A stretch of DNA of 64,000 nt from Minisyncoccota bacterium (GTDB lineage Bacteria; Patescibacteriota; Minisyncoccia; Minisyncoccales; GWA2-38-27). Both the position numbers and the translations under genes were made by a program. Positions 1-64,000 of the stretch are shown piece after piece. How positions within the stretch are numbered: position 1 is the stretch's first letter; each line of letters opens with the position of its first letter. The notes beneath the pieces were generated by a model. The model had not been told where the DNA came from, searched no databases, and worked only from the letters and a program-made list of their open reading frames with translations. The DNA is taken from NCBI GenBank assembly GCA_028687715.1, contig JAQTZP010000004.1:25751-89750 (forward strand). The letters run 5' to 3'.

Positions 1-343
1 ATATCTTTTTGGACATAATCAGATTTTAAAAGCCTCATCCCGCAATTTATGTCATAGCCTATTGCTCCGGGAAAGATAACTCCGTCAGAAGATCTCATGG
101 CTCCGACAAAGCCAATAGGCACTCCGTATCCTTCATGTCCGTCAGGCATAACCAGGGAATATCTTTCTATTGACGGCAGACAAGCCGCATCAACCAACTG
201 CTTCAATGTTTTATCTTTTAACATTCCTTCAAGAACCTTTTCGCTGGCATAAATTCTGGCTGGAACTTTCATGCTGCTTTCAAAGCCTTGAGGAATCTCC
301 CAAATCAAATCATTTATTTTTCTTATATCTTTTTTAAAAATCA
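1..343 (-). CDS. rtcB: RNA-splicing ligase RtcB, N-terminal part (gene runs off the window start)
   Basis: The minus-strand translation of 1-343 (MIFKKDIRKINDLIWEIPQGFESSMKVPARIYASEKVLEGMLKDKTLKQLVDAACLPSIERYSLVMPDGHEGYGVPIGFVGAMRSSDGVIFPGAIGYDINCGMRLL) matches the conserved RtcB N-terminal region, including the HxGYG and GYDINCG motifs. The ATG at 341-343 overlaps the stop codon of the upstream gene as ATGA. Confidence 0.7.
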
Positions 344-1837
344 TGATTTAATTCTTCTAATTCTTTTCCTTGTAAATATATAAATAGAAGGCATCCTTTT
401 TCTCAAAGAATCCTTAAGCCAATTATTAAAAGAATCCCATCTTTTCATTAGGAAAATAAGAGTATTTTTAGGGAGATATTTCCATAAGATAATTCTATCC
501 ATAAGGGGCCATAATCTTTCATTTAGAGAATAAAGCCTGGTGAATAACTTAAAATAAAGAGATAAAAACAATACTTCTTTCTTGGAAAAATCAGGCTGAT
601 TTATAAATACATCTTCTTTATAATCTATCTTATCTGCTATAAAATGATTGTTCAGGCATATTTCATAAAGCTTTGTGAAAGGGTATGGAGTGAAAATGTT
701 TACCACCATTGAATCAGGCTTTATCTCGGCATTAAGCTTTATTGTCTCTAAAGTTTTAGCTGGGGTTTCTTTCGGCAAGCCGACGATATTGTAAGCCAGA
801 GTTTTAATTCCCAGCTTCCTGCAGTTATTAAAAGCCTCTTCAATCTGAATATTAGTCATATTTCTTGATAAAATATTCTTTCTAAGCTCTTCGTTGCCGG
901 TTTCAACGCCAAAATAAATCTGGTAGCACCCAGCTTCTTTTAAGAGATCTAATATCTTTAAATTAGCCAAATTAGGACGATGGTCGCAGGAAAAAGGAAG
1001 ATTTATCTCTTTTTTGTATGTATAGGAAAACTCTTCAAGCCACTTTTCTTTGATGCCAAAGATATTGTCTAAAAACCTAAAAGAAGAAATCCAAGGATTA
1101 ATGCTTAATAATTTCTTCAAATAAAGAACTGCGTTAATAGGGCTTCTAAACCGGGTGTAATGCTCTGGGTCAGGATAAACCTCTTTTATTTTATGATTAC
1201 AGCAGTAGGCGCAGTCATAAGGACAGCCCCTTGAAATCATTGTTGTTGCTACTTTAATCTGGGTAGAGATAAGTCTCATGTAGTCAAAAAGTTCAAAATC
1301 AGGGAAAGGAAGGCTGTCTAAGGGGAAAATAAGATTTCTTGGAGGGTTTTTAATAACTTGATTGTTTTTCTTAATTAAAAGATTGGAGATATTGTCAAAG
1401 CTCTGGCCGGTATTTAATGAATCAGCCAAATCAACAAAAGCTCCTTCGCCCTCTCCCACGCAGACAAAATCAGCTCCTTCTGCCGTTATGGATTCATCGG
1501 GACTAATACTGGGATGACAGCCTCCTAAGATAGTTATAGAAGAAGGGTTTGCTTCTTTGGTCCATTTTAGATAATCGCAAATATATAAAAAAGCGCTGGT
1601 TCTTGCTGTAAAGCCTACTATTTCTGGATTTATATCTTTTAACCTGCTTTTAAAATCTTCTTTTTTAATCGGCTCGGTTAAATGAATTAAAGAAACCCTA
1701 TGGCCTTTTTCTTTTAAAACAGAGGACAAGGAAGCCAGACCCTCTGAATACCATCCCCCTTTGACAACATTAAATTTATTAGACCCTGGAGATCTGCGGC
1801 TTATTACAAAATCCGGGTAAACTAAAGCAATATTCAT
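341..1837 (-). CDS. B12-binding (class B) radical SAM protein
   Basis: The N-terminus resembles a cobalamin-binding domain. The central CPYDCAYC segment is a CxxxCxxC radical SAM cluster motif followed by a TIM-barrel-like region. The same architecture recurs at 4463..6001 and 57665..59245. Confidence 0.75.
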   Translation of the reverse strand: MNIALVYPDFVISRRSPGSNKFNVVKGGWYSEGLASLSSVLKEKGHRVSLIHLTEPIKKEDFKSRLKDINPEIVGFTARTSAFLYICDYLKWTKEANPSSITILGGCHPSISPDESITAEGADFVCVGEGEGAFVDLADSLNTGQSFDNISNLLIKKNNQVIKNPPRNLIFPLDSLPFPDFELFDYMRLISTQIKVATTMISRGCPYDCAYCCNHKIKEVYPDPEHYTRFRSPINAVLYLKKLLSINPWISSFRFLDNIFGIKEKWLEEFSYTYKKEINLPFSCDHRPNLANLKILDLLKEAGCYQIYFGVETGNEELRKNILSRNMTNIQIEEAFNNCRKLGIKTLAYNIVGLPKETPAKTLETIKLNAEIKPDSMVVNIFTPYPFTKLYEICLNNHFIADKIDYKEDVFINQPDFSKKEVLFLSLYFKLFTRLYSLNERLWPLMDRIILWKYLPKNTLIFLMKRWDSFNNWLKDSLRKRMPSIYIFTRKRIRRIKS

Positions 1838-3156
1838 ATATTCATCTTCTTAATTTTATCAAACTCCTCTTTGACCACCTTTCTATCATCCCAGGGAATC
1901 TTCTTTCCTTTCTCAACGCACATCCAGGGTTCTGACCCTTTGCCTGTTATTATAACAACATCATCTTGTCGGGCCATTTCCAAAGCCTTTCTAATAGCTT
2001 CTCTTCTGTCTAAAATCTCGCAGAAGTCTGACTTTTTGAAATCAGATTCTAAAATTCCTGATTTTACCATTGATAATATCTCATAATGGTTCTCATCGTA
2101 AGGGTCCTCATTGGTAAGAATTATCTTTTTGCAATGATTAGCAGCGATTTTCCCCATAACCGGTCTTTTCCACTTATCCCGGCCTCCTCCGCAGGCTCCT
2201 AAAACGCAGATAAGATTTGACTGATAAGGCTTTCTATCAAGAACAGAGATATCAGACGAGTAGCTCGTCAGAGTTTCATAGACCTTTAAGAGGCTGTCCG
2301 GAGTATGAGCATAATCAACAATTACGCTGAACGGCTCTTTTACAACAACCTCCATTCTTCCTTTGATTCCCTTTATCTTTTCCAAGCCCCTCTTTATAGT
2401 CTCATAAGATATTCCATAAGATAAAGCTGTAGAGATTGCAGCTAAAGCGTTTAAAGCATTAAAAGCTCCTAAGAGGTTCATATTGAACTCAATTCCGTTT
2501 ACCTTAAAACTGATTTTATCAGGATAAGTCTTTAAATCCTCAGCTTTTATAAAGTCATTGCCTCCGAGCTCAAGCTTCCAATCTTTTATTCCGTATAATA
2601 TCTTTTTATCAGCTGGAACTTCTAAAAAGTATTCTGTATCTTTTTCATCAGAATTTATTATATGGATATTTCTTGTTATTTTAAAAAGCTCTAATTTAGC
2701 TTTGCGGTATTTCTCATAGCTTCCGTGAGATTCAATATGTTCTGGCGATAAATTGGTTAAAACAGCGGCATCGAAATTAATAAACTTGTGGCGGTACTGC
2801 TTTATGCCTTCTGAAGTCGTCTCTAAAATAAAATACTGGCATCCCTCGTTTAAAGCCTGTTTTAAAAACTTCTGAATTTTCATCCTTCCAGGCATTGTCA
2901 TCTTTAATCTATTCTGCCACTCTTTATCTTTTATCTTGAACCTGACCGAAGAGATAGACCCTGTCTTATACCCTGCTTCTTCAAAAATACTTACTATCAT
3001 ATCAACAACGCTTGATTTCCCTTTGGTTCCGGTAACAGCTATTACCTTTAATCTTTTGGAAGGAAAACCATAAAACAAGGCTCCTGTAAAAGCCAAAAAG
3101 TAATGGTAAGAATTTAAAACAAATAAAGGTGTAATTTTTCTGATTAATTCTTTCAT
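1834..3156 (-). CDS. Mur ligase family protein, MurE-like (UDP-MurNAc-tripeptide synthetase-like) lacking the canonical N-terminal domain
   Basis: P-loop VTGTKGKSS; VIVDYAHTPDSL (MurE-type DYAHTPDAL motif); C-terminal ITGKGSE region. The N-terminus begins with a hydrophobic segment instead of the usual MurE N-domain. Confidence 0.55.
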   Translation of the reverse strand: MKELIRKITPLFVLNSYHYFLAFTGALFYGFPSKRLKVIAVTGTKGKSSVVDMIVSIFEEAGYKTGSISSVRFKIKDKEWQNRLKMTMPGRMKIQKFLKQALNEGCQYFILETTSEGIKQYRHKFINFDAAVLTNLSPEHIESHGSYEKYRKAKLELFKITRNIHIINSDEKDTEYFLEVPADKKILYGIKDWKLELGGNDFIKAEDLKTYPDKISFKVNGIEFNMNLLGAFNALNALAAISTALSYGISYETIKRGLEKIKGIKGRMEVVVKEPFSVIVDYAHTPDSLLKVYETLTSYSSDISVLDRKPYQSNLICVLGACGGGRDKWKRPVMGKIAANHCKKIILTNEDPYDENHYEILSMVKSGILESDFKKSDFCEILDRREAIRKALEMARQDDVVIITGKGSEPWMCVEKGKKIPWDDRKVVKEEFDKIKKMNI

Positions 3157-3191
3157 TATTCTACTTTTAACTTAACACAGAGTCTGAAATT

Positions 3192-3220
3192 AGAAAAGAA
3201 AAAGCTCTCGTGTGAGAGCC
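3192..3220 (-). terminator. Rho-independent terminator downstream of the 3229..3660 gene
   Basis: Hairpin GCTCTC-GTGT-GAGAGC at 3204-3219, preceded on the plus strand by an A-run (a T-run on the transcribed minus strand). Confidence 0.5.
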
Positions 3221-3228
3221 TTATTGTT

Positions 3229-3660
3229 TTAAGAGATTTTTAAAACTGCCTCTTTGATGCCGCAGGCCAGCGCTTCTACGCCCGCCCTTACGCTGTCAGT
3301 AGAAACTCCAATACTTGTCCATTTGTTCTTCCCGTCGGAAAAAACAGCTAAAACTTCTACTTTGGCGTCTGTGCCGATTCTCCCATTGGATATTTTGACC
3401 TGATAGTCAATAAGTTCTATTGTTTTTAAGCTCGGATAAACCGGTTCTAAAGCCTTTCTTATGGCAACATCAGCTGCATTTATAGGGCCGTTTCCTTCGG
3501 CTACGGTATGAATTAGTCTTTCTCCGACTCTTATTTTAAAAATAGCTTCTGATAAAGGCTCTTCTTCAATATCTTCATCTTTTATAGTGATTATGAATCC
3601 TGAAATCTTAAAAGGCAGATTATTATCTCTTTCTTCTTCCATCTTCTGTCTCCATATCAA
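3229..3660 (-). CDS. Stand-alone LeuA allosteric/dimerisation (LeuA_dimer)-like domain protein
   Basis: GNGPINAADVAIRKAL and IELIDYQVKISNGRIGTDAKVEVLAVFSDGKNKWTSIGVSTDSVRAGVEALACGIKEAV align by eye with the C-terminal regulatory domain of 2-isopropylmalate/citramalate synthases. No catalytic TIM barrel is present. Confidence 0.45.
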   Translation of the reverse strand: MIWRQKMEEERDNNLPFKISGFIITIKDEDIEEEPLSEAIFKIRVGERLIHTVAEGNGPINAADVAIRKALEPVYPSLKTIELIDYQVKISNGRIGTDAKVEVLAVFSDGKNKWTSIGVSTDSVRAGVEALACGIKEAVLKIS

Positions 3661-3821
3661 AGTGAAAGGAACAAAAAACCTCTTTTGAGGAAGAGGTCTC
3701 TTAAAACTATTTGAAATTTTAAACTACCTCTTCTTCAAAAGAAGCCTGATAATAATTATTTGGTTGATTAAAACTATATTCATTATAAAATATTAATAGA
3801 ACTATATAATTTGTGCCAAAC

Positions 3822-4382
3822 TTAACTGCCTAAAATCTTTAATGCTTCTTTTATCTTCTCATCAAGGTCTTCTATATCTTTTGGAATCCTATCTAGGGCA
3901 TCTTTGACTCTTGCCCTGGAAAAGCCCAGTCCGATTAAAGCATCTTCAGCTTCATCTCTTTTTTCTTCTTTTTTGGAAAATGACTTAATCCTTCCTGAAA
4001 GCTCCAGGATAATTGCCATCGCTTTCTTTTTGCCTATGCCCGGGATTCCGTAGAATAATCCTTCGTCTTGAGACAGAATCTTTTCTTTAATTTTATCCAA
4101 AGGACCTAAAGAAGAAATCTCAAGAGCCGCCTTGGGGCCTATACCTCTAATTTGCTCCAATATTTCAAAAAGCTCAAGTTCATCCTGAGTTAAAAATCCA
4201 TAAAGCTCTATTCCGTTTTCCCTTACATTGAGAAAACAAAAAACCTTAATCTCTTTATCGCTTATGGACGCTTGAGAGATTGACTTGCGTGATAAAAAAA
4301 CCTTATAGCCTATTCCGTTTGATTCTAAAACAATAAACTTCTCCTTTTTCAATACTATTTTTCCAGATATAGAATAAATCAT
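3822..4382 (-). CDS. ruvA: Holliday junction branch-migration protein RuvA
   Basis: MIYSISGKI N-terminus, helix-hairpin-helix motifs (IRGIGPKAALEI, GIPGIGKKKAMAII) and a C-terminal RuvB-interaction region. Confidence 0.85.
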   Translation of the reverse strand: MIYSISGKIVLKKEKFIVLESNGIGYKVFLSRKSISQASISDKEIKVFCFLNVRENGIELYGFLTQDELELFEILEQIRGIGPKAALEISSLGPLDKIKEKILSQDEGLFYGIPGIGKKKAMAIILELSGRIKSFSKKEEKRDEAEDALIGLGFSRARVKDALDRIPKDIEDLDEKIKEALKILGS

Positions 4383-4462
4383 AATTGATTTGCCTATGGC
4401 TATTATATCTCTTTTAGAAATAAATCACAAAAAAAGACGAGACAATGCTCGCCCTTTGAGTA

Positions 4463-6001
4463 TCAACTCAGCTTTTTCTGCTGGTATTCTTCTAACTTTC
4501 CCATAAAATCGCTCTTTCTAAATCTTTCAATCCATTTCTTAATAAGTCCGTAAGCTTCATAGCACAATTTTTCTCTTATCAGGCTTTTAACAGAAAGCTC
4601 TTTGCCTCTTAGGAAAAAATCAATAGGGAAAATAATAAAAGTTCTAAAAAGAAAGTGTAAAAGACGAAAAGGACGCCAGTAAAACCATCTCATAATTTTA
4701 GCAGGAATGCCCTGAAGCTCTCTAGTTGTCATGCCATCGGGGATAAAACAAACATAATTTCCGTCGTAATATCTCCAAGGGACAATATCCTGGGGGAAAA
4801 TCCTGGCTTGAGCTTCAAGCCTTTTCCTTAAATCCGTTCCTGCGCCAGGTCCCGGTAAAAGCACCTGAATGCTGTTGGGACGAGCCCTGCGGATAAACTT
4901 TTTAAAACGCTTAACTATTTCTTTTGGACTAAGCTCGCATTTCTTTCCTTTTAAAGGATATCCAGCTATAAACATCAGATGAACCCAGAAGTATCTCTTT
5001 ATCATCGCAACCCATTCAACCATCTTAGAAGAAAGGTACCCTTTCCTCATAGATTTCAAGTCTTCGTCAATCGGAGATTCAGCGCCGATACTGACAAACC
5101 TTACACCTGCCTTTTTCATTGCCTCTAAAAGCCTGTTATTTTCAGCTGCCTCCAAGCGTATCTGAACTTGAAAATTAAAAGAATCTCCATATTCCTTGGA
5201 AATCATTTCAAAGAATTCTAAGGTACCTTTTAAATCTTCTTCTAGGCGATCATCTACAATAAAGAAGTTCTTTGCCCTCCTTGTATCATTAAGCCATTGG
5301 ACTATATTGAAGAGATGCCTGCTCGTAGAGAAGCGTGGCTCGCCCTTTACGCTGCAGAATTCGCAGTTTCGGCTGCATCCCCTGATTCTGCTGATAGGAT
5401 ATACTTTTATCCTAGCGTATCTGACAAGATTAAAATCCGGATAAGGAAGTAAACCTATGTCAGAAACCTTATTCTCCTTAAAATAGGTAGTAGTCATTTT
5501 TTGGTCCTGGATAAAAGAAATGCCCCCAACAAGACTTAACAGTTCTTTATTGAGTAAAACAGGAAGAATTTGAGCTATGGCCTCTTCGCCGTCGCCATGG
5601 ACAACTATATCAACATTATGACTTAATGTTTCTTCCGGCAGATAATGAGCGTGCCAGCCGCCGGCAATTGTCGGTACCTTCATTCTTTTATACAATCCTG
5701 CTAATTCCCAAACTCTTTCAATAGTACTGCTTAATCCAGTGTAAAAACCAACAGCTTGAGCCGGGTTTTCTCTTTGCAAAACCTCATGATCTGGCAGTCC
5801 TTGGACATTCCTCGGACCGCGGTAGTTATTCTCATCAATTACTTCTGCCCGCCAGCCCCAAACTTTATTGGCGCAAGTTGCAACCATTACAGGCCCCAAA
5901 GCAGTTGTTTTTTTAGCCATCCGAGTAAATACATTAACTTCTGGAAAAGCTGGAATTATTAGTCTGAACAATCTTAAACTCTCATTGAGATCAGCTGTCA
6001 T
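4463..6001 (-). CDS. B12-binding (class B) radical SAM protein
   Basis: CSRNCEFC is a CxxxCxxC motif, with an N-terminal B12-binding-like domain. By eye this gene is GC-richer than its neighbours. Confidence 0.75.
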   Translation of the reverse strand: MTADLNESLRLFRLIIPAFPEVNVFTRMAKKTTALGPVMVATCANKVWGWRAEVIDENNYRGPRNVQGLPDHEVLQRENPAQAVGFYTGLSSTIERVWELAGLYKRMKVPTIAGGWHAHYLPEETLSHNVDIVVHGDGEEAIAQILPVLLNKELLSLVGGISFIQDQKMTTTYFKENKVSDIGLLPYPDFNLVRYARIKVYPISRIRGCSRNCEFCSVKGEPRFSTSRHLFNIVQWLNDTRRAKNFFIVDDRLEEDLKGTLEFFEMISKEYGDSFNFQVQIRLEAAENNRLLEAMKKAGVRFVSIGAESPIDEDLKSMRKGYLSSKMVEWVAMIKRYFWVHLMFIAGYPLKGKKCELSPKEIVKRFKKFIRRARPNSIQVLLPGPGAGTDLRKRLEAQARIFPQDIVPWRYYDGNYVCFIPDGMTTRELQGIPAKIMRWFYWRPFRLLHFLFRTFIIFPIDFFLRGKELSVKSLIREKLCYEAYGLIKKWIERFRKSDFMGKLEEYQQKKLS

Positions 6002-6135
6002 TTCTCTCTCTCCTTATGCTTGAGTCAAAGAACATAAAAAGGAGCTATTTTCATATTGACTTATTTTTTTAATTATGGCAATAATACTCTATTGCTCTTT
6101 GCTTTTGCCCCAGCTATTTTAAAAGGGAGAACTAA

Positions 6136-6447
6136 GTGCGCCAGTCTTTTGAAAGCCTTAAAGAAGAGTTTTTAAACTCCAGCCCTGATAACCCTGAAAG
6201 AAAGCAAATTCTATCAAGACTTGCAAAATCAGCCCATACTTTCAAGCAGCATATGTATGTATTCTATAAGTTCGGAATAAAAACCGAAGAAGGAAAGACC
6301 GCTTTGGCGAATATGGCCCGTCTTGCCCACGGCTTCTATGAATGGAGAAGAGTATACTTTGCTGCTCCCATAAACAGCCATTTGGGGGAAGCTGCTTATC
6401 AGCAGATACTGAAACTTAGAAAAAAGAGAAAACTGGTAAGGCAATAA
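6136..6447 (+). CDS. Hypothetical protein (GTG start, strong RBS)
   Basis: AAGGGAG Shine-Dalgarno 7 nt upstream of the GTG start; a terminator hairpin follows at 6455-6487. No recognisable domain. Confidence 0.4.
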   Translation: MRQSFESLKEEFLNSSPDNPERKQILSRLAKSAHTFKQHMYVFYKFGIKTEEGKTALANMARLAHGFYEWRRVYFAAPINSHLGEAAYQQILKLRKKRKLVRQ

Positions 6448-6454
6448 TATCAGG

Positions 6455-6487
6455 CTAAATCGCTAAGGCGGTTTAGCTCTTTTTATT
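6455..6487 (+). terminator. Rho-independent terminator
   Basis: GCTAAA...TTTAGC stem followed by TCTTTTTATTT. Confidence 0.5.
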
Positions 6488-6543
6488 TAATAGAATAATA
6501 AAATATTTACAAAAGATTATTTATCTGCTAAACTCTTAATATT

Positions 6544-6807
6544 ATGCCTATAACAAAATCAGCGAAAAAGGCTCTCCGTCAGAATACGAAACGAAGAGCA
6601 AGAAATATTGTTTATAAAAGCAATTTAAAAAAGCTTTTAAAGGAAGCGAGGTTTTTAGTTTCCCAGAATAAAATTCAAGAAGCGAAAAATCTTCTGCCTC
6701 AAGTTTATAAAATCCTGGATAAGTCAGCCAAGGTCGGGGTTATAAAGAAAAATACAGCTAAAAATAAGAGGTCAAAAATAGCAAGGCTAATAAATTCAAA
6801 ATCTTAA
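6544..6807 (+). CDS. rpsT: 30S ribosomal protein S20
   Basis: MPITKSAKKALRQNTKRRARN... is a typical S20 N-terminus; the protein is basic and 87 aa long. Confidence 0.85.
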   Translation: MPITKSAKKALRQNTKRRARNIVYKSNLKKLLKEARFLVSQNKIQEAKNLLPQVYKILDKSAKVGVIKKNTAKNKRSKIARLINSKS

Positions 6808-6821
6808 AAGAACTATTCTCT

Positions 6822-7781
6822 TTATATCTCTGATATCAGCATATCAAGAGCTGTTTCTGGATTAACTCTTCCGGTCTTAGCATTTAAATCTGCCTCAAAA
6901 ATCTTTTGGTAGATTTTTTTTAATTCAGGAAAGCTGAATCTTTGAGACTGAAAATAACTCTTTTTCGCCACATAAGGATGAAGCTTTGTTTTTGAAAGAA
7001 TTATGTCATAAGGGCTGCGGTTTTCAACAAGCTCTTTGACCAGCAGAATATTGCGGAATTGATAATTTATCATTGACAGAAGATACAAAGGGGAATCGCC
7101 TTTATCCAAATGATTCTTTATTAATCTCAAAGCCTGCTTTTTGTTCTTCTCTGAAACAGCGTCAATGGTTTTAAATATATCAGCTTCTATTTTCGACCTT
7201 ACCATTAAATCTACATCTTCTGCGTTTACCTCTTTTAAATCGCAGAAAGCGGCTAATTTATGGATTTCACTGGCAAGCCTCCATAAATCATTGCCCGCGA
7301 GATTAATAATTCTCTCTAAAACCATATGGTTAATTTTTAACCCGTATCTTTCAAACTCCTTTATAACCCATAATCTAAGCTTTTGGCCCGACAAAGGAAC
7401 AAACTCCTGGCATTTGGCGCTCTTTTGAAGAAGTTTAAAAACTTTATCTTTTTTATCTATATCATTTTCTTCATATATTACTATTATGTCATCTGTTTCA
7501 ATAAACTTATCAGCCTGCTCTAAAAAAGAACTCTTAAACTTCTGGTCTTTTGAAGGATTTATTAAAACCAAAAGCTTCTTTTGCTTAAAAATAGAGATTT
7601 GTTTAATTTCATCAACCAAATTGTATAAATTTTCATTATAGTTCTCTGAAAAATCAAAATGCTTTAAGTTTAGCCCGCATTTGCAGCTTTTTTTATACCT
7701 GCTGATTATCTCTGTTAATTTCCTTTTCATTCGATATGTATCTTTTCCGTAAAGAAAATAAATCATAATAGTTTTTGGCAA
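6822..7781 (-). CDS. holA: DNA polymerase III delta subunit-like protein
   Basis: Length of about 320 aa and an N-terminal IYFLYGKDTY pattern typical of HolA clamp-loader delta subunits. Sequence similarity is weak. Confidence 0.5.
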   Translation of the reverse strand: MPKTIMIYFLYGKDTYRMKRKLTEIISRYKKSCKCGLNLKHFDFSENYNENLYNLVDEIKQISIFKQKKLLVLINPSKDQKFKSSFLEQADKFIETDDIIVIYEENDIDKKDKVFKLLQKSAKCQEFVPLSGQKLRLWVIKEFERYGLKINHMVLERIINLAGNDLWRLASEIHKLAAFCDLKEVNAEDVDLMVRSKIEADIFKTIDAVSEKNKKQALRLIKNHLDKGDSPLYLLSMINYQFRNILLVKELVENRSPYDIILSKTKLHPYVAKKSYFQSQRFSFPELKKIYQKIFEADLNAKTGRVNPETALDMLISEI

Positions 7782-8632
7782 TTAGGGCAGAAATGAGCGC
7801 TTCTGTTTTTAATTTTTATCCTTTCTATGGCAGCTCCGCAATAAAAGCACTTCTTATTTGTTCTCTGGTAGACTTTTCTTATTGGCCCGAACCCTCCTTC
7901 GTCTCCTGTAATTGTCCTATAATCGGAAATGCTGGTGCCTTTTGCCTTTACTGCTTTTTTTAAAATCTTTTTCAAAGATAAATAAATTCTTTTAAGCTCT
8001 TCTTGGGTTAATTTTGACGCATCCCTTAAAGGATGCACTCTTGCCTCCCATAGTATCTCATCGGAATAGATGTTGCCAATCCCGACAATAACTTTTTGAT
8101 CCATTAAAACTTCTTTAATCGCTCCTTTTCTTAAGCGTTTTTTAAAAACATTGAAATTAAAATCTTTATCCAACGGCTCCGGACCAAGGCTTTTAAATTC
8201 TTTTGAATCTGCCAATTCATTATTCTTCCATAACTGGACCTTGGCAAATTTTCTTAAATCAGAAAGAGCTATCATTTTTTTATTGTCTAAGAAAAAAATC
8301 AGATGAATATAGCTGTTTACTTTTTCGTTTAATCTGCTGTCTTCGGCCAGCCATCGGCCCTTCCTATTTTCCCATATTCCGTAAAGCAGATGACCGGTGA
8401 GCTTCTGATGAATCAAAAGAGAATAGTTATCTGATAGTTCAAAAATGATATTTTTTCCCCTGCGCCTTATTCCCTTTATTCTTCTGCCTTTTAATTCTTT
8501 TAAAAAAAGATTAAAGCTAATAGGTCTTTTAATTATTTTCCTGATATCGGTCCAGACATTAACAAAGGTCCTGTTGAGGACCTTGTTTTTTAAACCATTT
8601 ATAGTTGTTTCAACTTCAGGCAGCTCCGGCAT
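7763..8632 (-). CDS. mutM: Formamidopyrimidine-DNA glycosylase
   Basis: MPELPEVET N-terminus with the catalytic Pro2/Glu3, an H2TH region and a C-terminal zinc finger CxxC...CPNC. Confidence 0.85.
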   Translation of the reverse strand: MPELPEVETTINGLKNKVLNRTFVNVWTDIRKIIKRPISFNLFLKELKGRRIKGIRRRGKNIIFELSDNYSLLIHQKLTGHLLYGIWENRKGRWLAEDSRLNEKVNSYIHLIFFLDNKKMIALSDLRKFAKVQLWKNNELADSKEFKSLGPEPLDKDFNFNVFKKRLRKGAIKEVLMDQKVIVGIGNIYSDEILWEARVHPLRDASKLTQEELKRIYLSLKKILKKAVKAKGTSISDYRTITGDEGGFGPIRKVYQRTNKKCFYCGAAIERIKIKNRSAHFCPNCQKLL

Positions 8633-8639
8633 ATCTTGA

Positions 8640-9008
8640 TTACTTTATTACGCTTCTTATCTTCTCTATTATCTCGGGCGGAGTAGAATGGGCTTTTATT
8701 AAATAATCATCGGCTCCCATTTTCAATCCTCTTTCTATATCATCTTTTTGCCCGAGATTTGAAAGAATAATAACCGGAATACTTGAAAGACCGGGATCTT
8801 CTTTGATTTTAGCCAAGACTTCAAATCCGTCTATACCCGGAAGGATAAGGTCTAAAAGAATCAAATCAGGCTTTTCGTCTTTTACCGCTTTTACTCCTTT
8901 TTCTCCGTCCACCGCTTCTTTAATATCATAGCCTTCTTTTGAGAGTTTCTGGGAAATTAATTCCCTGAGAAATTTATCGTCTTCTATAATTAAGATTTTT
9001 TTAGCCAT
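8640..9008 (-). CDS. Response regulator, receiver domain only (CheY-like)
   Basis: ILIIEDD...DLILLDLILPGIDGF...IPVIILS...GADDYLIK carries the conserved receiver-domain residues. Confidence 0.8.
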   Translation of the reverse strand: MAKKILIIEDDKFLRELISQKLSKEGYDIKEAVDGEKGVKAVKDEKPDLILLDLILPGIDGFEVLAKIKEDPGLSSIPVIILSNLGQKDDIERGLKMGADDYLIKAHSTPPEIIEKIRSVIK

Positions 9009-9069
9009 ATTATTTTATTATTGATTTATATAATTTATTCTAACTTATTTTAAAAGGTCAGACAAGATA

Positions 9070-10206
9070 TCAATAAAACTCTCCTGTTAAGAATTCTCCG
9101 AACTTTTCTTTTATAGGAATGCTGAAGCAAAATACAGAGCCTTTTTTTTCCTTTGACTGAAACCAAATCCTTCCTCTGTGGGCTTCAATAATATTTTTTG
9201 AGATGTAGAGGCCGAGACCCGTTCCTTCCGTTTCTATTCTTACTATATTAGCACCGCGAAAAAACTTAGTAAATATTTTATCCTTCTGATTCTCTAAGAT
9301 GCCAAAACCATTATCCTCAATTTTTACCTCTACCTCCTTGTCATTTATTGAAAAAGAAACTATTATCTTTCCGCCCTTTTTATTATATCTTACAGCGTTA
9401 TCTAAAAGGTTTCCCACAGCAATAGCCATTTTCTCCTTATCAAGAAGAAGCTTGGGCAGTTTTTCTTCGGGCTTGTTGAATTCAAGCTTAATACCTTTAT
9501 CGTCTATCATCTTTTTATAACTCTCTATTACGGAATAAACTACTTCTTCAATATCTGAAAGAACTAATTTTGAAAGATATTTGCCTTCCTCAATCTGGGC
9601 AACGTTTAGAAGGTCATTAACCAGCCTTATCATCTTTTCATTTGTCTTATACGCTATATCAAGAGATTCCTTCTGATTTTCTGTGAGCTCTCCTATGTCT
9701 CCGTCAAGCAGCATCTTAATGGTCCACTTTACCGCCGAAGCAGGAGTTCTCAATTGATGAGCCGCCACTGTTACGAACTCGCTTTTTAACCTCTCTATCA
9801 TCTTTTGTTTGGTGATATCGTGAAGAATAACCAAAGTTCCTGTCTTCTCTCTATTAATCACAAGAGAAATGCTTGAAACCTCTATGATGAAATCCTGACT
9901 AATCTCAAGCTCTTTTTTCTCTGTTTCTTTAAAGCCTCCGCCAAAAACAGTGGTTAAAAGCTGAACCCGGGAATTGCGGCAGAGATCTAATAATGAAGTC
10001 CCTATAATATTTTTATTCTCAATATCTAAAATCTCTTGAGCTTTAGGGTTGATTAAAGAAAGCTTATTCCCTTTATCAAAAACTAAAATACCATCAGTCA
10101 GATAATAAACAATAGCCATTAAGATATTGCCGTTGTCGGGCATTACGCTCTTGGCCTTATCAATATCTAAGTTATCTCTTTTTGTTTTCTTCTTTTTCCA
10201 AAACAT
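9070..10206 (-). CDS. Sensor histidine kinase (PAS-like sensor, HisKA and HATPase_c)
   Basis: H-box VAAHQLRTPASAV; G-boxes GTGLGLYISKNIIEAHRG; a PAS-like N-terminal region. Confidence 0.8.
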   Translation of the reverse strand: MFWKKKKTKRDNLDIDKAKSVMPDNGNILMAIVYYLTDGILVFDKGNKLSLINPKAQEILDIENKNIIGTSLLDLCRNSRVQLLTTVFGGGFKETEKKELEISQDFIIEVSSISLVINREKTGTLVILHDITKQKMIERLKSEFVTVAAHQLRTPASAVKWTIKMLLDGDIGELTENQKESLDIAYKTNEKMIRLVNDLLNVAQIEEGKYLSKLVLSDIEEVVYSVIESYKKMIDDKGIKLEFNKPEEKLPKLLLDKEKMAIAVGNLLDNAVRYNKKGGKIIVSFSINDKEVEVKIEDNGFGILENQKDKIFTKFFRGANIVRIETEGTGLGLYISKNIIEAHRGRIWFQSKEKKGSVFCFSIPIKEKFGEFLTGEFY

Positions 10207-10226
10207 ATCAGTTCTTTTTTATTATT

Positions 10227-11222
10227 CTACCATAAACTAAGATTATTTTTATTCTTCTCTTCGGTTTTGTTCTCCTTTTCTGGTTCGGGCAGACGGTTAA
10301 TCAGGCTTTTAAACTCAAATCTCTCAAATATCTCTTTGATTTTATCCCTGCTGTAATCGCCGAACTTAAATGTTTCAAGCTCAAAATCAACCAGAGCATC
10401 GCATCTTATCTCAGCAAGCATCTTGGAAACAAAAGCCTGGTCCTTGTAATCTATGAGCTTTTTCCTTACTGAAGCGTTTATAGTTTTTGACTTTTCAGTA
10501 TTTTCCTCAATCTCTTTGTAAAGATTGTCTAAAGAATTGAATTCTTTTATTAAAGATATTGCTGTTTTTTCTCCAATTCCATATACTCCCGGTATATTAT
10601 CAGAAGGGTCTCCTCTTAAAGCCTTAAAATCAACCAGCTTATCCGGCGCTAAATCATTATATCTTTCTTTAACTCTTTTTTCATCGTATAATACTGCTTC
10701 ATTTATGCCTTTTTTTAAAACATATACTTTAGTGTATCTGTCAACAAGCTGAAGGGCGTCTAAGTCTCCAGTTAAAATAATTGTTTCAAGCTCTGGGAAA
10801 ATCTGCTTTTTAGGAGCCTTTTTGGAAATCGTCCCGATAATATCATCTGCTTCATACCCCTTTTGCTCAAAAACCTGGATATTAAGCTCTTTAAGTATTT
10901 CTTTTACTTTCGGAATCTGTTCATAAAGGTTATCCGGCGCTTTAGGCCTGTTTGCTTTGTAAAGCTTGTACTTTACATGGCGGAAAGTTTCAGCCGGAAA
11001 ATCAAAAGCAGCGATGATAAAATCAGGTTTAAACTCTTTCATTGATTTTAAAAAGAACGATAAAAAACCGTAAACAGCGTTTACCAGTTCTCCTTTTTTA
11101 GTGGCAAGCGGCGGAAGAGCATGATAAGCCCTGTGGATTATGGCATTTCCGTCAATGATTATTAAGCGTTTTTTATCTTCCATAAATTTAAACCCTATTA
11201 TGATTCTAACATAGTTTATCAA
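10227..11222 (-). CDS. 5'-3' exonuclease (FEN/Pol I N-terminal domain homolog)
   Basis: LIIIDGNAIIHRAYHALPPL, AFDFPAETFRH and GYEADDIIGT are conserved 5'-3' exonuclease motifs, followed by an H3TH region. Confidence 0.8.
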   Translation of the reverse strand: MINYVRIIIGFKFMEDKKRLIIIDGNAIIHRAYHALPPLATKKGELVNAVYGFLSFFLKSMKEFKPDFIIAAFDFPAETFRHVKYKLYKANRPKAPDNLYEQIPKVKEILKELNIQVFEQKGYEADDIIGTISKKAPKKQIFPELETIILTGDLDALQLVDRYTKVYVLKKGINEAVLYDEKRVKERYNDLAPDKLVDFKALRGDPSDNIPGVYGIGEKTAISLIKEFNSLDNLYKEIEENTEKSKTINASVRKKLIDYKDQAFVSKMLAEIRCDALVDFELETFKFGDYSRDKIKEIFERFEFKSLINRLPEPEKENKTEEKNKNNLSLW

Positions 11223-11655
11223 TAATTATCCTTCTTTTGTTTTCACCCATAGAATCTATTTTTATCCATATTGAATTTTTGGGCATAATCTTTTTAACCT
11301 TATCAGCCCATTCAACAGCAATTATATTCAAATGATTATGAATGATTTCTTTAAAACCTAAATCCAGAAGCTCTTTTGGGCTTTTAAGGCGATAGCAGTC
11401 AATGTGATAAAAAAATCTTCTCTTTATTTTAAACTTTCTTAAAATAACAAAAGTAGGGCTTAAAACTCTTTCTTTGACGCCTAAACCATTGGCAAAGCCC
11501 TGAAGAAAAGTGGTTTTTCCAGCGCCCAAGTCGCCTAAGAGCCCAATAACAATAGGTTTTTGGGAAGTTTTTTCGCTTAAAATCTTTTGAGCCAGCTTTC
11601 TGGCTAAATCCTTAGTTTCAATCTCTTTATATATTATATGGATTTCTTTTTTCAT
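11206..11655 (-). CDS. tsaE: tRNA threonylcarbamoyladenosine biosynthesis protein TsaE
   Basis: P-loop GDLGAGKTTFLQG and the VLSPTFVI motif of the YjeE family. Confidence 0.75.
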   Translation of the reverse strand: MKKEIHIIYKEIETKDLARKLAQKILSEKTSQKPIVIGLLGDLGAGKTTFLQGFANGLGVKERVLSPTFVILRKFKIKRRFFYHIDCYRLKSPKELLDLGFKEIIHNHLNIIAVEWADKVKKIMPKNSIWIKIDSMGENKRRIIIDKLC

Positions 11656-11725
11656 AATTAAAAGATTGACTATTTATTTTAATTAAGCTAAATTAAACTT
11701 AATCAGTTAATTAATTTTAATACAA

Positions 11726-13042
11726 ATGGCAGAAATCAAAAAGATTACCAAGGAAATATCTATTGATGGAATTTTAGCAGATGATATAAAAAAGGAAATA
11801 GAGAGTGTTTCTGATTTTAAAGAAAAGATTAAAAAAAGCCTAAATAAAAATGTAAGCGATTTGGTTGAAATTATTTTAACAGCATCTTTTTATCTTGACG
11901 CCTCTGATATTCATTTAGAGCCGAGCCAAAAAAAAACAGACTTTAGACTAAGAATAGACGGAGTGCTTCATGATGTATTCTCTTTTTCTCCAGATGAGTA
12001 TAAAAAGCTTCTCTCAAGAATTAAGCTTCTGTCAAAATTAAAGCTTAATATAACAGCCAAGCCCCAGGACGGCCGATTTTCTGTTTTAATAAAAGACGCT
12101 TCTATTGAAATAAGGACATCGTCAATACCGGCAGAGTACGGAGAATCCCTTGTTTTAAGAATCCTAAACCCGAAATGGGTGGTGGAAATGGAGGATTTGG
12201 GCTTAAGAAAAGATTTAATGGAACTATTTAAAAAGGAAATAGAAAAACCTAATGGGATGATAGTCTGCACCGGGCCTACCGGTTCTGGAAAAACAACAAC
12301 TCTCTATGCTTTTTTAAAGAAGATTTACGTTCCCGAGATAAAAATCATTACAATTGAAGACCCTATTGAATACCATCTAAAAGGAGTTTCTCAAACTCAG
12401 GTTGACTCCTCAAGAGGATATGATTTTGCCAACGGATTAAGGGCTATAGTCCGTCAGGATCCTGATGTTATTTTAGTCGGAGAAATAAGGGATTTAGAAA
12501 CCGCTCAAATATCTCTTCAAGCCGCCTTAACCGGACACCTTGTTTTAAGCACTATTCACACCAATGACGCCTCAGGCACAATATCAAGATTTCAAGCCTT
12601 AGGGGAAAAACCCTCAAACATTGCTCCTGCCTTAAATCTTGCCATAGGCCAAAGGCTGGTTAGAAAACTCTGTCCTAAATGCCAGGTATCTAAAAAAATC
12701 AAGCCTGATGATTTTAAGAAAATAAAGAACGAGCTGAAAAACCTTCCCAAGTCAGTAGAAATCCCGAAATTAAGCCCTTCTATGAAAATAAATTATGGGA
12801 AAGGGTGCAAATACTGCAATTTTACCGGATTTAAGGGCCGGGCAGGAATCTTTGAGGCTTTTTTGATTGACAATGAAATGGAGAAATTCATTCTGTCATC
12901 TCCTTCTATAAATGAAATCAAACAAAAAGCAGTTGAAAAAGGAATGGTTCTAATGAGGCAGGATGGGTTTATAAAAGTATTATCAGGCATAACCACAATA
13001 TCTGAAATAGAAAGAGTTACCAGCGAGGAAGAATCTTTGTAA
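11726..13042 (+). CDS. pilB: Type IV pilus / type II secretion assembly ATPase (PilB/GspE family)
   Basis: Walker A GPTGSGKTTTL; Asp box and Walker B (VGEIRD); His box LVLSTIHTND; C-terminal tetracysteine CPKCQ...CKYC. Confidence 0.85.
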   Translation: MAEIKKITKEISIDGILADDIKKEIESVSDFKEKIKKSLNKNVSDLVEIILTASFYLDASDIHLEPSQKKTDFRLRIDGVLHDVFSFSPDEYKKLLSRIKLLSKLKLNITAKPQDGRFSVLIKDASIEIRTSSIPAEYGESLVLRILNPKWVVEMEDLGLRKDLMELFKKEIEKPNGMIVCTGPTGSGKTTTLYAFLKKIYVPEIKIITIEDPIEYHLKGVSQTQVDSSRGYDFANGLRAIVRQDPDVILVGEIRDLETAQISLQAALTGHLVLSTIHTNDASGTISRFQALGEKPSNIAPALNLAIGQRLVRKLCPKCQVSKKIKPDDFKKIKNELKNLPKSVEIPKLSPSMKINYGKGCKYCNFTGFKGRAGIFEAFLIDNEMEKFILSSPSINEIKQKAVEKGMVLMRQDGFIKVLSGITTISEIERVTSEEESL

Positions 13043-13050
13043 AATAAAAA

Positions 13051-13180
13051 CAACCCTTAAGGTTGGGGGGTTGACTAAAGTTTTAGGAACTAAAAGTTTA
13101 GAATTTTTACCAGGATAAGCCTCGCCGAAACCAAGCTGTCCATAGAATAAAAATTCCAAACCCCCCAACCCTAAGAGCTG
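13051..13180. repeat. Long-range inverted repeat (about 19 nt arms, G6/C6 tracts) enclosing roughly 80 nt of intergenic sequence
   Basis: ACAACCCTTAAGGTTGGGGGGTT (13051-13074) is near-perfectly complementary to AACCCCCCAACCCTAAGAG (about 13155-13175). G/C homopolymer runs are unusual in this AT-rich genome. Confidence 0.45.
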
Positions 13181-13206
13181 TTCAATAACTCTAATTCTAA
13201 TACTAT

Positions 13207-14241
13207 ATGAAAAATTTGTCAAGACCACCCTTTCTTGCCGGCTCTGACGCTCTGACCGAAGAAGAAAAAAACCTTGACCTTGCCTTAAGGCCTAAAAATT
13301 GGGACAGCTATATCGGCCAGGATAAGATTAAAAGAAATATAAAGATAATAATTGAAGCTGCCAAAAAGAGAAACGAAGCGCCTGAACATCTTCTTTTTTA
13401 CGGAAACAGCGGTCTGGGAAAAACAAGCCTGGCCCATCTCATTGCCAAAGAAACAGGCTCTAATATCCGAGTCACCTCGGGTCCGGTAATAGAAAAAGCA
13501 GGAGACCTTGCTGCGATTCTAACCAATCTTTCAGAAAAAGATATTCTTTTTATTGATGAACTTCACAGGCTTAATAAGCTCTGCGAGGAAATAATATATC
13601 CTGCAATGGAGGATTATAAGTTGAATATTGTACTGGGAAAAGGACCCATGGCAAGAACAATGGAATTAAAACTCCCTCATTTTACCATAATCGGAGCCAC
13701 AACAAGACTAGGCCTTATATCAGCCCCTTTAAGAAATAGGTTCGGAGCAACCTTTCAGCTTAGCTTTTACCAAAAAGAAGATATAGAGAAGATTATAATA
13801 AATTCAAGCAGAATTCTAAACATAAAAATAGAGCCTGAAGCAGTAAAGATTATCGCCAGACGCTCCAGGCTTACCCCTCGAGCCGCCAACAGGCTATTGA
13901 AAAGAGTGAGAGACTTTGCCCAGGTTGAAGGACAGGGAATAATTACTGCCCCAAACGCTGAAAAAGCTTTAACTCAACTGGAAATAGACCAAATGGGGCT
14001 TGAATCTGGAGACAGAAAAATCTTAGAAGCAATCATTGATAAGTTTCAAGGAGGTCCTGTCGGACTCCAAACCTTGGCGGCAGCCACTTCAGAAGAAGAA
14101 GGCACTATTTTAGATATCTATGAACCCTATCTAATGCAGATAGGCTTTATTGAAAGAACTCCCAGAGGAAGAATGGCTACTAAATATGCCTATGAGCATT
14201 TTGGGATAAAATACAAAGGCCCTCAAAACTCATTGATTTAA
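13207..14241 (+). CDS. ruvB: Holliday junction ATP-dependent DNA helicase RuvB
   Basis: LRPKNWDSYIGQ; Walker A GNSGLGKTSLA; a sensor/arginine finger; and a winged-helix C-terminus. Confidence 0.9.
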   Translation: MKNLSRPPFLAGSDALTEEEKNLDLALRPKNWDSYIGQDKIKRNIKIIIEAAKKRNEAPEHLLFYGNSGLGKTSLAHLIAKETGSNIRVTSGPVIEKAGDLAAILTNLSEKDILFIDELHRLNKLCEEIIYPAMEDYKLNIVLGKGPMARTMELKLPHFTIIGATTRLGLISAPLRNRFGATFQLSFYQKEDIEKIIINSSRILNIKIEPEAVKIIARRSRLTPRAANRLLKRVRDFAQVEGQGIITAPNAEKALTQLEIDQMGLESGDRKILEAIIDKFQGGPVGLQTLAAATSEEEGTILDIYEPYLMQIGFIERTPRGRMATKYAYEHFGIKYKGPQNSLI

Positions 14242-15428
14242 TGAAAAGATATCTTATTATAATAATCTTTGCCATAGCTCCTTTTGACGTCTTGGGAGCT
14301 AATTTTTTAGATGTGTCTATCAACGAAATATGCTGGATGGGAACAGAAATATCAGCCAATGATGAATGGATTGAACTTTACAATAACACCAACAACACCA
14401 TAAATCTTGAAGGATGGGTTTTAAAATCAGAGGATGACAGCCCAGAGATAAATCTAACCGGCGCTATCAATCCTTATGGCTATTATCTAATGGAAAGAAC
14501 AGACGACAATACAGTGCCTTATATATCTGCTGACGTAATTTATAAAGGAGGCTTGTCAAACAGCGGTGAAAGTTTAAAGCTCTATGACAATTCCGGAAAT
14601 CTAATTGACGAAGCTGATTGCAAAGACGGCTGGCCGGAAGGAGATAATGCTAAAAAACTAACAATGGAAAGGACAGATGATTCCAACTGGCAGACAAGCC
14701 AGAATACAAATGGAACCCCAAAAGCAAAAAACAGCCAGAAAGAAATAAATGCAGAGACTATAACTCCAAACAATTTGGAACAAATAACCGATATGCCGAT
14801 CATAAGGGAAGAAACCGAAACAACTTACCCGGGCGGAATATTATTTAATGAAATTCTTCCATCTCCTGAAGGAAAAGATGATACCGAAGAATGGATTGAA
14901 ATATTCAATCAGAATAACTTTGAAGTAAGCCTTTACAACTGGAAAATAAAAGACAATGAAGGGAAAACTACCGAATATATCTTTGACAGCGAATCAAAGA
15001 TATCTCCTTTGGGATATCTAGTATTGAAAAGACCTAAAACAAAAATCATCTTAAACAATGACATTGATAATCTTGTTCTCATCAACCCAATTAATGAAAT
15101 TATAGACTCTGTATCTTATGAAAAAGCGCCCCAGGGGAAATCATACAACAGAGTTTCATCTAACTGGATCTGGAGCAAGAGCCTGACTCCTGGCTCAAAA
15201 AATATCATTGTGAATGAAGAAAAAAGCACTGATTCTTTAAATAAAACTCTAGATAAAAAAGAGTTTGAGTCAAGTAATAATGATAATAAAACTGCTGAGA
15301 TAAAAGAGAAGCTAATGCCCTATGTTTCCAATAAATTTAGCTTTCTAATTGCTTTTTTAACTGCGCTCTTTTCAGCAGTGATAATTATATTTCTTAAGAA
15401 AAGCCTCTCTAAGCGTGAAGATATTTAA
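14241..15428 (+). CDS. Lamin-tail-domain (LTD) protein with a signal peptide, two LTD repeats and a C-terminal transmembrane anchor
   Basis: Two copies of the NEIxW...EWIELYN...LEGWxL pattern (INEICWMGT...EWIELYNNTNNTINLEGWVL and LFNEILPSPEGKDDTEEWIEIFNQ...NWKIKDNEG). N-terminal hydrophobic signal and C-terminal helix FLIAFLTALFSAVIIIFL. Confidence 0.65.
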   Translation: MKRYLIIIIFAIAPFDVLGANFLDVSINEICWMGTEISANDEWIELYNNTNNTINLEGWVLKSEDDSPEINLTGAINPYGYYLMERTDDNTVPYISADVIYKGGLSNSGESLKLYDNSGNLIDEADCKDGWPEGDNAKKLTMERTDDSNWQTSQNTNGTPKAKNSQKEINAETITPNNLEQITDMPIIREETETTYPGGILFNEILPSPEGKDDTEEWIEIFNQNNFEVSLYNWKIKDNEGKTTEYIFDSESKISPLGYLVLKRPKTKIILNNDIDNLVLINPINEIIDSVSYEKAPQGKSYNRVSSNWIWSKSLTPGSKNIIVNEEKSTDSLNKTLDKKEFESSNNDNKTAEIKEKLMPYVSNKFSFLIAFLTALFSAVIIIFLKKSLSKREDI

Positions 15429-15436
15429 AATCAGTT

Positions 15437-15476
15437 AAAAAAAGACCCGGGCACTTCAACTCGGGTCTTTTATTTT
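15437..15476. terminator. Bidirectional rho-independent terminator between convergent genes
   Basis: AAGACCCGG-loop-CGGGTCTT hairpin with an A-run upstream and a T-run downstream. Confidence 0.6.
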
Positions 15477-15492
15477 AAACCTTTGATTAATC

Positions 15493-18400
15493 TTAAAAAG
15501 GAGGTATTTCAATCCATTCTGGAGGAAGAAGAGTCATTCCTATAGGTACATCAATAGCCAGAGAGCAATCCCTGGACAAAGAATCGGTAACCATTAGAAC
15601 AACCTCTTTGGAACCTTCGGAATTAAACTTAATATTTGCGGGATTAGGACTAGTAGAACTCGCAGGAGTTCCGCTTTCAAAAGTCCATAAATAATTACAA
15701 GGACCTGAAGGACAAGTAGTTCCTGCGCTGAAAAAATCAGTATTTTCACCAACATTAGGATTTGAAGGATCCCAGGTAAATGAGGGACAGGGATATTCAG
15801 CTATCGAAGGAATGGTTGAGCTTGCCCAAGGAGAGTCTATAGGTCCGTTAGTATCCCAAACCATTACTCTCCAGTAATAATTAGTGCTGAAATTAATAGA
15901 TTGAGTAGCATAAGAATTTGAACTGCTTTGTACTTTATTGGTGTCAATTATTAGGTTGTTAAAACCCTCGTCAGTTGCAACCTGAACCTGATAGGCTGAT
16001 TGAAGATCGCCTTCGTCAGGATCAGAATATGTCCAAGAAAAAGCTACTGAAGGAACAGCATCGCAACAATCGGTAGCGCTGGGATTAAAGCTGATATTAG
16101 AAGGAGCATTAGGAGGATTATTAGACGGCTCTCCTTCACATCTACAATTTATACATTGCTGATATGGAAAACATAGATTTAAGCCCGGCTCTCCGCACTC
16201 CTCACCTGCATCTCTTATTCCGTCTCCGCAGCAGCAGTCTTCATCGCTAGAACACTCATCAGGAAGCTGTGATTTTGCTGATAATAAACATGCTATCATT
16301 CCGTTTGAAAAAGTACAAATTTTGCTTTTGCCTTCGCAATCTTCATAAGAGAAACATTGATTGCTTCCTTCTCCTGATACAGAAACGCAAGAATTACTGC
16401 TGTCGCATTCTAAGTGCTGTTTATCGCAGTCATTATTTGATAAACATTCATTTTTTCCCTCTCCGGGTTGAGGAACGCAAGTCGTGCCTACGCATTCATA
16501 ATGAGAGCCATCGCACCCTGAATCATCTAAGCACTTGTCTTCTCCTCCGCCTGACACAGAAACGCACCTATTGGCACTGCAGTCTAAATGTGTCTCGCCG
16601 CAATCGCTGTTTGAAAAACATTCATCAGAGCCTTCTCCTGAAACTAAATTACAGATGTTTACTCCACAAGCCCTGTGTTTATCATCTGTTCTGCAAATAG
16701 TAGAATCAGAACATTCATCTGGCCCTTGATCCATTACTGCAATGCAGTATTCAGCATAACAGATGTTATGGCTTCCCCAATCCTGGAAGCTTACTATCCC
16801 TCCCCCTTCACCAGCACAGGATTCAGGACCCTTAGAAGCAGAAGGGATTGATGAGATTTGAACGCTTGAGCCGATTTCTCCGGCTGAACCATTATTTGAA
16901 GGCGGAATGAACTTAATTGAAAAGTTTTCAGCAGAATAATTTGAACCTCCAAGCAAAGGATCTTTTGTCCTGCAGGAATTGAGTCCTGAATAAGAACAGC
17001 AATAAGGAGAATCAACAGGGCACTCAACTCCGTAATCCCAATAAGGATAAGTACCTGAATAAGCGCAGAAAGAATCAGCGCGAGGAAGATCTAGGACGGA
17101 AGCGCCCTGCAACCCACCTGCTCCCCCTGCTCCTGGGTTAAGCTGACCTTGAATAATATTTATATTAGTTAGTTGTATCGTACCGGCATTTCCTCCTTTG
17201 CCTCCAATTCCTCCGTTCCCAGGCTGATTTATGGAACTTGATTGTCCTGTTCCTCCTCTTCTGCCTATGCCGCCGCTAGCATAAAAGTTTTTTAAAATAG
17301 AGATATCAAGCGGGCTGTCTATTAAAATACTTCCTCCATCTCCGCCGCTTGCTCCTGACTGACCGCCATAGGAAGAAAAACCTGTTTGAGCAATTTCAAC
17401 TACTCCGCTTGTTCGAGATATTCCTGAGGCAACCTCTTCCGGGCTTAATACTCTTGTCTGGCAAGGAGTCTGAAGATTAGGCCCTCCTGATTTTGCTATA
17501 TTAATAAGTTCGGCTCCGCTTTTTGGATTAGTGCAGTACCAAGGATAAGAGCTGTAATCTCCGTCTCCTGTATCTCCGCCGTCTCCTCCTTTAATTTCTG
17601 CTGTAATGTTTTCAATAGGGTCATCAGTAGGCATCGGCTTTAAAGTTATATTTCCTCCAGCTCCTCCAGCGCCTGATACTTCAGCTACTTTTATCTCTTT
17701 TACTGCTTTATCTCTCCAGCCGGTTAAATCGCAGTTTCCAGTATGGTTATTGTAAATATCAAAAGGCGTTGCCATAACATTATAATCACCACTTTCTCCT
17801 CCTTTGCCCCCATTGCTTTTAAGAACTAAACTTTTAAAACAATGTATCCTGCTTGCACTTACTGTGATACTTCCTCCAATTCCTCCTGTTCCTCCTTGAC
17901 CCCCTGAACCTCTTTCATACATTGTATGAGTTACTGGTCCTTGATAGTAAATTCCGCCAACAGAGCAGTAATTACCTCCTGCGCCTATTCCTCCTCGAGA
18001 ACCATTCCCGCCGTTAGACTTCAAATCAAGAATATTAGTTCCTGACGCCCACTGGATCCTTGGACTTGTAACTGATATGTTTCCTCCATTTCCTCCAGAA
18101 ACTCCGTCTTGACCATCTGTTCCGTTGTAATATTCATGGGTTTGTTCTCTACAAAACGCATCTGTATCAGAAATAAAACTTCCAGTTGCAGGATCTAGAC
18201 TCACCCCTTCTTTTAAATACCATAAAGAGCCGTAGGGGCTTGGGTCTGAAGGAGTAAAACCAGAAGTATCTGCTATAAGGGAACGGCCCCAACCATTTGG
18301 CGCTGTTCCTTCTATCCTATAATTTGAAACTAAATTAACATCCCCCCCGTTGGGAGCAAAAGCATATCTGGCCCTGGCATAAATAGGGTTTTCTATTAAA

Positions 18401-19758
18401 AGAGTAGGTTCTAAGGAAAGATTAGTGTTTGAAGCTTCAATCCAGATATTTCCAGCAGACTGACCCGGAGGGTTTATAAGTTCGCCCGTAAATGCTGTTA
18501 CATCAAAATTATCGCTTGTTATGCTTCCTTTAACTTGAACCCAGGTTCCTTTTATATTAACATTATTAGGATCGGCTGCAGTATGAAATCCTGTAGAATT
18601 AATTCCAGAAGAACCTATAAAAACTATTCCATTGGGAGCATACAAAGAAATCTTTCCAACTATCCCAGCGCCGCTGTATCCTGTAGCATAAAGATTGCTA
18701 TTCTGATAGCCGCTGTAAGCACTGTTATTAATCCCTGAACCTACTCTTACTCCTCTCTGCTGACCAGTTCCGTTTGCTTGCAGTATAATTTTTCCACTAC
18801 TTTTATAATCCTTGCAGAATCTTCTGAATTTATAAGTGACAGGATTTAATTGGCAAAGATTTCCGTAATCGCATTTCTCTTCCTTAGTACTTTCTTCACA
18901 GGCGCTGTAGGTATAGATATTGTCAGTTATCCAGATTCTCTCATTAGCCTTAATTACAATATTACTAGGCTCAAGCCCCTGGGCAAATAAATTATTGGCA
19001 TATAAAGAGTTAATAAACATATCAAAAGGGGCAGGCAGAATTGTTATCTGACCCGCCCTGCCAAAGCCAGCAGTAGAAAAACCAAATACCGGCGCAAAAA
19101 CCCAGCCATATATTGATTGAGAAGATAAGGACCCTGCTTTAATATCTTTTCCATAAATAGAGATATTTCCTCCGTCTCCGCTAATACCGGCACAACTTAT
19201 ATTCCCTACAGAAACTATCTTCCCTTTTAAAATCACATTACCTCCATTGCCTTGATAAACTACGGCGCTTAACTCTTGGCTAGGCTGATTAAAGATATCC
19301 CCTCCGATTACCAGTCCCTCATTGGTTCTAAAAGTAATATTTGACGGAATAAATGAAACTCCTGAATACTTATAAATAGTAACGCTTTTATACTCTATCA
19401 AATCATAGGCAAATAAGTTTATGTCCGTTAAACTAGGCCTAGTTATCCGTAAACCTTCATCCGGGGAGAAATAAATCTTTTTTGTCCCCTTGATCGCAAA
19501 AGAACTAGCGGTTAATTTTACCTTATCCAAATCATTGCCGCTCCCATCTCTTAAATCAAAAGTTAAACCTGCATTAATCACATTATCAACAAAACTCTTA
19601 TTAACGCAGATAGAATCATCAGCGTCTATTTCCGAACAGGTTGAACTTTGATTAACTAAAGTGCAATTGCAAGATGCGGCAGAAACTGAACCTCCTTTTA
19701 TGGTTATTATAAAAAAGAAAAGAGCAAAGATTATTATTTTTAGCTTTTTATTTTTCAT
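15493..19758 (-). CDS. Giant secreted/surface protein (1421 aa) with Gly-rich repeats, Cys-rich modules and C-terminal FN3/PKD-like domains
   Basis: Signal peptide MKNKKLKIIIFALFFFIITIKGGSVSAA. Many GGxGGxG/SGGNGGN repeats suggestive of a beta-helix/beta-roll. About six tandem Cys-rich units of about 30 aa (CxxVSGxGxxxCxxxxDCxxxHLxC). FN3-like (YYWRVMVWD) and PKD-like segments near the C-terminus. Confidence 0.6.
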   Translation of the reverse strand: MKNKKLKIIIFALFFFIITIKGGSVSAASCNCTLVNQSSTCSEIDADDSICVNKSFVDNVINAGLTFDLRDGSGNDLDKVKLTASSFAIKGTKKIYFSPDEGLRITRPSLTDINLFAYDLIEYKSVTIYKYSGVSFIPSNITFRTNEGLVIGGDIFNQPSQELSAVVYQGNGGNVILKGKIVSVGNISCAGISGDGGNISIYGKDIKAGSLSSQSIYGWVFAPVFGFSTAGFGRAGQITILPAPFDMFINSLYANNLFAQGLEPSNIVIKANERIWITDNIYTYSACEESTKEEKCDYGNLCQLNPVTYKFRRFCKDYKSSGKIILQANGTGQQRGVRVGSGINNSAYSGYQNSNLYATGYSGAGIVGKISLYAPNGIVFIGSSGINSTGFHTAADPNNVNIKGTWVQVKGSITSDNFDVTAFTGELINPPGQSAGNIWIEASNTNLSLEPTLLIENPIYARARYAFAPNGGDVNLVSNYRIEGTAPNGWGRSLIADTSGFTPSDPSPYGSLWYLKEGVSLDPATGSFISDTDAFCREQTHEYYNGTDGQDGVSGGNGGNISVTSPRIQWASGTNILDLKSNGGNGSRGGIGAGGNYCSVGGIYYQGPVTHTMYERGSGGQGGTGGIGGSITVSASRIHCFKSLVLKSNGGKGGESGDYNVMATPFDIYNNHTGNCDLTGWRDKAVKEIKVAEVSGAGGAGGNITLKPMPTDDPIENITAEIKGGDGGDTGDGDYSSYPWYCTNPKSGAELINIAKSGGPNLQTPCQTRVLSPEEVASGISRTSGVVEIAQTGFSSYGGQSGASGGDGGSILIDSPLDISILKNFYASGGIGRRGGTGQSSSINQPGNGGIGGKGGNAGTIQLTNINIIQGQLNPGAGGAGGLQGASVLDLPRADSFCAYSGTYPYWDYGVECPVDSPYCCSYSGLNSCRTKDPLLGGSNYSAENFSIKFIPPSNNGSAGEIGSSVQISSIPSASKGPESCAGEGGGIVSFQDWGSHNICYAEYCIAVMDQGPDECSDSTICRTDDKHRACGVNICNLVSGEGSDECFSNSDCGETHLDCSANRCVSVSGGGEDKCLDDSGCDGSHYECVGTTCVPQPGEGKNECLSNNDCDKQHLECDSSNSCVSVSGEGSNQCFSYEDCEGKSKICTFSNGMIACLLSAKSQLPDECSSDEDCCCGDGIRDAGEECGEPGLNLCFPYQQCINCRCEGEPSNNPPNAPSNISFNPSATDCCDAVPSVAFSWTYSDPDEGDLQSAYQVQVATDEGFNNLIIDTNKVQSSSNSYATQSINFSTNYYWRVMVWDTNGPIDSPWASSTIPSIAEYPCPSFTWDPSNPNVGENTDFFSAGTTCPSGPCNYLWTFESGTPASSTSPNPANIKFNSEGSKEVVLMVTDSLSRDCSLAIDVPIGMTLLPPEWIEIPPF
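16300..16720. repeat. Divergent tandem repeats of about 90 nt inside the giant protein gene, encoding the Cys-rich modules
   Basis: GAAACGCA-containing units of similar length recur on the plus strand. Boundaries are approximate. Confidence 0.4.
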
Positions 19759-19923
19759 AGATTATGTCTTTTACTTATTATGAGATTTATTTTAAAAAAA
19801 AGCGAGTGGATAAATAAGGCATCTTTTTTTATTTTATTATAACCAGAATTAAATTAAAAGAAGGAAAATAGACAAAATCCATTTTTTAAGATAAAATAAA
19901 GCTAAATTAACATTATTAAACCT

Positions 19924-20643
19924 ATGAGCGGACACAGTCATTGGAGTTCAATAAAAAGAGGAAAAGAAATTGAGGATAAAAAAAGAGGAAAGATTTTCTC
20001 AAAGCTTTCCAAGATTATAACTTTAAGCGCCAGAGAAAAAGGAGGAAATCCTGATGCTAATCCGAAGTTAAGAATAGCGATTGAAAAGGCGAAAGAAGCC
20101 AATATGCCCAAAGATAACATTGAAAGGGCAGTAAAGCGGGGCACAGGAGAATTGGCCGGAGAAAAGCTGGAAGAGTTTATCTTTGAAGCGTACGGACCTT
20201 CAGGCATTGCAGTAATAATTGAAGGAATTACTGATAATAGAAAAAGGGCGCTGGGGGATATAAAGCAGATTCTAAATCAATACAGCGGCAAACTGGCAAA
20301 CGAAGGTTCGGTTAAATGGCTTTTTGAAAGACAGGGAGTTTTAGAGATTGTAAAAGGTGAAAATAACTCAAAAGAAGAGCTTGAGCTTAAGGCTATTGAA
20401 GCTGGAGCCTTAGATTTTTTCTGGCATGATGAAGTTTTAGAAATATACACCAAGCCCGAAGAATTAGAGAATGTAAAAAAGAACCTTGAAGAATCTAAAT
20501 TAAAAATAGAGTCTGCGTCTTTGGGCTGGATTCCTAAAGAAAAGATTAAAATAGAAGGAAAAGACAAAGAAACCTCTGAAAAGCTGTTTGAAGCGCTTGA
20601 TGAAAATGAGGATGTCCAAGAGATATATTCAAACCTTTTATAA
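19924..20643 (+). CDS. yebC: YebC/PmpR family DNA-binding transcriptional regulator
   Basis: MSGHSHWSSIKRGKEIEDKKRGKIFSKL...NMPKDNIERAVKRG is highly conserved across the family. Confidence 0.85.
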   Translation: MSGHSHWSSIKRGKEIEDKKRGKIFSKLSKIITLSAREKGGNPDANPKLRIAIEKAKEANMPKDNIERAVKRGTGELAGEKLEEFIFEAYGPSGIAVIIEGITDNRKRALGDIKQILNQYSGKLANEGSVKWLFERQGVLEIVKGENNSKEELELKAIEAGALDFFWHDEVLEIYTKPEELENVKKNLEESKLKIESASLGWIPKEKIKIEGKDKETSEKLFEALDENEDVQEIYSNLL

Positions 20644-20711
20644 CTAAACACAAGGATTTTCATTAATTTAGGCCTTTATTATTAAGGCTTGAAAACTGAA
20701 AATTAAAAACT

Positions 20712-21209
20712 TTGATAATATTAGGAATTGATCCGGGACTGGCAACCATAGGCTATGGGGTCTTAAAAAAGCCTAAAGATAAAAAAGATAAAATTAAAGT
20801 AATCGCCTACGACTGCATTACTACAAGCCCAAAGTTCAATCCCGGCCAGCGCCTTTATAAAATAAATAGAGAGCTTAATAAAATAATCAAGAAATACAAC
20901 CCTAAAGTTTTAGCCGTAGAAAACATTTATTTCTTTAAAAACTTAAAGACTGCAATGCCGGTAAGCCAAGCGAAAGGAGTAATTTTAATGACTGCGGCAA
21001 AGAAGAAAATTCCTGTTTTTGAAGTAACACCTCTGCAAGTCAAAATGACCGTGGCAGGCTACGGCAAAGCAGAAAAAAAGCAGGTTCAGAAAATGATCCA
21101 AATCCTGCTTGATTTAAAAGAATTCCCTAAAAAAGACGATGCCGCTGATGCTTTAGGGGTCGCCCTCTGCTGCGCCATAGAGAGTGAGAGAATAATTAAA
21201 CAATCTTAG
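20712..21209 (+). CDS. ruvC: Crossover junction endodeoxyribonuclease RuvC
   Basis: MIILGIDPGLATIGYGVL carries the first catalytic Asp. Other RNase H-fold acidic residues lie in the DDAADALGVALC region. Confidence 0.85.
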   Translation: MIILGIDPGLATIGYGVLKKPKDKKDKIKVIAYDCITTSPKFNPGQRLYKINRELNKIIKKYNPKVLAVENIYFFKNLKTAMPVSQAKGVILMTAAKKKIPVFEVTPLQVKMTVAGYGKAEKKQVQKMIQILLDLKEFPKKDDAADALGVALCCAIESERIIKQS

Positions 21210-22389
21210 CAAACCTTCTTTTTCCTGCTTTAATTATCATTCCTTTTTTTATTTCAATAATCTTTTCTAAATCAGCTTGAACTTCATTATCAATTCTTAC
21301 TGCTCTTTGGACAATCAGCCTTTTTGCTTCAGATTTTGAAGAAACCAGCCTTAATTTAACCAGCAAATCAATAATAGGAATTCTTTCCCCTTCTATTTTA
21401 ACCTCGTCAATATCTGTCGGAGCCTTTTTATTCTTAAAAACTCTCTCAAACTCTTTTTCCGATTCAGATGCCAGCTTCTCTCCGTGATAAATTCTTACAA
21501 TTTCTTTGGCAAGCCATAATTTAAGGTCTTTAGGATTTGCCTTGCCTTTCAATTCTTTTTTAATCTGCTGAATTTCTTTTAAAGAGGCATCGGTAGCTAG
21601 TTCAAAATAATCTGGTATAAGGTTATCGGTCATTGACATTATCCTGCCGAACATCTCTTGAGGTTTATCCATTATTGTTATAATATTGCCCCAGCTGGTA
21701 GACATCTTTCTTGAATCAAGGCCCGGAAGCATCTTTAAGGTCATGATATCCTGAACAGGCATATTAGAGGTTTCTTGGAGCTGGCGTCCTACTTTTAAAT
21801 TAAACAATTGATCAGTGCCTCCAATCTCAACATCGGCAGAAACAGCAACTGAGTCGTATCCCTGAAACAAAGGGTACAAAAGCTCGTGAAGGCCTATAGG
21901 CTTACTGCTGGCCCATCTCTCCTTGAAGTTTCTTCTTGTAATCATCTGCTGGGCAGTAAAGTTCATTGAAAGAGAAATAAGGTCTTTGGAGTTAAGTTTT
22001 TTAAGCCATTTGCTATTGTAGCAAAATTCTGTTTTCTTTATATCCAATATCTTTCCTATCTGCCTCTTATAATCCTTCATATTCTCTTTTATCTCATTTT
22101 CTGACAAAGACCTTCTCATTGAAGTTTTATCAGAAGCATCGCCTATCAAAGCAGTAAAATCGCCGATAATTAAAACAATCTGATGCCCCAAATCCTGAAA
22201 CGCCTTAAGTTTTCTAAACTGAAGAGCCCTGCCCAAGTGAATCCTTGGACCGGTTGGGTCAATTCCGTGTTTTATTCTAAGCTTTTTCCCAGATTTCAGT
22301 TTCTTTATCAAGCTGTCTTTTTCAATAACTTCTTCAACCCCTTTTGTCAGAATTTCTTCAATTTTTTTCTCATCGCTATTTATTTTCAT
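21196..22389 (-). CDS. tyrS: Tyrosine--tRNA ligase
   Basis: HIGH-like GIDPTGPRIHLGR; KMSKS-like KMSTS; C-terminal S4 RNA-binding domain (RLIVQRAVRIDNE). Confidence 0.75.
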   Translation of the reverse strand: MKINSDEKKIEEILTKGVEEVIEKDSLIKKLKSGKKLRIKHGIDPTGPRIHLGRALQFRKLKAFQDLGHQIVLIIGDFTALIGDASDKTSMRRSLSENEIKENMKDYKRQIGKILDIKKTEFCYNSKWLKKLNSKDLISLSMNFTAQQMITRRNFKERWASSKPIGLHELLYPLFQGYDSVAVSADVEIGGTDQLFNLKVGRQLQETSNMPVQDIMTLKMLPGLDSRKMSTSWGNIITIMDKPQEMFGRIMSMTDNLIPDYFELATDASLKEIQQIKKELKGKANPKDLKLWLAKEIVRIYHGEKLASESEKEFERVFKNKKAPTDIDEVKIEGERIPIIDLLVKLRLVSSKSEAKRLIVQRAVRIDNEVQADLEKIIEIKKGMIIKAGKRRFAKIV

Positions 22390-22433
22390 ACAATTTTATT
22401 TTATGATAAAAATACAAGATTGTAAATCCATTT

Positions 22434-24434
22434 ATGCCTAAAAGAGTTTTCAGCAGAAAAGTGTACAAAAAAGATAAAAGAAAAGAGATAATCTCTTTAG
22501 TTCTGAAATTATCAGTTTTAGCTTTAATAGCAGCTCCGGTTGTTATGGTTTTTTTATTTCTTTACTATTCAAAGGACCTGCCCCGACCGGAAAAGTTTAC
22601 TGAAAAAACCTTTGTTGAATCCACTAAGATTTACGACAGAACCGGAAAGGTATTGCTGTTTGAGATGTACGGAGAGGAAAAAAGAGAAACAGTTCCCCTT
22701 GATTCAGTCTCCGACTATTTAAAAAAAGCAGTCATCTCGGTAGAGGATGCCAATTTCTACTCCCATTATGGAATTGATATTACAGGTATCTTCAGAGCGA
22801 TTAAAACAGATATAATAATTGGGAAGCCGGCTTTCGGCGGTTCAACAATCTCCCAGCAGCTTATCCGTTCAACCTTTCTAACCCCTGAAAAGACAATAAA
22901 AAGGAAAATAAGGGAGATAATCCTAACTTTAGAGCTTGAAAGAAAGTATTCAAAAGACCAAATCTTAGAATGGTATCTTAACCAAATTCCCTTTGGTCCC
23001 AACCTTTACGGAGTAGAAACCGCTTCAAAAGCATACTTTGAAAAATCTGCCAAAGACCTTTCTTTAAACGAAGCCGCAGCCTTAGCTGCTGTGATTCAGG
23101 CGCCGAGCTATTTTTCTCCTTACGGTCCGAATAAAGAAGAACTAGTCAACAGGAAGAATTATGTTTTAGAAAGAATGAACCAGGAAGGATATATCACAAA
23201 AGAAGAGCTTGAAAGCGCTAAAGCCCAGGAGCTGGCTTTTTCAGAATCTGTTGGTTCAATAAAAGCTCCTCATTTTGTTTTTTACATCCAGAACTATCTT
23301 TTAGAAAACTACGGTAAAGATATGCTTGAGAAAGGAGGTCTCAATATTTATACTTCTTTGGACTGGGAGCTTCAAGAAACTGCTGAAAAAGCAGTTTTAG
23401 AAGGAGTTGAAAAGAATAAAAATTACAAGGTAAATAATGCGGCCCTGGTTGCAATAGACCCGAAAACAGGAGAAGTACTGGCAATGGTTGGCTCAAAAAA
23501 CTGGTTTGGAGACCCTTATCCTGAAGGATGCACTTCTGGAAAAGACTGCCTCTTTGACCCTAAGGTTAATGTAGCAACGTATAATATAGGAAGACAGCCC
23601 GGCTCTTCCTTTAAGCCCTTTGTTTACGCCACTGCTTTTTCAAAAGGTTATGACGATAAATATGTTGTAGTAGATGAAGAAACTAATTTTGGAATCTTTG
23701 GAGGAAAACCCTATATCCCCAGAAATTATGACGGGAAATTCAGGGGTCCGGTTACTTTGCGCCAGGCCTTGGCCCAGTCGCTCAACATTCCCGCTGTGAA
23801 AACTTTAGCCTATCTGGCCGGACAAAAAGACAGCATTGAAACAGCGAAAAAGCTGGGAATTACAACTCTAAACAAACCTTATTCATATTACGGACTTTCA
23901 ATTGTCTTGGGAGGAGGAGAAGTCAAGCTCTTGGATATGGTTTCTGCTTACGGTGTTTTTGCAACCGAAGGATACAGAATCCCCCCTGTTTCTGTTTTAA
24001 GAATAGAAGATTCAAAGGGAAATATTTTAGAGCAGAACAACAAGATTTCTAAAATGGTCTTGGAAAAAAGGTCAGCGGTGATATTAAACAGCATTCTTTC
24101 AGACAATGACGCCAGAGCTCCTATGTTCGGCTATAATTCTTTATTGTATTTTAAAGACTATCAGGTGGCAGTAAAAACAGGAACAACTGATGACTTTAAA
24201 GACGGATGGATTATAGGGTATACGCCTTCTGTCGTCCTTGGGGTCTGGGTAGGCAATAATAATAATGTTTCAATGAGCAAAGAACCAGGGGTGGTTTTAG
24301 CCGGACCCATCTGGAGAAGCGTAATGAGCTATATTCTTCCCAAGCTCCCTAGGGAAAACTTCACTCCTATTGAAACTATTGAGCCTCAAAAAACTGACTC
24401 TGAAATAATAGAAGAAATTGAGACAAATCCCTAG
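22434..24434 (+). CDS. Bifunctional class A penicillin-binding protein (glycosyltransferase GT51 plus transpeptidase)
   Basis: An N-terminal transmembrane segment; GT51 motifs (EDANFYSHYGID, GGSTISQQL); transpeptidase motifs SSFKP (SxxK) and KTGTT. Confidence 0.85.
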   Translation: MPKRVFSRKVYKKDKRKEIISLVLKLSVLALIAAPVVMVFLFLYYSKDLPRPEKFTEKTFVESTKIYDRTGKVLLFEMYGEEKRETVPLDSVSDYLKKAVISVEDANFYSHYGIDITGIFRAIKTDIIIGKPAFGGSTISQQLIRSTFLTPEKTIKRKIREIILTLELERKYSKDQILEWYLNQIPFGPNLYGVETASKAYFEKSAKDLSLNEAAALAAVIQAPSYFSPYGPNKEELVNRKNYVLERMNQEGYITKEELESAKAQELAFSESVGSIKAPHFVFYIQNYLLENYGKDMLEKGGLNIYTSLDWELQETAEKAVLEGVEKNKNYKVNNAALVAIDPKTGEVLAMVGSKNWFGDPYPEGCTSGKDCLFDPKVNVATYNIGRQPGSSFKPFVYATAFSKGYDDKYVVVDEETNFGIFGGKPYIPRNYDGKFRGPVTLRQALAQSLNIPAVKTLAYLAGQKDSIETAKKLGITTLNKPYSYYGLSIVLGGGEVKLLDMVSAYGVFATEGYRIPPVSVLRIEDSKGNILEQNNKISKMVLEKRSAVILNSILSDNDARAPMFGYNSLLYFKDYQVAVKTGTTDDFKDGWIIGYTPSVVLGVWVGNNNNVSMSKEPGVVLAGPIWRSVMSYILPKLPRENFTPIETIEPQKTDSEIIEEIETNP

Positions 24435-24536
24435 CGCTGCAATAAAAAAGTCCTTGTTTTCCCCTTGTTGTTTGTTTTTTATCTGTGGTAGAATAAATCA
24501 AAAGTCGATAAGGAAATAATATTTTCTGAATTTAAC

Positions 24537-24950
24537 ATGGCTGATTACTCAAAAGACCAGCTTTGGGATCTTTACGAAAGCCTGCCCAAAGAGCTTCAAA
24601 AAGCTATTTTTTCCTCTGAAAATGCTGACAAGATATACAATATAGCCGTAAAGAACGGATTAGAGGAAGAAAACATTCCAATTGTTTCTAAATATACAGG
24701 CTATGTTCTTTTAGGAATTATGCCGCCTGACGAGTTCCAGAAAACAATCAAGAAAGATTTAAAACTCTCAGAGCAGACTGCCAAAAAGATTGCCCTAGAA
24801 ATAAACAGGTTTATCTTTTATCCAGTAAAAAACAGCTTGGAGGCATTATACAGGATTGAAATTGAATCAAGTCCAAAGACCTTAAAAGAAAAAGCCTCTG
24901 AACCTGTTAAAAAAACATTAAAAGATAAATACAGAGAAGAAGTAGGATAA
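24537..24950 (+). CDS. Hypothetical protein (first gene of the T4SS-like module)
   Basis: An ORF with an upstream extended -10 (TGTGGTAGAAT). No recognised domain. Confidence 0.4.
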   Translation: MADYSKDQLWDLYESLPKELQKAIFSSENADKIYNIAVKNGLEEENIPIVSKYTGYVLLGIMPPDEFQKTIKKDLKLSEQTAKKIALEINRFIFYPVKNSLEALYRIEIESSPKTLKEKASEPVKKTLKDKYREEVG

Positions 24951-24958
24951 AAGATCTT

Positions 24959-25360
24959 ATGCAGTTTATTGTCCCTAAAATAGAAAGGAAATTAAGAATA
25001 GGGCCTCTCACCTTAGAACAGCTTGTTTATCTTGTTGTCGGCGGAGCAATCTCTTTTTTACTCTATCATTCAATCCCGCTTACCTCTTTTATTATTGCTT
25101 CAAGCCTGGTGATAACCCTAACTCTGCTTATGGCTTTTGGAAAAATAGGTAGAGATTCTTTTCCCGTGTTTATAAAAAAGGCGTTTTTATTCGCACTAAG
25201 CTCAAAGATTTATCTTTGGAAAAGAAAAGAAATATCTGTTAGTTTTGCTCCTGAGAAAAAAAGTAAATTAAAAGAAGAAAAGGAGGAGGAAGGCTTAAAA
25301 ATAGCCCAGTACAGCAGGCTTAAAGACTTATCAACAAAATTAGAAACCAAATCAAAATAA
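24959..25360 (+). CDS. PrgI/VirB3-like small membrane protein
   Basis: Two predicted transmembrane helices (LVYLVVGGAISFLLY, FIIASSLVITLTLLMAF) and a position immediately upstream of VirB4, as in Gram-positive-type T4SS. Confidence 0.4.
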   Translation: MQFIVPKIERKLRIGPLTLEQLVYLVVGGAISFLLYHSIPLTSFIIASSLVITLTLLMAFGKIGRDSFPVFIKKAFLFALSSKIYLWKRKEISVSFAPEKKSKLKEEKEEEGLKIAQYSRLKDLSTKLETKSK

Positions 25361-26011
25361 TTGTTTATGGCGAAATCAATAACTCAGGATTTCTTGCAGT
25401 TCAGCCAAATCAAAGACGGAATTCTTGTTCTAAAAAACAAGGGATTAAGAGCTGTTTTAATGGTCTCTTCTTTGAATTTTGAACTTAAATCAGAAGACGA
25501 GCAAAATGCAATTCTTTATCAGTTCCAGAACTTTTTAAACTCTCTGGATTTTTCTTGTCAGATTATAATCCATTCAAGGAGATTGAATATGGCAGGATAT
25601 TTAGACAGGCTTAAAGAGATAGAAAAGAACGAAAGAAACGAACTGTTAAAAATCCAAATAAATGAATATCAAAAATTTATTGAGAGCATTGTAGGAGAAG
25701 GAACGATTATGCAGAAGAACTTCTATGTAGTAGTTCCTTTTTCTTTAATGGAAATACCTGCTAAATCATTGTCTGAAACAGGAAAAAAAATCACTAAAAT
25801 AATCAATGAATTAACCGAGGAAGAGTTTAAAAGAGCCAGAACCCAGCTGCTTCAAAGAGCGGAATTTGTGGCTTTGGGATTAAGGAGTTCAGGACTCCAA
25901 AGCGTTCTTTTAAACACCATGGAAGTTTCCGAGCTTTTCTGGAGCCTCCATCATCCAACAGAATCAGAACAAGGGTATTATCCTGAAATCCCTCCGGAAC
26001 TTACTTCTTAA
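25361..26011 (+). CDS. VirB4/TrbE N-terminal domain encoded as a separate ORF
   Basis: IKDGILVLKNKGLRAVLMVSSLNFELKSEDEQNAILYQFQNFLNSLDFSCQIIIHSRR follows the VirB4 N-domain pattern (DDGxV..KDGSL.A..E..G.DL.S...EL......LN.AL..LG.GW.LH). The ORF ends 5 nt before the ATPase ORF, in a different frame. Confidence 0.5.
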   Translation: MFMAKSITQDFLQFSQIKDGILVLKNKGLRAVLMVSSLNFELKSEDEQNAILYQFQNFLNSLDFSCQIIIHSRRLNMAGYLDRLKEIEKNERNELLKIQINEYQKFIESIVGEGTIMQKNFYVVVPFSLMEIPAKSLSETGKKITKIINELTEEEFKRARTQLLQRAEFVALGLRSSGLQSVLLNTMEVSELFWSLHHPTESEQGYYPEIPPELTS

Positions 26012-26016
26012 TTTTT

Positions 26017-27816
26017 ATGTTGTTTCCTTTTTTTAAAAAAAGAGATAGAAAAACACCAGAAATTCCCTCGTCTGACCCTTTTAATATCGCTGATATAATA
26101 GCCCCGTCTTTTATTGAGATAAAGCATAGTTACCTGAAAATGGGAGAACGACTGGCTAAAACCTATTTTATCTTTTCATATCCAAGATATCTAAACACCG
26201 GATGGTTTTCTCCGGTGATAAATCTCAGCTTCCCGATAGACGTCTCCATCTATATTCATCCCATTGACAGCGCAGAAGCTTTAAAGCAGTTAAGGAGAAA
26301 AGTAACAGAGGTTCAGGCGGAAATATCAGAACGAGAGGAAAAAGGATTAATCCGCGACCCGGCGCTTGAAACTGCTTATACAGACTTAGAAGACTTAAGA
26401 GACAGGCTTCAAACGGCCCAGGAAAAGATGTTTAATTTTTCTGTTTATGTAACTTCTTATGCTGACAATGAAAAAGAGTTAAGAGATATAGAGATTGAAC
26501 TGCGCTCTATTTTGGAATCACGACTGATATATATAAAGCCGGCCCTATACCAGCAGAAAGAAGGGTTTTTATCAACCTCTCCCTACAACTTGGACCTTTT
26601 AATGGTGTCTAACAAATTAAACACAAGCCCGCTTTCAACATCGTTCCCTTTTGTCTCATTTGACTTAAGCTCAAACGAAGGGATTCTTTACGGCCTAAAC
26701 AAGCATAATGCCTCTCTTGTCTTGTTTGACCGATTTTCATTAGCCAATGCCAATTCAGTTATCTTTGGGGTAAGCGGCAGCGGAAAAAGCTATGCCATTA
26801 AGCTTGAGATTTTAAGATACCTGATGCTTAATGTTGATGTTATTGTAATCGACCCTGAAAATGAATACAGATTCCTTTCTGATGCCGTAGGCGGCTCTTT
26901 TTTCGAAATATCTCTTTCATCTGACAATCACATTAATCCCTTTGACCTTCCTCAGCCTAAAGAAGATGAAAAGCCTTCTGATGTTTTAAGGTCAAACATA
27001 ATAAACATGGTTGGTCTGATAAGAATAATGCTTGGCGGATTAACGCCTGAAGAAGACGCTATTATAGACCAGGCAATAACCGAAACATACGCTGCCAAAG
27101 ATATTACTCCTGAAAGCGACCCAAAGCTCTGGGGTAAAAAAGAAGGACTGGAATTTCCTATTATGAGCGATTTAGAGGAGGTTCTTTCTACTATGGAAGG
27201 AGCTGAATCGCTTGTTAGAAGAATCCAAAGGTTTACAAAAGGGGTTTACTCCAATTTCTTTAATCAGCCTTCAAACGTTGATACGACAAATAGAATGGTT
27301 GTTTTCGGCATCAGAGACATGGAAGACGAACTAAGACCCATGGCTTTATTTATAATCCTAAGATATGTCTGGAAAACAATTACCTCCAAGATGAAAAAAC
27401 GCCTCCTTATAATAGACGAAGCCTGGTGGCTGATGAAAAATGAAGATGGAGCTTCATTTCTATTCGGCACTGTCAAAAGAGCCAGGAAATACTGGCTGGG
27501 AGTAACCACTATCACCCAGGACGTAAACGATTTTATGAAGTCTGATTACGGAAAACCGATTATCACCAATTCAGAGCTCCTTGTTTTAATGAAGCAGAGC
27601 CCGGCTACTATTGAAACGGTCAAAAATACCTTTAATCTAACAGAAGAAGAAAAGCTTTTACTGCTTGAATCTCCGACTGGCGAAGGGATATTTTTTGCCG
27701 GAACCAAGCATGTTTTAATAAGGGTGCTTGCTTCATACACCGAAGACCAGATAATCACCACAGCGCCTGAAGAGATTATAAAAATAAAGGAGGCTAAAAA
27801 AGAATTAGAAAGCTAA
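26017..27816 (+). CDS. VirB4-family type IV secretion ATPase (ATPase domain)
   Basis: Walker A GVSGSGKSY and Walker B LLIIDEAWWLM (the DEAW signature of VirB4/TraE/PrgJ). Confidence 0.8.
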   Translation: MLFPFFKKRDRKTPEIPSSDPFNIADIIAPSFIEIKHSYLKMGERLAKTYFIFSYPRYLNTGWFSPVINLSFPIDVSIYIHPIDSAEALKQLRRKVTEVQAEISEREEKGLIRDPALETAYTDLEDLRDRLQTAQEKMFNFSVYVTSYADNEKELRDIEIELRSILESRLIYIKPALYQQKEGFLSTSPYNLDLLMVSNKLNTSPLSTSFPFVSFDLSSNEGILYGLNKHNASLVLFDRFSLANANSVIFGVSGSGKSYAIKLEILRYLMLNVDVIVIDPENEYRFLSDAVGGSFFEISLSSDNHINPFDLPQPKEDEKPSDVLRSNIINMVGLIRIMLGGLTPEEDAIIDQAITETYAAKDITPESDPKLWGKKEGLEFPIMSDLEEVLSTMEGAESLVRRIQRFTKGVYSNFFNQPSNVDTTNRMVVFGIRDMEDELRPMALFIILRYVWKTITSKMKKRLLIIDEAWWLMKNEDGASFLFGTVKRARKYWLGVTTITQDVNDFMKSDYGKPIITNSELLVLMKQSPATIETVKNTFNLTEEEKLLLLESPTGEGIFFAGTKHVLIRVLASYTEDQIITTAPEEIIKIKEAKKELES

Positions 27817-28122
27817 TTGCTTATGAGCAACTTTATATCCCCAGAAGCCGTAGTAATGCTTCTTGCCGCCGTTCTTCTTGATACAATAGGCTTTTTATTC
27901 TTGTTTCTCAGTTTTTTAGGCGTAGGTATTCCTCTTTCTTTTATCCCTGATTTAATTGGATTAATTTTTATCGGAGGCTGGATGTTTCTACGCTCTGGAG
28001 CAAGGCAAAAAAGAATAGGCAAGAGACTGGGTCTGGCTTTTTTAGGGGAAATAATCCCTTTTTTCGGAGATATTGCTCCCTGCTGGACCTTAGCTGTATT
28101 TTTTGAATTAAAAAATAATTAA
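27817..28122 (+). CDS. Small integral membrane protein (likely ATG start at 27823)
   Basis: Three hydrophobic helices; contiguous with VirB4. Confidence 0.4.
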   Translation: MLMSNFISPEAVVMLLAAVLLDTIGFLFLFLSFLGVGIPLSFIPDLIGLIFIGGWMFLRSGARQKRIGKRLGLAFLGEIIPFFGDIAPCWTLAVFFELKNN

Positions 28123-28132
28123 TCTATATATT

Positions 28133-28480
28133 ATGAAAATTGCAATAACTATATTTTCATTACTTATTTTTCTTTTCCCGTCTATTATATATTCTTTTTC
28201 TAGACCCCCAGAGCTTGATTATCCTTTTACAGACCTTACTAATCTGCCCGGCTATATCATTTATCTTTATAATTTTGCAGTTGTGATAAGTGCATTTATT
28301 GCTCTTGGAGCTTTAGTTTACGGAGGCTTTAAATATCTTACATCAGCAGGAAATCCAAGCAAAGTTCAGGACGGGTTAGACCAAATTAAAGCAGCGATAT
28401 TCGGTATTTTGATTGTCTTGTGTTCTTATTTAATTCTTAAAACTATAAATCCTAATTTAGTAGTCTGGCCTTTCTTTTAA
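28133..28480 (+). CDS. VirB2/TrbC-like pilin candidate (signal peptide plus two transmembrane segments)
   Basis: A signal-like N-terminus followed by a hydrophobic helix, a loop and a second hydrophobic helix (YGGFKYLTSAGNPSKVQDGLDQIKAAIFGILIVLCSYLIL). A paralog lies at 39210..39647. Confidence 0.45.
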   Translation: MKIAITIFSLLIFLFPSIIYSFSRPPELDYPFTDLTNLPGYIIYLYNFAVVISAFIALGALVYGGFKYLTSAGNPSKVQDGLDQIKAAIFGILIVLCSYLILKTINPNLVVWPFF

Positions 28481-28529
28481 AAATAAAACACCGAGACTAT
28501 ATAACCTTGGTGTTTTTATTTTATCGAAA

Positions 28530-28991
28530 CTAAGCTTTGGGCCTTATTATCAATCTTCTTTCAGGCTCTTCTCCGATGCTCTCTGTTTCAACATCTTCTC
28601 TGTTTATCAGCTCTAAATGGATTATTCTTCTGTCATAAGAAGACATAGGAGACAGAATCTTTTCTCTTTTAGATAAAACAACCTCGTCAGCCAAAGACCT
28701 TGCTGTTTCTTTAAGATACTCGGTCTTTTTCTCTTTATAGCTGTTGATGTCAATATCTACGTAGAACTTCTGGTCTATATCCTTCCTAAGTATTGATTTT
28801 ATCAGATATTGAACTTCTGACAAAGTCTGGCCGTTCTGGCCGATTAAAATCTGAGGCTCTTCTGTTTTTATCTTTATAGAAATAGTATCTTCATATAGAT
28901 CTACTGACTTTATCTCAACTATAAAGCCTGCTTTTTGGAAAAACTCCTCCAATACTTTCTTTATTTTATTTAAATTTAGATTATCAATCAT
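28530..28991 (-). CDS. jag: RNA-binding protein KhpB/Jag (KH and R3H domains)
   Basis: A KH-like region (ILIGQNGQTLSEVQYLIKSIL) and C-terminal R3H (SSYDRRIIHLEL). It occupies the conserved position next to yidC. Confidence 0.75.
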   Translation of the reverse strand: MIDNLNLNKIKKVLEEFFQKAGFIVEIKSVDLYEDTISIKIKTEEPQILIGQNGQTLSEVQYLIKSILRKDIDQKFYVDIDINSYKEKKTEYLKETARSLADEVVLSKREKILSPMSSYDRRIIHLELINREDVETESIGEEPERRLIIRPKA

Positions 28992-28994
28992 AAA

Positions 28995-29711
28995 CTATGC
29001 TGTTTTTTCTTTTTTTAGAACAAAATACTGCTGGATTATAGAAAATACAGAGCTTGTTAGAAAGTAAAGGGCAATAGCTGAAGGCATATTTAAAAGAATT
29101 ATAACGGTAAAAAATGGAAAAAAGTACTGCATTTGAGTCTGAAGTATTTTTGCAAAATCAGACTGACTCTTTAGGGAGCTTTTTGATTTAGGACCCATTG
29201 TTTTAACCTCAAGATACTGAAGGATTCCTGCTGAGGCAGCAAGATAAATATTTGATTTTGAAAGATTGAGAATTGATAAAAAATCAGGATTAATTGCTCC
29301 TTCAAAGGAAACAAAAGAGTAGAGAAACCTCATTTGTTCGGGATTAAGGCCCTGCCAGAATAATTGGTATAAAGCGATTAAAACAGGCAGTTGAATCAGC
29401 ATTGAAGAAAAGCCTGCGAAAGGGCTGACTTTTGCGCCTTTATAGACTTCCATAAGCTCTTTAGCCTGTTTTTCTTTGTCATCTTTGTACTTATTTTGAA
29501 TTTCTTTAATCTTCGGCTGAAGCTCTGAAAAAACTTTTTGAGACTTTATAGCTTTAACGTTTAAGGGATAAAGGATAAATTTTACTAAGATTGTTAAGAT
29601 AATAACCGCTATGCCGAAATCTCCAAAAGAGATATATTTGTAGATTACTATTAAAAAATTAAAAAGCGGCTGATAAAAAAAGACGTTGAAAAATTCAATT
29701 AAAAAACTCAT
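28995..29711 (-). CDS. yidC: Membrane protein insertase YidC (short Gram-positive/Oxa1 type)
   Basis: GIAVIILTILVKFILYPL and SPFAGFSSMLIQLPVLIALY are conserved YidC transmembrane-core motifs. Confidence 0.8.
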   Translation of the reverse strand: MSFLIEFFNVFFYQPLFNFLIVIYKYISFGDFGIAVIILTILVKFILYPLNVKAIKSQKVFSELQPKIKEIQNKYKDDKEKQAKELMEVYKGAKVSPFAGFSSMLIQLPVLIALYQLFWQGLNPEQMRFLYSFVSFEGAINPDFLSILNLSKSNIYLAASAGILQYLEVKTMGPKSKSSLKSQSDFAKILQTQMQYFFPFFTVIILLNMPSAIALYFLTSSVFSIIQQYFVLKKEKTA

Positions 29712-29716
29712 ATATT

Positions 29717-30064
29717 TTATTTACTTTTGAAAAGATTTGCTTTTTTAAAGAGAATATCAATTCTTTTATCAAGCTCCCAAAAATCATTAATCTTCAATCC
29801 GGGCCTTATAATCATTATGCAGTCAAAACCTTTTTTAATCCCATCTAGCCTATTGCTTATTATCTCGCTTATTTTCCTTCTAAGACTATTCCTCATTACC
29901 GCTTTCTTGGAGAATTTCTTGCTTACAATAAAGCCAAACCTGGTACTTTTAAGATTGTTTCTATTTATTTTAAGGTATATAAAGTCTTCTTTATACCCCT
30001 GGCCTTTTTTAAAAACCTCCTCAAAATCCTTTATTCTTTTAAGCCTGTTTAGTTTCGGGAGCAT
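29717..30064 (-). CDS. rnpA: Ribonuclease P protein component
   Basis: Matches the RNR motif region (FGFIVSKKFSKKAVMRNSLRR) and lies between yidC and rpmH. Confidence 0.8.
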   Translation of the reverse strand: MLPKLNRLKRIKDFEEVFKKGQGYKEDFIYLKINRNNLKSTRFGFIVSKKFSKKAVMRNSLRRKISEIISNRLDGIKKGFDCIMIIRPGLKINDFWELDKRIDILFKKANLFKSK

Positions 30065-30079
30065 GAAAATATTTACCCT

Positions 30080-30214
30080 TTAAACGCTTAGTTTTTTTCT
30101 TCCTTTTTTTCTTCTTCTGGATAAAACCTGCCTTCCCTTTTTTGTTTTCTGACGGACTAAAAACCCGTGAGTCCTTTTTCTTTTTTTTCTTTTTGGCTTA
30201 TAAGTAAAAGACAT
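30080..30214 (-). CDS. rpmH: 50S ribosomal protein L34 (not in the supplied ORF track; 44 aa)
   Basis: The minus-strand translation [44 protein letters not shown] matches the L34 consensus (..RTHGFR.RM.T..GR.VL.RRR.KGRK.L). Confidence 0.8.
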
Positions 30215-30430
30215 ATTCTAAAATTATTATTAATTACTGTTTGCTAATATAGTAGTATAATATTAAAATTAATCAGGGTCAACAAATCTGTTTTTTTAGA
30301 ACCAAGAATTATCCATATTTAATCACCAACTTATCCACAGCTTGTTAACAAATAGTGGATTTCTCTGTTTATTTTAGTTTTGTTTTGACTTGTGTTAAAA
30401 TGAAATAATCGTAATTTTATTCCCATTATT
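30215..30430. promoter_or_regulatory. oriC-proximal region upstream of dnaA, with DnaA boxes and the dnaA promoter
   Basis: Perfect TTATCCACA at 30331-30339; TTATCCATA at 30309-30317; reverse-orientation AATCCACTA at about 30352-30360; extended -10 TGTTAAAAT before dnaA. Confidence 0.7.
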
Positions 30431-31780
30431 ATGACAAACGAAGAGCTTTGGCAAGGCGTTCTTGCCCAAATTCAATTGAATATCTCCCAGGCAAACTTTG
30501 CTACTTGGTTTAAAAATACTTCTATTGTTTCTCAAAAAGAAGGCAGGTTGTTAATCTCTGTGCCTAATTCATTTGTCAGAGAATGGCTTGAAAATAAATA
30601 CAATAAGCAGATATTTAAAATAATCCATAATTTAAACGAAGAGATTAAGGAAATCAAATACAGCGTTGGGAAGGCCTCGGAAAAAGCTGTTAAAAAGGCT
30701 TCTATAGACCTGCTTGAAAGCGACCAGCTTGAGTTCCAAGAACTTAAAATAGACAAAGAAACAAACCTTAATCCCAAATACATCTTTGATTCTTTTATAG
30801 TCGGCCCCTTCAATGAACTGCCCCACGCAGCCGCCTCAGCAGTAGCTGAAAATCCAGGATACATCTATAACCCTTTATTCATTTACGGAGGAGTGGGTCT
30901 TGGAAAAACTCATTTGCTTCAGGCAATAGGCAATGAAGTTGCAAAGAACTTTAAAACAAAAAAAGTAAGATATATTTCTTCTGAAAAATTCACTTCAGAA
31001 GTTGTATTGTCTATTAAAAACCATCAAATTGACTCTTTTAAATCAAAATACAGAGCCATTGACGTCTTAATAATAGATGATATTCAGTTTTTAGCAGGAA
31101 AAGAAAAGACTCAAGAAGAATTCTTCCATATTTTCAACGTCTTATACGAGAATAATAAGCAGATTATCCTTTCATCTGATTGTCCACCCAAAGCAATCCA
31201 CTCGTTAGCCGAAAGATTAAGATCCAGATTTGAAGGAGGAATGACAGCGGATATAAGCAATCCTGATTTTGAAACCAGAGTTGCTATTTTAAAAACAAAA
31301 GCTCAGGAAAAAAAGGTTGATTTTCCAATTGAAGTATATAATTATCTTGCTTCTTCTATTCAAAAGAACATCAGGGAATTAGAAGGAGCCTTAAACAGGC
31401 TTATTGCTTATCAAAAAATAAACAACAAGCAGCTGGATTTGGAAACCATAAAGATTATTCTTAAAAACGTTCTAATGAGTCCGGCTAAGGTTATCACCCC
31501 AAAGAAAATCATCCAAACCGTGGCTGAATTCTATGATTTAAAAGAAAAAGACATTTTAGACTGCTCCAGAAAAAAAGAGATTGTAAGACCGAGACAAATA
31601 GCAATGTATTTATTAAGAGAAGAATTAAAAAGCTCTTTCCCTTTTATCGGAAGAAAATTCCAGGGCAAAGACCATACTACTGCCATTCATTCGTATAAAA
31701 AAATAGCTAAAGAAATTGAAAAAGATAAAAAACTGGAAGAAGAAATAAGTTTAATTAAAGAAAGGGTTTTAAGCTCTTAG
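30431..31780 (+). CDS. dnaA: Chromosomal replication initiator protein DnaA
   Basis: AAA+ Walker A GGVGLGKTHLL; sensor motifs; C-terminal DnaA-box-binding domain (RPRQIAMYL...TAIHSY). Confidence 0.95.
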   Translation: MTNEELWQGVLAQIQLNISQANFATWFKNTSIVSQKEGRLLISVPNSFVREWLENKYNKQIFKIIHNLNEEIKEIKYSVGKASEKAVKKASIDLLESDQLEFQELKIDKETNLNPKYIFDSFIVGPFNELPHAAASAVAENPGYIYNPLFIYGGVGLGKTHLLQAIGNEVAKNFKTKKVRYISSEKFTSEVVLSIKNHQIDSFKSKYRAIDVLIIDDIQFLAGKEKTQEEFFHIFNVLYENNKQIILSSDCPPKAIHSLAERLRSRFEGGMTADISNPDFETRVAILKTKAQEKKVDFPIEVYNYLASSIQKNIRELEGALNRLIAYQKINNKQLDLETIKIILKNVLMSPAKVITPKKIIQTVAEFYDLKEKDILDCSRKKEIVRPRQIAMYLLREELKSSFPFIGRKFQGKDHTTAIHSYKKIAKEIEKDKKLEEEISLIKERVLSS

Positions 31781-31983
31781 AAGATGAGGAAAAAATGTTG
31801 ATAAGATTGTGGATTTAAAAGTGATAAAAATACAATAACTTTATCTATTAATTTATCCACAATTTATCTAATGTTTTTTAAAGGGAAAATTAGATATTAA
31901 TCCCCAATAAAACCTATATTAAAAACCTAAATTAAAACTTAACTTAATAATAATAAATTTTAATTAAAAACTAATAATTAATT
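31781..31983. promoter_or_regulatory. Candidate oriC core (dnaA-dnaN intergenic region) with DnaA boxes and an AT-rich unwinding region
   Basis: Perfect TTATCCACA at 31853-31861; degenerate boxes TTGTGGATT (31808-16), TTATCTATT and TTATCTAAT; about 100 nt of more than 85% AT sequence immediately before dnaN. Confidence 0.7.
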
Positions 31984-33114
31984 ATGAGATTATCAATTTT
32001 ACAAGAAAAACTAAAAGAAGGATTAAATATTGTTGAAAGAGTTTCTTCTAAATCTTTATCTCTTCCTATTTTAAACAATATCTTGATTTCTACTGAAAAG
32101 AATTTCTTAAATTTAGCTGCAACTGATTTAGAGGTGGGAATAAATTGGTGGGTCTTGGCTAAAATTGAAAAAGAAGGAAAAATTACAATTCCCAGTAGAT
32201 TATTTTCAAGTTTTATTAATCTTTTACCTAATAAAAAGATAGATATAAAGGAGGAAAAGAATAATATATTTATTGAGTGTGAGAATTATAATACTCAAAT
32301 TAAAGGAATTTCAGCTGATGAGTTCCCTATTATTCCTAAAATAAATGAAGGCGAATCAGTGTCTTTTGATATTAATTTATTTTGTCAAAGCGTTAACCAA
32401 GTAGTTGATATTCCGGTATTATCAACTACTAGACCTGAAATTTCAGGAGTTTATTTCTATTTTAATAAGAATTTAATAACAATTACTGCCACTGATAGTT
32501 TTAGATTGGGCGAAAAAAAGATATTTCTTAAAAACAGCTTTAATTTAAAAAAAGAATATTCTTTAATTATCCCCCAAAGAGCTGTAAAGGAAATTATTAA
32601 TATATTCGGAGAAAAAAAAGGAGAATTAAAGGTATATTTTTCAACAAACCAAATAATGTTTGAGTCTTTTATGGAAGAAACAGAGCATTCTCAGATTCAG
32701 CTTGTTTCCCGCTTAATTGAAGGAGAATATCCGAATTATAAGGAGATTATACCTTCAAAATATGCAACTCAAATTATCTTGGATAAGAATGAGTTTTTAA
32801 ACCAAATAAAAGCAGCCAGCTTGTTCAGCGGCAAGGCTAATGAAGTTAAAATAAAATCAGGATCTGGCGATAAAACAATAGAAATTTCCAGTCAAAGTTC
32901 AGAACTTGGGAGTAATAAATCTTTAATTCCTGCTAAAATCAAAGGAGAATCAGTAGATATTTCGTTTAATTATAGGTTCCTATTAGATGGTATTTTAAAT
33001 ATTAAAAGCTCAGAAATTATCTTTGAGCTAAACAGCGATTCAGGTCCCGGGGTATTAAAACCAGTAGGAGATGATAGTTATATCTACGTAGTTATGCCGA
33101 TAAAGGCAAGTTGA
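31984..33114 (+). CDS. dnaN: DNA polymerase III beta sliding clamp
   Basis: Length of about 376 aa with three-domain clamp-like periodicity, directly downstream of dnaA. Confidence 0.85.
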   Translation: MRLSILQEKLKEGLNIVERVSSKSLSLPILNNILISTEKNFLNLAATDLEVGINWWVLAKIEKEGKITIPSRLFSSFINLLPNKKIDIKEEKNNIFIECENYNTQIKGISADEFPIIPKINEGESVSFDINLFCQSVNQVVDIPVLSTTRPEISGVYFYFNKNLITITATDSFRLGEKKIFLKNSFNLKKEYSLIIPQRAVKEIINIFGEKKGELKVYFSTNQIMFESFMEETEHSQIQLVSRLIEGEYPNYKEIIPSKYATQIILDKNEFLNQIKAASLFSGKANEVKIKSGSGDKTIEISSQSSELGSNKSLIPAKIKGESVDISFNYRFLLDGILNIKSSEIIFELNSDSGPGVLKPVGDDSYIYVVMPIKAS

Positions 33115-33133
33115 GATATTGAATTTAGATTAT

Positions 33134-33160
33134 TAAAACCCGAAGCTGATTCGGGTTTTT
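33134..33160 (+). terminator. Rho-independent terminator after dnaN
   Basis: AAACCCGAA-GCTGA-TTCGGGTTT hairpin followed by TTTT. Confidence 0.65.
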
Positions 33161-33345
33161 GATTTATAAAATAGCTTAATAAATTTTCAAAAAGTTATAA
33201 GATATTTTATTTTTTAGGGGTTTTATATTCATCTATTTGTTTTATTTTAATAATTCGTTCCCATCCTTCGTAAGGCTTAATTCTCTCTTTTTTCCCCAAT
33301 TATAACATATATTATATTTTTAATTATATCTGATAACTTCACCCA

Positions 33346-33516
33346 CTAAGGAAGGTTACTGCAACCCATTAAACATTTTGAGACATCCTCTTCTTTAAAG
33401 GATATTAATATTTTATACCATTTGTGACCACATCTTGTGCATTGATAGGTTGCAAGAAATATTTTTGTAAAAATAACGCCTTTAGCATAAATTAATTTAT
33501 AAATAGATTCCTTCAT
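33346..33516 (-). CDS. Candidate small zinc-ribbon protein (56 aa; below the ORF-track cutoff)
   Basis: MKESIYKLIYAKGVIFTKIFLATYQCTRCGHKWYKILISFKEEDVSKCLMGCSNLP has a CxxC...CxxxC cysteine arrangement. It is the only sizeable ORF in a 540-nt non-coding stretch. The RBS is weak. Confidence 0.25.
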   Translation of the reverse strand: MKESIYKLIYAKGVIFTKIFLATYQCTRCGHKWYKILISFKEEDVSKCLMGCSNLP

Positions 33517-33645
33517 TGATGGCGTGATTCCATATTTTTTTATATAAATATTCAGGGTCAGAAGATATTTTATTCCCCTTACAAAGAGTGTTCTAAAGAA
33601 CTAATTTATAATAATATAAATTATTACCAAGAGTCAAGTGTTTTA

Positions 33646-33664
33646 TTGACAAAAATTAAAAGAT
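33646..33664 (+). promoter_or_regulatory. Sigma70-like promoter for the SPFH gene
   Basis: TTGACA, a 17-18 nt spacer, then TTATAAT, ending about 10 nt before the ATG at 33665. Confidence 0.45.
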
Positions 33665-34915
33665 GTGATTATAATTTATACATCAAGAAATAGGTTCTTG
33701 ATAGCGGAACCTTCACAATTTAATATGGAGGAAAATACAATGAAGATGTGGTATAGTTTTTGTCAGATAATATTTATCATCATTGCCCTGGTTATCGTCG
33801 GGGTAATAGCATTCTTTTTGGCAAAATTAATTTTTTGGCTCAGTATAATTAGTATCCCTATTCTAATTCTTATTTTCATCTATAATGCTATTACTATTAT
33901 TTCAGCAGATCCTCCCAATAAAGGAATTTGGGTTTTTTTTGGAAAAAGACAGAAAGTGTTATTAAAAGAAGGATGGCATTTCCTTCCTTTTTATCCTATT
34001 GTTTTTGATGCAATTTCAATTAGAGTGACTAAAATAAATCAAGATCTGCCCAATCAGGTAGTACGAACCCCCGATTTAGCAGAGGTTAGTGTAAGCATAA
34101 GCGTTACTTGGATTCCGGGTGGTCCGGACAATATAGATGAAAAAGATCAGGCAAGTGCCTTTATCCAATTTCTGAACAGCGGAGAGGAGGAAGGAGTTAA
34201 AAATATTCTCCAGGATATTATCAACGACAGGCTTAGAGGATGGGCGATCTCCGAAGAAGAGGGTCCGTCTGATTGGCAAGAATTATTGGGCGCCAGGGAT
34301 GATGCTATAACTGTTTTATTAAAAGCCATCCTAGGAGAAGATCTATCTTCTATTCCTTCTTCTGTCCCTACACCTGTGTTACTTAAATATTGGGATGTTC
34401 CCCCGAAGAGACCTTTAAAAAAAGAGATGAGTAAATGGGGAAAGAGAACTAGAAAAGGTAGTGAGTGGCAAAGATTAGAAGAAGAATTAGCCAAATTATC
34501 AGATCAAGAAAGAGAAAATTTAAAAATGAAAATAGAAGAAAGACGAAATCTTATTAAGATGGCTAGGCAAGGTAATGGGTTTTTTTATAAAAAACCTCTT
34601 GGTATTACAATTAATCGTTTTACTATCGATAACGCAGCCCCTCTAGGAAAAACTGCAGAAGCGGCTGAACTCAAAGCTAAAGAGCAACACGAAAGAGCTG
34701 CTGAAAAAACAGAAATAGAGGGAATTATGGATAGAATAAGAGATTTAAAAGATTTAGGCTTTTCTTTAGAGCAAGCCTTAGAAATAGTTCAATCTGAAAG
34801 AGGAAAGATTACTAAATCAGTTTCTGAGAGTAAGCTTAACATTTCTTCTGAGACGAGAGCAATGATTGAAAAAGTGTTTCCTGATTTAGCTAAATTATTA
34901 AAGAAAACAACGTAA
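33665..34915 (+). CDS. SPFH/band-7 (prohibitin/flotillin-like) membrane protein with a charged coiled-coil tail
   Basis: N-terminal transmembrane helices followed by an SPFH-like core (GIWVFFGKRQKVLLKEGWHFLPFYP...SIRVTKINQDLPNQVVRTPDLAEVSVSISVTW). Confidence 0.65.
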   Translation: MIIIYTSRNRFLIAEPSQFNMEENTMKMWYSFCQIIFIIIALVIVGVIAFFLAKLIFWLSIISIPILILIFIYNAITIISADPPNKGIWVFFGKRQKVLLKEGWHFLPFYPIVFDAISIRVTKINQDLPNQVVRTPDLAEVSVSISVTWIPGGPDNIDEKDQASAFIQFLNSGEEEGVKNILQDIINDRLRGWAISEEEGPSDWQELLGARDDAITVLLKAILGEDLSSIPSSVPTPVLLKYWDVPPKRPLKKEMSKWGKRTRKGSEWQRLEEELAKLSDQERENLKMKIEERRNLIKMARQGNGFFYKKPLGITINRFTIDNAAPLGKTAEAAELKAKEQHERAAEKTEIEGIMDRIRDLKDLGFSLEQALEIVQSERGKITKSVSESKLNISSETRAMIEKVFPDLAKLLKKTT

Positions 34916-34938
34916 AAAAAGAACCCCATAAAGGGGTT

Positions 34939-37014
34939 TTATTTTTTAAATAAATCTCTTAATTTTTTAGGTTTACTTTTTGCGGGGGGCTGGGTTTGTT
35001 TTTTTTCAATTTCAACGCCTGGCGGTAGAATTATTCTTGATATTACCCCTTTTTCTTTTTCTTCTTTCCATCGTTGCAATATTTCGGGTTTAATTGTGAA
35101 CATGCTTTGACCCGCCTGGCTGGAAAAATAATTTTTAAGAGTTGGACTTATATTGGCTCCAGTATTAATTCTTTCTTCTATCTTCGAGGCTGCATTTTTT
35201 CCAAGATTTTCAATAAGCTTATCTATATGTTTACTAGTAGCATTAATTAATATTGCATCCATTACTTCGGTGCTTTCTATTGCTTGACTAGATATCTTTT
35301 CGTAATCAGCAGGTTTCATTTTTTTAATTGTTTCCATCATGTCGGCGCCTTCAAGCATATGAGGTATTGCCTTGTCAATAACCTTATTAGACTGCCATTT
35401 CTTAGCCGTTTCTCTTATTTTCTTAATTTCTGCATCAGTTATATTCCCTTTTTTAACAAAGTCATTAAAGTTTCCATCTTCTATAATTTGATTTAATATT
35501 CCTACTTTATCAGTTTCAATCTTTGCTTTGCGGTAGGCGGATAATTGGGTTTCTGCTGTTTTTCCTTTTATGCTTTCTTGAGTTTTTTTAATCTGTTCTC
35601 TTTGGCTTTCAGTCAAGCCTGGGCCCAAAGGAGTTGCTATTGCCCTTCCAAGAGCAACAAAAGGAGTGCTTACAGTTCTTTTAGCCCAGCCTCCAATTCC
35701 GGTTTGGTTTTGTCCCCACTTTCCTGCAGTAGCCATTCCTGTCGCTGCTTTCCTAACCGCTGCTGGCACCAATTGTTTTACTTTTCCTGCCGCATACTTT
35801 CCTGCTGCTCCTGCGGCCTTCCCCCCGGCCCATCCAGCAGCTTGCTTGCCCCTTCTTTTAAATGAGTCTATTATCGCGCCAGAGCCTATAGCAGAGGTTT
35901 TTAGCCCAAATACCAGTCCAAGGCCTAGAAAAGCTAAAGAGACGAAATAGCTGATAATTCTGGCCTTAAAGCCAACAACAGCAGTGCTTCCAAAATTTAT
36001 ATCCGGTGAGCTAGAATTTATATTAGGCCATATGTTTATAAAATAGTTTGCCATAGAAAAGAAGAAGGCGCAGGTTATTCCAATGGTGGCCCATTGGACA
36101 AACTGCGTCCACCATGTATTCCAATACTGCCTTGTATTGGGCAGAATATAGAGGGCAAAGGCAATTGGGGATAAGATAACCAGTATCATTATGGCAAAGT
36201 ATCTGAGCAGAAAAATAGCGGCAAATAACAGATAAATAAAGAAGGATATCAGGTATACAAAAATTAAGACAAATAATTGAATAATACCTGTTTTAAATGT
36301 TTCATAATTCCAATTGCTCCACATTTCATATGAAAGACAGTCTGGAAGACTGTATATTGGCCTGCCTTGATAATAATAACAGGCGCTTTGCTGTTCTATT
36401 ATTCCTGATTTCTGAAAAAGGAAATAATCCATAGTAATATTTGAGGCATCAACAATAAGTCCGCATATAACAGGAGCAAAGTTTATAAGCAGAGCAATAA
36501 CAATAAAAGTGTATAAGGTTTTTTTAGTCCTGTAGTTTTCCAGTCTTAGCATGGTTGCCAGTCCAATAAACACTAAAACTAAAGCAAGCACCATATTAAT
36601 AAGACCTCTGGTATATCCCAGCCCTATTGCGACTATAGGATTAGTGCCTGGATTGGTAAGCTGCATTTCTAAAAAGCCAGGACTTATTACCCATTGTACC
36701 AGCGAGATGCCGAGGTCTTTCAACATTTCAGCTATTTTAGCAAACAGCCAGAAAAACATAGCGAAAAGATACATTATCCATGCTTCAATAAAGCTAAGGG
36801 ATTTAGTTTCAGACACTTTTTGATTATTCAAATAGTCTGCATAAGCGCCTGTTGGCATAACTCCGCCTGGTCCTGGGACAATGGGAAAAACAGTGCCTGT
36901 GCCAGGATCAACAACCTGAGCATTAGCAAATGAAGACAGAACAAGGATTGCGCCTATTAAGCATAAAGAGAAAGAAATAAGAATCTTTTTTGGGTTTTTC
37001 AATTTCTTAAACAT
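34939..37014 (-). CDS. Large polytopic membrane protein with a signal peptide and a Gly/Ala/Lys-rich C-terminal tail; possible VirB6/TrbL-like component
   Basis: At least 8 predicted transmembrane helices in the N-terminal 400 aa; the C-terminus carries GKQAAGWAGGKAAGAAGKYAAGK repeats. The topology resembles TrbL/VirB6, but there is no motif-level proof. Confidence 0.35.
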   Translation of the reverse strand: MFKKLKNPKKILISFSLCLIGAILVLSSFANAQVVDPGTGTVFPIVPGPGGVMPTGAYADYLNNQKVSETKSLSFIEAWIMYLFAMFFWLFAKIAEMLKDLGISLVQWVISPGFLEMQLTNPGTNPIVAIGLGYTRGLINMVLALVLVFIGLATMLRLENYRTKKTLYTFIVIALLINFAPVICGLIVDASNITMDYFLFQKSGIIEQQSACYYYQGRPIYSLPDCLSYEMWSNWNYETFKTGIIQLFVLIFVYLISFFIYLLFAAIFLLRYFAIMILVILSPIAFALYILPNTRQYWNTWWTQFVQWATIGITCAFFFSMANYFINIWPNINSSSPDINFGSTAVVGFKARIISYFVSLAFLGLGLVFGLKTSAIGSGAIIDSFKRRGKQAAGWAGGKAAGAAGKYAAGKVKQLVPAAVRKAATGMATAGKWGQNQTGIGGWAKRTVSTPFVALGRAIATPLGPGLTESQREQIKKTQESIKGKTAETQLSAYRKAKIETDKVGILNQIIEDGNFNDFVKKGNITDAEIKKIRETAKKWQSNKVIDKAIPHMLEGADMMETIKKMKPADYEKISSQAIESTEVMDAILINATSKHIDKLIENLGKNAASKIEERINTGANISPTLKNYFSSQAGQSMFTIKPEILQRWKEEKEKGVISRIILPPGVEIEKKQTQPPAKSKPKKLRDLFKK

Positions 37015-37045
37015 TAAAATATTATAACAGATATATCAAGTTAAG

Positions 37046-37879
37046 TTAACAAGTGGATAATTCACAGCTGTTTGTTAGCTTAATCCAATCATCAATACCT
37101 AATGTTTCAGCTCTTTGGCTTGGCCTAATTTCATTTTTCAAAAGCCATAACTTTATTCTGTTTTTATCCGATTTTAATTCTTTCGACAGGTTGTTTAAAA
37201 GCTGCTTCCTGGGCTGGGAGAAACCAGCTTTAACTATCTTAAAGAAGAGTTCCTTGTTGACCTTAATCTCGCTTGTCTTTGGAATAATTTCTATAACTGC
37301 GCTGTCTACTTTTGGCTTGGGCCAGAAATGATTTTTAGAAACATGTAAGATAATTTCAGCTTCTGCGTAGAATTGGACAGAAACAGCTAAAACATTCATT
37401 TTAGGAGGCTTTTCGCATATTCTCTCAGCCATTTCTTTTTGGACCAAAAGAACTATATTTTTAGGAGGACTTTTAGACTCAAGAAGCCTTTTTATAACAG
37501 GTGCTGTTAAATAATATGGGATGTTAGAGACCACATTATAATTATTCTGTATTTTATTATCAGATAGAAACCTTAAGATATCTTTTTGAACTATTTCTAT
37601 GTTCTTGATATCTTTTAGTGTTTTTTCCATTACCTTTATCATCTTAGGGTCTTTTTCAACTGCTATCACCTTTTTTGCCCTATTGGCCAATTCTTGGGTT
37701 AGATTTCCAATGCCTGGTCCAATCTCTAAAATAGTTTCATGCGGTTTAATAGAAGCTGTTTTGGTAATCCTTTGAGCTGTTTGCTTGTCAATCAGAAAAT
37801 TCTGACCCAATCCCTTAGAAGGAGAAATATTATGGTTTTTAAGAATCTCTTTGATGGTTTTTTGAGAAAATAGGTTCAT
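37046..37879 (-). CDS. rsmA: 16S rRNA (adenine1518/1519-N6)-dimethyltransferase
   Basis: GQNFLIDKQ motif; SAM-binding EIGPGIGNLT; NIPYYL motif. Confidence 0.85.
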   Translation of the reverse strand: MNLFSQKTIKEILKNHNISPSKGLGQNFLIDKQTAQRITKTASIKPHETILEIGPGIGNLTQELANRAKKVIAVEKDPKMIKVMEKTLKDIKNIEIVQKDILRFLSDNKIQNNYNVVSNIPYYLTAPVIKRLLESKSPPKNIVLLVQKEMAERICEKPPKMNVLAVSVQFYAEAEIILHVSKNHFWPKPKVDSAVIEIIPKTSEIKVNKELFFKIVKAGFSQPRKQLLNNLSKELKSDKNRIKLWLLKNEIRPSQRAETLGIDDWIKLTNSCELSTC

Positions 37880-37987
37880 TGTGTTAATCTTACCCTTTTT
37901 ATAAATCCAAACAATATCTATAGGCTAATTGTGGAAAAACCCCTTGACCTCAGTTCTAAAAAAGGATAGGATTAAAATAACATAAAG

Positions 37988-39109
37988 ATGCTGCCTTTAT
38001 CTAATAATAAAGAGAATTTGCCTGTTGGAAGCGGCAATAAAAGGAATAAAAAGAAACGTAAAAGGGCTCTAAACCCTGTTTTTGTTAGCCTCTCATTCTT
38101 GTTTATTATCGTAATAGGAGTCTTGTTTTTTAAAGACAACAGCAATAAATCCCTTTTTGGACGGGATTTTTCTTTTTTGTCAGCAAACGCAAAAGATATA
38201 ATTTACTCCCAAAGATTATTTGTGGAACCGGCTAAAAATATTGTAAGTGATTCGCCTGATATAAATTTTGTTCAGGATAACAGTATAGCTAGAATTTGCC
38301 CTCCTGTTTCATTTAACCCCCAGTCTTTAGGCACTATTTTAGGGGAAGTGGATGTCGGCTCTGATATTGACGGCGAGATAAGGGAATACGTTGTTGAAGC
38401 AGGCGATACCCTTTCTTCTATTGCCCAGAAATTCAACATATCTCAGGAAACAATATTGTGGGCTAATAATCTAAAGAGCAAATCTGATATCAAGAATAAT
38501 CAGAAGCTTATAATCCTTCCAGTGTCCGGAGTCCTTCATATGGTAAAAGACGGAGATACTGTCGGTTCCATTGCCAAGGTCTACGGGTCAAGCTCGAAAG
38601 AGGTAGTTGATTTCAATAATTTGTCTGATGAAGGAAATATCTATATCGGAGATATTTTAGTTGTTCCCGGAGGAAAGGTGCCTCAGAAATCAGCGCCTTC
38701 GGTCCCTTCAATCCCCTTGGCTGATTCTTACTTTATCTTTCCCTGCGAAGGAACTATCAGTCAGGGCCCTCACGGCTCCTTCTTTAGCGCCATTGATATA
38801 GCCAATCAATGCGGCAAAATAGTTGTTGCCGCTGCCGGAGGAGTTGTTCAGAAGACGGGGTATATAAAAGTGGGAGGCAATATGGTGAATATCCTTCATC
38901 CGAACGGAGTTGTAACCTATTACGGACACCTTTCAAAAACAGCTGTGGCTCCCGGTCAGACAGTTGGAGCAGGAGATATAATAGGGTATATAGGAAATAC
39001 AGGCTATACTATCGGAGGCACTGGATGCCATCTCCACTTTGAAGTAAGGGGAGCAAAGAACTTTTTATCGCAGTATCCGGTAGGCACTTGCTTGAGCTGG
39101 AGGAAATAG
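37988..39109 (+). CDS. LysM-domain M23 family metallopeptidase (cell-wall hydrolase)
   Basis: An N-terminal transmembrane segment; two LysM repeats (YVVEAGDTLSSIAQKF, HMVKDGDTVGSIAKVY); M23 motifs HPNG...YYGH and CHLHFEV. Confidence 0.8.
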   Translation: MLPLSNNKENLPVGSGNKRNKKKRKRALNPVFVSLSFLFIIVIGVLFFKDNSNKSLFGRDFSFLSANAKDIIYSQRLFVEPAKNIVSDSPDINFVQDNSIARICPPVSFNPQSLGTILGEVDVGSDIDGEIREYVVEAGDTLSSIAQKFNISQETILWANNLKSKSDIKNNQKLIILPVSGVLHMVKDGDTVGSIAKVYGSSSKEVVDFNNLSDEGNIYIGDILVVPGGKVPQKSAPSVPSIPLADSYFIFPCEGTISQGPHGSFFSAIDIANQCGKIVVAAAGGVVQKTGYIKVGGNMVNILHPNGVVTYYGHLSKTAVAPGQTVGAGDIIGYIGNTGYTIGGTGCHLHFEVRGAKNFLSQYPVGTCLSWRK

Positions 39110-39209
39110 GCTTAATCAATATCAATTTATAAAAGAGCAGATTAAGCTTTTTTATTTTGGAAAAGACAGTTCTTTTCTTTCATTTTAAAATATGTTAGAA
39201 TTTTAAAAG

Positions 39210-39647
39210 ATGAAAAAATCATTATTGATTATTTTTTTGATATTTACTGGATTATTATTTTTTACCAGTTCTGTTTCAGCTGCAGGAACAAATTGCCCGA
39301 CAGGACTGGTTCCCTGCGGTACAAGCGGCTGTCCCTGCACTCTGTGCGATTTTTTTGTAATGTTTAATAGGATTTTTGTATTCTTTCTTTATCCGCCGCC
39401 AATAGGAGGCGGAATTGTATTAGGCATTGCCATCCTAATGATTACATACTCTGGTTTTCTGTTTATGACCGCTTATACAGGATTGGCTGGAGATCCTCAA
39501 GGAGCTTTTTCAAGGGCAAAGCAGGTAATCATCTATACCATAATCGGGCTTTTAATAGTATACGGGGCTTGGATAATACTGCATACCTTTTTCTATCTTA
39601 TCGGTTTTAATAGATACGGAAGCTGGTATCAGGTTAACTGCCAGTAA
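39210..39647 (+). CDS. VirB2/TrbC-like pilin candidate with a Cys-rich N-terminal segment (paralog of 28133..28480)
   Basis: Signal peptide; CPTGLVPCGTSGCPCTLC; then two hydrophobic helices with YSGFLFMTAYTGLAGDPQGAFSRAKQVIIYTIIGLLIV, which resembles the core of the 28133 protein. Confidence 0.45.
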   Translation: MKKSLLIIFLIFTGLLFFTSSVSAAGTNCPTGLVPCGTSGCPCTLCDFFVMFNRIFVFFLYPPPIGGGIVLGIAILMITYSGFLFMTAYTGLAGDPQGAFSRAKQVIIYTIIGLLIVYGAWIILHTFFYLIGFNRYGSWYQVNCQ

Positions 39648-39720
39648 GCCCTCATAGCTCAATTGGCAGAGCAGATCCCTCTTAAGGATAAGGTTCCAGG
39701 TTCGACTCCTGGTGGGGGCA
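39648..39720 (+). tRNA. tRNA-Lys (anticodon CTT), no encoded CCA
   Basis: Cloverleaf read by hand: acceptor GCCCTCA/TGGGGGC with one G.U pair; D-arm GCTC-AATTGGCA-GAGC; anticodon loop CT-CTT-AA; T-arm CCAGG-TTCGACT-CCTGG. Confidence 0.7.
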
Positions 39721-39847
39721 TATGTTTGTTAAGAACTTAGGGCTTTACAAATTATTCATTTGTTATAATATCAATAATTAATATCAAAAAAGGTATTTTG
39801 CCTTTTTTATTTTTTAATTGTAAAATTAAGTTAAGAAAATAAAAATT

Positions 39848-40111
39848 ATGTTGTCGTTAGAAGAAAAAAACAAAATTATCCAAAAATACAAAATTCATGA
39901 TAAAGACAGCGGTTCAAGCGAGGTTCAAATCGCTCTTTTTACCGAAGAGATAAAAAAGCTTCTTTCTCATTTAAAAAAGAACTCTAAAGACCTTCATTCA
40001 AAAAGAGGGCTTTTGGGTATGGTTTCTAAAAGAAGAAAGCTTTTAAAGTATCTAAAAAAAGAAGACGAGAAAAGGTACAAAGAGATATTGAAGAAAATAG
40101 GACTTAAATAA
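39848..40111 (+). CDS. rpsO: 30S ribosomal protein S15
   Basis: MLSLEEKNKIIQKY...GSSEVQIALFTEEIKKLLSHLKKN.KD.HS.RGLL is a canonical S15 sequence. Confidence 0.9.
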   Translation: MLSLEEKNKIIQKYKIHDKDSGSSEVQIALFTEEIKKLLSHLKKNSKDLHSKRGLLGMVSKRRKLLKYLKKEDEKRYKEILKKIGLK

Positions 40112-40115
40112 ATTT

Positions 40116-40619
40116 ATGGTTATAAAGCACATAGGTCAAAAAGTTGCGGTTTTAATAGATGTTCAGAATCTTTATCATTCAGCAAAAAACCTTTATCAGG
40201 CAAGAGTTAATTTTCAGGAGGTTTTAAAATTAGCAGTCAGTAAAAGGAATCTAATTAGGGTTTTTGCCTATGTTGTTAGAACAAAAACAGGAGAGGAAAA
40301 GCCTTTCTTTGAAGCGCTTACAAAACTTGGCATTGAAACAAGAATTAGAGATTTGCAGGAATTCTACGGCGGACAGAAAAAAGCTGACTGGGATGTTGGA
40401 ATTGTAATAGACGCAATTAGGATTGCTTCAAGCGTTGATACTATAATTTTAGCCTCAGGAGACGGAGATTTTATCTCTTTGGTGGAATATCTTAAAAACC
40501 AGGGGAAAAGAGTAGAGGTAATGGCTTTCGGCAGGTCTGCTTCGTCTCATCTAAAAGAAGTAGCTGATGAATTTATAGATTTAGGAGAAACTCCCTCAAA
40601 GTTTTTATTTAAAAAATAG
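40116..40619 (+). CDS. NYN-domain (LabA-like, PIN-related) protein
   Basis: VAVLIDVQNLY...ILASGDGDF are conserved acidic NYN/LabA residues. The gene lies between rpsO and pnp. Confidence 0.65.
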   Translation: MVIKHIGQKVAVLIDVQNLYHSAKNLYQARVNFQEVLKLAVSKRNLIRVFAYVVRTKTGEEKPFFEALTKLGIETRIRDLQEFYGGQKKADWDVGIVIDAIRIASSVDTIILASGDGDFISLVEYLKNQGKRVEVMAFGRSASSHLKEVADEFIDLGETPSKFLFKK

Positions 40620-40622
40620 AAT

Positions 40623-42728
40623 ATGAAGTTCAACTTAGAAATAAACAACAAGAATTTAGAGGTAGAATATAATAATTTGGCAGAACAAGCAAACGGCAAT
40701 GTTATGGTTTCTTTGGGCGACACAGTAGTTTTAGCCACTTCCGTAATGTCTAAAGAAGAAAGGGAGAATTTAGGTTTTTTCCCTTTAACAGTGGAATATG
40801 AAGAAAAATACTATGCTGCTGGGAAAATAAAAGGCTCCCGATATATCAAGCGCGAGAGCAGGCCTTCTGACGAAGCAATCTGCAACGCCCGCTTGATTGA
40901 TAGGGCAATCAGGCCTCTTTTTGACAAGGATTTATCAAGAGAGGTTCAGGTTATAGCAACTGTTTTATCCTGGGATAATGAAAACGACCCTGATGTCTTA
41001 GCCCTTATATCCTCTTCTTTATCTTTGGCAATTTCTGATATCCCTTGGCAGGGCCCTGTCTCTGCGGCAAGGGTGATTAAAACCAAAGACGGCAGATTTA
41101 TTCTAAACCCAAGCTATGAAGAAAGAGAAAACAGCGAACTGGATATTGTTTTTGCCGCTGTTTTAAGAGACAAAGAAATCCTTATTAATATGATAGAAGG
41201 AGGAGCTGATGAAGCAGACGAGGAATCAGTATTGAAAGCTTTTGACCTATCCCGCGATTACTTGGAAAAACTGATTGAATTTCAAAAAGAAGTTGCAGAA
41301 AAAATAGGAAAGGAAAAGATAAAAATAGAGAAATATGAACCTGAGGAGTCTTTTAGGAATAAAATGAGGGAGATATTGGCTGACAGATTGGAAAAAGCTC
41401 TTTTTCAAAAGGACAAAGATAAAAGGGCTCAAGATGTAAATCTTTTAAAACAGGAATTTATTTCAACCCTTTTGGAATCAGAAACAGATTCAAATAAGAT
41501 TAAGTTTGCTAAAAAGTTCTTTGATGAGGAGATTGACAATCTGGTTCATCTAAACGCAATAAAGCATAACAAGAGAGTTGACGGCAGAAAACTCGACGAG
41601 CTTAGAGAAATAAGCTGCGAGGTCGGGTTGTTAAAACGGGCTCACGGTTCAGCTCTTTTTTCCCGAGGACAGACAAAATCTTTATCTATACTAACCCTGG
41701 GCGCTCCCGGAGACCAGCAGCTGTTGGAAGGAATGGAGATTGTAGGCAAGAAAAGATTTATGCATCATTACAATTTTCCTCCTTATTCTACTGGAGAAGT
41801 AAAACCAGTAAGGGGCCCGGGCAGAAGAGAGATTGGGCATGGCATGCTGGCTGAAAAAGCAATTCTGCCTCTAATTCCCTCTGTTGACGAGTTTCCCTAT
41901 ACTATTCGTTCTGTTTCAGAGATGCTTTCTTCAAACGGCTCTACCTCAATGGCTTCTGTCACAAGCACTTCTTTAGCTTTAATGGATGCCGGGGTTCCCA
42001 TCAAGAACCCTGCTTCAGGCATTGCCATCGGTCTTATGCAGGACCTTGAAACAGAAGAGTTCAAGGTTTTAACTGATATCCAGGGTCCTGAAGACCATCA
42101 TGGAGACATGGATTTTAAAGTTGCCGGAACCGAAAAAGGCATTACTGCTATTCAGCTTGATGTAAAGATTTGGGGGATTAACAAAGAAATTATGAAAGAG
42201 GCGCTTTCTAGAGCTAAGAAAGCGAGGCTTGAAATACTTAATAAAATGAAAAAAGTCATATCCGGCCCCAGATCCGAGCTTTCTCCTTTTGCTCCAAGGA
42301 TTTTAACCATGCAGATAAATCCAGAGAAAATAAGGGAGGTAATAGGCCCGGGCGGTAAAATAATAAATGCTATTATCGCTGAGACCGGAGTTTCAATCGA
42401 TATTCAGGATTCAGGCCTTATCTTTATTACTTCAGATAAAGAAGAAACTGCCAATAAAGCTCTTGAATGGATAAAAAACATCACAAAAGAGGTAGAGGTT
42501 GGAGAAGTTTTTACAGGGAAAGTAAAAAGAATATTGGAATTCGGCGCCTTTGTAGAGATTCTGCCTGGCCAGGAGGGCATGATTCATATTTCTAAATTAG
42601 GCCAAAAGACCAGGGTAAAGAAGGTAGAAGATGTATTAAAAATTGGAGATAATGTATCTGTAAAAGTTATTTCTATTGACGAGCAGGGAAGGATAAACTT
42701 AACTCTTTTAAAAAAGGAGAACAAATAG
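40623..42728 (+). CDS. pnp: Polyribonucleotide nucleotidyltransferase (PNPase)
   Basis: Two RNase PH domains, a KH domain (IREVIGPGGKIINAI) and a C-terminal S1 domain (GEVFTGKVKRILEFGAFVEI). Confidence 0.95.
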   Translation: MKFNLEINNKNLEVEYNNLAEQANGNVMVSLGDTVVLATSVMSKEERENLGFFPLTVEYEEKYYAAGKIKGSRYIKRESRPSDEAICNARLIDRAIRPLFDKDLSREVQVIATVLSWDNENDPDVLALISSSLSLAISDIPWQGPVSAARVIKTKDGRFILNPSYEERENSELDIVFAAVLRDKEILINMIEGGADEADEESVLKAFDLSRDYLEKLIEFQKEVAEKIGKEKIKIEKYEPEESFRNKMREILADRLEKALFQKDKDKRAQDVNLLKQEFISTLLESETDSNKIKFAKKFFDEEIDNLVHLNAIKHNKRVDGRKLDELREISCEVGLLKRAHGSALFSRGQTKSLSILTLGAPGDQQLLEGMEIVGKKRFMHHYNFPPYSTGEVKPVRGPGRREIGHGMLAEKAILPLIPSVDEFPYTIRSVSEMLSSNGSTSMASVTSTSLALMDAGVPIKNPASGIAIGLMQDLETEEFKVLTDIQGPEDHHGDMDFKVAGTEKGITAIQLDVKIWGINKEIMKEALSRAKKARLEILNKMKKVISGPRSELSPFAPRILTMQINPEKIREVIGPGGKIINAIIAETGVSIDIQDSGLIFITSDKEETANKALEWIKNITKEVEVGEVFTGKVKRILEFGAFVEILPGQEGMIHISKLGQKTRVKKVEDVLKIGDNVSVKVISIDEQGRINLTLLKKENK

Positions 42729-42759
42729 AAATTAAGCCTCTAGTCTCTCTTTTATTTTC

Positions 42760-45525
42760 ATGAAAGAAGATTTCTTGAAAACAGGGAATATAATAACAAT
42801 GGAAAAAGACATTGCCCGTCTTGAGGGCAGGGAGATTAAAAGACCCTCTGCTCCTGTTTTTATTGAACCCGAAGTTGTCAAAGCTAAGCCGGATAAAAAA
42901 AAAGAAGAAAAAAAGAAAGAAGAGGAAATCTTAGAAAACCAATTAAAAGAAAAAAGAAGGATAGAAGCGCTTCTAAAAGAAGAAGAGGAAAAGAGGCAAA
43001 AAGAGGAAAGACAAAAAATAATTGAAGAAGAAAAGAAAAAGCAGGAGATTAAGAAAAAAGAAGAAGAGGAAAGGATAAGGATTGAAGAAGAGAAAAAAAG
43101 ACAGGAAAAAGAAGCGCTGATAAGAGAGAGGGAAAAGGAACAGGAGATAAAGCGGATTGAAGAGGAAAAGAAAATCAGGGAAAAGATAAAGACAGAAGAA
43201 GAAGAAAGATTAATGGCAGATCCCAAAAAGAAAAGAGAGGCTCTTCTTGTCCAGCTGGAAGGGTTTAAAAAACAAAAAAACGAGATAAACAGAGAGCTTG
43301 AAAGATTTACAGTAGAAGAAAAACCTTTAAATAACAGAAAAGCAATACTCTTGAAAGAAATAGAAAGCATCAAGAAGGGTTTTGACCTTATCGCTGAGAG
43401 AGAAAAAAAGATAGAAGAAGAAGAAAGAGGGCTTGAAAGAAAAGAAGAAGAGGCTGTAGAGGCAAGAGATAGAAGAAAGCTGGAAAAAGAAAGATGGAGG
43501 ATAGAAGAAAAGAGGCAGGATCTTGAAAAGAAAAGATGGCCTTGGGACGAAAGGCTTAAAAATCTAAGCGATAAGATAGAAGAGATTGATATAGAGCTTA
43601 AAAGTATAGAGAATAAGGGATCTGGGTTTAGAAAGAAGGAGAAAGATATCAAGAAATCAGAAGACAATATCCGTCTTCAGATTGAGATAATTGATTTAAT
43701 AGAGGAGTCAAAGAAAATCGAAGAGCTTAAAAAGGTTGTCGCAGAGAAAAAGAACGAGCTTTTAAGCAGTTTAGATGGCTTTGATGAAAGAATTAAAGAT
43801 ATTTCAGATAAAGAAAAAGAAGTTGAAGAGGAAAAGAAGATAATTGAAAGCGAGGAGGAGACAAGCTCTGATTTTGAAAAAAGAAAAGAATTAGAACAAA
43901 AAAGATGGCAGATTGGAGAGGAAAGAAGGGGTATTGAAAAGCAAAGATGGCAGATTGAGGAGGAAAAAGAAAAAGTAGAGGATAATATCAAAAGAAGCGA
44001 AGAGAGATTCCAGAGTTTGATAAATAGAGCAAGCAGAATAATAGAGAGAAAGAAAGAAATTGAGAGAATTCTAACAGGAAAAGAACCCGAAGAAGAGGAA
44101 AAAAAGATAGAGAAAAAACCTGCTCTAAAACCTGTTGTTTTAGAGAAGCCAATCACTAAAGATAAAAAACCTGTTGAAGAACCTTTGATTTTAAAAGAAA
44201 AAGATGAAAAGCCTGAAGTATTTGATGAAAAGATTGAAGAAGCTAAAAAAAGAATTGCCGCTTTAAAAGACAGCCAAAAGGGGTCAGTTCAGAAGTGGGA
44301 GGACGAAGAAAGAAAAAGAGTGGAAAAAGAGGTTCTTGAAGAAAAAAAGAAGGCAGAGTTTTTGAAGATGGAGGAGGAAAGAAGAAAAGAGATTCTTTCG
44401 CGCTTGGAGGAAAAAGAAGTTGAGTTTGAAAAAGTTGAACCCATAGCAGCTTCTCCTCCTTTGAAAAAAGCTGTTTTAGAAAGAGATAAGGTTCCTAAAA
44501 AGACAACTTTTAAAGAAAAGCTTTGGGTAAGATTTTTAATATTCTCTTTTATCTTTACAATTTTAGCCGCAGTTGCAACTTTTTGGTACTGGTATCTCGT
44601 AGTAAATAGAAAGATTGTTGTTTTCCCTGACTCTGGAGGACCTCAAGAGGAAGCTGTTTTGCCTGAAGAGGAAGAATTAGAAGCTGGCTTGCCTGCTTCT
44701 ATTTTTTCCGCAGAAGAAACTAAAGTTATCAGCATATCTTCTTCAAATGAGTTAAGCGATTTAATAAAGCAGACTCTCGGCCAGTGGCATAATATAGAGC
44801 GTTTTAAAAGGATAGTAATAAAAGATGCAAAAGAGAATAAGATCCTCAATTTCAGAGAATTTCTGAATCATCTGAACATAGAGCTTCCTGAAAGCTTTTA
44901 TAGTATAATAGGAGACAAGTTCACTTTATTTATTTTCTCTCAAGCAGAAGGAAATAGAATCGGATTCGTGGTTGATATAGCCGATAAAAACAGAATGTCT
45001 TCTTTTCTTTCTTCAAGAGAGTCATCATTAAAACAGGACTTTAATCCTTTATACTCTCTAATGATAAATAATAATCCTGTTCTAAGCTCCCAATTCAAGA
45101 ATTCTTCTTCTGTAAGAGGTTATGTTGGTCTTAATTTCAGGTACCTGACTCTGGGGAAAGAAGATTTAGGTCTTTGCTATATTATCACTGATAATTATTT
45201 AGCCTTTACCAGCTCCTGGAACAGCGCTGTAAAGGTAATGGAAAGATTAAATATTGCTGGTTCTTCGGCAAAGATTGATAAAAATCTTAAGTACGGCGAT
45301 ACCGGAGAAGAGGTAACCCTTCTTCAATCATGGCTGGCTCAAGACTCTGTTATTTTCCCTGAGAAGATAATAAGCGGCATATTTGGAGATTCTACCAAAA
45401 GAGCCGTGATTCGCTTTCAGGAAAAATACGCTTCAGAGATTTTAGCCCCTCAGGGTCTTACCAGCCCAACTGGCGAAGTTGATTCTTTAACCAGGGAAAA
45501 ATTAAATGAGATTTATGGAAAATAA
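42760..45525 (+). CDS. K/E/R-rich coiled-coil protein (about 570 aa, cytoplasmic) with a single transmembrane helix and a C-terminal putative peptidoglycan-binding domain
   Basis: Extreme E/K/R low complexity with recurring E[KQ][KE]RW[RQ]IEE motifs (KERWRIEEKRQDLEKKRWPWDE; EQKRWQIGEERRGIEKQRWQIEEEK). Transmembrane helix LWVRFLIFSFIFTILAAVATFWYWYLVV. PGBD-like C-terminus (LKYGDTGEEVTLLQSWL...TKRAVIRFQEKY). Confidence 0.6.
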   Translation: MKEDFLKTGNIITMEKDIARLEGREIKRPSAPVFIEPEVVKAKPDKKKEEKKKEEEILENQLKEKRRIEALLKEEEEKRQKEERQKIIEEEKKKQEIKKKEEEERIRIEEEKKRQEKEALIREREKEQEIKRIEEEKKIREKIKTEEEERLMADPKKKREALLVQLEGFKKQKNEINRELERFTVEEKPLNNRKAILLKEIESIKKGFDLIAEREKKIEEEERGLERKEEEAVEARDRRKLEKERWRIEEKRQDLEKKRWPWDERLKNLSDKIEEIDIELKSIENKGSGFRKKEKDIKKSEDNIRLQIEIIDLIEESKKIEELKKVVAEKKNELLSSLDGFDERIKDISDKEKEVEEEKKIIESEEETSSDFEKRKELEQKRWQIGEERRGIEKQRWQIEEEKEKVEDNIKRSEERFQSLINRASRIIERKKEIERILTGKEPEEEEKKIEKKPALKPVVLEKPITKDKKPVEEPLILKEKDEKPEVFDEKIEEAKKRIAALKDSQKGSVQKWEDEERKRVEKEVLEEKKKAEFLKMEEERRKEILSRLEEKEVEFEKVEPIAASPPLKKAVLERDKVPKKTTFKEKLWVRFLIFSFIFTILAAVATFWYWYLVVNRKIVVFPDSGGPQEEAVLPEEEELEAGLPASIFSAEETKVISISSSNELSDLIKQTLGQWHNIERFKRIVIKDAKENKILNFREFLNHLNIELPESFYSIIGDKFTLFIFSQAEGNRIGFVVDIADKNRMSSFLSSRESSLKQDFNPLYSLMINNNPVLSSQFKNSSSVRGYVGLNFRYLTLGKEDLGLCYIITDNYLAFTSSWNSAVKVMERLNIAGSSAKIDKNLKYGDTGEEVTLLQSWLAQDSVIFPEKIISGIFGDSTKRAVIRFQEKYASEILAPQGLTSPTGEVDSLTREKLNEIYGK

Positions 45526-45544
45526 TAAATAAGAGATTAAATAT

Positions 45545-45919
45545 ATGAATAAAAAAACCATTAAAGAGCTTAAAGAGAAGCTTGAAAAGCAAAAATCAGA
45601 TATAGAGTCTGAGCTTTTAAAATTTGCCAAAGAGGATAAGAAAATCAAGGGAGACTGGGATACAAAATATCCCAGAACTGATGGAGGAACAGGAAGCCAG
45701 ACAATGGAGGATGCGGCTGACCAGGTAGAAGAATATGCCAATTTACTGCCGGTAGAGCATAGTCTAGAGCTAAGACTGAAGGATATAAATTTTGCCTTGG
45801 AAAAAATTAAAAAGAATAAATACGGAAAATGCGAAAAATGCAAAAAGCAGATTGACGAGGAAAGATTAAAAGTTTATCCAGAGGCAAGGTTCTGCGCTAA
45901 TTGTCCTAAAAAAAGATAA
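45545..45919 (+). CDS. DksA/TraR family C4-type zinc-finger protein
   Basis: A coiled-coil N-terminus and CEKCKKQIDEERLKVYPEARFCANC (CxxC-N17-CxxC). Confidence 0.65.
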   Translation: MNKKTIKELKEKLEKQKSDIESELLKFAKEDKKIKGDWDTKYPRTDGGTGSQTMEDAADQVEEYANLLPVEHSLELRLKDINFALEKIKKNKYGKCEKCKKQIDEERLKVYPEARFCANCPKKR

Positions 45920-45951
45920 AAAACGCTTTTTTAAAGCATTTTTTACGTTTA

Positions 45952-46024
45952 TGCCCCCGGAAGGATTCGAACCCTCAACTAGGCGTCCGAAGCGCCTCGT
46001 GTTGTCCAGTTATACCACAGGGGC
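45952..46024 (-). tRNA. tRNA-Arg (anticodon TCG), no encoded CCA
   Basis: The minus-strand sequence GCCCCTG...GGTTCGAATCC...CGGGGGCA has an anticodon arm AGGCG-CTTCGGA-CGCCT. The D-stem has one A.C mismatch. Confidence 0.6.
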
Positions 46025-46106
46025 TTTTTTAATTCTAACATAAAATTGCTTAAAATCAATTCTAGGCTTATTGAAAAAAAGCATAAATTAAGATAGAGTA
46101 AATTTA

Positions 46107-47561
46107 ATGAAGATACATAAAGAAATAATATCTATTATAAATAAGCTTGAGAAAAAGGGATTTGAAGCTTATCTTGTCGGAGGATGCGTTCGTGATTTTC
46201 TGAAAAACAGAGAGCCAGAAGACTGGGATATTGCAACTAATGCCAGACCAGAGGAGATAATTAAAGTTTTTCCTAAAAGCTTTTCAGATAATAAATTCGG
46301 CACTGTCAGAGTTTTAACAGGCTCTAAAAACCAAAGATTAAAAGAAGTAGAGATTACTCCTTACAGAATTGATGAAAAATACAGCGATAGAAGGCATCCT
46401 GATAAGGTGGTTTGGGCAAAGACAATAAAAGAGGATTTATCAAGAAGGGATTTTACTATAAACGCAATGGCAATAGGGGTTCGGAAACCTTTAAGTATCA
46501 TAGATCCCTCCAATGGGCAGAAAGACTTAAAAAACAGAATAATTAGGGCGGTAGGGAACCCCCAGGACAGATTTTCAGAAGATGCCTTAAGGATGATGAG
46601 GGCAGTAAGATTCAGCGTTTGTTTGGATTTTAAAATAGAGGAAAATACTGCTTCTGCCATTTCAAAGAATTCTTTCTGGCTAAGCGCTATTTCAAAAGAA
46701 AGGATAAGAGATGAGTTTTTAAAGATCATTATGAGCGATAAAGCAAGTAAAGGAATAGAGGTTTTGAGAGAATTAGGCCTTTTAAAGCATATTGTTCCTG
46801 AGCTTGAAGAAGGATACGGAGTTTCTCAGAATAAGCATCATATCTATAACTGCTACGAGCATTCTTTGAAGTCTTTAGATTATGCCGCTAAAAAGAATTT
46901 TAATAAATATGTCAGGCTTACTGCGCTTTTCCATGATATTGCAAAGCCAAGGGTTAAAAAAGGGGAAGGTCCGGATTCTACTTTTTACAATCATGAAGTA
47001 GTCGGCGCCAAGATGACAGCTCAAATCTTGGAAAGACTGAGATTTTCTAAAAAAGATATTGAAAAGATTGTAAAGCTTGTAAGATACCATCTTTTCTATT
47101 ATAACGTAGGAGAAGTTTCAGAAGCTTCAGTTAGAAGGTTAGTCAGCAGGGTTGGCATAGAGAATATGGATGAGCTGCTTCAGGTTAGAATGGCAGACAG
47201 GATAGGTTCAGGCGTTCCAAAAGCAGAGCCTTACAAATTAAGGCATCTGCGCTATATTATCGAAAAGGCTTCTCGGGACCCTATTTCATCAAAGATGCTT
47301 AAGGTTAATGGAAACGATGTAATGAAGATATTAAATATTAAAGCTGGTCCTAAAGTAGGATTAATTTTAGAGATATTATTAGGTCTTGTTTTATCAGACC
47401 CAAAGAATAATAAAAAAGAGTTTTTGAGGAGAGAAATTAAAAATCTAGGAAACAAGCCTGATGATAATTTAAAAGGACTTGCCTTTAAGGCGAAGAAAGA
47501 AAGAGAGGATATAGAGACAAAAAAAGACAGGATGACTAAAGAGAAATACTGGGTTAGCTAA
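46107..47561 (+). CDS. cca: CCA-adding enzyme (tRNA nucleotidyltransferase, class II, with HD domain)
   Basis: Pol-beta NT motif YLVGGCVRDFLL...DWDIAT; RRDFTINAMA; HD domain (HHIYNCYEHSL...LFHDIAKP). Confidence 0.8.
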   Translation: MKIHKEIISIINKLEKKGFEAYLVGGCVRDFLKNREPEDWDIATNARPEEIIKVFPKSFSDNKFGTVRVLTGSKNQRLKEVEITPYRIDEKYSDRRHPDKVVWAKTIKEDLSRRDFTINAMAIGVRKPLSIIDPSNGQKDLKNRIIRAVGNPQDRFSEDALRMMRAVRFSVCLDFKIEENTASAISKNSFWLSAISKERIRDEFLKIIMSDKASKGIEVLRELGLLKHIVPELEEGYGVSQNKHHIYNCYEHSLKSLDYAAKKNFNKYVRLTALFHDIAKPRVKKGEGPDSTFYNHEVVGAKMTAQILERLRFSKKDIEKIVKLVRYHLFYYNVGEVSEASVRRLVSRVGIENMDELLQVRMADRIGSGVPKAEPYKLRHLRYIIEKASRDPISSKMLKVNGNDVMKILNIKAGPKVGLILEILLGLVLSDPKNNKKEFLRREIKNLGNKPDDNLKGLAFKAKKEREDIETKKDRMTKEKYWVS

Positions 47562-47633
47562 ACGGAGCGTAATATAACGGCAGTATACACCCTTCGGGAG
47601 GGTGCGGTCTGAGTTCGATTCTCAGCGCTCCGA
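47562..47633 (+). tRNA. tRNA-Pro (anticodon CGG), no encoded CCA
   Basis: Acceptor CGGAGCG/CGCTCCG; anticodon arm CACCC-TTCGGGA-GGGTG with G37; T-arm CTGAG-TTCGATT-CTCAG. The D-arm is slightly irregular. Confidence 0.65.
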
Positions 47634-47643
47634 ATGATATTTA

Positions 47644-49851
47644 TTATCTCATTGTCAAAGCGTTTAAAACAACGCTTATTGAAGAAAATGCCATTGCCCC
47701 AGCTGCAACAGCAGGGTTTAAGAGCCAGCCGGTAAAAGGATATAATATGCCGGCTGCTACAGGTATTCCTATTATATTATAAGAGAATGCCCAGAAAAGA
47801 TTCTGCTTTATTTTTCTTAAGGTGTATTTGCTTAATTTTATAGCTTTTACCACGTCTCTTAAGTCGTCCTTTATTAAAACTATCTCTCCTGTTTCTATTG
47901 ATATGTCAGTGCCTGAGCCAAGCGCAATGCCTAAGTCAGCTTGGGCTAATGCCGGAGCATCGTTTATCCCGTCTCCAACCATTGCTATAACATTGTTTTT
48001 AGTTTGCAGTTTTTTTATCTCTTTGGCCTTTTCTTGAGGCAGGACTTCGGCTAATACATAATCTATGCCTACTTGCTTTGCCATTGCTTCGGCAGATGTT
48101 TTGTTATCTCCGGTAATTATAGCTGTCTTTTTGCCCATATTATGAATCATCTTTACTGCTTCTTTTGAATATTCCTTCAGCGTATCGCTTACAGCAATAG
48201 CCCCGATAATTTCTTTATCCAGGGCAAGGATTGCAACGGTTTTGCCCTGATTTTCCAGTTCATTTAATTTATCTTCAATTTCCTTATAATCTATCTCGTT
48301 TTCATTCATTAGCTTCCTTGTGCCCAGTAGAGCTTTCATTTTATTAATTTCAGCTTTAATTCCTTTGCCTGGAACTGCTTGGAAGTTTTGAACCAAGGTA
48401 AGTTCTATTTTTTCTTTTTCTGCTCTTTGAATAACAGCTTGAGCCAAAGGATGCTCTGAGTTTTTTTCAATTGAGGCTGCAATTTTTAATATCTCAATGT
48501 TAGAATGTTCTTTGTTAGAGATTATATCAGTAACAACAGGCTCTCCCTTTGTTAATGTCCCTGTTTTGTCAAAAACAACCATATTAATCTTTTCAGCGGC
48601 CTCCAGCGCCCGACTGGTTTTAATAAGTATTCCTTTTTGGGCCGATAAGCCTGTTCCCATCATTACTGCTACCGGAGTTGCCAGTCCTAAAGCGCAGGGG
48701 CAGGCAATAATTAAAACTGCTACAAATACTGTTAGACTGAAGGCAAGCGACTTGCCGACTATCAGCCAGAAAATAAGTGATAGAAAAGCGATAATAATTA
48801 CCGATGGGACGAAATAAAAAGATACTTTATCTGCCAACAGCTGAATAGGCGCCTTAGACTCCATCGCTTCTTCAACTGTTTTCACGATTTGGCTGAGCAT
48901 TGTGTCTTTTCCGACTTTAGTAACTTTAAAACTTAAGGCCCCTGTTTTATTTATGGTGCCGCCGATAACTATATCTCCTTTTTTCTTTTCAACAGGCATG
49001 CTTTCTCCTGTGATAGTTTTTTCATCAACACTTGAATATCCATCAAATACAACTCCGTCAATTGGAATCTTTTCGCCCGGCTTTACTAAAATCATATCGC
49101 CTATTTTAACCTTAGAAATAGGAACTTTTATCTGCTGGTTGTTTTTTAAAATAGTAGCTTCTTTTGGCTGAAGTCCAATTAGTTTTTTTATTGCTTGGCT
49201 TGTTTTTCCTTTGGTAACTGCTTCAAGATATTTCCCTAAGGATATAAAGAGGAGGATTAAGGCGGCACTTTCAAAATAGAGATCTGCTTGGGTGATATTT
49301 AAAAAAGAAACAGCGGTACTATAAAAATAGGCGGCTGAAGTGCCTATGAAAACCAAAGAGTCCATGTTTGGGCTAAGCCGCACTAAACCCTTAAAGCCGT
49401 TCTGCCAGAGATAAAAAGAAGAAGCTACTACTAAAGTAGTGAGTATAAATTGGATTATATAATTATACCTTATTATCAATTGGGGGATATAAAGGCCAAA
49501 AAGGCTTAAAGCCATCATAATAATTAAGGGAAGGCTGAAAATTAAAGAAAAGAGAAAGCGGTTTCTCAGCTTTCTAACCTCTTCTTCTTTTTCTATTCTG
49601 TGATGGTCGTGATGATGATTCTTGAGGCTTTCATTATTGATGTCGTTTGCCTTATAGCCTGCTTTTTCTATTATTTCCTTTATTTTCTCAACGCTGATTT
49701 TTTCAGGCTCAAGCTCAATAGATGCTTTTTCTGAGGCAAAGTTTATACCAACAGAAATAATACCTTTCTCTTTTTTAAGGATTTTTTCAATATTTAAAGC
49801 GCAGGAAACACAACTCATCTTGGATATTTTTAAGATGATTTTTTGAGTCAT
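47644..49851 (-). CDS. copA: Copper-translocating P1B-type ATPase
   Basis: N-terminal HMA domain ([12 protein letters not shown]); transmembrane CPC motif ([10 protein letters not shown]); DKTGTLT phosphorylation site; [10 protein letters not shown] hinge. Confidence 0.9.
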
Positions 49852-49867
49852 TGATTTTTATAGATAA

Positions 49868-50083
49868 TTACTTTTTATCAGTCAGCATTTTGTTAGCTTC
49901 TTTTAAAAAACCTTCCATGTCAATTTTATACATCTGGGCAATATCTGATATTTTTAGGAATTGTTTTTCCTGAGCTGCCATAGGACAGCCAAGGCATGGG
50001 AAATTATACTTTAAGATAATATCTGTAAGCTCTGGAATTTCCATAAGTTCTTTTAAGGTAGTGTCTTTTGTTATCTTTTTCAT
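49868..50083 (-). CDS. DUF1858-type small redox-disulfide protein
   Basis: 71 aa with CLGCPMA, reminiscent of the hybrid-cluster-protein-associated redox disulfide domain. Confidence 0.45.
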   Translation of the reverse strand: MKKITKDTTLKELMEIPELTDIILKYNFPCLGCPMAAQEKQFLKISDIAQMYKIDMEGFLKEANKMLTDKK

Positions 50084-50102
50084 GGTATTTAAACTTAATT
50101 AT

Positions 50103-51620
50103 TTATTTTTCAACTCCGCAGCTGCAGCCTGAATCTTTGTTTTGCTCCGGCAGATATTCATTTGCTTTCTTGGTTATAACGCTGGCGGAGCTGTTTGGCT
50201 CAACTGCTTCAATTGTGCCAGAAACCATTCCCATCCAACAGCTAAACTTATATCTTCCCGGTTTATCTATAGTGAATTCCTTGATGCTGGTTTTTCCAGG
50301 GGTTAGATTAATTTCTCCTTCAAACAAATCCTTAGAAATTACAGCATTGGTGCAGCCGCTGGTTCCCAAATCTGTTATTTCCCATCTAACTGGCATGCCG
50401 GTTTTGATTATAAAGTAGTTGGGGGAGTAGCCCCGGCTTGTGGCAGTCATCTTTATAACCTGAATATTATTTTCTATCGGAGCAAAACTGCTTTGATCGT
50501 TAACTTTATTTAAATTATCTAAGCTGTAAAACCCTAAAACATTTAATTGAGAATTTATATTATATACAGCAAAAAATAAAACTAAGATTCCAGCTGTTTT
50601 TAAGAAATTGTTTGACAAGACCTGGTTTTTAGAAAATCTTACAGAAGAAAGCCCGATTATTAAAAGCATTGGCAGGGTTCCTAAGGCGAAAAAGAGCATA
50701 ATAAGGCTTCCTTTGATGGGGCTGCCTGATAAAAGAGCTATTCCTTGGGCCGTAATAGTGAAGCCGCAGGGGAGAAAAAAAGTAGAGGCCCCCATTAAAA
50801 AAGGCATATATTTTCCTTCAAAACTATGTTTGTCAGCAATCTTTCGGGCTATGATTTTTGGCAGACCAAACCTTATTTTCTGAAATCTTTTAAAGCCAAG
50901 CATCTGAAGACCCATAACTGCCATTATTATAGATACGCCGATAACCAGTATTGAAGTAAAAGATAAAGAAATCTGAAGTTTTTGACCGATTAATCCCAAT
51001 GCTGCTCCGAAAAAGGCATAAGAGATAATTCTCCCGGAGTTAAACATTATATGGGGCTGGATCTTTTCTGAGAAGTAATTCTTTGATGAATAAAGTTCTG
51101 TCCATTGCTTTGACATTGACAGGATGAGGCCGCCGACAAGAGCCGCACAGCTTGAAATTCCAGCTGCAAGACCAAGCCCGAAAAACATTGCTAAAGATGA
51201 TGTTGAATTTACGTTAATTAGTTCTGAGATGCCTAAGTTTTTAAGAATAATAAAGACTGAGATTATTACAAAAGATATTGATAAAGCGGTTAATATGCTT
51301 TTTTTAGCAGAATCTTGTTTAAATGGATTATTTGAAAAATAGTAGTTTTCTTTTTCAAAGGCTTTATTTAAAATTTCTGTTTTCGGCAGATTTCCTTCGT
51401 ACTCTATCACCACTTTATTTTCAGAAAGCGAGGCATCGGCTGATTTTATTTCTTTAAAATCTTCCAATAATTTCTTTTCAATTAAAATCTCGCAAGAAGC
51501 GCAGTGCATTCCTTTTAGATAATAAGTGTGTTTTTTTAAATTAGACATAAAATGATTATTTATTAAATAATCTAATGACTTTAAGAATCTCTTCCACCAT
51601 TTCCTGCTTCCTTTTTTCAT
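50103..51620 (-). CDS. HMA-domain membrane protein (N-terminal MxCxxC metal-binding domain, DsbD/CcdA-like thiol-containing transmembrane core, C-terminal cupredoxin-like domain); probable Cu handling
   Basis: GMHCASCEILIEK (HMA motif); transmembrane cysteines AGISSCAALVGG and FFLPCGFTITAQG; a C-terminal beta-rich domain with C/M/H residues. The true start is probably the internal Met (MSNLKKHTYYLKG), near 51545. Confidence 0.45.
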   Translation of the reverse strand: MKKGSRKWWKRFLKSLDYLINNHFMSNLKKHTYYLKGMHCASCEILIEKKLLEDFKEIKSADASLSENKVVIEYEGNLPKTEILNKAFEKENYYFSNNPFKQDSAKKSILTALSISFVIISVFIILKNLGISELINVNSTSSLAMFFGLGLAAGISSCAALVGGLILSMSKQWTELYSSKNYFSEKIQPHIMFNSGRIISYAFFGAALGLIGQKLQISLSFTSILVIGVSIIMAVMGLQMLGFKRFQKIRFGLPKIIARKIADKHSFEGKYMPFLMGASTFFLPCGFTITAQGIALLSGSPIKGSLIMLFFALGTLPMLLIIGLSSVRFSKNQVLSNNFLKTAGILVLFFAVYNINSQLNVLGFYSLDNLNKVNDQSSFAPIENNIQVIKMTATSRGYSPNYFIIKTGMPVRWEITDLGTSGCTNAVISKDLFEGEINLTPGKTSIKEFTIDKPGRYKFSCWMGMVSGTIEAVEPNSSASVITKKANEYLPEQNKDSGCSCGVEK

Positions 51621-51828
51621 TTTTTGCCTCTATTGCTTTTTTAAAACAGCTGTTTAAATGGTCTTCCATTATCATTTGATGAGCTGATTTTAAAAGGCCT
51701 AAAACAGCTAAATTCTGCTGCATAACGTCAATGCAGTATTTTTCTTCCTCCACCATTTTTATAATTTTAGAAATTAGGCTCTGGGCTTTTTTAAAATTAA
51801 TAAGGGTTTTTTCTTTTTTATAGGGCAT
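51556..51828 (-). CDS. csoR: CsoR/RcnR-family metal-sensing transcriptional repressor
   Basis: 90 aa and all-helical, with YCIDVMQQ...H...C, the Cys-His-Cys copper-sensing pattern of CsoR. Confidence 0.7.
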   Translation of the reverse strand: MPYKKEKTLINFKKAQSLISKIIKMVEEEKYCIDVMQQNLAVLGLLKSAHQMIMEDHLNSCFKKAIEAKNEKRKQEMVEEILKVIRLFNK

Positions 51829-51852
51829 AGTTTTAGTTCAGTATAATATATT

Positions 51853-51878
51853 ATACCAATACCATAGGTATAGGTATA
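51853..51878. promoter_or_regulatory. Candidate CsoR operator: 26-nt near-perfect palindrome in the csoR promoter region
   Basis: ATACCAATACC-AT-AGGTATAGGTAT (11 of 12 positions complementary) lies immediately upstream of the minus-strand csoR start, embedded in TATAAT-like sequence. Confidence 0.4.
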
Positions 51879-51961
51879 TTATAATATTATCATTCCAAAA
51901 TCTTATGTCAATAGCAGGTTGCTTTTTAGATCAAAAAATGATATTGTTTAAAGATAGAATT

Positions 51962-52032
51962 GGGCCTTTAGTTTAACGGCAAAACACGGCATTCGCATTG
52001 CCGGGATGGCGGTTCAATTCCGCCCAGGTCCA
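51962..52032 (+). tRNA. tRNA-Ala (anticodon CGC), no encoded CCA
   Basis: G3.U70 wobble identity element in the acceptor stem; D-arm GTTT-AACGGCA-AAAC; anticodon arm CGGCA-TTCGCAT-TGCCG; T-arm GGCGG-TTCAATT-CCGCC. Confidence 0.75.
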
Positions 52033-52036
52033 TAAT

Positions 52037-52963
52037 TTAGTCTAAGATATTTCTCACAATGATTTGTGAGATATCTATGTTTGCCTCTTTTCTGTTTATC
52101 GTATTGGTCAAATAAAGCTTTGAGTATTTCTTCTTTATCTCTTTAATTCCTTCAGAAATTACCCCATGAGTTATTAGAGCAATTACCTTTTTTGCCTTGC
52201 ATTTTTTAGCAAAATCATAGAATTTGATTAAAGTTGCTCCGCTTCCTATTATGTCATCAACTACGGCTATAGTTTTTCCTTTGAGGTCAATTTCTTTAGA
52301 AGAAATCTTTATCTTGCAGTCATTTATCCTTTTCTTTTTTAAGCCGTTTATCCCTGTTCTTCTCTTTCCTCCTTTATCAGGAGACATAAATAGAATATCT
52401 TCTTTGAAGTCTTTTTTAGCTCTTTCAATCATTTCTTCTACAACTGATATGGCTTTAATAGGATATTTATTTATCCAGGCTCTTTTTCCAAAGTGAGGGT
52501 CAATCACATAGATCTTTTTAACAAGATAGTAAGTTATAAGTTTTTTAATTAGAGATAGAGCTGCGTTTGTTTCTCCTTTTTCAAAAACCTTATCTTGTCT
52601 GCTGTAGGGGAAATAAGAGAAAAATACCTCAGGCCTTATATCGTAATCTTTTAATATTTCTAAGATTAGCTCCAGTTCTATTATTCCCTCATTTGGATCA
52701 GGCGCCCCTGAATGCAAAATAACAACTCTTTTATTCTTAAGTCTTTCAGCTTCTGGGATTTTAACATATATTTCTTTATCTAAAAACTGCCTTTCCCCTC
52801 TTTTATTCTCTTTAGGGAAAACAGCTTTTATTTGTTTTTCTTTTATCTTTTTGATTAAATACTGAGCTTTGGATGTTGAAATGATATAAGTTGTCATTAA
52901 TGTTATTTTAGATAAAAAAGGATATAAAATCAAAAACAAGCTCCTGGTTTTTATCAGGAGCAA
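52037..52963 (-). CDS. prs: Ribose-phosphate pyrophosphokinase (PRPP synthetase)
   Basis: PRPP-binding loop VVDDIIGSGATL; MSPDKGGKRR region. The likely true start is the internal Met (MTTYIIS). Confidence 0.7.
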   Translation of the reverse strand: MLLIKTRSLFLILYPFLSKITLMTTYIISTSKAQYLIKKIKEKQIKAVFPKENKRGERQFLDKEIYVKIPEAERLKNKRVVILHSGAPDPNEGIIELELILEILKDYDIRPEVFFSYFPYSRQDKVFEKGETNAALSLIKKLITYYLVKKIYVIDPHFGKRAWINKYPIKAISVVEEMIERAKKDFKEDILFMSPDKGGKRRTGINGLKKKRINDCKIKISSKEIDLKGKTIAVVDDIIGSGATLIKFYDFAKKCKAKKVIALITHGVISEGIKEIKKKYSKLYLTNTINRKEANIDISQIIVRNILD

Positions 52964-52966
52964 TAA

Positions 52967-53779
52967 CTAATCCTCTTGAGGCATAAAGTACTTTATTATA
53001 TCGACTACGCCTTGAGTGTTTGCAAATGGAGAAATTCTTCCTCTTTTTTCTCTCACAAGTTCCTTGCATTTTAGACTGGCATTTACCGGGCATCCAATCA
53101 GCCGGAGCTTCCTTAGAAAGGGTATGTCTTCTTTGGCGTCTCCTATGCCTATGGATCTTTTAAGATCTATTCCTTCACGCTCGGCTAAAAATTCTAAGCC
53201 AGTGCCTTTATTGATATTAGCCGGAAATACGCTTATTGAATTATAAAGCCGAATAACTCTTAGCATCCTGCGCTTTACAAAATAATTTAGCTCACCTCTT
53301 ATAACCTTACGCATTTGATCTAAGTCAAGAGGGCCTTCAACGCTTCTTATTCTCTCTATTGAAATTCCCACAAGGTTTCCATAGCAAAGAGACATTCCAG
53401 GATGATTTTTCAAAATTCTAGCCACTCTTTTTCTTAGAGTCCTTAGAAATAATCTTTTGATTCTGGGAGTTATGTCTGGGCTTAAGATTAGTTCTTTGGT
53501 CAAAGGGTTGAAAAGGGCAATTCCGTTTTCAATCACAGAAAAACAGTCAGGCAATCCTAAAAGACAAGCGATCATCTCAACACAGTTTCTGTTTCTGCCC
53601 GAGCAAAAGGTTATTTTAGGAAACATTCCTATTTTTGCCTTCTGAATTTTTTGAGCGAGCCAGAAAAGAGACTGATAATCAGAAAGGCAGACATTAGCGT
53701 CCTGGGAAAGCAGGCAGCCGTCTATATCAACAAAAATCCTGTTATTTGTCTCTGTCATAATTCTTTCTCCTGATATCAA
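52967..53779 (-). CDS. HAD-superfamily hydrolase, subfamily IIB (Cof / sugar-phosphate phosphatase-like)
   Basis: Motif I FVDIDGCLL and motif IV GIGDAKEDIPFL with a cap insertion between them. Confidence 0.6.
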   Translation of the reverse strand: MISGERIMTETNNRIFVDIDGCLLSQDANVCLSDYQSLFWLAQKIQKAKIGMFPKITFCSGRNRNCVEMIACLLGLPDCFSVIENGIALFNPLTKELILSPDITPRIKRLFLRTLRKRVARILKNHPGMSLCYGNLVGISIERIRSVEGPLDLDQMRKVIRGELNYFVKRRMLRVIRLYNSISVFPANINKGTGLEFLAEREGIDLKRSIGIGDAKEDIPFLRKLRLIGCPVNASLKCKELVREKRGRISPFANTQGVVDIIKYFMPQED

Positions 53780-53827
53780 GGTGCTTGATGTTTGAAAATC
53801 CTAAGGAGCTAAAAATAACCTGTTTAA

Positions 53828-54256
53828 TTAGACTATTTTTAACTCCCTAGCCACCTCTTCGTTAAGTTTGGTGGTAATTAAATTCTTAATGTCTGAAACT
53901 CTTACCCATCTTATTTCTGATATTTCATGGGGTTCTTTAGGCCTGGCAGTTTGTTTTTTAGAGTTTAGGCGGCAAAGGTGGTAAACAATCATAACTGGAA
54001 ATTGATCATGAAGAGTCAAGCTGATTTGTTTAATCGATGTTATATCATATCCTGTTTCATCTAATACTTCCCGTCTTACGCATTCTTCTCTTGTTTCATT
54101 GTATCTCTGTTTTCCGCCTGGAAATGCCCAAATTAAGATAGATTCGTCTCTGCCTTTTTCCGGCTTTCTTCTTTTAATCATCAGGACTTCATTTTTGTCA
54201 TTGAGTATTATGCCTAAGTTTATGAAGTTTTTTGCTTCTTTTATTTCTTTTGTCAT
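53828..54256 (-). CDS. NUDIX hydrolase
   Basis: Nudix box GGKQRYNETREECVRREVLDETG (Gx5Ex7REUxEExGU). Confidence 0.8.
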   Translation of the reverse strand: MTKEIKEAKNFINLGIILNDKNEVLMIKRRKPEKGRDESILIWAFPGGKQRYNETREECVRREVLDETGYDITSIKQISLTLHDQFPVMIVYHLCRLNSKKQTARPKEPHEISEIRWVRVSDIKNLITTKLNEEVARELKIV

Positions 54257-54406
54257 AATTTTAATATTGAACCCTAGTTAAATATACCACTTTTTATGAA
54301 AAGGACAAGTTTTTAAGGCAATGTATTATATTGCCAAGGTCATTTAACTTTTAGGGTAAAAGTGGTAAAATAAGATAAATTATTTAAGATAGTATTAATA
54401 AAATTT

Positions 54407-54730
54407 ATGGAGTTTAAGAAATTGCAGAAAAAAATTATTAAAAACGCTTTAGATTATGGCAGAAAGTATAAAGTGAAAATAGACGAGGATTTTGCCTTTC
54501 TTAAATTATACGAAGAGGTTGGCGAGTTAACGCAGGATTTTTTAATTTACAAAAGAAAATGCAGACCGGAAAAATATTTATCTGAAAAAAGAGCTAAAGA
54601 AGAATTGGCAAAAGAACTCGCTGATGTTTTAGGGCTTATTGTGCTGAATGCCTACTTATTAAATATAGATTTAGAAGAGGCGATAGATAATAAGTGGATA
54701 AACAAAAAATGGATTAGCCAAAAGATATAG
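54407..54730 (+). CDS. MazG-like nucleoside triphosphate pyrophosphohydrolase domain protein
   Basis: EEVGELTQ and ELADVLGL are the EExxE/ExxD metal-binding helices of the all-alpha NTP-PPase fold. Confidence 0.5.
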   Translation: MEFKKLQKKIIKNALDYGRKYKVKIDEDFAFLKLYEEVGELTQDFLIYKRKCRPEKYLSEKRAKEELAKELADVLGLIVLNAYLLNIDLEEAIDNKWINKKWISQKI

Positions 54731-54968
54731 TATTTTAGCTTAATATGAGAAAAAAATAACTCCGAGATTGTTTATTTGAAATACAAAACTTGATTAAGAT
54801 TGATAAAAATTAAAGAAGAAAAGGATAGAGTCATAGACGGAAAATTTACAATAATTAACTGTTTTGAAACAATAACAGACACATTATTAAAAGTTCTGAT
54901 CACGCATTGAGCGAATTTAATCAAAGTAGATTAGCTAGATTTATACACAATAATTTAAATTAAAACTT

Positions 54969-55533
54969 ATGAAAAAAAGAAATATAGAAATAGAATTTCG
55001 ATCAATATTCAATAAACAAAAATATGATAATTTACGAGACTTTCTGGTAAAGAATGCCCAGAATCTCGGGGAAGATGATAAAGATGTTTTTTTTCTTCAC
55101 TCTTAAAGATAAACTTCTAAAAGTAGAAAATAATATCTCAAAGAAAAATGCCAATATCGTTCTAAAGCTGAATAGAATAGGAAATGGAAGTAATTTTGAA
55201 GAATTTGAATTACCTATTCCTCAAGACAAAGTTGACCAAGCAGTTAAAATATTTACTGCAATAAATCTTACTGACAATATAATGCATTCATTTCAACGAC
55301 GAATTAATTTTATTTATAAAGATGTTGAAATCGCCCTTAAATATAGTGATGTTTGGGGGTATCATCTTGAATTAGAGAAAATTATAAACGATGAAAAAGA
55401 AAAACAGATGGCTGAAGAAAAAATAAAAAAAGTGGCGAATGAATTAAAGATTAAATTAATGACCGACAAAGAACTTACCGAATTTACTAAAAAAGCGGAA
55501 GAAAATTACAGAAAATCAAAAAAATTATATTAA
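54969..55533 (+). pseudogene. CYTH-domain (triphosphate tunnel metalloenzyme-like) gene disrupted by a frameshift in a T8 homopolymer
   Basis: The upstream frame (ATG 54969) reads MKKRNIEIEFRSIFNKQKYDNLRDFLVKNAQNLGEDDKDVFFLHS* with a CYTH-like ExExK-type start. A -1 T in the T8 run at 55088-55095 would fuse it to the 55054..55533 ORF (..DVFFFTLKDKLLKVEN..). Confidence 0.5.
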
Positions 55534-55534
55534 A

Positions 55535-55975
55535 ATGGAAATAATTAAATATTCCAATCTTTCTCAAGAAGAAAAACAACTTGTAAATAAAGCTATAATG
55601 ATTGCCGAACAATCTAATTTTGGAGCTGATAATAAAATTGGTTGTGTAATTTTATGTAAAAATGGAGATGAATTTTATGGAGCAGTAATGGACAGAACTA
55701 GGGCTATAGGTTCTACTTGTGCAGAACGAATGGCCGTAGATTAATTATATTTCCATAATAATAAAAAACCCTGCCTAGTAGTACTAACAGGGGTATTTAA
55801 TAGAAAAGAGTGGACAAAGAGCACTATTTGTACTCCATGCGGAGTATGTTTAGAAATGTTTCTAATTCTATTATCATCTTTGAATTTAGATAATTTAAAC
55901 TTTCTCTGTTCAAGTTGGAACAAGAAGAGAATCCTTCGTACTAAGCTTACAGAACTTTATCCTCAGATAAGGTAA
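55535..55975 (+). pseudogene. cdd: Cytidine deaminase gene interrupted by an in-frame TAA
   Basis: The N-terminal part (..VILCKNGDEFYGAVMDRTRAIGSTCAERMAVD) stops at TAA 55742-55744. The same frame continues ..LYFHNNKKPCLVVLTGV..ICTPCGVCLEMF.., containing the second zinc ligands (PCxxC). The CAE and PCGVC motifs are correctly spaced for Cdd. Confidence 0.55.
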
Positions 55976-55985
55976 TTCTTGAAAT

Positions 55986-56636
55986 CTAATTGTTTCCGAT
56001 TCCATTAATAAATCTAACTATATCGTGAGCAACGCTAGCGATTTTCACTTTTTTCTCTAAATCCGAGTCGCCATTATTGACGACTAGACAAGGAGTGCTT
56101 CCTTGAAAACATTTTTCTACTAATGTTCGCCATGCTTGATTACTTTCTTCTGAGACGTCCTCTTTAGAGAATCTTCCTTTATTTCTTACATCCGAATTAT
56201 TCAACATATCTTTTTGTCTTCTTTTCCAGGCACTATTTGCATCTACCTCAACATATATGGCACCCCTGAAAACTTTCTTATACCAAAGTCTTATTCTTTC
56301 TTTATAGACAATTGTTTTTCCAATATTATCTTGTTTAAGAAGAACTAAATGTAATGTAGCTACCGCTTTAATGTCTTCTCTTAAGAAACCCGCTAAGTAT
56401 GATTGAAAATAACCATCAGCGATTTCATCAATTTTCTCCGGAGGCATACTCTCTAAATGAAGATACCATTCTTTAGGAGTTGTTTCCGGAGAAAGAGGGT
56501 CCGCTGGATAACCAATAGCTTTCATAAAAACTTTTGTGCTTCTTATTACGATAATCTGCGGATCAATTAATTGAACTTCGTGTAAGATTGAATCTTTACC
56601 GGCACAATTCTGTCCAAAAATAGCGAATGCTGTCAT
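55986..56636 (-). CDS. P-loop NTPase/kinase-like protein of unknown family
   Basis: Walker A-like FGQNCAGKDS near the N-terminus. GC-richer than its surroundings. Divergently oriented from the downstream cassette. Confidence 0.45.
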   Translation of the reverse strand: MTAFAIFGQNCAGKDSILHEVQLIDPQIIVIRSTKVFMKAIGYPADPLSPETTPKEWYLHLESMPPEKIDEIADGYFQSYLAGFLREDIKAVATLHLVLLKQDNIGKTIVYKERIRLWYKKVFRGAIYVEVDANSAWKRRQKDMLNNSDVRNKGRFSKEDVSEESNQAWRTLVEKCFQGSTPCLVVNNGDSDLEKKVKIASVAHDIVRFINGIGNN

Positions 56637-56838
56637 TTTTCACCTCCTTTCAAGCCCAAACACATTGTACAAAAAATTTGACTAATTGATTTTAACCTTG
56701 TAAAATAAAATTATTAGAAATTTAGGTCGTTTAAATAAAAAATAATAAATTTATGCATAAATCACTTGACAAAAATAAGTTTAAAAGATATCTTAAATAC
56801 AGAACACTTCAGCAGAACCTTAACATCTTAAAAAGGAG

Positions 56839-57615
56839 ATGAGAAAGATGGTTAAGCCAGAATCTATAGCATTGTATGTTATCAAAAATATACCGCTTAT
56901 TAGGGCGGGTGATAACCTTGGTGTAATAATTGCTAATTGTATTCAGAAGCAAGATATGTTAATTTTAGATAGAGATATTCTTGTTATTGCACAAAAAGTT
57001 GTTTCTCGCGCCGAGAATAGAATGGTTCTATTAAGTAAAGTTATACCTTCTCAGGAAGCTAATTATCTTGCGTCAAAAACTAGACGCGATCCCCGGTTAT
57101 GCCAGTTGATCCTTGATCATAGTAGAGTTTTGTACTGTAACGATAAAGCCATCATTACCCAAGATCGATTAGGCATTGTCAGCACAAGTGCTGGTATTGA
57201 TCGTTCGAATTCTGATTCGCCAGAAGGAGAAATAGCAATATTACTTCCTGAAAACCCCGATTTAAGTGCCCGGAGAGTTCGAGACAAAATTAAGGAAATA
57301 ATGGATGTGAATGTGGCCGTGATAATAAGCGATAGCTTAGGTCGACCTTGGCGCGAAGGATCGGTTGGTATGGCGATCGGTTTAGCTGGTATTAAAGCAA
57401 TCGAAGCTACTGAAAAAAGAGACTTAAGTGGTCGAGTTATTCATCCCGAAATTGCTTTGGTTGATAGGGTTGCCGCCGCTGCATCTATTTTGATGGGAGA
57501 AGCAGATGAGGGCTATCCTGTTATTATTGTTCGGGGAATAAATTACACGCCATCCGATACAGTAAAAATCAGAGATCTTCTTCGTCCAGCCGAAGAAGAT
57601 CAGGTATGGGAATAA
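56839..57615 (+). CDS. CofE-like (F420-0:gamma-glutamyl ligase family, PF01996-like) protein
   Basis: IALVDRVAAAASILMGEADEGYPVIIVRG resembles the conserved CofE C-terminal motif (..AAAAEL.MGKA.EG.PVV.VRG). Length is about 250 aa. AAGGAG RBS; the likely start is ATG 56848. Confidence 0.55.
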   Translation: MRKMVKPESIALYVIKNIPLIRAGDNLGVIIANCIQKQDMLILDRDILVIAQKVVSRAENRMVLLSKVIPSQEANYLASKTRRDPRLCQLILDHSRVLYCNDKAIITQDRLGIVSTSAGIDRSNSDSPEGEIAILLPENPDLSARRVRDKIKEIMDVNVAVIISDSLGRPWREGSVGMAIGLAGIKAIEATEKRDLSGRVIHPEIALVDRVAAAASILMGEADEGYPVIIVRGINYTPSDTVKIRDLLRPAEEDQVWE

Positions 57616-57664
57616 TTTTTTTAGGTCATAACCCAATAGGTTGTGGCTTTTTTAAAAACTAAAT

Positions 57665-59245
57665 ATGCAAATTTGTAAAAAAACTAAGATAGCCTTAGTA
57701 AATCCGAATAATCGAGGTTCTTACAGGTCAAATTATTTAACAAGAGAGAATTTAGGATTAGGCTATCTTGCATCCTGGCTTATCAAAAATAATTGTGAAG
57801 TTAGAATTTATGACGCAAGGTTGGAGAAAAAAGGACCAGATATCATAGCAAAAGATATTCTTTCTTTCGGTCCAGATGTTGTGGGAGTTTCTTTAATAGT
57901 TAAAGAAGCAAGTTATTGGACCAGAAGATTAACCGAATATTTAAAAGATGGCGGAATAAAAGCTCAAATAGTTATGGGAAATTATTTTCCTTCTCTTCAG
58001 CCAAAAAGAGCTTTAGATTTAATTCCTGAGGCTAATTATATAGTTAAAGGAGAAGGGGAGCTTTCACTTCTTGGACTGGTTCAAAGGATTAATAAAAAAA
58101 GAAACTTAACTGGCATAGAGGGGATTTTTATCAAAAATAAGATAGGAAAAATTTATTTTACTGGAAGAGGGAAATTAATATCAAATTTAGATTTTTTACC
58201 ATTTCCTTATCGTTATGCAGATGAAAACCAAATAACTGAAATATCAATAGAAGGATCTAGGGGATGTTTTTATAATTGTACTTTTTGTGCAATACCTTGT
58301 CATTTTGACGCTGATCCTCGATATAAATGGAGAGCAAGATCCGCCGATCATATTATCGCAGAAATAATCCAACTTAGAAAGAGATACCCAAATATTAATA
58401 TTTATCGTTTTGTTGATCCAGATTTTATAGGTTATAAAAAAACAGGAGAAAAACGAGTACTTGAGTTTGCTAAATTGGTTATAAAACATCGGCTTGATAT
58501 CAAATTTTATATCGAGACAAGATCTTCTAATGTAGAAGATATAAAATTATGGGAAATTTTAAAAAAAGCTGGATTAAGACAAGTTTATATTGGAGTTGAA
58601 ACAGGAAGTCCAAAAATAAAGAGAATGATGGATAAAAAATCCTATTTTTTTCAAGATGAAAAAGCTATAGCACTGTTAAGAAGTATAGGAATAAATACTC
58701 AATATGGATTTATGATGTTTACCCCTTGGACAACAGAAAAAGATATTTTACTTAATATTAGATTTATCAAACAAATTGGTTATGCTGGTTTAGATAAATT
58801 TTTTCAAGAAATGAATCTTGTTCCAGGTACAAAGGCTTTAGAATTAGCACAGGAAATAGAAACGATTTTTCCAGACGGGGATACTGGTTATTATACTTAT
58901 AACTTACCTCCAATAGTTGATCGTTTAAGAAAAATAGGAAGAATGTTTGAGGATGCTAAATATGTCTATTTTCTTGAAAGAATTTGGTTTTTATATAAAG
59001 ATATACAGTATCTTAGTCAATTAGGAATAAGCAAAACAGATATTTTTAAAAATAATTTAAATGATCTTAATTTCCATGTTTTTACCTTTTGTTTAAAAAG
59101 TGCCAGAAAAGCAAAATCAAGCGACGATAATATTCTTATTTCTATCGTTGAACAATGTATAGAAAAATTTATTCCCAAGATTAAATTATTAGAAGAAAAA
59201 TTAAATCTAAAAATACATTTTCTAACAGATATTGGACATCGTTAA
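57665..59245 (+). CDS. B12-binding (class B) radical SAM protein
   Basis: CFYNCTFCAIPC contains CxxxCxxC, with an N-terminal cobalamin-binding-like domain. This is the third such paralog in the window. Confidence 0.75.
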   Translation: MQICKKTKIALVNPNNRGSYRSNYLTRENLGLGYLASWLIKNNCEVRIYDARLEKKGPDIIAKDILSFGPDVVGVSLIVKEASYWTRRLTEYLKDGGIKAQIVMGNYFPSLQPKRALDLIPEANYIVKGEGELSLLGLVQRINKKRNLTGIEGIFIKNKIGKIYFTGRGKLISNLDFLPFPYRYADENQITEISIEGSRGCFYNCTFCAIPCHFDADPRYKWRARSADHIIAEIIQLRKRYPNINIYRFVDPDFIGYKKTGEKRVLEFAKLVIKHRLDIKFYIETRSSNVEDIKLWEILKKAGLRQVYIGVETGSPKIKRMMDKKSYFFQDEKAIALLRSIGINTQYGFMMFTPWTTEKDILLNIRFIKQIGYAGLDKFFQEMNLVPGTKALELAQEIETIFPDGDTGYYTYNLPPIVDRLRKIGRMFEDAKYVYFLERIWFLYKDIQYLSQLGISKTDIFKNNLNDLNFHVFTFCLKSARKAKSSDDNILISIVEQCIEKFIPKIKLLEEKLNLKIHFLTDIGHR

Positions 59246-59271
59246 AATAAATTTCTAAAAACGATAAAAAT

Positions 59272-60417
59272 ATGCAATATAAAATAGCTATTGGTATTCC
59301 ATCTTATAATGAAGCGAGGTATATCAAATTTGTTTTGACTCAGATTGATAGAGGTCTTAAAAAATATTATAAACCATCAGAATGTTTAATTATAAACTTA
59401 GATAGCAAGAGCAATGATGGGACTAAAAAAGTATTTTTAACAACCAAAACAGTTTGTTCCAAAAAATATCTCGAAACTCCTATAGGAAAAGGAAGGGCAA
59501 TGTTAAATTTTTTCAAATTTTGCTTGAAACGAAACATACCATACATTACCACAATTGATGCTGACTTAACTTCTATCGCCCCTGACTGGATGTTTAAACT
59601 TATAAATCCATTAACAAAAGGATATGACTATACTATTCCTACCTATACTCGAAATCGTTTTGAGTCAAATATCACTAATCATTTCGCTTATCCGTTATTA
59701 TATAGTATGTATTCCGTGGGTTTACGCCAACCCCTAGGGGGTGAGTTTGGTTATAGTCAGAAATTTTACGAGTATATATTAAAACAGCCTAAACACCCGA
59801 AAACCTTTGAATACGGGATTGATATATTTATCTCATGTAATGCCATTGCTGGGGGATTTAATATCCAAGAAGTATATCTTGGTAAAAAAATACATGCTCC
59901 GAGTTTTTATCACATGGAGTTAACATTTCGACAAGTTTTTGAGTCGGGTGTTTTTGTTAGTAAGATCCATCGGCGATACAAAGCCAAGCATGGTAGTATA
60001 ATATTGAACACTGTGTCGTCTGGAATTGATAACCTTAAATATTTTCCCCACAAAAATGCGATAAATCGGTTATTAAAACAATTACGGCACCGCTTTTTTA
60101 GATATAACGAAGCGGGTTATTATAATAAGTATTTAAATCAGGAATTAATTAAAAAGCTGAAATATATTATTGGTAGCAGTAAACCAAATTTGTCTGGTGA
60201 CCTATGGATAGATGTTCTTTCAAATGTATTAAAAAAATGCTATCAGTCAAACTTTGATATCAAAGAGATATCTTTAATTTCAAGGATTCTAGTTCCAATT
60301 TATCGATGGCGTGCCGCATCTTGTTGGTTAGAAATCGAGAATATGACAACTAAGGAAACGGAAGAGGTAATATGTCGAGAAGCAAGACGATTACGAAAAA
60401 AATTATTATATCATTAA
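59272..60417 (+). CDS. GT-A fold glycosyltransferase (family 2-like)
   Basis: N-terminal IGIPSYNEARYI (GT2 signature) and DxD motif TIDADL. Confidence 0.6.
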   Translation: MQYKIAIGIPSYNEARYIKFVLTQIDRGLKKYYKPSECLIINLDSKSNDGTKKVFLTTKTVCSKKYLETPIGKGRAMLNFFKFCLKRNIPYITTIDADLTSIAPDWMFKLINPLTKGYDYTIPTYTRNRFESNITNHFAYPLLYSMYSVGLRQPLGGEFGYSQKFYEYILKQPKHPKTFEYGIDIFISCNAIAGGFNIQEVYLGKKIHAPSFYHMELTFRQVFESGVFVSKIHRRYKAKHGSIILNTVSSGIDNLKYFPHKNAINRLLKQLRHRFFRYNEAGYYNKYLNQELIKKLKYIIGSSKPNLSGDLWIDVLSNVLKKCYQSNFDIKEISLISRILVPIYRWRAASCWLEIENMTTKETEEVICREARRLRKKLLYH

Positions 60418-61685
60418 TTATTATTTTAATAACTATGAATAATTTATTTTTTGATTCAAATTTAGTGTCAATAGAAAAAAGATCATTTGAACTTGTAGAA
60501 CGAAAGGGAATTGGGCATCCCGATACGCTAGCTGACGGAGTGGCAGAAGCGATTTGTTTGGAGTATTCAAATTATTGCTATAATCATTTCGGAGCTATTT
60601 TACATCAGATGTTAGATAAAATTATGTTTATCGGGGGAAAAGGTGAATTTGCTTTTAATTACGGAAAAATGTTAGAACCGTGGAAACTTATAATAAACGG
60701 AAAGCTAACTGAAAGTTTCGGTAATACCCAGATTAATTATCAGGATTTGGCTACTCGTGTTACTAAAGATTATTTACGGAAAGTAATTCCTAACTTAGAT
60801 GTAGAACGTTGGCTGAATATTATTTTTTATACTTCGACATCTTCGAAAGCCCCCTATTGGTTTCATCCTCGTACGCTAACTGATGTGCCAGATGCCAGTA
60901 ATCCTTATGCTAATGATACGGTGACAGCAGTCGGGTATTGGCCTTTATCAATAACAGAAAGATTAACTTTATTAATGGAAAGGTATTTTTATCACAAAAA
61001 TGATACTCCTCGTTTTTCTTTTATTGGACAAGATATTAAGATATTATCTGTTAGAAAAAAGAAAAATATTGATATTACCATATGCGTACCTTTTTTCTCC
61101 GCTAAAACCCCTAATGCTGATGTATACTTTAGTCGCAAAAGAAAAATACAAAATGATTTACAGAATATAGCTAATCAATTTTTGAAAGGAAAATACAAAG
61201 TTATACTATCTATTAATACCCAGGATGAAATGATCAATAATCCGTCCAGAGGTATAGGATTTTACTTTGTAGTTTCCGGATCAGCGTTAGATTCGGGAGA
61301 AGAAGGTGTGGTTGGACGAGGAAATCGATCTCGAGGATTAATTTCAAATGTCCGACCTTACAGTATAGAAGGAATCCATGGCAAAAATCCAGTGTATCAT
61401 GTTGGTAAAGTTTTTAACTATATTGCTGATTTGTTTGCTAAAAAGATTTCTGAGGAATTTAGGTGTGAATGTAATGTTTTTATATCATCTCGAAATGGCG
61501 ATGATTTGAATATACCTAGACATATTATTATTCAAACAGATAAAAAAATTATTAATAAAAAGAAAGTTAACGTTGTATTAGATAAAATTTTGGAGAAAAA
61601 TATTGCTAAAGAAATTTTATTGCATAAGCCATATTTACCAATCCCGGGCGGTGGAAATGGATATGTAGCATCATTAAGCATTTAG
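60372..61685 (+). CDS. Archaeal-type S-adenosylmethionine synthetase (MAT, PF01941-like); likely true start at ATG 60435
   Basis: VERKGIGHPDTLADGVAEA, FGAILHQ, ANDT, VGYWPLSITERLTL..ERY and GSALDSGEEGVVGRGNRSRGLISNVRPYSIEGIHGKNPVYHVGKVFNYIA align closely with the archaeal MAT as recalled from memory. The first 21 codons overlap the upstream gene. Confidence 0.85.
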   Translation: MSRSKTITKKIIISLIIILITMNNLFFDSNLVSIEKRSFELVERKGIGHPDTLADGVAEAICLEYSNYCYNHFGAILHQMLDKIMFIGGKGEFAFNYGKMLEPWKLIINGKLTESFGNTQINYQDLATRVTKDYLRKVIPNLDVERWLNIIFYTSTSSKAPYWFHPRTLTDVPDASNPYANDTVTAVGYWPLSITERLTLLMERYFYHKNDTPRFSFIGQDIKILSVRKKKNIDITICVPFFSAKTPNADVYFSRKRKIQNDLQNIANQFLKGKYKVILSINTQDEMINNPSRGIGFYFVVSGSALDSGEEGVVGRGNRSRGLISNVRPYSIEGIHGKNPVYHVGKVFNYIADLFAKKISEEFRCECNVFISSRNGDDLNIPRHIIIQTDKKIINKKKVNVVLDKILEKNIAKEILLHKPYLPIPGGGNGYVASLSI

Positions 61686-61696
61686 TTTATATTATT

Positions 61697-62710
61697 ATGG
61701 GTACGTTATTTGCATTTGTGTGTAATATATCGATGAGAGATCGTTCTGTAAATGTATTTAGTAGTACAGATGCTTTTTTACCATTGATAGAAAAGGGAGA
61801 ATACATCCCTTTTATTCCGGGGTGGAAATGTAGTACAAAAAAGGTAAATACAAAATATTCTATTTTTTATTTTCCAGGAAAAGAAATAAAATTAATATAC
61901 TCAAAAGATAAGTGCTCAATAAAACTATACGGGCCCCTTAACTATTTTATCGATGGACAAGCTATTGCTTATTTGATTTATTCTTTACTTGAGCTTGATC
62001 GACAAGAATATAATCAGACAACAGCCCATTTGGCAGCTTGTTCTAAAAATGGCCGTGCAGTAATATTATTAGGTGAACGAGGGGCTGGTAAGACATCTAT
62101 TCTTTTAATGTTGTGTAGGGACTATGGCTACAAATTAATAGCTAATGATATCGCTTTGATCGGTTTTAATAAACAGCGAGGAAAGAGCTTTATTGTCGAT
62201 GGAACAAAAATTTTTGGTCTTCGTCATACCGCTGCGGAAAAAAACCATCCTGATTTATTAAAATTATTTCCGAAAACTATTAAAGATTCATGGACTACTA
62301 AGCTTTTTATTTCTCCATATGAAATTAACGTACAAATAGAAAATAAAAAAGTAGTTGTATCATCAGTATTTTTTTGTCATCTTGATTCTGGTATCAGAAA
62401 AATTTTTTTAGATAGAATGTCTGGAAGTTGGATTAAAATCAACCTATACGAAAATTTTTCTCGTTATATTAGAGGATCAGCTTTGATACCCTTTCTTGAT
62501 GGTAAGAATTATAGTAACATTGGTTATATCCCTAATTTGGATACAATAGAATTTCATCAAAAAAGAATTAATCTTATTAATTATTTAGTTAATAAGCTTG
62601 GTATCACGTATATCTCCGGTAGCGATATTCATAAGATTTGTGATATAATACACAAAAAACACCGGAAAGTAGCTAAAATATTTAAAATTTTGAACAGAGA
62701 AAGAATCTAA
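61697..62710 (+). CDS. HprK-like P-loop kinase domain protein (HPr kinase C-terminal domain homolog)
   Basis: AHLAACSKNGRAVILLGERGAGKTSILLMLCRDYGYKLIANDIALI resembles the HprK/P C-domain P-loop (GvlitGeSGvGKSE.AL.L..RGH.LvADD). Confidence 0.5.
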   Translation: MGTLFAFVCNISMRDRSVNVFSSTDAFLPLIEKGEYIPFIPGWKCSTKKVNTKYSIFYFPGKEIKLIYSKDKCSIKLYGPLNYFIDGQAIAYLIYSLLELDRQEYNQTTAHLAACSKNGRAVILLGERGAGKTSILLMLCRDYGYKLIANDIALIGFNKQRGKSFIVDGTKIFGLRHTAAEKNHPDLLKLFPKTIKDSWTTKLFISPYEINVQIENKKVVVSSVFFCHLDSGIRKIFLDRMSGSWIKINLYENFSRYIRGSALIPFLDGKNYSNIGYIPNLDTIEFHQKRINLINYLVNKLGITYISGSDIHKICDIIHKKHRKVAKIFKILNRERI

Positions 62711-62816
62711 AATATCTTCAGGTGAAATTATTATTCAAGTTTTTTGAACGGATATTGGTTTCTCAAGAAATAGTTGAGATATAATGGATTATATGAATAT
62801 ATTTTTATAAAATATC

Positions 62817-62957
62817 ATGAAATTAAAAGAAGAAACAAAAATGTCAATCAGCTTTATGCTTTTTGTCATTACATTTATTTTAATGTCTCCTTTATTATTG
62901 TTTCTTTTTATGGCTAAGAAATTATGGGGCTGGAGGGTAATTGATAATCTTTTTTAA
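62817..62957 (+). CDS. Candidate 46-aa hydrophobic micro-protein (not in the ORF track)
   Basis: MKLKEETKMSISFMLFVITFILMSPLLLFLFMAKKLWGWRVIDNLF has a single transmembrane-like core. It lies directly downstream of the HprK-like gene. Confidence 0.2.
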   Translation: MKLKEETKMSISFMLFVITFILMSPLLLFLFMAKKLWGWRVIDNLF

Positions 62958-63145
62958 ATGAACGGGCATAGGCAGTCATTCTTTTATAAGAGTTCAGTTA
63001 AAAATAAAGATGTTGCATTTTGGAATAGAATTTAATAGTAAAGGGCAAGACCCTTTTTCTTATTAAATTCTACTTAACTTCTATAGTTAAAAATGGTAGA
63101 ATATGATTGAAAAATAATAAGTAGAAGGTAAATATAGAAAATAGA

Positions 63146-63553
63146 ATGTTTAATTTGAAAGAAAAAAAGACAATTAAAAAAATTGCAGATAAGTATTTTC
63201 TTGATTTGATTTTACTTTTTGGCTCAAGGGCTTCTGGAAAGAATTATAAAAGAAGCGATTTCGATATCGCCTATTTAGGCAGAAAAGAATTAGATCTTAA
63301 TAAGGAGGCGGGTTTAATTTTAGAACTTTCATCGGTTTTTAAAAGCGAAAACATTGATTTGGTGAATATCAAGAAAAGTTCACCCCTTTTATTTTACGCT
63401 ATTACCAAAGAATGCCGGATTATCTATGAAAAAAATCCTGTGATATTTCCTGCTTTAAGGGCATACGCTTTTAAAAAATACATAGAAACAAAGCCTTTAT
63501 ACGAAGAAAAGTTTAAAAGACTAAGAAATAAAATAAAAGGTTCAAATCGATGA
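63146..63553 (+). CDS. mntA: Nucleotidyltransferase-fold antitoxin (MntA-like)
   Basis: LFGSRASG...SDFDIA is the Pol-beta superfamily GSx9-13DxD motif. It overlaps the next gene by 4 nt. Confidence 0.75.
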   Translation: MFNLKEKKTIKKIADKYFLDLILLFGSRASGKNYKRSDFDIAYLGRKELDLNKEAGLILELSSVFKSENIDLVNIKKSSPLLFYAITKECRIIYEKNPVIFPALRAYAFKKYIETKPLYEEKFKRLRNKIKGSNR

Positions 63554-63978
63554 CTTTTAAAAAAGCGTTTATCTACCAAAAAATAGAAGAAATTTCAGGT
63601 TATTTAATAGAAATAAAAGATTTCCTTAAGTATTCAGATGCGGAAATTTTAGCTGATTCTGGCAGAGTTCATATTGCCGAGAGGCTTCTTCAGTTAATAG
63701 TTGATACCATGATCGATATAAATCAACATTTTATTCGAGAATTAAATCTAAAAATATCAGAAGACTTTCAGGGCACTTTTTACCTTTTAGGAAAAGAGAA
63801 GATTTTACCTAATAATTTTGCCATAAAGATTGCTCCTGTGGTTGGGTTGAGAAATCGTATAGTTCATCGTTACGATACATTGGATAAAAAACTTTTCATC
63901 AAAACACTTAGGAAGAATTATTCAGATTTTGAAGAATATATTAAGCTGATAAATAATTATTTGGAAAAGAATGCATGA
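63550..63978 (+). CDS. hepT: HepT-like (DUF86) toxin
   Basis: RNRIVHRY matches the Rx4HxY RNase motif of HepT. The start is coupled to the nucleotidyltransferase gene. Confidence 0.75.
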   Translation: MTFKKAFIYQKIEEISGYLIEIKDFLKYSDAEILADSGRVHIAERLLQLIVDTMIDINQHFIRELNLKISEDFQGTFYLLGKEKILPNNFAIKIAPVVGLRNRIVHRYDTLDKKLFIKTLRKNYSDFEEYIKLINNYLEKNA

Positions 63979-64000
63979 TTAAAATATAAGCTGATACGAT

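Follow-up and report, generated by a model that had tools for sequence, protein, structure and literature searches.

The giant gene and its neighbor

The largest gene in the window, the 64-kb stretch of DNA that was analyzed, runs from ATG to stop on the reverse strand and encodes 1421 residues, as the preliminary description had it; the runner-up open reading frame encodes 921 (Table 1). Because an identical hypothetical protein at NCBI comes from a MAG of Candidatus Pacebacteria, the organism is placed in the Patescibacteria/CPR group. It is a tiny symbiotic-type bacterium, in keeping with the episymbiotic-type lineage previously proposed. The gene is single-copy, syntenic and clade-wide. 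In three related genomes with syntenic orthologs, the protein shows 33-37% identity versus 52-74% for flanking housekeeping genes; it is therefore evolving much faster than its neighbors, which fits a surface-exposed protein. Large surface proteins of CPR bacteria that carry PKD and fibronectin domains have been reported as candidate host-attachment factors (PMC8080830).

Table 1. Features of the locus. Coordinates are positions in the window; residues are those of the giant protein.
Feature	Residues	Coordinates	Strand	Basis or composition
LTD protein		14241..15428	+	signal peptide, two LTD domains, C-terminal membrane anchor; syntenic context
Giant protein	1-1421	15493..19758	-	ATG to stop
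C-terminal tail MTLLPPEWIEIPPF	1409-1421	15496..15534	-	stop codon 15493-15495 right after
PKD-like domain	1319-1405	15544..15804	-	sub-threshold PKD and PKD_4 scores, PKD-positive relatives
FN3-like Ig domain	1212-1318	15805..16125	-	Pfam Ig_Rha78A_N
Single CGDGxxxxGEEC...C module	1177-1207	16138..16230	-	motif visible in sequence
Four-Cys module array	1000-1177	16228..16761	-	five complete and one partial module, 29-33 aa each
Five Gly-rich units, ~45-50 aa each	548-892	17083..18117	-	GxGGxGGxGGx-I-x-[IV], hairpin, then [SA]xGGxGxxG
Family-defining core	28-999	16762..19677	-	N-terminal cap, then all-beta, probably beta-helical, body; 10 invariant Cys
Signal-peptide-like N-terminus	1-27	19678..19758	-	MKNKKLK, hydrophobic core, then GGSVSA/AS

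The protein is acidic, with abundant Gly, Ser and Asn, and is built from a signal-like N-terminus, a core with 15% Gly, Cys modules, an FN3-like Ig domain, a PKD-like domain and a short tail, in that order. Residues 4-28 form its sole hydrophobic segment (Kyte-Doolittle, 19-residue window, maximum 2.16) and are followed by VSA/AS, a signal-like arrangement that agrees with the earlier suggestion of a secreted protein. It contains no lipobox, and the residue preceding the first Cys differs between homologs. Searches of Pfam, NCBIfam and PHROG assign it to no enzyme family.

The neighboring gene is convergent, as described earlier, across a gap of 64 nt, and encodes a protein with two LTD matches (E 4.7e-28) and a C-terminal hydrophobic segment at residues 365-385. 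Its start overlaps the stop of ruvB on the other strand. LTD orthologs occupy the matching position in two related genomes, L001 and L054, and not in a third, L053; the ortholog in L001 combines LTD with a ComEA-like HHH_3 DNA-binding domain. Identities to L001 are 45% for the LTD protein and 36% for the giant protein, versus 54-74% for neighbors. In L001 as in the window, a gene for a T2SSE-type ATPase is found 2.4 kb away from the giant gene.

A rare, glycine-rich core

The core, in which 150 of 972 residues are Gly, matches no Pfam family at E<=10 and nothing in NCBIfam, PHROG or PDB, and just 15 relatives were found among 1.84 billion representative proteins. Across 10 family members, invariant positions are almost all Gly and Cys; the only invariant polar residues are R312, E426, D712 and Q839, no invariant His occurs, and no catalytic-type signature is conserved. 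AlphaFold models the N-terminal part as all-beta (pTM 0.65, 452 residues with pLDDT>=70), with low confidence for the last 110 core residues and many Gly loops. Foldseek searches with this model gave a best E of 0.7, which is not significant, with TM-scores of 0.1-0.3; the top matches, likewise non-significant, are right-handed beta-helix adhesins and tailspikes (HxuA, EtpA, HMW1, Sf6 tailspike, VacA, EspC, Hbp and Fap2). No viral structural match was found. As modeled, the body of the core is probably beta-helical, and to that extent the beta-helix/beta-roll fold proposed earlier stands, with the caveat that these matches are not significant. The beta-roll half is not supported, there being no tandem nonapeptide array and no RTX/HemolysinCabind match. 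The 9-mer GGNGGNISV does resemble the RTX consensus GGxGxDxUx, but RTX repeats are nonapeptides in tandem whose sixth residue is Asp, whereas the units here lie 45-75 residues apart and have Asn, Ser or Thr at that position.

Gly-rich repeats had been recognized by eye, and profile comparison bears them out. Five units, at residues 548-600, 612-662, 690-735, 795-842 and 843-892, share the form GGxGGxIxI ... SNGGxGG and are alike profile-to-profile (hhalign probability 68-97%, E 4e-10 to 5e-5, values inflated by Gly-rich composition); alignment A5 comprises 35 such units drawn from 10 family members. The best solved-structure matches of the unit profile are N-terminal Gly-rich domains of Obg, and five of its nine best matches among solved sequences are to Obg-family GTPases. 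Written as PxGGxGGxGGxGGx[IV]x[IVL], the unit motif resembles the Obg segment PKGGPDGGDGGRGGSVYL; the Obg matches are composition-driven and not significant (E 0.02-0.3).

A cysteine-rich linker that differs in every relative

Between the core and the C-terminal domains, complete modules with spacing C-x10-C-x5-C-x6-C and consensus HxEC-x4-C[VI]xVxGxGx[DN]xC-x5-C begin at C1005, C1036, C1065, C1094 and C1124. A sixth, beginning at C1157, is truncated, so that the six modules of about 30 residues counted earlier become five and a part. The units share 38-45% identity in protein and 49-55% in DNA, consistent with the divergent repeats of about 90 nt noted before; Tandem Repeats Finder returns no array of ~87-90 nt, and the DNA repeat is therefore too diverged for detection. 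The module has no Pfam or PDB match, and AlphaFold confidence is below 50 across the array.

A comparison of repeats among relatives finds this tandem array, within the family, only in the giant protein, although arrays of the same module occur in two unrelated proteins that share its tail (at least nine copies in L003, at least five in L004). Each member has a different linker between head and C-terminal domains, made of Cys modules, P/D/W-rich segments, CCDGxDNDxDG modules or CGNG..GE.C modules. The array is a lineage-specific expansion or insertion, not a family-defining feature. The single CGDG/GEEC module that follows it matches no model and resembles a Myxococcus-type Cys-rich repeat by motif only; relatives P0008 and P0011 have CGNG..GE.CD copies at the same position.

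A C-terminal cassette shared by many exported proteins

The FN3-like and PKD-like domains proposed for the C-terminal region are real. The FN3-like domain matches Ig_Rha78A_N (E 2e-15; 57.4 bits, cut-off 27.4), aligns with residues 26-104 of rhamnosidase 3w5m, and is kept in all family members and most tail-bearing proteins. The PKD assignment draws on scores slightly below threshold (PKD 21.3 bits, cut-off 23.5; PKD_4 21.6 bits, cut-off 27), on similarity to the solved PKD-type chain 2c26_A (E 1e-3), and on relatives that are clearly PKD-positive: 21 of 30 equivalent segments from tail-bearing proteins match PKD_4, the best at 2.8e-14. AlphaFold pLDDT for this domain is 63-87.

The two domains are followed by a 12-residue tail with consensus LPLPEWKEIxPF, which in the giant protein reads LPPEWIEIPPF. 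In an unbiased set of 10 family members, recovered via the N-terminal core only, no other stretch of the C-terminal 210 residues is as well conserved as the tail. Invariant positions are W1415 and E1417, while P1413, I1418 and P1420 are kept in nine of the 10. In species-representative genomes, 33 long ORFs terminate in the tail; metagenomes supply at least 71. LPL at positions -12 to -10 is conserved, though it lies outside the search pattern. All labeled examples come from Patescibacteria except one, on a probably mislabeled contig, and none were found on viral contigs.

FN3-like domain, PKD domain and tail, the last in the form P[KE]WxEIxPF before the stop codon, constitute a cassette carried by at least 100 Sec-type exported proteins whose N-terminal parts differ. 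Over its full length, the cassette of the giant protein (residues 1211-1421) is 23-38% identical to the C-terminal ends of 28 tail-bearing ORFs, local identity being higher in shorter matches, while BLASTP matches its core (residues 28-993) to none of the 28. All 11 complete tail-bearing ORFs of the genome set have a signal-like start.

In the giant protein, a search for sortase or anchor motifs came back empty: the tail region has no transmembrane segment, LPXTG motif, basic cluster or C-terminal hydrophobic segment. The tail matches no sorting-signal model of NCBIfam or Pfam, and no description of it was found in the databases and literature searched. Beyond the core motif, three of the 10 unbiased members have 3 to 6 further residues, and P0019, a cassette relative that is not one of the 10, has 17; a free C-terminal carboxylate is thus not strictly needed. 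AlphaFold models the tail as coil (pLDDT ~78), and the tail may be no more than a structural latch in its PKD subfamily.

Most tail-bearing genes adjoin housekeeping genes, such as RNase Y or L32-NusB-RNase III-S16. At about 13 of the 105 loci, the genes directly downstream on the same strand are pilin-like, at spacings of -24, 17 or 22 nt or after one small ORF; stop and start codons sometimes overlap between tail-bearing genes and downstream prepilin-like genes. The Pfam N_methyl prepilin motif is present in three neighbor families (E 2e-4 to 1e-8), and PilB-like and PilC-like genes recur, in eight and six loci respectively. The window contains no prepilin motif, and no LTD gene recurs beside tail-bearing proteins elsewhere.

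Discussion

We consider it somewhat probable, at a little better than an even chance, that the giant gene encodes a Sec-exported, non-enzymatic surface fiber with a beta-helix-like head, a disulfide stalk and an attachment or sorting cassette. The N-terminal 970 residues would form a disulfide-stapled, Gly-rich head, family-specific and fast-evolving, that most likely binds a ligand or the host. The four-Cys modules, five to six in number, would combine with the CGDG/GEEC module into a spacer that is rigid, acidic and disulfide-bonded and has expanded in this lineage alone. In such a fiber the head would be distal and the cassette proximal to the cell.

A protein of this kind resembles the fibrillar surface adhesins of monoderms in its Sec signal, in its large non-enzymatic N-terminal head, in a stalk whose small domains, repeated or Ig-like, vary in copy number, and in having at its C-terminus a conserved element common to many otherwise different proteins. 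Unlike LPXTG-anchored adhesins, it has no LPXTG, C-terminal hydrophobic segment or basic tail; its shared element consists instead of an FN3-like domain, a PKD domain and, at the very end of the protein, a 12-residue Pro/Trp tail, and its head and stalk module match no described family. At the level of non-significant model matches, the head recalls the long, all-beta, non-enzymatic binding solenoids of HMW1, EtpA, HxuA, Hbp, EspC and Fap2. In contrast to two-partner and autotransporter adhesins, it has no TPS domain or autotransporter barrel, and in contrast to HMW1-type adhesins it has many conserved disulfides and GGxGG loops. An outer membrane is not known from Patescibacteria.

An unlikely alternative is that tail and cassette dock on a type IV pilus minor-pilin tip complex in the manner of PilY1/PilC, so that the head sits at the pilus tip and not on the cell body. 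Like those adhesins, some tail-bearing proteins, of up to at least 1621 residues, have three or four prepilin-like genes immediately downstream of their own, and the PilB-like and PilC-like neighbors and the T2SSE-type ATPase near the giant gene point the same way. However, there is no sequence similarity to PilY1 or PilC, the gene order differs, the giant gene adjoins no pilin gene, housekeeping neighbors predominate, and the pilin-adjacent loci may be one orthologous arrangement counted repeatedly.

We give a slightly smaller chance to a secreted beta-helix enzyme, a depolymerase of polysaccharide or cell wall directed against the host envelope, like phage tailspikes and pectate-lyase-fold enzymes. 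The beta-helix is a common scaffold of glycan-degrading enzymes, and the structure list contains the Sf6 tailspike, a phage depolymerase and a GH87 glucanase. Those matches, however, are not significant (E>=0.7), the Pfam Beta_helix, pectate lyase and glycoside hydrolase families go unmatched even at E<=10, no viral structural match was obtained, and the invariant residues of the 10 members offer one Asp, one Glu and one Arg but no His.

Improbable, too, is a coat function, in which a structural or S-layer-like protein would cover the cell without binding a specific ligand. A single-copy, clade-wide gene and an acidic composition abundant in Gly, Ser and Asn would suit it, and the S-layer protein RsaA appears among the structure matches, but not significantly (E 6.1); coat proteins are usually abundant in metagenomes, whereas this family is very rare, and a modular head-stalk-cassette layout is typical of fibers, not lattices.

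Least probable of all is a functional pair, for adhesion as the preliminary description had it or for DNA uptake, with the membrane-anchored LTD protein perhaps a receptor holding the giant protein: the anchor, the conserved convergence in the window, L001 and L054 and the faster evolution of both genes are in its favor, but what links the two is synteny, their adjacency is little informative because the whole 20-kb region is syntenic, L053 has no LTD gene at that place, the LTD gene, which overlaps ruvB, is on the strand opposite to the giant gene, the ComEA-like domain points to DNA uptake, and tail-bearing proteins elsewhere have no recurrent LTD neighbor.

For the surface fiber that we favor, the C-terminus invites comparison with sorting signals. 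Like LPXTG/sortase, PEP-CTERM, GlyGly-CTERM and PGF-CTERM signals, the tail is a short conserved C-terminal element on unrelated exported proteins of one lineage, and, as in the C-terminal domain of type IX secretion, the unit that bears it includes a C-terminal beta-sandwich domain. Unlike CTERM and LPXTG signals, it has neither a transmembrane helix nor a following basic cluster, and its taxonomic range, Patescibacteria only, is unlike that of known C-terminal sorting signals. The most informative feature of the giant protein, overlooked in the preliminary description, is this conserved tail together with a cassette common across Patescibacteria. Common to many unrelated exoproteins of these bacteria, the cassette most likely retains them at the cell surface, or sorts them to it, by way of a conserved binding partner and not of a membrane anchor.

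A giant exported protein with a rare, fast-evolving head

As the preliminary description had it, the largest gene in the window is a complete ORF, ATG to stop, for a protein of 1421 residues, the second-longest ORF having 921; that account of the protein stands with small corrections only. The product is identical to hypothetical protein PHI53_02460 of a Candidatus Pacebacteria MAG, where it lies on a contig of 107.7 kb, and a collection of 5.8 billion proteins contained no relative above 37% identity. Its sole hydrophobic segment, aa 4-28, is signal-like and is followed by VSA|AS. The suggested check for signal and anchor motifs found neither an LPxTG motif nor a C-terminal hydrophobic stretch, and a lipoprotein was dropped from consideration for want of a lipobox. 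A promoter and terminator scan was uninformative. Searches of Pfam, NCBIfam, PHROGs and PDB sequences with the whole protein and with each segment returned only FN3-like and PKD domains.

The preliminary description had left room for a known enzyme family to emerge from domain searches. None did: the 972-residue core, or head (aa 28-999, 15% glycine), has no Pfam match at a threshold as loose as E<=10, none in NCBIfam or PHROGs, and only weak, non-significant PDB sequence matches to glycine-rich segments. Searched exhaustively with HMMER, 1.84 billion representative proteins yielded just 15 relatives, of which about nine are full-length (1200-1700 aa), and a search of species-representative genomes with the family alignment yielded no relative. 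Three relatives could be placed on contigs, and in all three the gene occupies the same position, divergent from yebC-ruvC. With its position conserved and only 33-37% identity among these genomes, versus 52-74% for the flanking housekeeping proteins, the giant protein is an orthologue shared across the clade and evolving fast, a common trait of proteins exposed at the surface. Across ten family members, the invariant positions are glycines, ten cysteines and only four polar residues (R312, E426, D712 and Q839), a pattern unlike that of a conserved active site; we regard an enzymatic head as improbable.

The AlphaFold2 model of the head, made from an alignment of four sequences (the AlphaFold alignments were shallow, at four and nine sequences), is all-beta, with a pTM of 0.65 and 452 residues at pLDDT>=70. 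Foldseek found nothing significant for it in the PDB (best E 0.7); right-handed beta-helix proteins make up nearly all of the list returned, which is non-significant throughout (HxuA, EtpA, HMW1, Sf6 tailspike, VacA, EspC, Hbp and Fap2). Among the sequence families of pectate-lyase-like right-handed parallel beta-helices, neither Beta_helix, PbH1 nor pectate lyase matched the core (Pfam, E<=10). A phage origin was dropped for lack of viral matches: a viral structure library gave nothing significant for the head model, and the pattern of the C-terminal tail described below had no match on viral contigs. By sequence and predicted fold, the head appears to match no described family.

Five units lie in the second half of the core. 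Each runs GxGGxGGxGGx-I-x-[IV], then a hairpin, then [SA]xGGxGxxG, and they are mutually alike at a probability of 68-97% in profile-to-profile comparison. A beta-roll had been suggested for the glycine-rich motifs and is not borne out: RTX repeats are tandem nonapeptides GGxGxDxUx with Asp at position 6, whereas the 9-mers of the core are single, lie 45-75 aa apart, carry N, S or T at position 6, and drew no HemolysinCabind match (Pfam, E<=10). The best matches of the units among solved sequences are the glycine-rich N-terminal domains of Obg GTPases, non-significant at E 0.02-0.3; with a profile of 35 units from ten family members, 1udx scored E 0.022, 1lnz 0.076, and ObgE and MTG2 0.17-0.3, composition bias being likely. 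As a lead drawn from these matches, and not a result, the GGxGG runs might form polyglycine-II-type helices.

A cysteine-rich stalk

Between the core and the FN3-like domain, the C-x10-C-x5-C-x6-C module is repeated every 29-33 aa, five times in full and a sixth time in truncated form, where about six had been counted. Identity among the modules is 38-45% at the protein level and 49-55% at the DNA level. The divergent DNA repeats of about 90 nt in the preliminary description were not detected as an array: Tandem Repeats Finder saw only trivial 9-12-nt repeats in the gene, and none of ~87-90 nt.

In the family alignment each member has its own version of this segment: the tandem Cys array and a single CGDG..GEEC module in the window protein, a linker rich in Pro, Asp and Trp in the relatives P0002 and P0004, one or two Cys modules in P0003 and P0006, and CCDGxDNDxDG or CGNG..GE.C modules in further members. 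Because the linker varies in this way, the tandem array is a lineage-specific expansion. A motif resembling the Myxococcus-type Cys-rich repeat, CGDGIRDAGEECGEPG...C, is seen at aa 1177-1207, and the CGDG..GEEC segment had no Pfam match at E<=10 and no NCBIfam match at E<=1.

The Cys module, with the consensus HxEC-x4-C[VI]xVxGxGx[DN]xC-x5-C, recurs in two otherwise unrelated Patescibacteria exoproteins (loci L003 and L004 in the table), in arrays directly N-terminal to the same FN3-PKD-tail cassette that ends the giant protein. The first of these also has a long GPGGPGGPG collagen-like run. The module has no Pfam counterpart, its profile gave no meaningful PDB match, and AlphaFold produced no usable model (pLDDT <50); it belongs to no described family. 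At L053, a locus with an orthologous giant gene, a 778-aa thioredoxin-domain protein occupies the position downstream of the giant gene that a lamin-tail-domain (LTD) gene holds in the window, and it may be relevant to disulfide formation in Cys-rich exoproteins. The window itself encodes a DsbD_2-cupredoxin-HMA membrane protein.

A C-terminal cassette recurring across Patescibacteria

Of the C-terminal FN3- and PKD-like folds in the preliminary description, the first is confirmed by score and the second is probable. The FN3-like Ig domain (aa 1212-1318) belongs to Ig_Rha78A_N (PF25788; 57.4 bits, cut-off 27.4, E 2e-15) and aligns to residues 26-104 of the rhamnosidase 3w5m; the PKD-like segment (aa 1319-1405) scores just under the Pfam gathering cut-offs (PF00801, 21.3 against 23.5 bits; PKD_4, PF18911, 21.6 against 27 bits) and aligns to 2c26_A (E 1e-3). 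Every full-length family member, ten in all and gathered through the N-terminal core alone, not through the tail, ends in a variant of PP[KE]WxEIxP[F], the most conserved stretch of the last 210 residues.

A back-translated P[KE]WxEIxPF plus stop codon, a pattern that catches only tails fitting the strict motif, matched 50 loci in 596 Gb comprising one genome per species. Seventeen of these are unrelated, in line with the ~13 matches expected by chance (our own estimate from the information content of the pattern, assuming equal base frequencies). Sixteen of the 17 are ORFs of at most 77 codons or are interrupted by stops; 15 belong to named genomes from other phyla or to an unclassified MAG, and the other two, with an in-frame TGG or interrupted, to Emticicia. 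The remaining 33 are ORFs of up to 2294 aa, either long or cut off by the end of the contig, on contigs of 29-47% GC. Patescibacteria labels are carried by 28 of them (Saccharibacteria, Staskawicz-, Wildermuth-, Nealson- and Portnoybacteria, and Parcubacteria), Saccharibacteria being the label of many tail-bearing loci, and four are labelled just "bacterium". One (L039, on DAOSAR010000003.1) is labelled "Candidatus Pacearchaeota archaeon", yet its neighbours are bacterial and syntenic with Patescibacteria loci: rpmF-nusB-rnc-rpsP follows the tail-bearing gene, as at L003, L016 and L018, and L004 has nusB-rnc-rpsP in common. A wrong label or a binning error is probable for this contig. Applied to metagenome contigs, the scan gave at least 120 stretches, and at least 71 of the 81 matches read are again long or truncated tail-bearing ORFs.

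All 11 complete tail-bearing ORFs of the genome scan have a signal-like N-terminal segment, and L-P-L at positions -12 to -10 is conserved although it lay outside the search pattern. By BLAST, aa 1211-1421 of the giant protein share 23-38% full-length identity, higher locally, with the C-termini of 28 tail-bearing ORFs, none of which matches core aa 28-993 (BLASTP). PKD_4 matched 21 of 30 tail-bearing proteins within the 110 residues before the stop (E<=0.01, best 2.8e-14). No NCBIfam or Pfam model covers the tail, and literature searches on the literal motif, and on Patescibacteria sorting signals or PKD cassettes, brought up no relevant paper. Word-index protein searches, with two matches for the cassette and five for a 30-sequence tail alignment, are too insensitive for so short and diverged an element, for which the degenerate-DNA pattern scan worked. 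N-terminal clustering of the tail-bearing proteins was uninformative, extra PKD/FN3 copies joining most of them in one cluster.

Two tail-bearing genes stand in tandem at L074, and paralogous ones lie on different contigs of one Staskawiczbacteria MAG (L012, L016), so genomes carry more than one. Many small tail-bearing proteins (L008, L022, L030, L035 and L047) have N-terminal SDNVxGWAWSxNIGWISF repeats with no Pfam or NCBIfam match, which look like another uncatalogued Patescibacteria exoprotein repeat.

Comparison with known sorting signals

PEP-CTERM, GlyGly-CTERM and PGF-CTERM signals consist of a short motif, a transmembrane helix and an Arg/Lys cluster, whereas the giant protein ends ...EIPPF with no hydrophobic segment, and the NCBIfam sorting-signal models matched neither it nor six other tail-bearing sequences (E<=1). 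Recognition of the free carboxylate in the PDZ manner was dropped as sole mechanism, some tails being extended. LPXTG anchors comprise the motif, a hydrophobic helix and a basic C-terminal tail; unlike these, the giant protein has its only hydrophobic segment at the N-terminus, and a sortase substrate was rejected. A type IX secretion C-terminal domain, which would call for a host with that system and an outer membrane, was rejected too: no CTD model matched in NCBIfam or Pfam, the labelled tail-bearing loci are all from Patescibacteria save the one probably mislabelled contig, and Patescibacteria are not known to have type IX secretion. Because no hydrophobic helix follows it, the C-terminal element seems unlike every described sorting signal.

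Genomic company and a possible pilus connection

Over 105 tail-bearing loci, the commonest neighbours, RNase Y in 19 and L32-NusB-RNase III-S16 in 12-14, carry no information on function. At about 13 loci, three or four genes with a prepilin methylation motif directly follow the tail-bearing gene on the same strand, some overlapping it by 24 nt. PilB-like and PilC-like genes recur among the neighbours as well. A link to the type IV pilus is thereby possible for at least a subfamily of tail-bearing proteins. At L017, L027 and L045, ligA and ftsW come next after the prepilin-like genes. The giant gene has no pilin gene nearby, and the prepilin motif is absent throughout the window. PilY1/PilC adhesins sit in minor-pilin operons, whereas here only other tail-bearing genes adjoin pilin-like genes; with no Pfam match to the PilY1 C-terminal propeller or to PilC either, the giant protein was not assigned to them.

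The LTD neighbour and the surrounding window

The convergent neighbour of the giant gene encodes two LTD domains (98.2 bits against a cut-off of 34.3, in two stretches) and a C-terminal membrane anchor. Reading the two genes as a functional pair holds as far as a convergent LTD gene in the window, L001 and L054, but the gene is missing at L053, and the region around both genes is syntenic throughout. At its start codon the LTD gene overlaps the stop codon of ruvB, and in the L001 orthologue a ComEA-like HHH_3 domain occupies the place of the window protein's first LTD. For these reasons we treat the pair as synteny only; DNA binding is the more likely role of the LTD protein, and the HHH_3 domain of the orthologue suggests a surface DNA receptor.

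The window is housekeeping DNA near the replication origin, its genes including ruvA, holA, fpg, a T2SSE-type ATPase, ruvB, the LTD and giant genes, yebC, ruvC, tyrS, a PBP1a gene, yidC, dnaA and dnaN. Since dnaA and dnaN coincide with the minimum of cumulative GC skew, at 30-32 kb, the window probably spans the origin, ~11 kb from the giant gene. The 921-aa ORF, which lies where strand composition is most extreme in the window (GC skew +0.37, AT skew +0.37), is probably a second large cell-wall-associated protein.

Features of the window and of related loci (window positions unless a locus is named)
Feature	Position	Strand	Remarks
LTD gene	14241-15428	+	convergent with giant gene
Giant gene	15493-19758	-	1421 aa
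dnaA and dnaN	30431-33114	+	coincide with GC-skew minimum
691-aa ORF	34939-37014	-	no Pfam match at E<=0.001
921-aa ORF	42760-45525	+	only domain PG_binding_1, C-terminal, aa 848-915
DsbD_2-cupredoxin-HMA gene	50103-51620	-
LTD orthologue	L001:11674-12588	-	HHH_3 domain
Thioredoxin-domain gene	L053:8500-10833	+	778 aa
29-aa four-Cys module array	L003, aa 339-600 of 872-aa ORF		at least 9 copies
29-aa four-Cys module array	L004, aa 1-160 of 440-aa ORF		at least 5 copies
Tandem tail-bearing genes	L074:5875-5904 and 7321-7350	+	865 aa and 417 aa
Tail-bearing gene, then 3-4 prepilin-like genes (Pfam N_methyl)	L017:1-3781, L027:5668-8000, L090, L097, L114, L126		gaps -24 to 22 nt

Discussion

Patescibacteria, or CPR bacteria, are thought to live on host cells. 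Insight into how they display attachment proteins is limited by the small number of cultivated members and by the lack of annotation for most of their large surface proteins. Read from its N-terminus, the giant protein consists of a Sec-type signal, a large beta-rich head that is probably not an enzyme, a spacer that is rich in disulfides and varies between members, Ig-like domains and a C-terminal element found throughout the lineage. By analogy this is the layout of a fibrillar surface adhesin, and we lean slightly towards the protein being a surface fibre. The layout fits the large PKD- and fibronectin-containing proteins of CPR bacteria proposed for host attachment (PMC8080830).

Only tentatively do we read the cassette as a genuine signal for sorting or docking. 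Put in full, and offered with considerable reserve, the proposal is that the PKD domain and LPLPEW[KR]EIxPF-COOH tail, usually after an FN3-like domain, would form an undescribed Patescibacteria-wide sorting or attachment signal that has no membrane span, is recognized by a conserved partner and displays dozens of different heads per lineage. A candidate partner is the minor-pilin tip complex of a type IV pilus or a cell-wall component, and such recognition would put varied heads, the rare glycine-rich beta-helix one among them, on the surface of the cell or of the pilus.

Being conserved and syntenic within one clade, the rare head is a candidate host-specificity determinant, carried on an uncatalogued four-Cys stalk module whose copy number varies between lineages. 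The short C-terminal tag is easily searched and marks out an entire class of exported proteins throughout the phylum. If it serves for sorting or docking, the set of proteins that these bacteria display at their surface would be definable from sequence alone, and its mechanism of display would be unlike sortase or exosortase systems.

Follow-up and report, generated by a model that had tools for sequence, protein, structure and literature searches.

A probable non-conjugative type IV secretion locus beside the replication origin of a Minisyncoccota bacterium

Introduction

A compact set of genes resembling a conjugation machine lies next to dnaA in a Minisyncoccota bacterium, raising the question of whether it belongs to a mobile element or to the chromosome itself, and what such a machine would do for its carrier. 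An initial annotation of the window (the whole stretch of 64,000 nucleotides analysed here) described a minimal type IV secretion system (T4SS) of a poorly characterised kind, possibly serving DNA uptake or host attachment rather than conjugation. The description as poorly characterised is dated: the T4SS of the Patescibacteria clade has been catalogued in more than 2,400 genomes, with TrsD, PrgI, VirB6, PF18895 pilins, the absence of a relaxase and proximity to dnaA already reported (Quinonero-Coronel et al. 2025, PMC12102498), and a homologous T4SS and its pilins are essential for epibiotic growth of the saccharibacterium Southlakia epibionticum (Wang et al. 2023, PMC10633639). No earlier T4SS had been shown to be essential to the bacterium carrying it. 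Because the system is a leading candidate for the means by which ultrasmall epibionts exploit their hosts, each well-resolved locus helps to define the minimal part list.

Since the system, its components, the missing relaxase and the position near dnaA were all published between 2023 and 2025, the locus described here adds little as a discovery. Its additions are modest: an inversion, two accessory families without family assignment, and bare pilins where relatives carry fusions.

Results

The core of the locus consists of six tightly packed, co-directional genes on the plus strand (24537–28480), encoding, in order, a soluble 137-aa protein, a PrgI/VirB3-like protein, a TrsD-like protein, a VirB4 ATPase, a small membrane protein and a PF18895 pilin. 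All ORFs of the compact cluster seen in the initial annotation are present, separated by operon-like gaps of 8, 0, 5, 0 and 10 nt. Across dnaA and dnaN from this core lie an extended VirB6/TrbL_3-like protein (34939–37014, minus strand) and a second pilin (39210–39647, plus strand). Adjacency to the origin, also proposed previously, is supported, since perfect DnaA boxes occur just twice in the window, at 30331 and 31853, on either side of dnaA, and the cumulative GC skew reaches its minimum at 30–32 kb; boxes with one mismatch occur at 30309 and 31796, and dnaA with its flanking intergenic regions (30215–31983) constitutes the putative oriC.

The motor of the system is encoded at 26017–27816 (plus strand) as a 599-aa, MPF-FATA-like VirB4-type ATPase without an N-domain of its own. 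Its similarity to VirB4 ATPases is significant: it scores 382.7 bits against the VirB4-like CD1110 family of NCBIfam (cutoff 325; profile positions 187–732 of 752), matches Pfam P-loop_TraG at E=2e-25 and the C-terminal domain of Thermoanaerobacter VirB4 (PDB 4ag5) at E=8e-39, and has intact Walker A (GVSGSGKS at 251) and Walker B (LLIIDEAW at 463) motifs. Its best-listed homologues measure ~595–610 aa, all those with a source name coming from CPR metagenome genomes, and the best 120 listed share 74–100% identity with it. The preceding ORF (25361–26011, plus strand), whose true start is likely the ATG at 25367, encodes a TrsD/TraD-like protein homologous to the N-terminal domain of VirB4 but standing alone. 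It matches CD1110 in its N-terminal part (positions 7–147), positions 102–264 of NCBIfam VirB4_plasma (E=1.6e-10) and TrsD/TraD NF041427 (E=4e-6). All 70 of its orthologues match the VirB4 N-terminal part and 53 match TrsD, while the precomputed Pfam match of its relatives is PF26593, TraC-like.

A spacing of merely 5 nt between these two ORFs could suggest a single virB4 gene broken by a frameshift, a sequencing error or pseudogene formation. The conservation data refute this reading, to which we assign practically no credence. In each of the 76 related loci from which both genes were recovered, these are separate ORFs, with gaps ranging from −20 to +675 nt in variable frame, so the split is not an artefact; both are well conserved (TrsD median identity 51%), and stand-alone TrsD-like genes precede VirB4 in Firmicutes plasmids and in pGO1-type systems (PMC12102498). 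The division into N-domain and ATPase ORFs noted previously therefore stands, and its presence throughout these loci marks it as ancient.

Upstream of the TrsD-like gene, the small membrane protein at 24959–25360 (plus strand) has two N-terminal transmembrane helices (~17–35 and 45–63 by hydropathy), the topology expected of PrgI/VirB3. Its own match to PrgI PF12666 (E=6.4e-4) falls below the gathering score; all 63 of its orthologues match PrgI, the best at 8.7e-14. The PrgI-like protein of the initial annotation is thus present, but the first ORF of the cluster (24537–24950) is not PrgI-like. The protein at 34939–37014, described previously as a VirB6/TrbL-like polytopic protein across the origin, has at least five transmembrane helices and a TrbL-type core, as in VirB6/TrbL proteins, followed by a helical C-terminal domain of ~300 aa. 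It scores 15.9 bits against Pfam TrbL PF04610, below the gathering score of 25.9, and just 4 of 37 members of its family match that model at E≤0.1. No VirB8-like component was identified at the locus.

Both proposed VirB2-like pilins exceed the gathering score of T4SS_pilin PF18895 (26.6): the 115-aa protein at 28133–28480 (plus strand) with 35.3 bits and its 145-aa paralogue at 39210–39647 with 27.9 bits. The shorter one also matches the NCBIfam Mbov_0395 pilin-like family (E=1.6e-6), and a pilin-domain HMM built from relatives recovers the longer one at E=9e-9, with only these two matches among window ORFs of at least 40 aa. Hydropathy profiles show the signal peptide and two-helix transmembrane hairpin of VirB2/TrbC pilins in both, the hydrophobic segments of the 115-aa protein spanning residues 1–19, 48–66 and 87–105, and the 145-aa protein also carrying a Cys-rich N-terminal segment. 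TrbC/VirB2 PF04956 itself gives E=0.56 for the 145-aa pilin and no match for the 115-aa one. Profile, synteny or fold tests uphold every one of the earlier component assignments.

In relatives, 98 ORFs of 115–1218 aa have an N-terminal domain homologous to the 115-aa pilin; the domain occupies the N-terminal ~120 aa of proteins with a median length near 400 aa, and their C-terminal extensions are without known family. A signal peptide followed by two transmembrane helices would place such extensions outside the cell, consistent with a machine that mainly assembles and anchors surface adhesins, in which the PF18895 domain fastens large extracellular domains to the membrane or filament for attachment rather than translocation. 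We consider this unlikely as the main function. Whereas relatives carry pilin-fusion proteins, both pilins in the window are bare, which makes any display of adhesins dispensable in this genome, and the VirB6-like channel protein and VirB4 motor are retained.

Two further core genes belong to conserved families. The first gene of the cluster (24537–24950, plus strand) encodes a soluble protein of 137 aa with a six-helix N-terminal bundle (pLDDT >90 over residues 11–100 of the AF2 model), a linker that is disordered and rich in Lys, and a conserved D-x-Y-R-E motif at the C-terminus; in 34 related loci a member of its family immediately precedes the PrgI gene. Searches returned no Pfam or NCBIfam family, PDB sequence match, PDB fold match or plasmid homologue. 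Where the initial annotation spoke of small membrane proteins, the window contains a single one without known family, of 101 aa (27817–28122, plus strand; start codon uncertain), with about three hydrophobic segments. Its family comprises 252 representative clusters at E≤1e-3, immediately follows VirB4 in 21 loci and is invariant at A18, D22, G53, E78, P81, G84, W90 and V94. It has no Pfam, NCBIfam, PDB or plasmid match, and profile-profile comparison shows no relation to the pilin and PrgI families. Both families deserve names. A speculative reading, to which we give rather low probability, is that they are unrecognised core subunits of the Paceibacteria-type T4SS and that PF18895 is a general N-terminal anchor mounting extracellular domains of up to ~1,200 aa on the surface or filament. 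If true, the T4SS would be a modular apparatus for host recognition and display, and the present genome would carry a stripped-down, adhesin-free form.

Two neighbours on the far side of the origin may be associated with the system. The LysM-LysM-M23 peptidoglycan hydrolase at 37988–39109 (plus strand; Pfam LysM twice and Peptidase_M23) is tentatively a VirB1-type wall remodeller: M23 genes recur as neighbours in relatives, in the order M23-KsgA-VirB6-like, and VirB1 homologues with M23/LysM domains are associated with virB4 in Paceibacteria (PMC12102498). Alternatively, DipM-like matches in NCBIfam would fit an ordinary cell-division hydrolase. An SPFH/Band-7 membrane protein (33665–34915, plus strand; Pfam Band_7, E=9e-10) is encoded beside the VirB6-like gene, as it is in seven related loci, and its membership in the T4SS is uncertain.

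To place the locus among its relatives, we compared gene order in 83 loci, each from a different metagenome genome. Most of them share the core order 137aa-PrgI-TrsD-VirB4-(101aa)-(pilins)-jag-yidC-rnpA-dnaA-dnaN, and the position beside dnaA is kept in the great majority. In most relatives, M23 (minus strand), ksgA (plus strand) and the VirB6-like gene (plus strand) lie upstream of the core, the VirB6-like gene directly so, while PBP1 (minus strand) and tyrS (plus strand) follow dnaN. The pattern in the window and its closest relatives is exactly that expected from a single inversion, which suggests that the core-plus-oriC segment (~24.5–33.2 kb) was inverted once in the present lineage; such an event would account for the location of the VirB6-like gene and the second pilin on the opposite side of oriC from the core. 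The arrangement flanking the origin can thus be reshuffled by an oriC-spanning inversion without gene loss. VirB4 matches housekeeping proteins in conservation, with a median identity of 64% compared with 58% for DnaA and 49% for DnaN and an identity exceeding that of DnaA in 41 of 45 loci; the choice of loci by similarity to VirB4 biases this comparison.

These data bear on the possibility that the locus belongs to an integrated conjugative element, as its remnant or its active core, and still transfers DNA with a relaxase and coupling protein encoded elsewhere. VirB4, TrsD and PrgI are indeed homologous to components of Gram-positive conjugative plasmids and ICEs, and most Patescibacteria genomes carry VirD4-like genes, as a rule far away from virB4 (PMC12102498). 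We nevertheless regard this possibility as very improbable. The locus is flanked by housekeeping genes and, in the large majority of the 83 loci, keeps its place beside dnaA. The GC content of the core (0.35–0.39) equals that of the flanking DNA, the oriC region immediately downstream alone being more AT-rich. As the initial annotation had stated, scanned ORFs of at least 120 aa across the 64-kb window yielded no match to a relaxase or a T4CP/coupling protein, nor to an integrase; mobile-element genes were not found in the window, and the relaxase, VirD4/TcpA and mobile-element boundaries of a conjugative MPF-FATA system were not detected within the 64 kb. Of 3,035 genomes, just 103 were reported to have a relaxase, and Southlakia does not require its T4CP homologue (PMC12102498). 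Genes for a coupling protein or relaxase could lie beyond the window.

Discussion

Our analysis indicates that the locus is, with good probability, a vertically inherited chromosomal T4SS of the Patescibacteria clade, as found in Paceibacteria-type genomes, derived from Gram-positive MPF-FATA conjugation machinery and acting as a non-conjugative host-interaction machine. The non-conjugative role, also suggested by the initial annotation, agrees with the published view (PMC12102498; PMC10633639). In such a machine, PrgI, TrsD, VirB4 and the VirB6-like protein would form a membrane translocon, and ATP hydrolysis by VirB4 would pull processed pilins out of the membrane to build a short pilus or conduit through the wall, possibly assisted by the LysM-M23 hydrolase. 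A conduit role has been proposed in a review, according to which a pilus has not been demonstrated for any Patescibacteria T4SS (PMC12857230). The machine may serve contact-dependent interaction with a host cell, through protein export or import of host molecules, rather than conjugation. By analogy with Southlakia epibionticum, the T4SS is probably needed for epibiotic growth, a functional reading extrapolated from one cultivated saccharibacterium of a different class from Paceibacteria.

The organism is probably unable to make nucleotides, and a DNA-uptake system, like Helicobacter ComB or archaeal Ced, could tap host DNA as their source. Within the window the locus lacks a relaxase and T4CP, as ComB does, and the ATPase domain has weak NCBIfam matches to CedB (E=9e-12) and CedD; these cover only the P-loop region, scoring 44 bits (cutoff 700) and 20.7 bits (cutoff 600), respectively. 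Moreover, competence in Southlakia depends on type IV pili and ComEC, and deletion of comEC abolishes transformation and leaves viability unaffected; the T4SS, by contrast, is indispensable (PMC12857230, citing Wang 2023). DNA uptake, one of the functions raised in the initial annotation, is accordingly disfavoured, and we judge it improbable.

Relative to the VirB/Trw (MPF-T) systems of Gram-negatives such as R388, sequence similarity is very low, and neither an outer-membrane core (VirB7, VirB9, VirB10) nor VirB5, VirB11 or VirD4 was detected here. Helicobacter ComB, Bordetella Ptl and Brucella VirB are likewise relaxase-less systems repurposed from conjugation, some without a T4CP, but they differ in MPF class, diderm envelope and substrates, and apart from VirB4 no specific homology was found. 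The pGO1/pSK41-type systems (TrsC/TrsD/TrsE) and Firmicutes plasmid clusters share more: a TrsD-like N-domain gene immediately upstream of VirB4, a PrgI/TrsC-type VirB3 before TrsD, and an M23 peptidase and large polytopic protein nearby. On a Geobacillus plasmid (pGspE55-1), for example, a PrgI family gene immediately precedes the TrsD-like gene, as in the window, and an M23 peptidase gene follows the T4SS genes. The pGO1/pSK41-type systems and these Firmicutes clusters are plasmid-borne and conjugative, with relaxase and T4CP and without VirB2-like pilins, whereas the present locus is chromosomal and has pilins, with no relaxase or T4CP detected in the window.

The locus shows no fundamental difference from the Patescibacteria-clade T4SS, which Quinonero-Coronel et al. 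2025 (PMC12102498) describe with nearly all the features seen here and which is represented in Southlakia epibionticum by SEML1_0006-0019 (Wang et al. 2023, PMC10633639). It shares with this clade an MPF-FATA-like VirB4, the adjacent TrsD, PrgI/VirB3, VirB6, PF18895 pilins and, as far as the window extends, the absence of a relaxase, and with the Paceibacteria systems a chromosomal place near dnaA, dnaN, rnpA, rpmH and ksgA (PMC12102498). What sets it apart is that the VirB6-like gene and one pilin have moved across oriC, that the conserved accessory families of 137 aa and 101 aa lack a family assignment, and that two bare pilins stand in place of arrays or fusion proteins, making it a compact example of the system, with six core genes, one VirB6-like gene and two bare pilins.

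Composition of the gene cluster

The region at 24537–28480 holds six ORFs in one direction, spaced by 8, 0, 5, 0 and 10 nt, an operon-like arrangement. Profile searches upheld the components that the initial annotation had proposed here and across the origin, namely a PrgI-like protein, a split VirB4, a VirB2-like pilin, a second pilin and a VirB6/TrbL-like protein. The 599-aa product of 26017–27816 matches the NCBIfam VirB4-like model CD1110 at 382.7 bits against a cutoff of 325 (profile positions 187–732 of 752), bearing out the resemblance to VirB4 on which that annotation depended. Further matches are Pfam P-loop_TraG (E = 2e-25) and the crystallised C-terminal domain of Thermoanaerobacter VirB4 (PDB 4ag5, E = 8e-39), and the ATPase motifs of this protein are intact, with Walker A (GVSGSGKS) at residue 251 and Walker B (LLIIDEAW) at residue 463. 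Directly upstream, the 216-aa TrsD-like protein (25361–26011) matches the N-terminal parts of VirB4 models (CD1110, 7–147; VirB4_plasma, 102–264, E = 1.6e-10) as well as the TrsD/TraD family (E = 4e-6); a PDB sequence-profile search with the TrsD family gave nothing significant. Since the two ORFs match successive parts of the same VirB4 models, they are collinear with one canonical VirB4.

A frameshift or pseudogene as the cause of this split was rejected, because the TrsD-like protein and VirB4 are separate ORFs in 76 of the 76 loci from which both genes were recovered, within a sample of 83 loci (80 from different GTDB species and three found by exact-protein look-up). In these 76 loci, the TrsD-like gene encodes ~203–231 aa and VirB4 ~589–631 aa, with a gap of −20 to +675 nt. 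All 70 TrsD orthologues match the VirB4 N-part model and 53 of the 70 match TrsD, while stand-alone TrsD-like genes also lie upstream of VirB4 genes on Firmicutes plasmids such as Geobacillus pGspE55-1. The division into N-domain and ATPase ORFs is thus real, as had been proposed, and is an ancient trait fixed in this T4SS lineage, no artefact.

The 133-aa PrgI-like protein (24959–25360) gives a weak PrgI match (E = 6e-4), which recurs in 63 of 63 orthologues (best 8.7e-14), and hydropathy shows two N-terminal transmembrane segments. Both pilins (28133–28480 and 39210–39647; 115 and 145 aa) score above the PF18895 gathering score, are the only matches to the pilin-domain HMM among all window ORFs of at least 40 aa, and carry a signal peptide ahead of two transmembrane segments, as judged by hydropathy. 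In relatives, the pilin domain forms the N-terminal ~120 aa of 98 ORFs of 115–1218 aa (median near 400 aa), including fusions in related loci L001 (12248–16446), L002 (12150–17176), L085 (3513–9988) and others, whose C-terminal extensions matched no Pfam family. Compared with these fusion proteins, the window pilins are unusually bare. The second pilin gene is followed by a tRNA-Lys(CTT) gene (39648–39720), which starts one nucleotide past the stop codon.

Two conserved families without profile matches

The first and fifth genes of the cluster, encoding 137 aa (24537–24950) and 101 aa (27817–28122), had no match in family profile searches. In 34 loci the cluster opens with a conserved gene for the 137-aa protein, whose AlphaFold model shows a confident six-helix bundle (pLDDT >90, residues 11–100); beyond it come a Lys-rich linker, which is disordered, and a D-x-Y-R-E motif that is almost invariant at the C-terminus. 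A Foldseek search of this model against the PDB returned no match better than E = 0.4. The 101-aa small membrane protein, found in 252 representative clusters at E ≤ 1e-3, has invariant A18, D22, G53, E78, P81, G84, W90 and V94 in the alignment. It was considered as a divergent pilin or VirB3, a reading rejected by profile-profile comparison, in which it showed no relation to pilins or PrgI; the same comparison detected no hidden kinship among the 137-aa, 101-aa, PrgI, pilin, TrsD and VirB6-like families. For both small families, PDB sequence-profile searches gave nothing significant and tblastn found no match in 72,556 plasmids. They are probably lineage-specific accessory subunits.

The VirB6-like protein and an inversion spanning oriC

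The 691-aa VirB6-like protein (34939–37014) gives a weak TrbL match (E = 0.012), shared by 4 of 37 family members (best 1.8e-5), and the precomputed Pfam assignment TrbL_3 (PF19590) is carried by an identical protein and by most homologues. Its AlphaFold model (55 homologues, mean pLDDT 78) has as best Foldseek PDB matches the TrwI/VirB6 chains of the R388 T4SS, with probabilities of 0.97–1.0 and target-normalised TM scores of 0.37–0.57, at E-values of only 0.1–0.5. Because the model includes a confident helical C-terminal domain (residues ~470–660), the protein is classed as an ‘extended VirB6’.

Conservation of the locus beside dnaA, a point raised in the initial annotation, is evident in a tblastn map of the 83 loci: the core order 137-aa gene, PrgI, TrsD, VirB4, (101-aa gene), (one to five pilin-domain genes) is followed by jag(−), yidC(−), rnpA(−), dnaA(+) and dnaN(+). 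Most relatives (VirB4 57–70% identical) carry M23(−), ksgA(+), VirB6-like(+) and sometimes SPFH(−) upstream of the core, and PBP1(−) and tyrS(+) downstream of dnaN. This commoner, uninverted arrangement, with ksgA and the VirB6-like gene upstream, is found in loci L010, L014 and L017–L083. The window and the relatives closest to it (L001–L007, L009, L012, L016 and L085) instead have tyrS(−) and PBP1(+) upstream of the core, and dnaN is followed by SPFH(+), VirB6-like(−), ksgA(−) and M23(+). Judging from gene order, one inversion from the 137-aa gene to dnaN (window ~24.5–33.2 kb, spanning oriC), a segment that carries the T4SS core and rpmH-dnaA-dnaN, would yield exactly the window arrangement; a search of the breakpoints found no repeats, including inverted repeats. 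Inversion of the core-plus-oriC segment accounts for the VirB6-like gene and second pilin noticed beyond the origin, and supports both as parts of the same system.

An SPFH/Band-7 membrane protein (33665–34915, +) is a recurrent neighbour of VirB6/TrbL_3-like genes in L009, L024, L031, L035, L039, L041 and L085, and a functional link with the T4SS is possible.

Chromosomal setting

The window contains only two perfect DnaA boxes, at 30331 and 31853 on either side of dnaA, and the cumulative GC-skew minimum falls at 30–32 kb; the placement of the module next to oriC is therefore justified. Scans for promoter and terminator consensus sequences showed no enrichment relative to shuffles; an extended −10-like element, TGgTAGAAT, was spotted by eye only at ~24486–24494.

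The GC content is low (~0.35) in this CPR (Patescibacteria) chromosome, and NCBI has a protein with 100% identity to the window VirB4, which comes from a metagenome genome labelled ‘Candidatus Pacebacteria bacterium’. Among the best 120 listed VirB4 homologues (74–100% identity, ~595–610 aa except two of ~580 aa), all those with a named source are from CPR metagenome genomes. Over 45 full-coverage loci, median identity is 64% for VirB4, 58% for DnaA, 49% for DnaN and 47% for YidC, and VirB4 exceeds DnaA in 41 of the 45, a comparison biased upward because loci were picked by VirB4 similarity. Despite this bias, these values indicate housekeeping-like constraint on VirB4.

Scanned window ORFs of at least 120 aa encode ordinary or housekeeping proteins, including Mur ligase, RuvABC, TyrRS, PBP1, Jag, YidC, RnpA, DnaA, DnaN, KsgA, PNPase and CCA-adding enzyme, and among them we found no match to a relaxase, a VirD4/TcpA-type coupling protein, an integrase or a transposase, in agreement with the reported lack of relaxase and coupling protein. 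An ICE remnant was consequently rejected, given the housekeeping context, the synteny and the lack of relaxase, T4CP or integrase matches in the scanned ORFs.

Other features of the window

A 921-aa ORF (42760–45525, +) shows extreme strand skew (GC skew +0.37 to +0.40, AT skew +0.36), with a C-terminal PG_binding_1 domain as its sole domain match; long antisense ORFs at 42732–43667 and 43677–44156 are probably shadow ORFs. A PilB-like T2SSE ATPase (11726–13042) is followed by ruvB (13207–14241), a Lamin-tail-domain protein (14241–15428) and a 1421-aa ORF (15493–19758, −) with one Ig-like domain and a local GC of 0.42–0.435 against ~0.35; genes at 11726–19758 may have surface or type IV pilus roles. 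These 64 kb of a reduced genome include three paralogous B12-binding radical-SAM proteins (341–1837, 4463–6001 and 57665–59245), and an MNT-like nucleotidyltransferase paired with a HepT-like RNase (63146–63978) looks like a toxin-antitoxin module.

Proposed function and comparison with known systems

Beyond gene content, motifs and synteny, which are read from the locus itself, assembly, substrate and essentiality are extrapolated. PrgI, TrsD, VirB4 and the VirB6-like protein may form a cytoplasmic-membrane translocon, at which an ATP-driven VirB4 hexamer would pull signal-peptide-processed pilins from the membrane. The extracted pilins could build a short pilus or conduit across the wall, its assembly possibly aided by the LysM-M23 hydrolase, and the machine would serve contact-dependent exchange with a host, not conjugation. 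DNA uptake or host attachment rather than conjugation had been suggested initially. The non-conjugative part stands, with no relaxase or coupling match among the scanned window ORFs of at least 120 aa; in Southlakia, deletion of comEC abolishes competence while viability is kept (PMC12857230), so DNA uptake is disfavoured as the essential function.

The cluster on the Geobacillus subterraneus plasmid pGspE55-1 (locus L084, 36376–50939) shares its gene order with the CPR cluster, with PrgI, a 318-aa TrsD-like protein, a DUF87 VirB4, a polytopic protein of 907 aa and an M23 peptidase, and lies beside T2SS-F-like genes. Its 141-aa protein upstream of PrgI was compared with the 137-aa family and found unrelated. 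The plasmid is typed as non-mobilizable by PLSDB.

In a survey of 3,035 Patescibacteria genomes, Quinonero-Coronel et al. (2025) described a monophyletic VirB4 clade within MPF-FATA in 2,407 assemblies, with TrsD, a remote homologue of the VirB4 N-terminus, as the commonest associated component (PMC12102498). They also reported PrgI/VirB3, VirB6, often arrayed PF18895/VirB2-like pilins and VirB1 candidates with M23/LysM domains; relaxases were nearly absent, and Paceibacteria systems lay near dnaA, dnaN, rnpA, ksgA and rpmH, which the authors read as a gene-dosage effect (PMC12102498). Using Tn-seq, Wang et al. (2023) showed that the homologous cluster and its pilins are essential when Southlakia epibionticum grows as an epibiont, and remarked on the absence of recognisable coupling or relaxase proteins (PMC10633639). 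Given this agreement in components and context, the module matches the published system almost point for point: the initial observation is confirmed, its interpretation is supported, and the T4SS at this locus is already known from the literature, to which our analysis adds the oriC-spanning inversion, the conserved but unassigned 137-aa and 101-aa families, and the bare pilins in place of the fusions seen in relatives.

Follow-up and report, generated by a model that had tools for sequence, protein, structure and literature searches.

The gene described here lies at positions 42760 to 45525 of a 64,000-nucleotide stretch of DNA from an uncultured Nealsonbacteria-like bacterium of the candidate phyla radiation (CPR). 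The whole of that stretch is called the window. The gene begins 31 nt past the stop codon of pnp (42728), and a DksA/TraR-type gene begins 19 nt downstream of it. The features of the locus are listed below, with the evidence for each in parentheses.

39848-40111, + strand: rpsO (Pfam)
40116-40619, + strand: gene for an NYN-domain protein (Pfam)
40623-42728, + strand: pnp (Pfam)
42760..45525, + strand: whole gene, 921 aa (ORF with ATG start; homologues cover it from the N-terminal motif to the C-terminus)
42772..42831, + strand: conserved N-terminal peptide FLKTGNIITMEKDIARLEGR (family consensus [FY]LK+x[DE]IRTMKKDIARL)
42880..43215, + strand: E/R/K-rich spacer, aa 41-152 (single-alpha-helix-like composition; length variable among homologues)
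43216..44079, + strand: double RW module, aa 153-440 (AF2 model, internal duplication, homologue alignments)
43486..43557, + strand: RW pair 1, KERWRIEEKRQDLEKKRWPWDERL, with W246 and W260 (directly past the first helix turn)
43897..43968, + strand: RW pair 2, QKRWQIGEERRGIEKQRWQIEEEK, with W383 and W397 (directly past the second helix turn)
44080..44229, + strand: P/K/E-rich linker, aa 441-490 (14% G+P; comparison with genes A and B of locus L002)
44230..44268, + strand: conserved helix motif KIEEAKKRIAALK (alignment A1; also in the N-termini of separate B proteins)
44440..44520, + strand: basic juxtamembrane segment, aa 561-587, net charge +5, predicted cytoplasmic side (charge count; RPxPKKPSxxEKLW conserved in alignment A1)
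44521..44595, + strand: predicted single transmembrane (TM) helix LWVRFLIFSFIFTILAAVATFWYWY, aa 588-612 (Kyte-Doolittle peak 2.26; aromatic FWYWY end conserved)
44680..45294, + strand: predicted extracytoplasmic alpha/beta domain (ECD), aa 641-845 (AF2 pLDDT mostly 86-95)
45301..45504, + strand: PG_binding_1 domain, aa 848-915 (Pfam PF01471, Foldseek and PDB profile matches)
45545..45919, + strand: DksA/TraR (YteA-like) C4 zinc-finger gene (Pfam and NCBIfam)
42732-43667 and 43677-44156, - strand: antisense S/F/L-rich ORFs, not genes (codon-shuffle control, purine skew)

The long ORF is confirmed as the gene of a real 921-aa membrane protein. No Shine-Dalgarno sequence is visible upstream of the ATG at 42760. 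M14 was considered as an alternative start and rejected, since homology reaches upstream of it (FLK...). The original prediction had set the two antisense ORFs aside as artefacts, rightly so. Both frames exist, opposite sense-strand sequence that is 75% purine. Codon shuffling of the sense ORF gave antisense open runs of 270 ± 91 aa, with runs at least as long as the observed 305 aa in 30% of shuffles, so that composition accounts for both frames and they were rejected as genes. The sense ORF could itself be an artefact, either a frame left open by chance in low-complexity, purine-rich sequence or two genes joined by an assembly error or a frameshift; the frames of both strands are open within the purine-rich half of the gene, and one family locus (L014) is apparently split by a frameshift. 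Against this, the frame runs unbroken through the compositionally unbiased sequence of the TM helix, ECD and PG_binding_1 domain, and homologues match the protein from residue 5 to residue 921. At least seven species loci have the same fused architecture, and the RW module and a TM segment share one chain in 97 of 149 listed representatives. An independently assembled Logan contig (SRR22315506) carries an identical 921-aa protein. The artefact reading is effectively refuted. Membership in an anti-phage defence system was rejected as well, because PADLOC models matched neither the protein nor its DksA-like neighbour (0 families for each).

A position directly downstream of pnp had been noted for the window, and comparison with relatives shows that it is conserved. 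The order rpsO-NYN-pnp-X-dksA-like, in which X is the gene described here or its counterpart, is found in 33 species-representative loci and in L038, and the linkage holds in distant relatives at 25-32% identity. Gaps within the block are 3-31 nt, and no + strand terminator-like site was found between pnp and the 921-aa gene. A dksA-like gene lies 3' of X in every locus that reaches that far (31 of 33), and one is present in L037 and L038 also; in L026 a rearranged short ORF with a TM segment lies directly before it. That X is so strictly linked to rpsO-NYN-pnp and a DksA-like gene could instead indicate RNA or transcription biology.

X is either one fused gene, as in the window, or an adjacent pair of genes, A (cytoplasmic rod) and B (TM segment plus ectodomain). 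Fused forms occur in the window and in L006, L012, L013, L015, L017, L019 and L023. Separate A and B genes occur in nine species-representative loci, among which L002 and L007 are one contig and L014 resembles a frameshift. The C-terminus of A, SDLDFK[ILF], co-occurs with the N-terminal unit of B in eight of the nine split loci and was not found in fused proteins; Pfam and NCBIfam gave nothing for the B unit. The linker of the window protein corresponds to the A/B junction of the split genomes, and KIEEAKKRIAALK is common to the window protein and the cytoplasmic part of separate B proteins (its regular expression matches 41 of 191 family proteins). By these correspondences the window protein unites in one chain what several sister species encode in two genes, A and B.

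The N-terminal peptide is sharply conserved. T, M and D are invariant in the family consensus, and IITMEKDI at aa 11-18 of the window protein fits the pattern [ILV]xT[MLYF]xxD[ILVM]. The peptide is found in 28 of 31 post-pnp proteins and also in most RW-module representatives. Its regular expression has one match in the whole window and, across 40 loci, is confined to this gene family, and a profile search with the motif returned only three tiny fragments. The distance from this motif to the first RW varies widely among homologues. The intervening spacer is 71% E+K+R, with 38% i/i+4 opposite-charge pairs, 17% large hydrophobics and, in the best heptad register, hydrophobic residues at just 22% of a/d positions. 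By these composition criteria it looks like an ER/K single alpha-helix.

The RW module is predicted by AF2 (pLDDT 90.9) to consist of three long helices (aa ~155-231, 235-368 and 372-439) that form two hairpin-like repeats of ~137 aa; the model spans aa 150-445, is built on three sequences and leaves the helix packing uncertain (pTM 0.57). The four RW motifs are ERWRIEE (W246), KRWPWDE (W260), KRWQIGE (W383) and QRWQIEE (W397). They form two pairs, each with its members 14 aa apart, within a 125-aa ungapped internal duplication that scores 180 versus 84 ± 10 for shuffles. A tandem repeat of period 21 (TRF, 43901-43966) lies over the second pair. The tryptophan spacing of 14/123/14 is kept in the family loci and in the RW representatives, and homologues align end to end, nearly without indels, over a fixed length of ~285 aa. 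Hydrophobic a/d occupancy is 63-64% in the outer helices (aa 153-231 and 372-440) and 29-40% elsewhere beyond aa 41-152. An exhaustive phmmer search of 1.84 billion proteins found homologues of the module in 184 clusters (50% identity) at E≤1e-3, 58 at ≤1e-10 and 13 at ≤1e-30. The module is without a counterpart in Pfam, NCBIfam or the PDB, and Foldseek with the RW model returned generic long-helix matches alone (axonemal proteins, Rad50, the Cg1735 coiled coil), all at E>0.1. Its clusters, tryptophan spacing and AF2 model together establish the RW module as a genuine domain that is conserved across CPR.

The cytoplasmic part had been described as ~570 aa of extremely charged, low-complexity coiled coil with KRWxIEE repeats. 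It is rich in E/K/R (E 26%, K 20% and R 9% over aa 41-570), but it is a composite of N-peptide, spacer, fixed-length duplicated hairpin module, linker and basic stretch. Extreme charge characterises aa 41-152, which have no heptad pattern, while aa 153-440 form a conserved structured module. The four RW motifs are present, but as landmarks of a ~285-aa domain and not as a simple repeat. Together, the N-peptide, the 14/123/14 RW module and the pnp/DksA-type position define a CPR family that we name IRTM-RW, and the window protein has all three. The family is widespread (at least 184 clusters), strongly syntenic and specific to CPR-type genomes. Literature searches on coiled coils, cell division and peptidoglycan in Nealsonbacteria or Patescibacteria yielded nothing on the IRTM-RW family; the preprint on Nealsonbacteria DGGOD1a mentions just three putative peptidoglycan-binding proteins.

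Kyte-Doolittle analysis finds just one hydrophobic segment in the 921 aa, at ~588-612, and AF2 places the TM helix at residues 12-43 of the modelled fragment. The C-terminal half of the family shares 33-49% identity, with the FWYWY end of the TM segment invariant or nearly so (F36, W37, Y38 and W39 of alignment A1 are nearly invariant). The flanks differ in net charge, +5 before the helix and -5 after it, which indicates an N-in/C-out topology with aa 613-921 (309 aa) predicted to be extracytoplasmic. This agrees with the single TM helix, cytoplasmic N-terminal half and outside C-terminal third that had been proposed. An N-out topology was rejected in view of the flank charges, the lack of a signal peptide, the 587 highly charged N-terminal residues and the wall-acting C-terminal domains.

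Of the 97 RW representatives that have a TM segment, 85 carry an ectodomain and 80 carry the ECD (~205 aa). The ECD has no Pfam match in 23 members, no match in a PDB sequence search and no significant Foldseek match in the PDB or among viral structures (BFVD). Faint Foldseek matches to Mog1/PsbP-like proteins (DcrB 6e8a, PA94 1tu1, EagT6 6xrf and TM1622 1vr8; E 0.25-0.5) may offer a lead, though not evidence, as to its fold. A diverged Amidase_2 was considered and rejected (hhalign probability 0.1%; no PGRP or amidase among the Foldseek matches). Because few positions are invariant (E754, F779 and G804 at ≥90%), the sequence does not suggest a ligand.

A peptidoglycan-binding C-terminus had been predicted, and an HMM search now places PF01471 at aa 848-915 above the gathering cut-off of 23 (28.6 bits for the full protein and 31.5 bits for a fragment, profile positions 1-57 of 57). 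When modelled by AF2, the C-terminus superposes on the N-terminal peptidoglycan-binding domain of SleB (6tci) with a target-normalised TM-score of 0.86, an rmsd of 2.4 Å and a probability of 1.00. Further Foldseek matches include 9h68, 4c2c and 1lbu, with SleB, SleC and CtpB among the proteins matched, and also phage endolysins. By HMM and by predicted fold, a small helical bundle, aa 848-915 are a bona fide member of PG_binding_1, and from this membership we infer peptidoglycan binding. The organism makes peptidoglycan; Mur ligase, class A PBP and M23/LysM peptidase genes are present in the window. The outside slot of positional orthologues holds Amidase_2, Amidase_2 plus GH3, ECD plus GH3, SH3_3, or an ECD with 0-2 copies of PG_binding_1. 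As judged from their domain assignments, these swappable modules are all peptidoglycan-directed. No catalytic domain is present in 53+18 of the 85 ectodomain-bearing members.

We consider it somewhat more probable than its negation (about 0.55) that the protein is a single-pass, N-in/C-out tether and forms a physical connection between peptidoglycan and a CPR-specific helical rod in the cytoplasm. At the cytoplasmic end, the IxTMxKDI peptide would act as a docking-type signal. The variable E/R/K spacer of ~110 aa, if fully helical, would extend up to ~16 nm as a single-helix-like element, and the fixed-length double hairpin with its two RW pairs would follow, its longest helix of ~134 aa measuring ~20 nm. 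The linker and the basic juxtamembrane stretch would join this rod to the TM helix. Outside the cell, the novel alpha/beta domain would be followed by PG_binding_1, which would keep the protein on the wall. In split species, A and B would probably re-associate through the SDLDFK[ILF] C-terminus of A and the duplicated N-terminal helical unit of B. The orthologues' outside slot holds peptidoglycan hydrolases (Amidase_2, GH3) or SH3_3 binders, which suggests that the most likely task of the family is to position wall-directed modules, or hold them still, with respect to an assembly in the cytoplasm, be it in the course of wall growth or division or at an envelope machine. The window version would be a non-catalytic anchor.

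The original prediction of a scaffold that links cytoplasm and wall stands in part. Its link between cytoplasm and wall gains strength from positional orthologues with the same N-motif, TM segment and synteny, which carry Amidase_2, Glyco_hydro_3, SH3_3 or PG_binding_1 outside; a scaffold role may be inferred for the 921-aa protein. The wall link is not the conserved core of the family, however, because family members may have 0, 1 or 2 copies of the PG-binding domain, an optional extra, and some RW proteins have no membrane part. Nor is the link universal, because 52 of the 149 listed RW representatives have no TM segment in the same chain and L037, in which the dksA-like gene directly follows the RW protein, has no B gene between them.

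Three rival readings were weighed. The protein might be a PodJ- or FimV-like organiser of a pilus or secretion machine, with the RW rod associated with an actin-like PilM/FtsA-type ATPase, docking through IxTMxKDI and the peptidoglycan-bound ectodomain fixing the machine in the wall. Two RW-module proteins, P0203 and P0219, contain a fused PilM_2 (108-120 bits), after which come a PilN GINLLPEE peptide and a TM segment, with SH3_3 in P0219. Both proteins are without the N-motif, as expected if covalent fusion substitutes for docking. In the window and in most loci, rpsO is closely preceded by a T4SS_pilin-like gene; genes of the TrbL-like, TraG-like and PilB-like (T2SSE) kinds occur in the window or the loci, and PodJ, which has the same order of parts, acts in pilus biogenesis (bioRxiv 10.1101/503250; PMC10127582). 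However, the PilM fusion is confined to 2 of the 149 representatives listed, the locus in the window has no PilM or FtsA gene beside it, and the neighbouring pilin is of T4SS and not type IV pilus type. We rate this reading as unlikely. It is also improbable that the protein is primarily a membrane anchor for RNA processing or transcription, in which PNPase, the NYN nuclease and/or the DksA-like protein would be brought to the membrane by the charged rod, in the manner of RNase E or RNase Y scaffolds, and the ectodomain would be secondary. The invariant gene order with its short gaps, the lack of a + strand terminator-like site past pnp, the persistence of the linkage in distant relatives and the existence of RW proteins without a TM segment all favour such an anchor. 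Conserved housekeeping operons in reduced genomes, however, often combine unrelated functions, no RNA-binding or nuclease domain was found in the protein, and an RNA scaffold does not account for the consistent direction of the family's variable part towards peptidoglycan.

A platform for muropeptide salvage or wall turnover, whose displayed peptidoglycan-degrading or peptidoglycan-binding modules would harvest fragments of the cell's own or a host's wall, is a long shot. There the ECD and PG_binding_1 of the window protein would only bind, and the rod would be a stalk or oligomeriser. The pairing of Amidase_2 with GH3 (NagZ/AmiE) serves MurNAc recycling outside Bacillus cells, and orthologues with Amidase_2 plus GH3, or ECD plus GH3, fit this idea. 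Archaea are without peptidoglycan. Nealsonbacteria have been proposed as biomass recyclers, but the known host of those in culture is the archaeon Methanothrix (bioRxiv 10.1101/2022.04.20.488981). The non-catalytic ectodomains of most members also argue against salvage, and the strongly conserved N-motif and fixed-length module favour a specific intracellular partner. A more ambitious version of the tether has the A/B pair as a CPR-specific, envelope-spanning organiser, in which the invariant N-peptide docks an actin-like ATPase of the PilM/FtsA class or another core cytoplasmic machine, the fixed-length RW double hairpin serves as a molecular ruler and the novel ectodomain, through its interchangeable peptidoglycan-binding or hydrolase modules, fixes or remodels the wall precisely over that machine. 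We regard this version as speculative and rather doubtful. If true, it would be a previously unrecognised system for positioning division or pili in ultra-small bacteria, which may be without some positioning systems of model bacteria.

A large part of bacterial diversity belongs to the CPR/Patescibacteria, and the organisation of envelope, division and surface machines in their tiny cells is barely understood. The family adds two domains, the RW double hairpin and the ectodomain, that are new to described families and solved structures, and a sharply conserved N-peptide. A/B fusion and fission and ectodomain swapping predict that A binds B, that the N-peptide binds a cytoplasmic partner and that the ectodomain binds sacculi. 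The family could offer a way into the cell biology of CPR in the few existing co-cultures.

Several known proteins resemble the window protein in part. PodJ, the polar scaffold of Caulobacter crescentus, organises pili and recruits cytoplasmic clients (bioRxiv 10.1101/503250; PMC10127582). It has a long coiled-coil-rich cytoplasmic N-terminus, a charged or disordered linker, one TM segment and a periplasmic peptidoglycan-binding end, an order of parts that the window protein shares. Pfam scans detected no sequence relationship beyond PG_binding_1, PodJ being compared by architecture. PodJ has periplasmic TPR-type repeats where the window protein has the novel ECD; besides PG_binding_1, no TPR or other Pfam domain was found in the protein at E≤1 or in 23 relatives at E≤5. 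The cytoplasmic part of the window protein also differs in consisting of the IxTMxKDI peptide, the E/R/K helix and the fixed RW double hairpin, and the two proteins come from different phyla, with pnp/dksA-like synteny in the window. MapZ/LocZ, which marks the division site in Streptococcus, binds FtsZ with its cytoplasmic N-terminus and peptidoglycan with its extracellular C-terminus, and fixes position (PMC4931243; PMC7055233). It is likewise bitopic and N-in with a peptidoglycan-directed extracellular C-terminus, but its cytoplasmic part is largely disordered rather than a long helical rod and it has no PG_binding_1. The MapZ Pfam domains (extracellular or FtsZ-binding) have no match in the window protein at E≤1.

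The landmark proteins FimV, HubP and TspA organise pili or polar machines and share with the window protein a PG-binding domain, one TM segment and a large, highly charged cytoplasmic region. The order of parts in these landmark proteins is reversed, with an outside LysM domain at the N-terminus and an acidic cytoplasmic part at the C-terminus; a Pfam scan found no LysM in the window protein. The last 70 residues resemble the PG_binding_1 domains of SleB, SleC, CtpB, a Zn DD-peptidase and phage endolysins. Each of these uses the domain to target an enzyme carried on the same chain, whereas the window protein is non-catalytic and catalytic domains occur in orthologues. In composition, aa 41-152 resemble the ER/K single alpha-helix (SAH) spacers known, for example, from myosins: E/K/R make up >70% of the residues, opposite charges are densely placed at i/i+4 and a hydrophobic seam is lacking. 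The likeness to PodJ or MapZ appears to be architectural and not one of homology, and the kind of protein is one already known from PodJ, MapZ and FimV, the bitopic peptidoglycan-anchored scaffolds.

The open reading frame at 42760-45525 (+) encodes 921 amino acids from an ATG start, as the original prediction had it, and lies directly downstream of pnp (31-nt gap) and 19 nt upstream of a DksA/TraR-type gene. It is a real gene: an identical protein on an independent Logan contig, and the same fused architecture in other loci and in representative proteins that share its RW module, essentially exclude an artefact. Two long antisense ORFs had been called artefactual, and this reading holds. Both are present, and they are by-products because the sense strand there is 75% purine; codon-shuffled versions of the sense ORF give comparable antisense open runs (270 ± 91 aa), 30% of shuffles reaching the observed 305. 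The longest antisense run in the unbiased C-terminal half is 117 aa.

The protein possesses one hydrophobic segment, the sole candidate transmembrane helix (TM), as predicted. The N-side flank has a net charge of +5 and the C-side flank one of -5, and therefore an N-in/C-out topology is predicted. The features, in order, are:

aa 5-24, N-terminal peptide FLKTGNIITMEKDIARLEGR, sharply conserved among homologues
aa 41-152, E/K/R-rich spacer, 71% E/K/R
aa 153-440, structured RW module, identified from an AF2 model, internal duplication and homologues
aa 441-490, P/K/E linker
aa 491-503, helix motif KIEEAKKRIAALK, common to the cytoplasmic part of proteins encoded by a separate gene B in relatives
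aa 561-587, basic juxtamembrane stretch, RPxPKKPSxxEKLW in the family
aa 588-612, TM LWVRFLIFSFIFTILAAVATFWYWY
between TM and ectodomain, acidic linker, outside
aa 641-845, extracytoplasmic α/β domain (ECD, ~205 aa), AF2 pLDDT mostly 86-95
aa 848-915, PG_binding_1 domain (PGB)

The cytoplasmic half had been described as one low-complexity coiled coil. Its richness in E, K and R is confirmed (26%, 20% and 9% of aa 41-570), but it is not uniform, comprising distinct parts with a structured module among them. The N-terminal peptide has the consensus [FY]LK+x[DE]IRTMKKDIARL, with invariant T, M and D, and 28 of the 31 positional homologues carry it; the window has a single copy, and ~0.5 Mb of related loci has none outside this gene family. 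In the spacer, whose length differs widely between homologues, 38% of i/i+4 pairs are of opposite charge and only 22% of a/d positions are hydrophobic, a predicted signature of an ER/K single α-helix rather than a coiled coil.

The RW module contains an ungapped internal duplication of 125 aa (score 180 vs 84 ± 10 for shuffles). Its AF2 model (pLDDT 90.9, pTM 0.57) consists of three long helices, at fragment residues 6-82, 86-219 and 223-290, with predicted turns at aa ~232-234 and ~369-371 and one RW pair after each turn. The KRWxIEE repeats of the original prediction correspond to four genuine RW motifs (W246, W260, W383, W397), which form two pairs inside the duplicated module. The paired tryptophans are 14 residues, or two heptads, apart, so the two of each pair should share one helix face. 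When 1.84 billion representative proteins were searched exhaustively with phmmer, 184 clusters matched at E≤1e-3, of which 58 reached ≤1e-10 and 13 reached ≤1e-30; matches are full-length and almost indel-free (e.g. query 5-289 vs target 248-532), and the 14/123/14 tryptophan spacing is kept. A Foldseek search of the module's model against the PDB matched only generic long-helix proteins.

Outside the membrane, the predicted peptidoglycan-binding C-terminus is borne out: PG_binding_1 scores 28.6 bits (31.5 on the fragment) against a Pfam gathering cut-off of 23. In the AF2 model of aa 573-921 (mean pLDDT 83.8), it superposes on the peptidoglycan-binding domains of SleB, SleC, CtpB and the Streptomyces Zn DD-peptidase, and on those of phage endolysins. 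The ECD, with predicted element order β-α-β-α-β-β-α-β-β-β-α, has no Pfam match at E≤5 in any of 23 members of the family, no PDB match by sequence profile and nothing significant by Foldseek against PDB and BFVD. The sole lead is a set of faint Foldseek matches to the Mog1/PsbP-like proteins DcrB, PA94, EagT6 and TM1622 (E 0.25-0.5). Of the ECD residues, only E754, F779 and G804 reach ≥90% conservation in 72 sequences, and these three look structural rather than catalytic. A diverged Amidase_2 was ruled out (hhalign probability 0.1%).

The C-terminal 346 aa, used as query, recover a family with 33-52% identity, the same TM (FWYWY) and ECD, and 0, 1 or 2 PGB copies; the cytoplasmic N-termini vary. 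A scan of GTDB species representatives yielded 33 loci; the source MAGs bear the labels Candidatus Nealsonbacteria, Paceibacterota, Parcubacteria or Patescibacteria, and many TPA assemblies among them have a generic Saccharibacteria title. Their PNPases are 58-70% identical to that of the window. Wherever the contig is long enough, the order is (T4SS-pilin-like)-rpsO-NYN-pnp-family gene(s)-DksA-like, in agreement with the expected synteny, and an M23/LysM peptidase and CCA enzyme are usually close. Distant A proteins without a TM keep this context: L038 has rpsO-NYN-pnp-A-B'-DksA-like, where B' combines a TM with a remote ECD (27 bits with the ECD HMM built here), L039 and L040 have pnp-A-B, and in L037 A precedes the DksA-like gene. 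Neighbouring genes in the window are:

30431-33114 (+), dnaA and dnaN, ~10 kb upstream, a neighbourhood shared with L002; the locus is thus close to the presumed replication origin
34939-37014 (-), 691-aa ORF without a Pfam match; L002 has, beside ksgA in the comparable neighbourhood, a 776-aa gene that matches TrbL_3
37988-39109 (+), M23 peptidase with two LysM domains, and 39210-39647 (+), Cys-containing T4SS_pilin-like gene, both just upstream of tRNA-Lys and rpsO and accompanying the locus in most relatives
40116-40619 (+), NYN-domain (LabA-like nuclease) gene, between rpsO and pnp in all loci and 3-4 nt from each in the window; with this insertion the universal rpsO-pnp operon takes a CPR-specific form
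45545-45919 (+), DksA/YteA-like C4 zinc-finger gene, following the fused gene or A-B pair wherever the locus reaches, L037 and L038 among them; its NCBIfam scores for DksA and YteA fall short of the cut-offs, and its tip, EDAADQV, resembles the DksA DxxDxA motif
39648-39720, tRNA-Lys-CTT, and 45952-46024 (-), tRNA-Arg-TCG, bracketing the rpsO-to-dksA block; 47563-47633, tRNA-Pro-CGG, and 51961-52033, tRNA-Ala-CGC, are the window's other two tRNA genes

Elsewhere in the window are three paralogous B12-binding radical SAM proteins within 64 kb (341-1837 (-), 4463-6001 (-), 57665-59245 (+)) and, in this CPR genome, an F420-0:gamma-glutamyl ligase-like protein (56839-57615 (+)) and an archaeal-type S-adenosylmethionine synthetase (PF01941; 60372-61685 (+)). 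A 1421-aa ORF (15493-19758 (-)), with Ig_Rha78A_N as its sole Pfam match, adjoins a protein with two Lamin Tail Domains (14241-15428 (+)); both are probably large surface proteins.

The gene or genes between pnp and the DksA-like gene take several forms:

fused as in the window, with PGB: L006 (1096 aa), L012 (1281), L013 (1095), L023 (944)
fused without PGB: L015, L017, L019
split into adjacent genes A (cytoplasmic rod) and B (TM and ectodomain): L002/L007, L004, L005, L008-L011, L027
short, without RW module: L020-L022
Amidase_2 outside: L024, L029, L031
Amidase_2+GH3 outside: L028, L030
ECD+GH3 outside: L018
SH3_3 outside: L025, L034

Architectures among the best 149 RW-module representatives listed (number of 149)
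TM+ECD: 53
TM+ECD+PGB: 13
TM+ECD+2PGB: 5
TM+ECD+GH3: 7
TM+ECD+Amidase_2: 2
TM+GH3: 1
TM+Amidase_2: 1
TM+SH3_3: 1
TM and C-terminal part without assigned domain: 2
TM only, or truncated: 12
no TM: 52

In split loci, A (450-515 aa, no TM) has the N-terminal motif, K/E spacer and double RW module, that of L002 matching window aa 1-440 motif by motif. B (~600 aa) has a duplicated unit, a KRIEALK helix, TM, ECD and two PGB copies, with a Cys-rich DUF7107 insert in some. The fused and the split state occur intermingled in relatives at similar PNPase distance; fusion or fission is therefore repeated, or recent. In the distant L039 (3511-3975) and L040 (2354-2767), the downstream B-type gene has its own copy of the N-terminal motif, SLRTFEGDV, in its cytoplasmic part, so the motif is not restricted to A proteins.

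In eight of nine split loci, A ends in SDLDFK[ILF]-COOH and B begins with a duplicated helical unit of ~30 aa (SIxxARxRGxxDxxILxEIxxQNP), as in L002 (A 6485-7990, B 8001-9818) and likewise L004, L005, L008-L011 and L027. The unit, which matches nothing in Pfam or NCBIfam, was observed nowhere but at the start of B proteins from split loci, and a regex search did not find SDLDFK[ILF] in fused proteins. This complementary occurrence suggests that the peptide binds the B unit, rebuilding the fused architecture non-covalently; the two may be docking peptide and docking domain. The ninth locus, L014, lacks both, its A (1444-3231) and B (3206-5131) overlap in different frames, and it looks like a frameshifted fused-type gene (sequencing error or pseudogene).

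The protein is bitopic, and its conserved core, N-terminal peptide plus RW rod, is cytoplasmic. Judged by domain matches, its outside slot is always occupied by modules predicted to bind or cleave peptidoglycan. That the organism makes peptidoglycan follows from the window, which encodes a Mur ligase, a class A PBP and an M23/LysM peptidase. For the envelope-spanning scaffold originally predicted, the topology and PGB stand, and the wall-directed modules swapped in relatives strengthen the idea; from these we infer the tether or scaffold role. With a probability of roughly 0.55, the protein links a cytoplasmic assembly to the wall, or positions wall-directed modules over such an assembly, and the window variant would act as an anchor without catalysis.

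An organizer of a pilus or secretion machine, which we consider unlikely, is suggested by the T4SS-pilin-like neighbour and by two representatives, P0203 and P0219, in which RW pairs are fused N-terminally to PilM_2, followed by a PilN GINLLPEE peptide and TM; P0219 additionally has SH3_3, and both lack the IRTMxxDI motif. Invariant linkage to rpsO-NYN-pnp and the DksA-like gene would fit a membrane scaffold connected to RNA or transcription, to which we give little credence. The Amidase_2+GH3 variants are consistent with a platform for muropeptide salvage, a very improbable role for the family. The tether or scaffold reading is preferred.

No match to a defence system was found with the PADLOC models, and no published description of the family in the literature searched. 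The family is uncharacterised and CPR-wide, and combines two novel domains and one novel peptide motif with conserved synteny and natural fusion/fission; the finding would weigh more if the partner of the N-terminal peptide were a division or pilus ATPase. The closest architectures are those of PodJ, with cytoplasmic coiled coils, a disordered region, TM, periplasmic repeats and a peptidoglycan-binding domain (bioRxiv 10.1101/503250; PMC10127582), and MapZ, a bitopic protein whose cytoplasmic part binds FtsZ and whose ectodomain binds peptidoglycan (PMC4931243; PMC7055233). The likeness is one of layout: the defining domains of both are absent and no homology was detected beyond PG_binding_1, which places the protein outside both families. 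The topology of FimV/HubP is the reverse. In kind, the protein is a variant of the known bitopic, peptidoglycan-anchored scaffolds.
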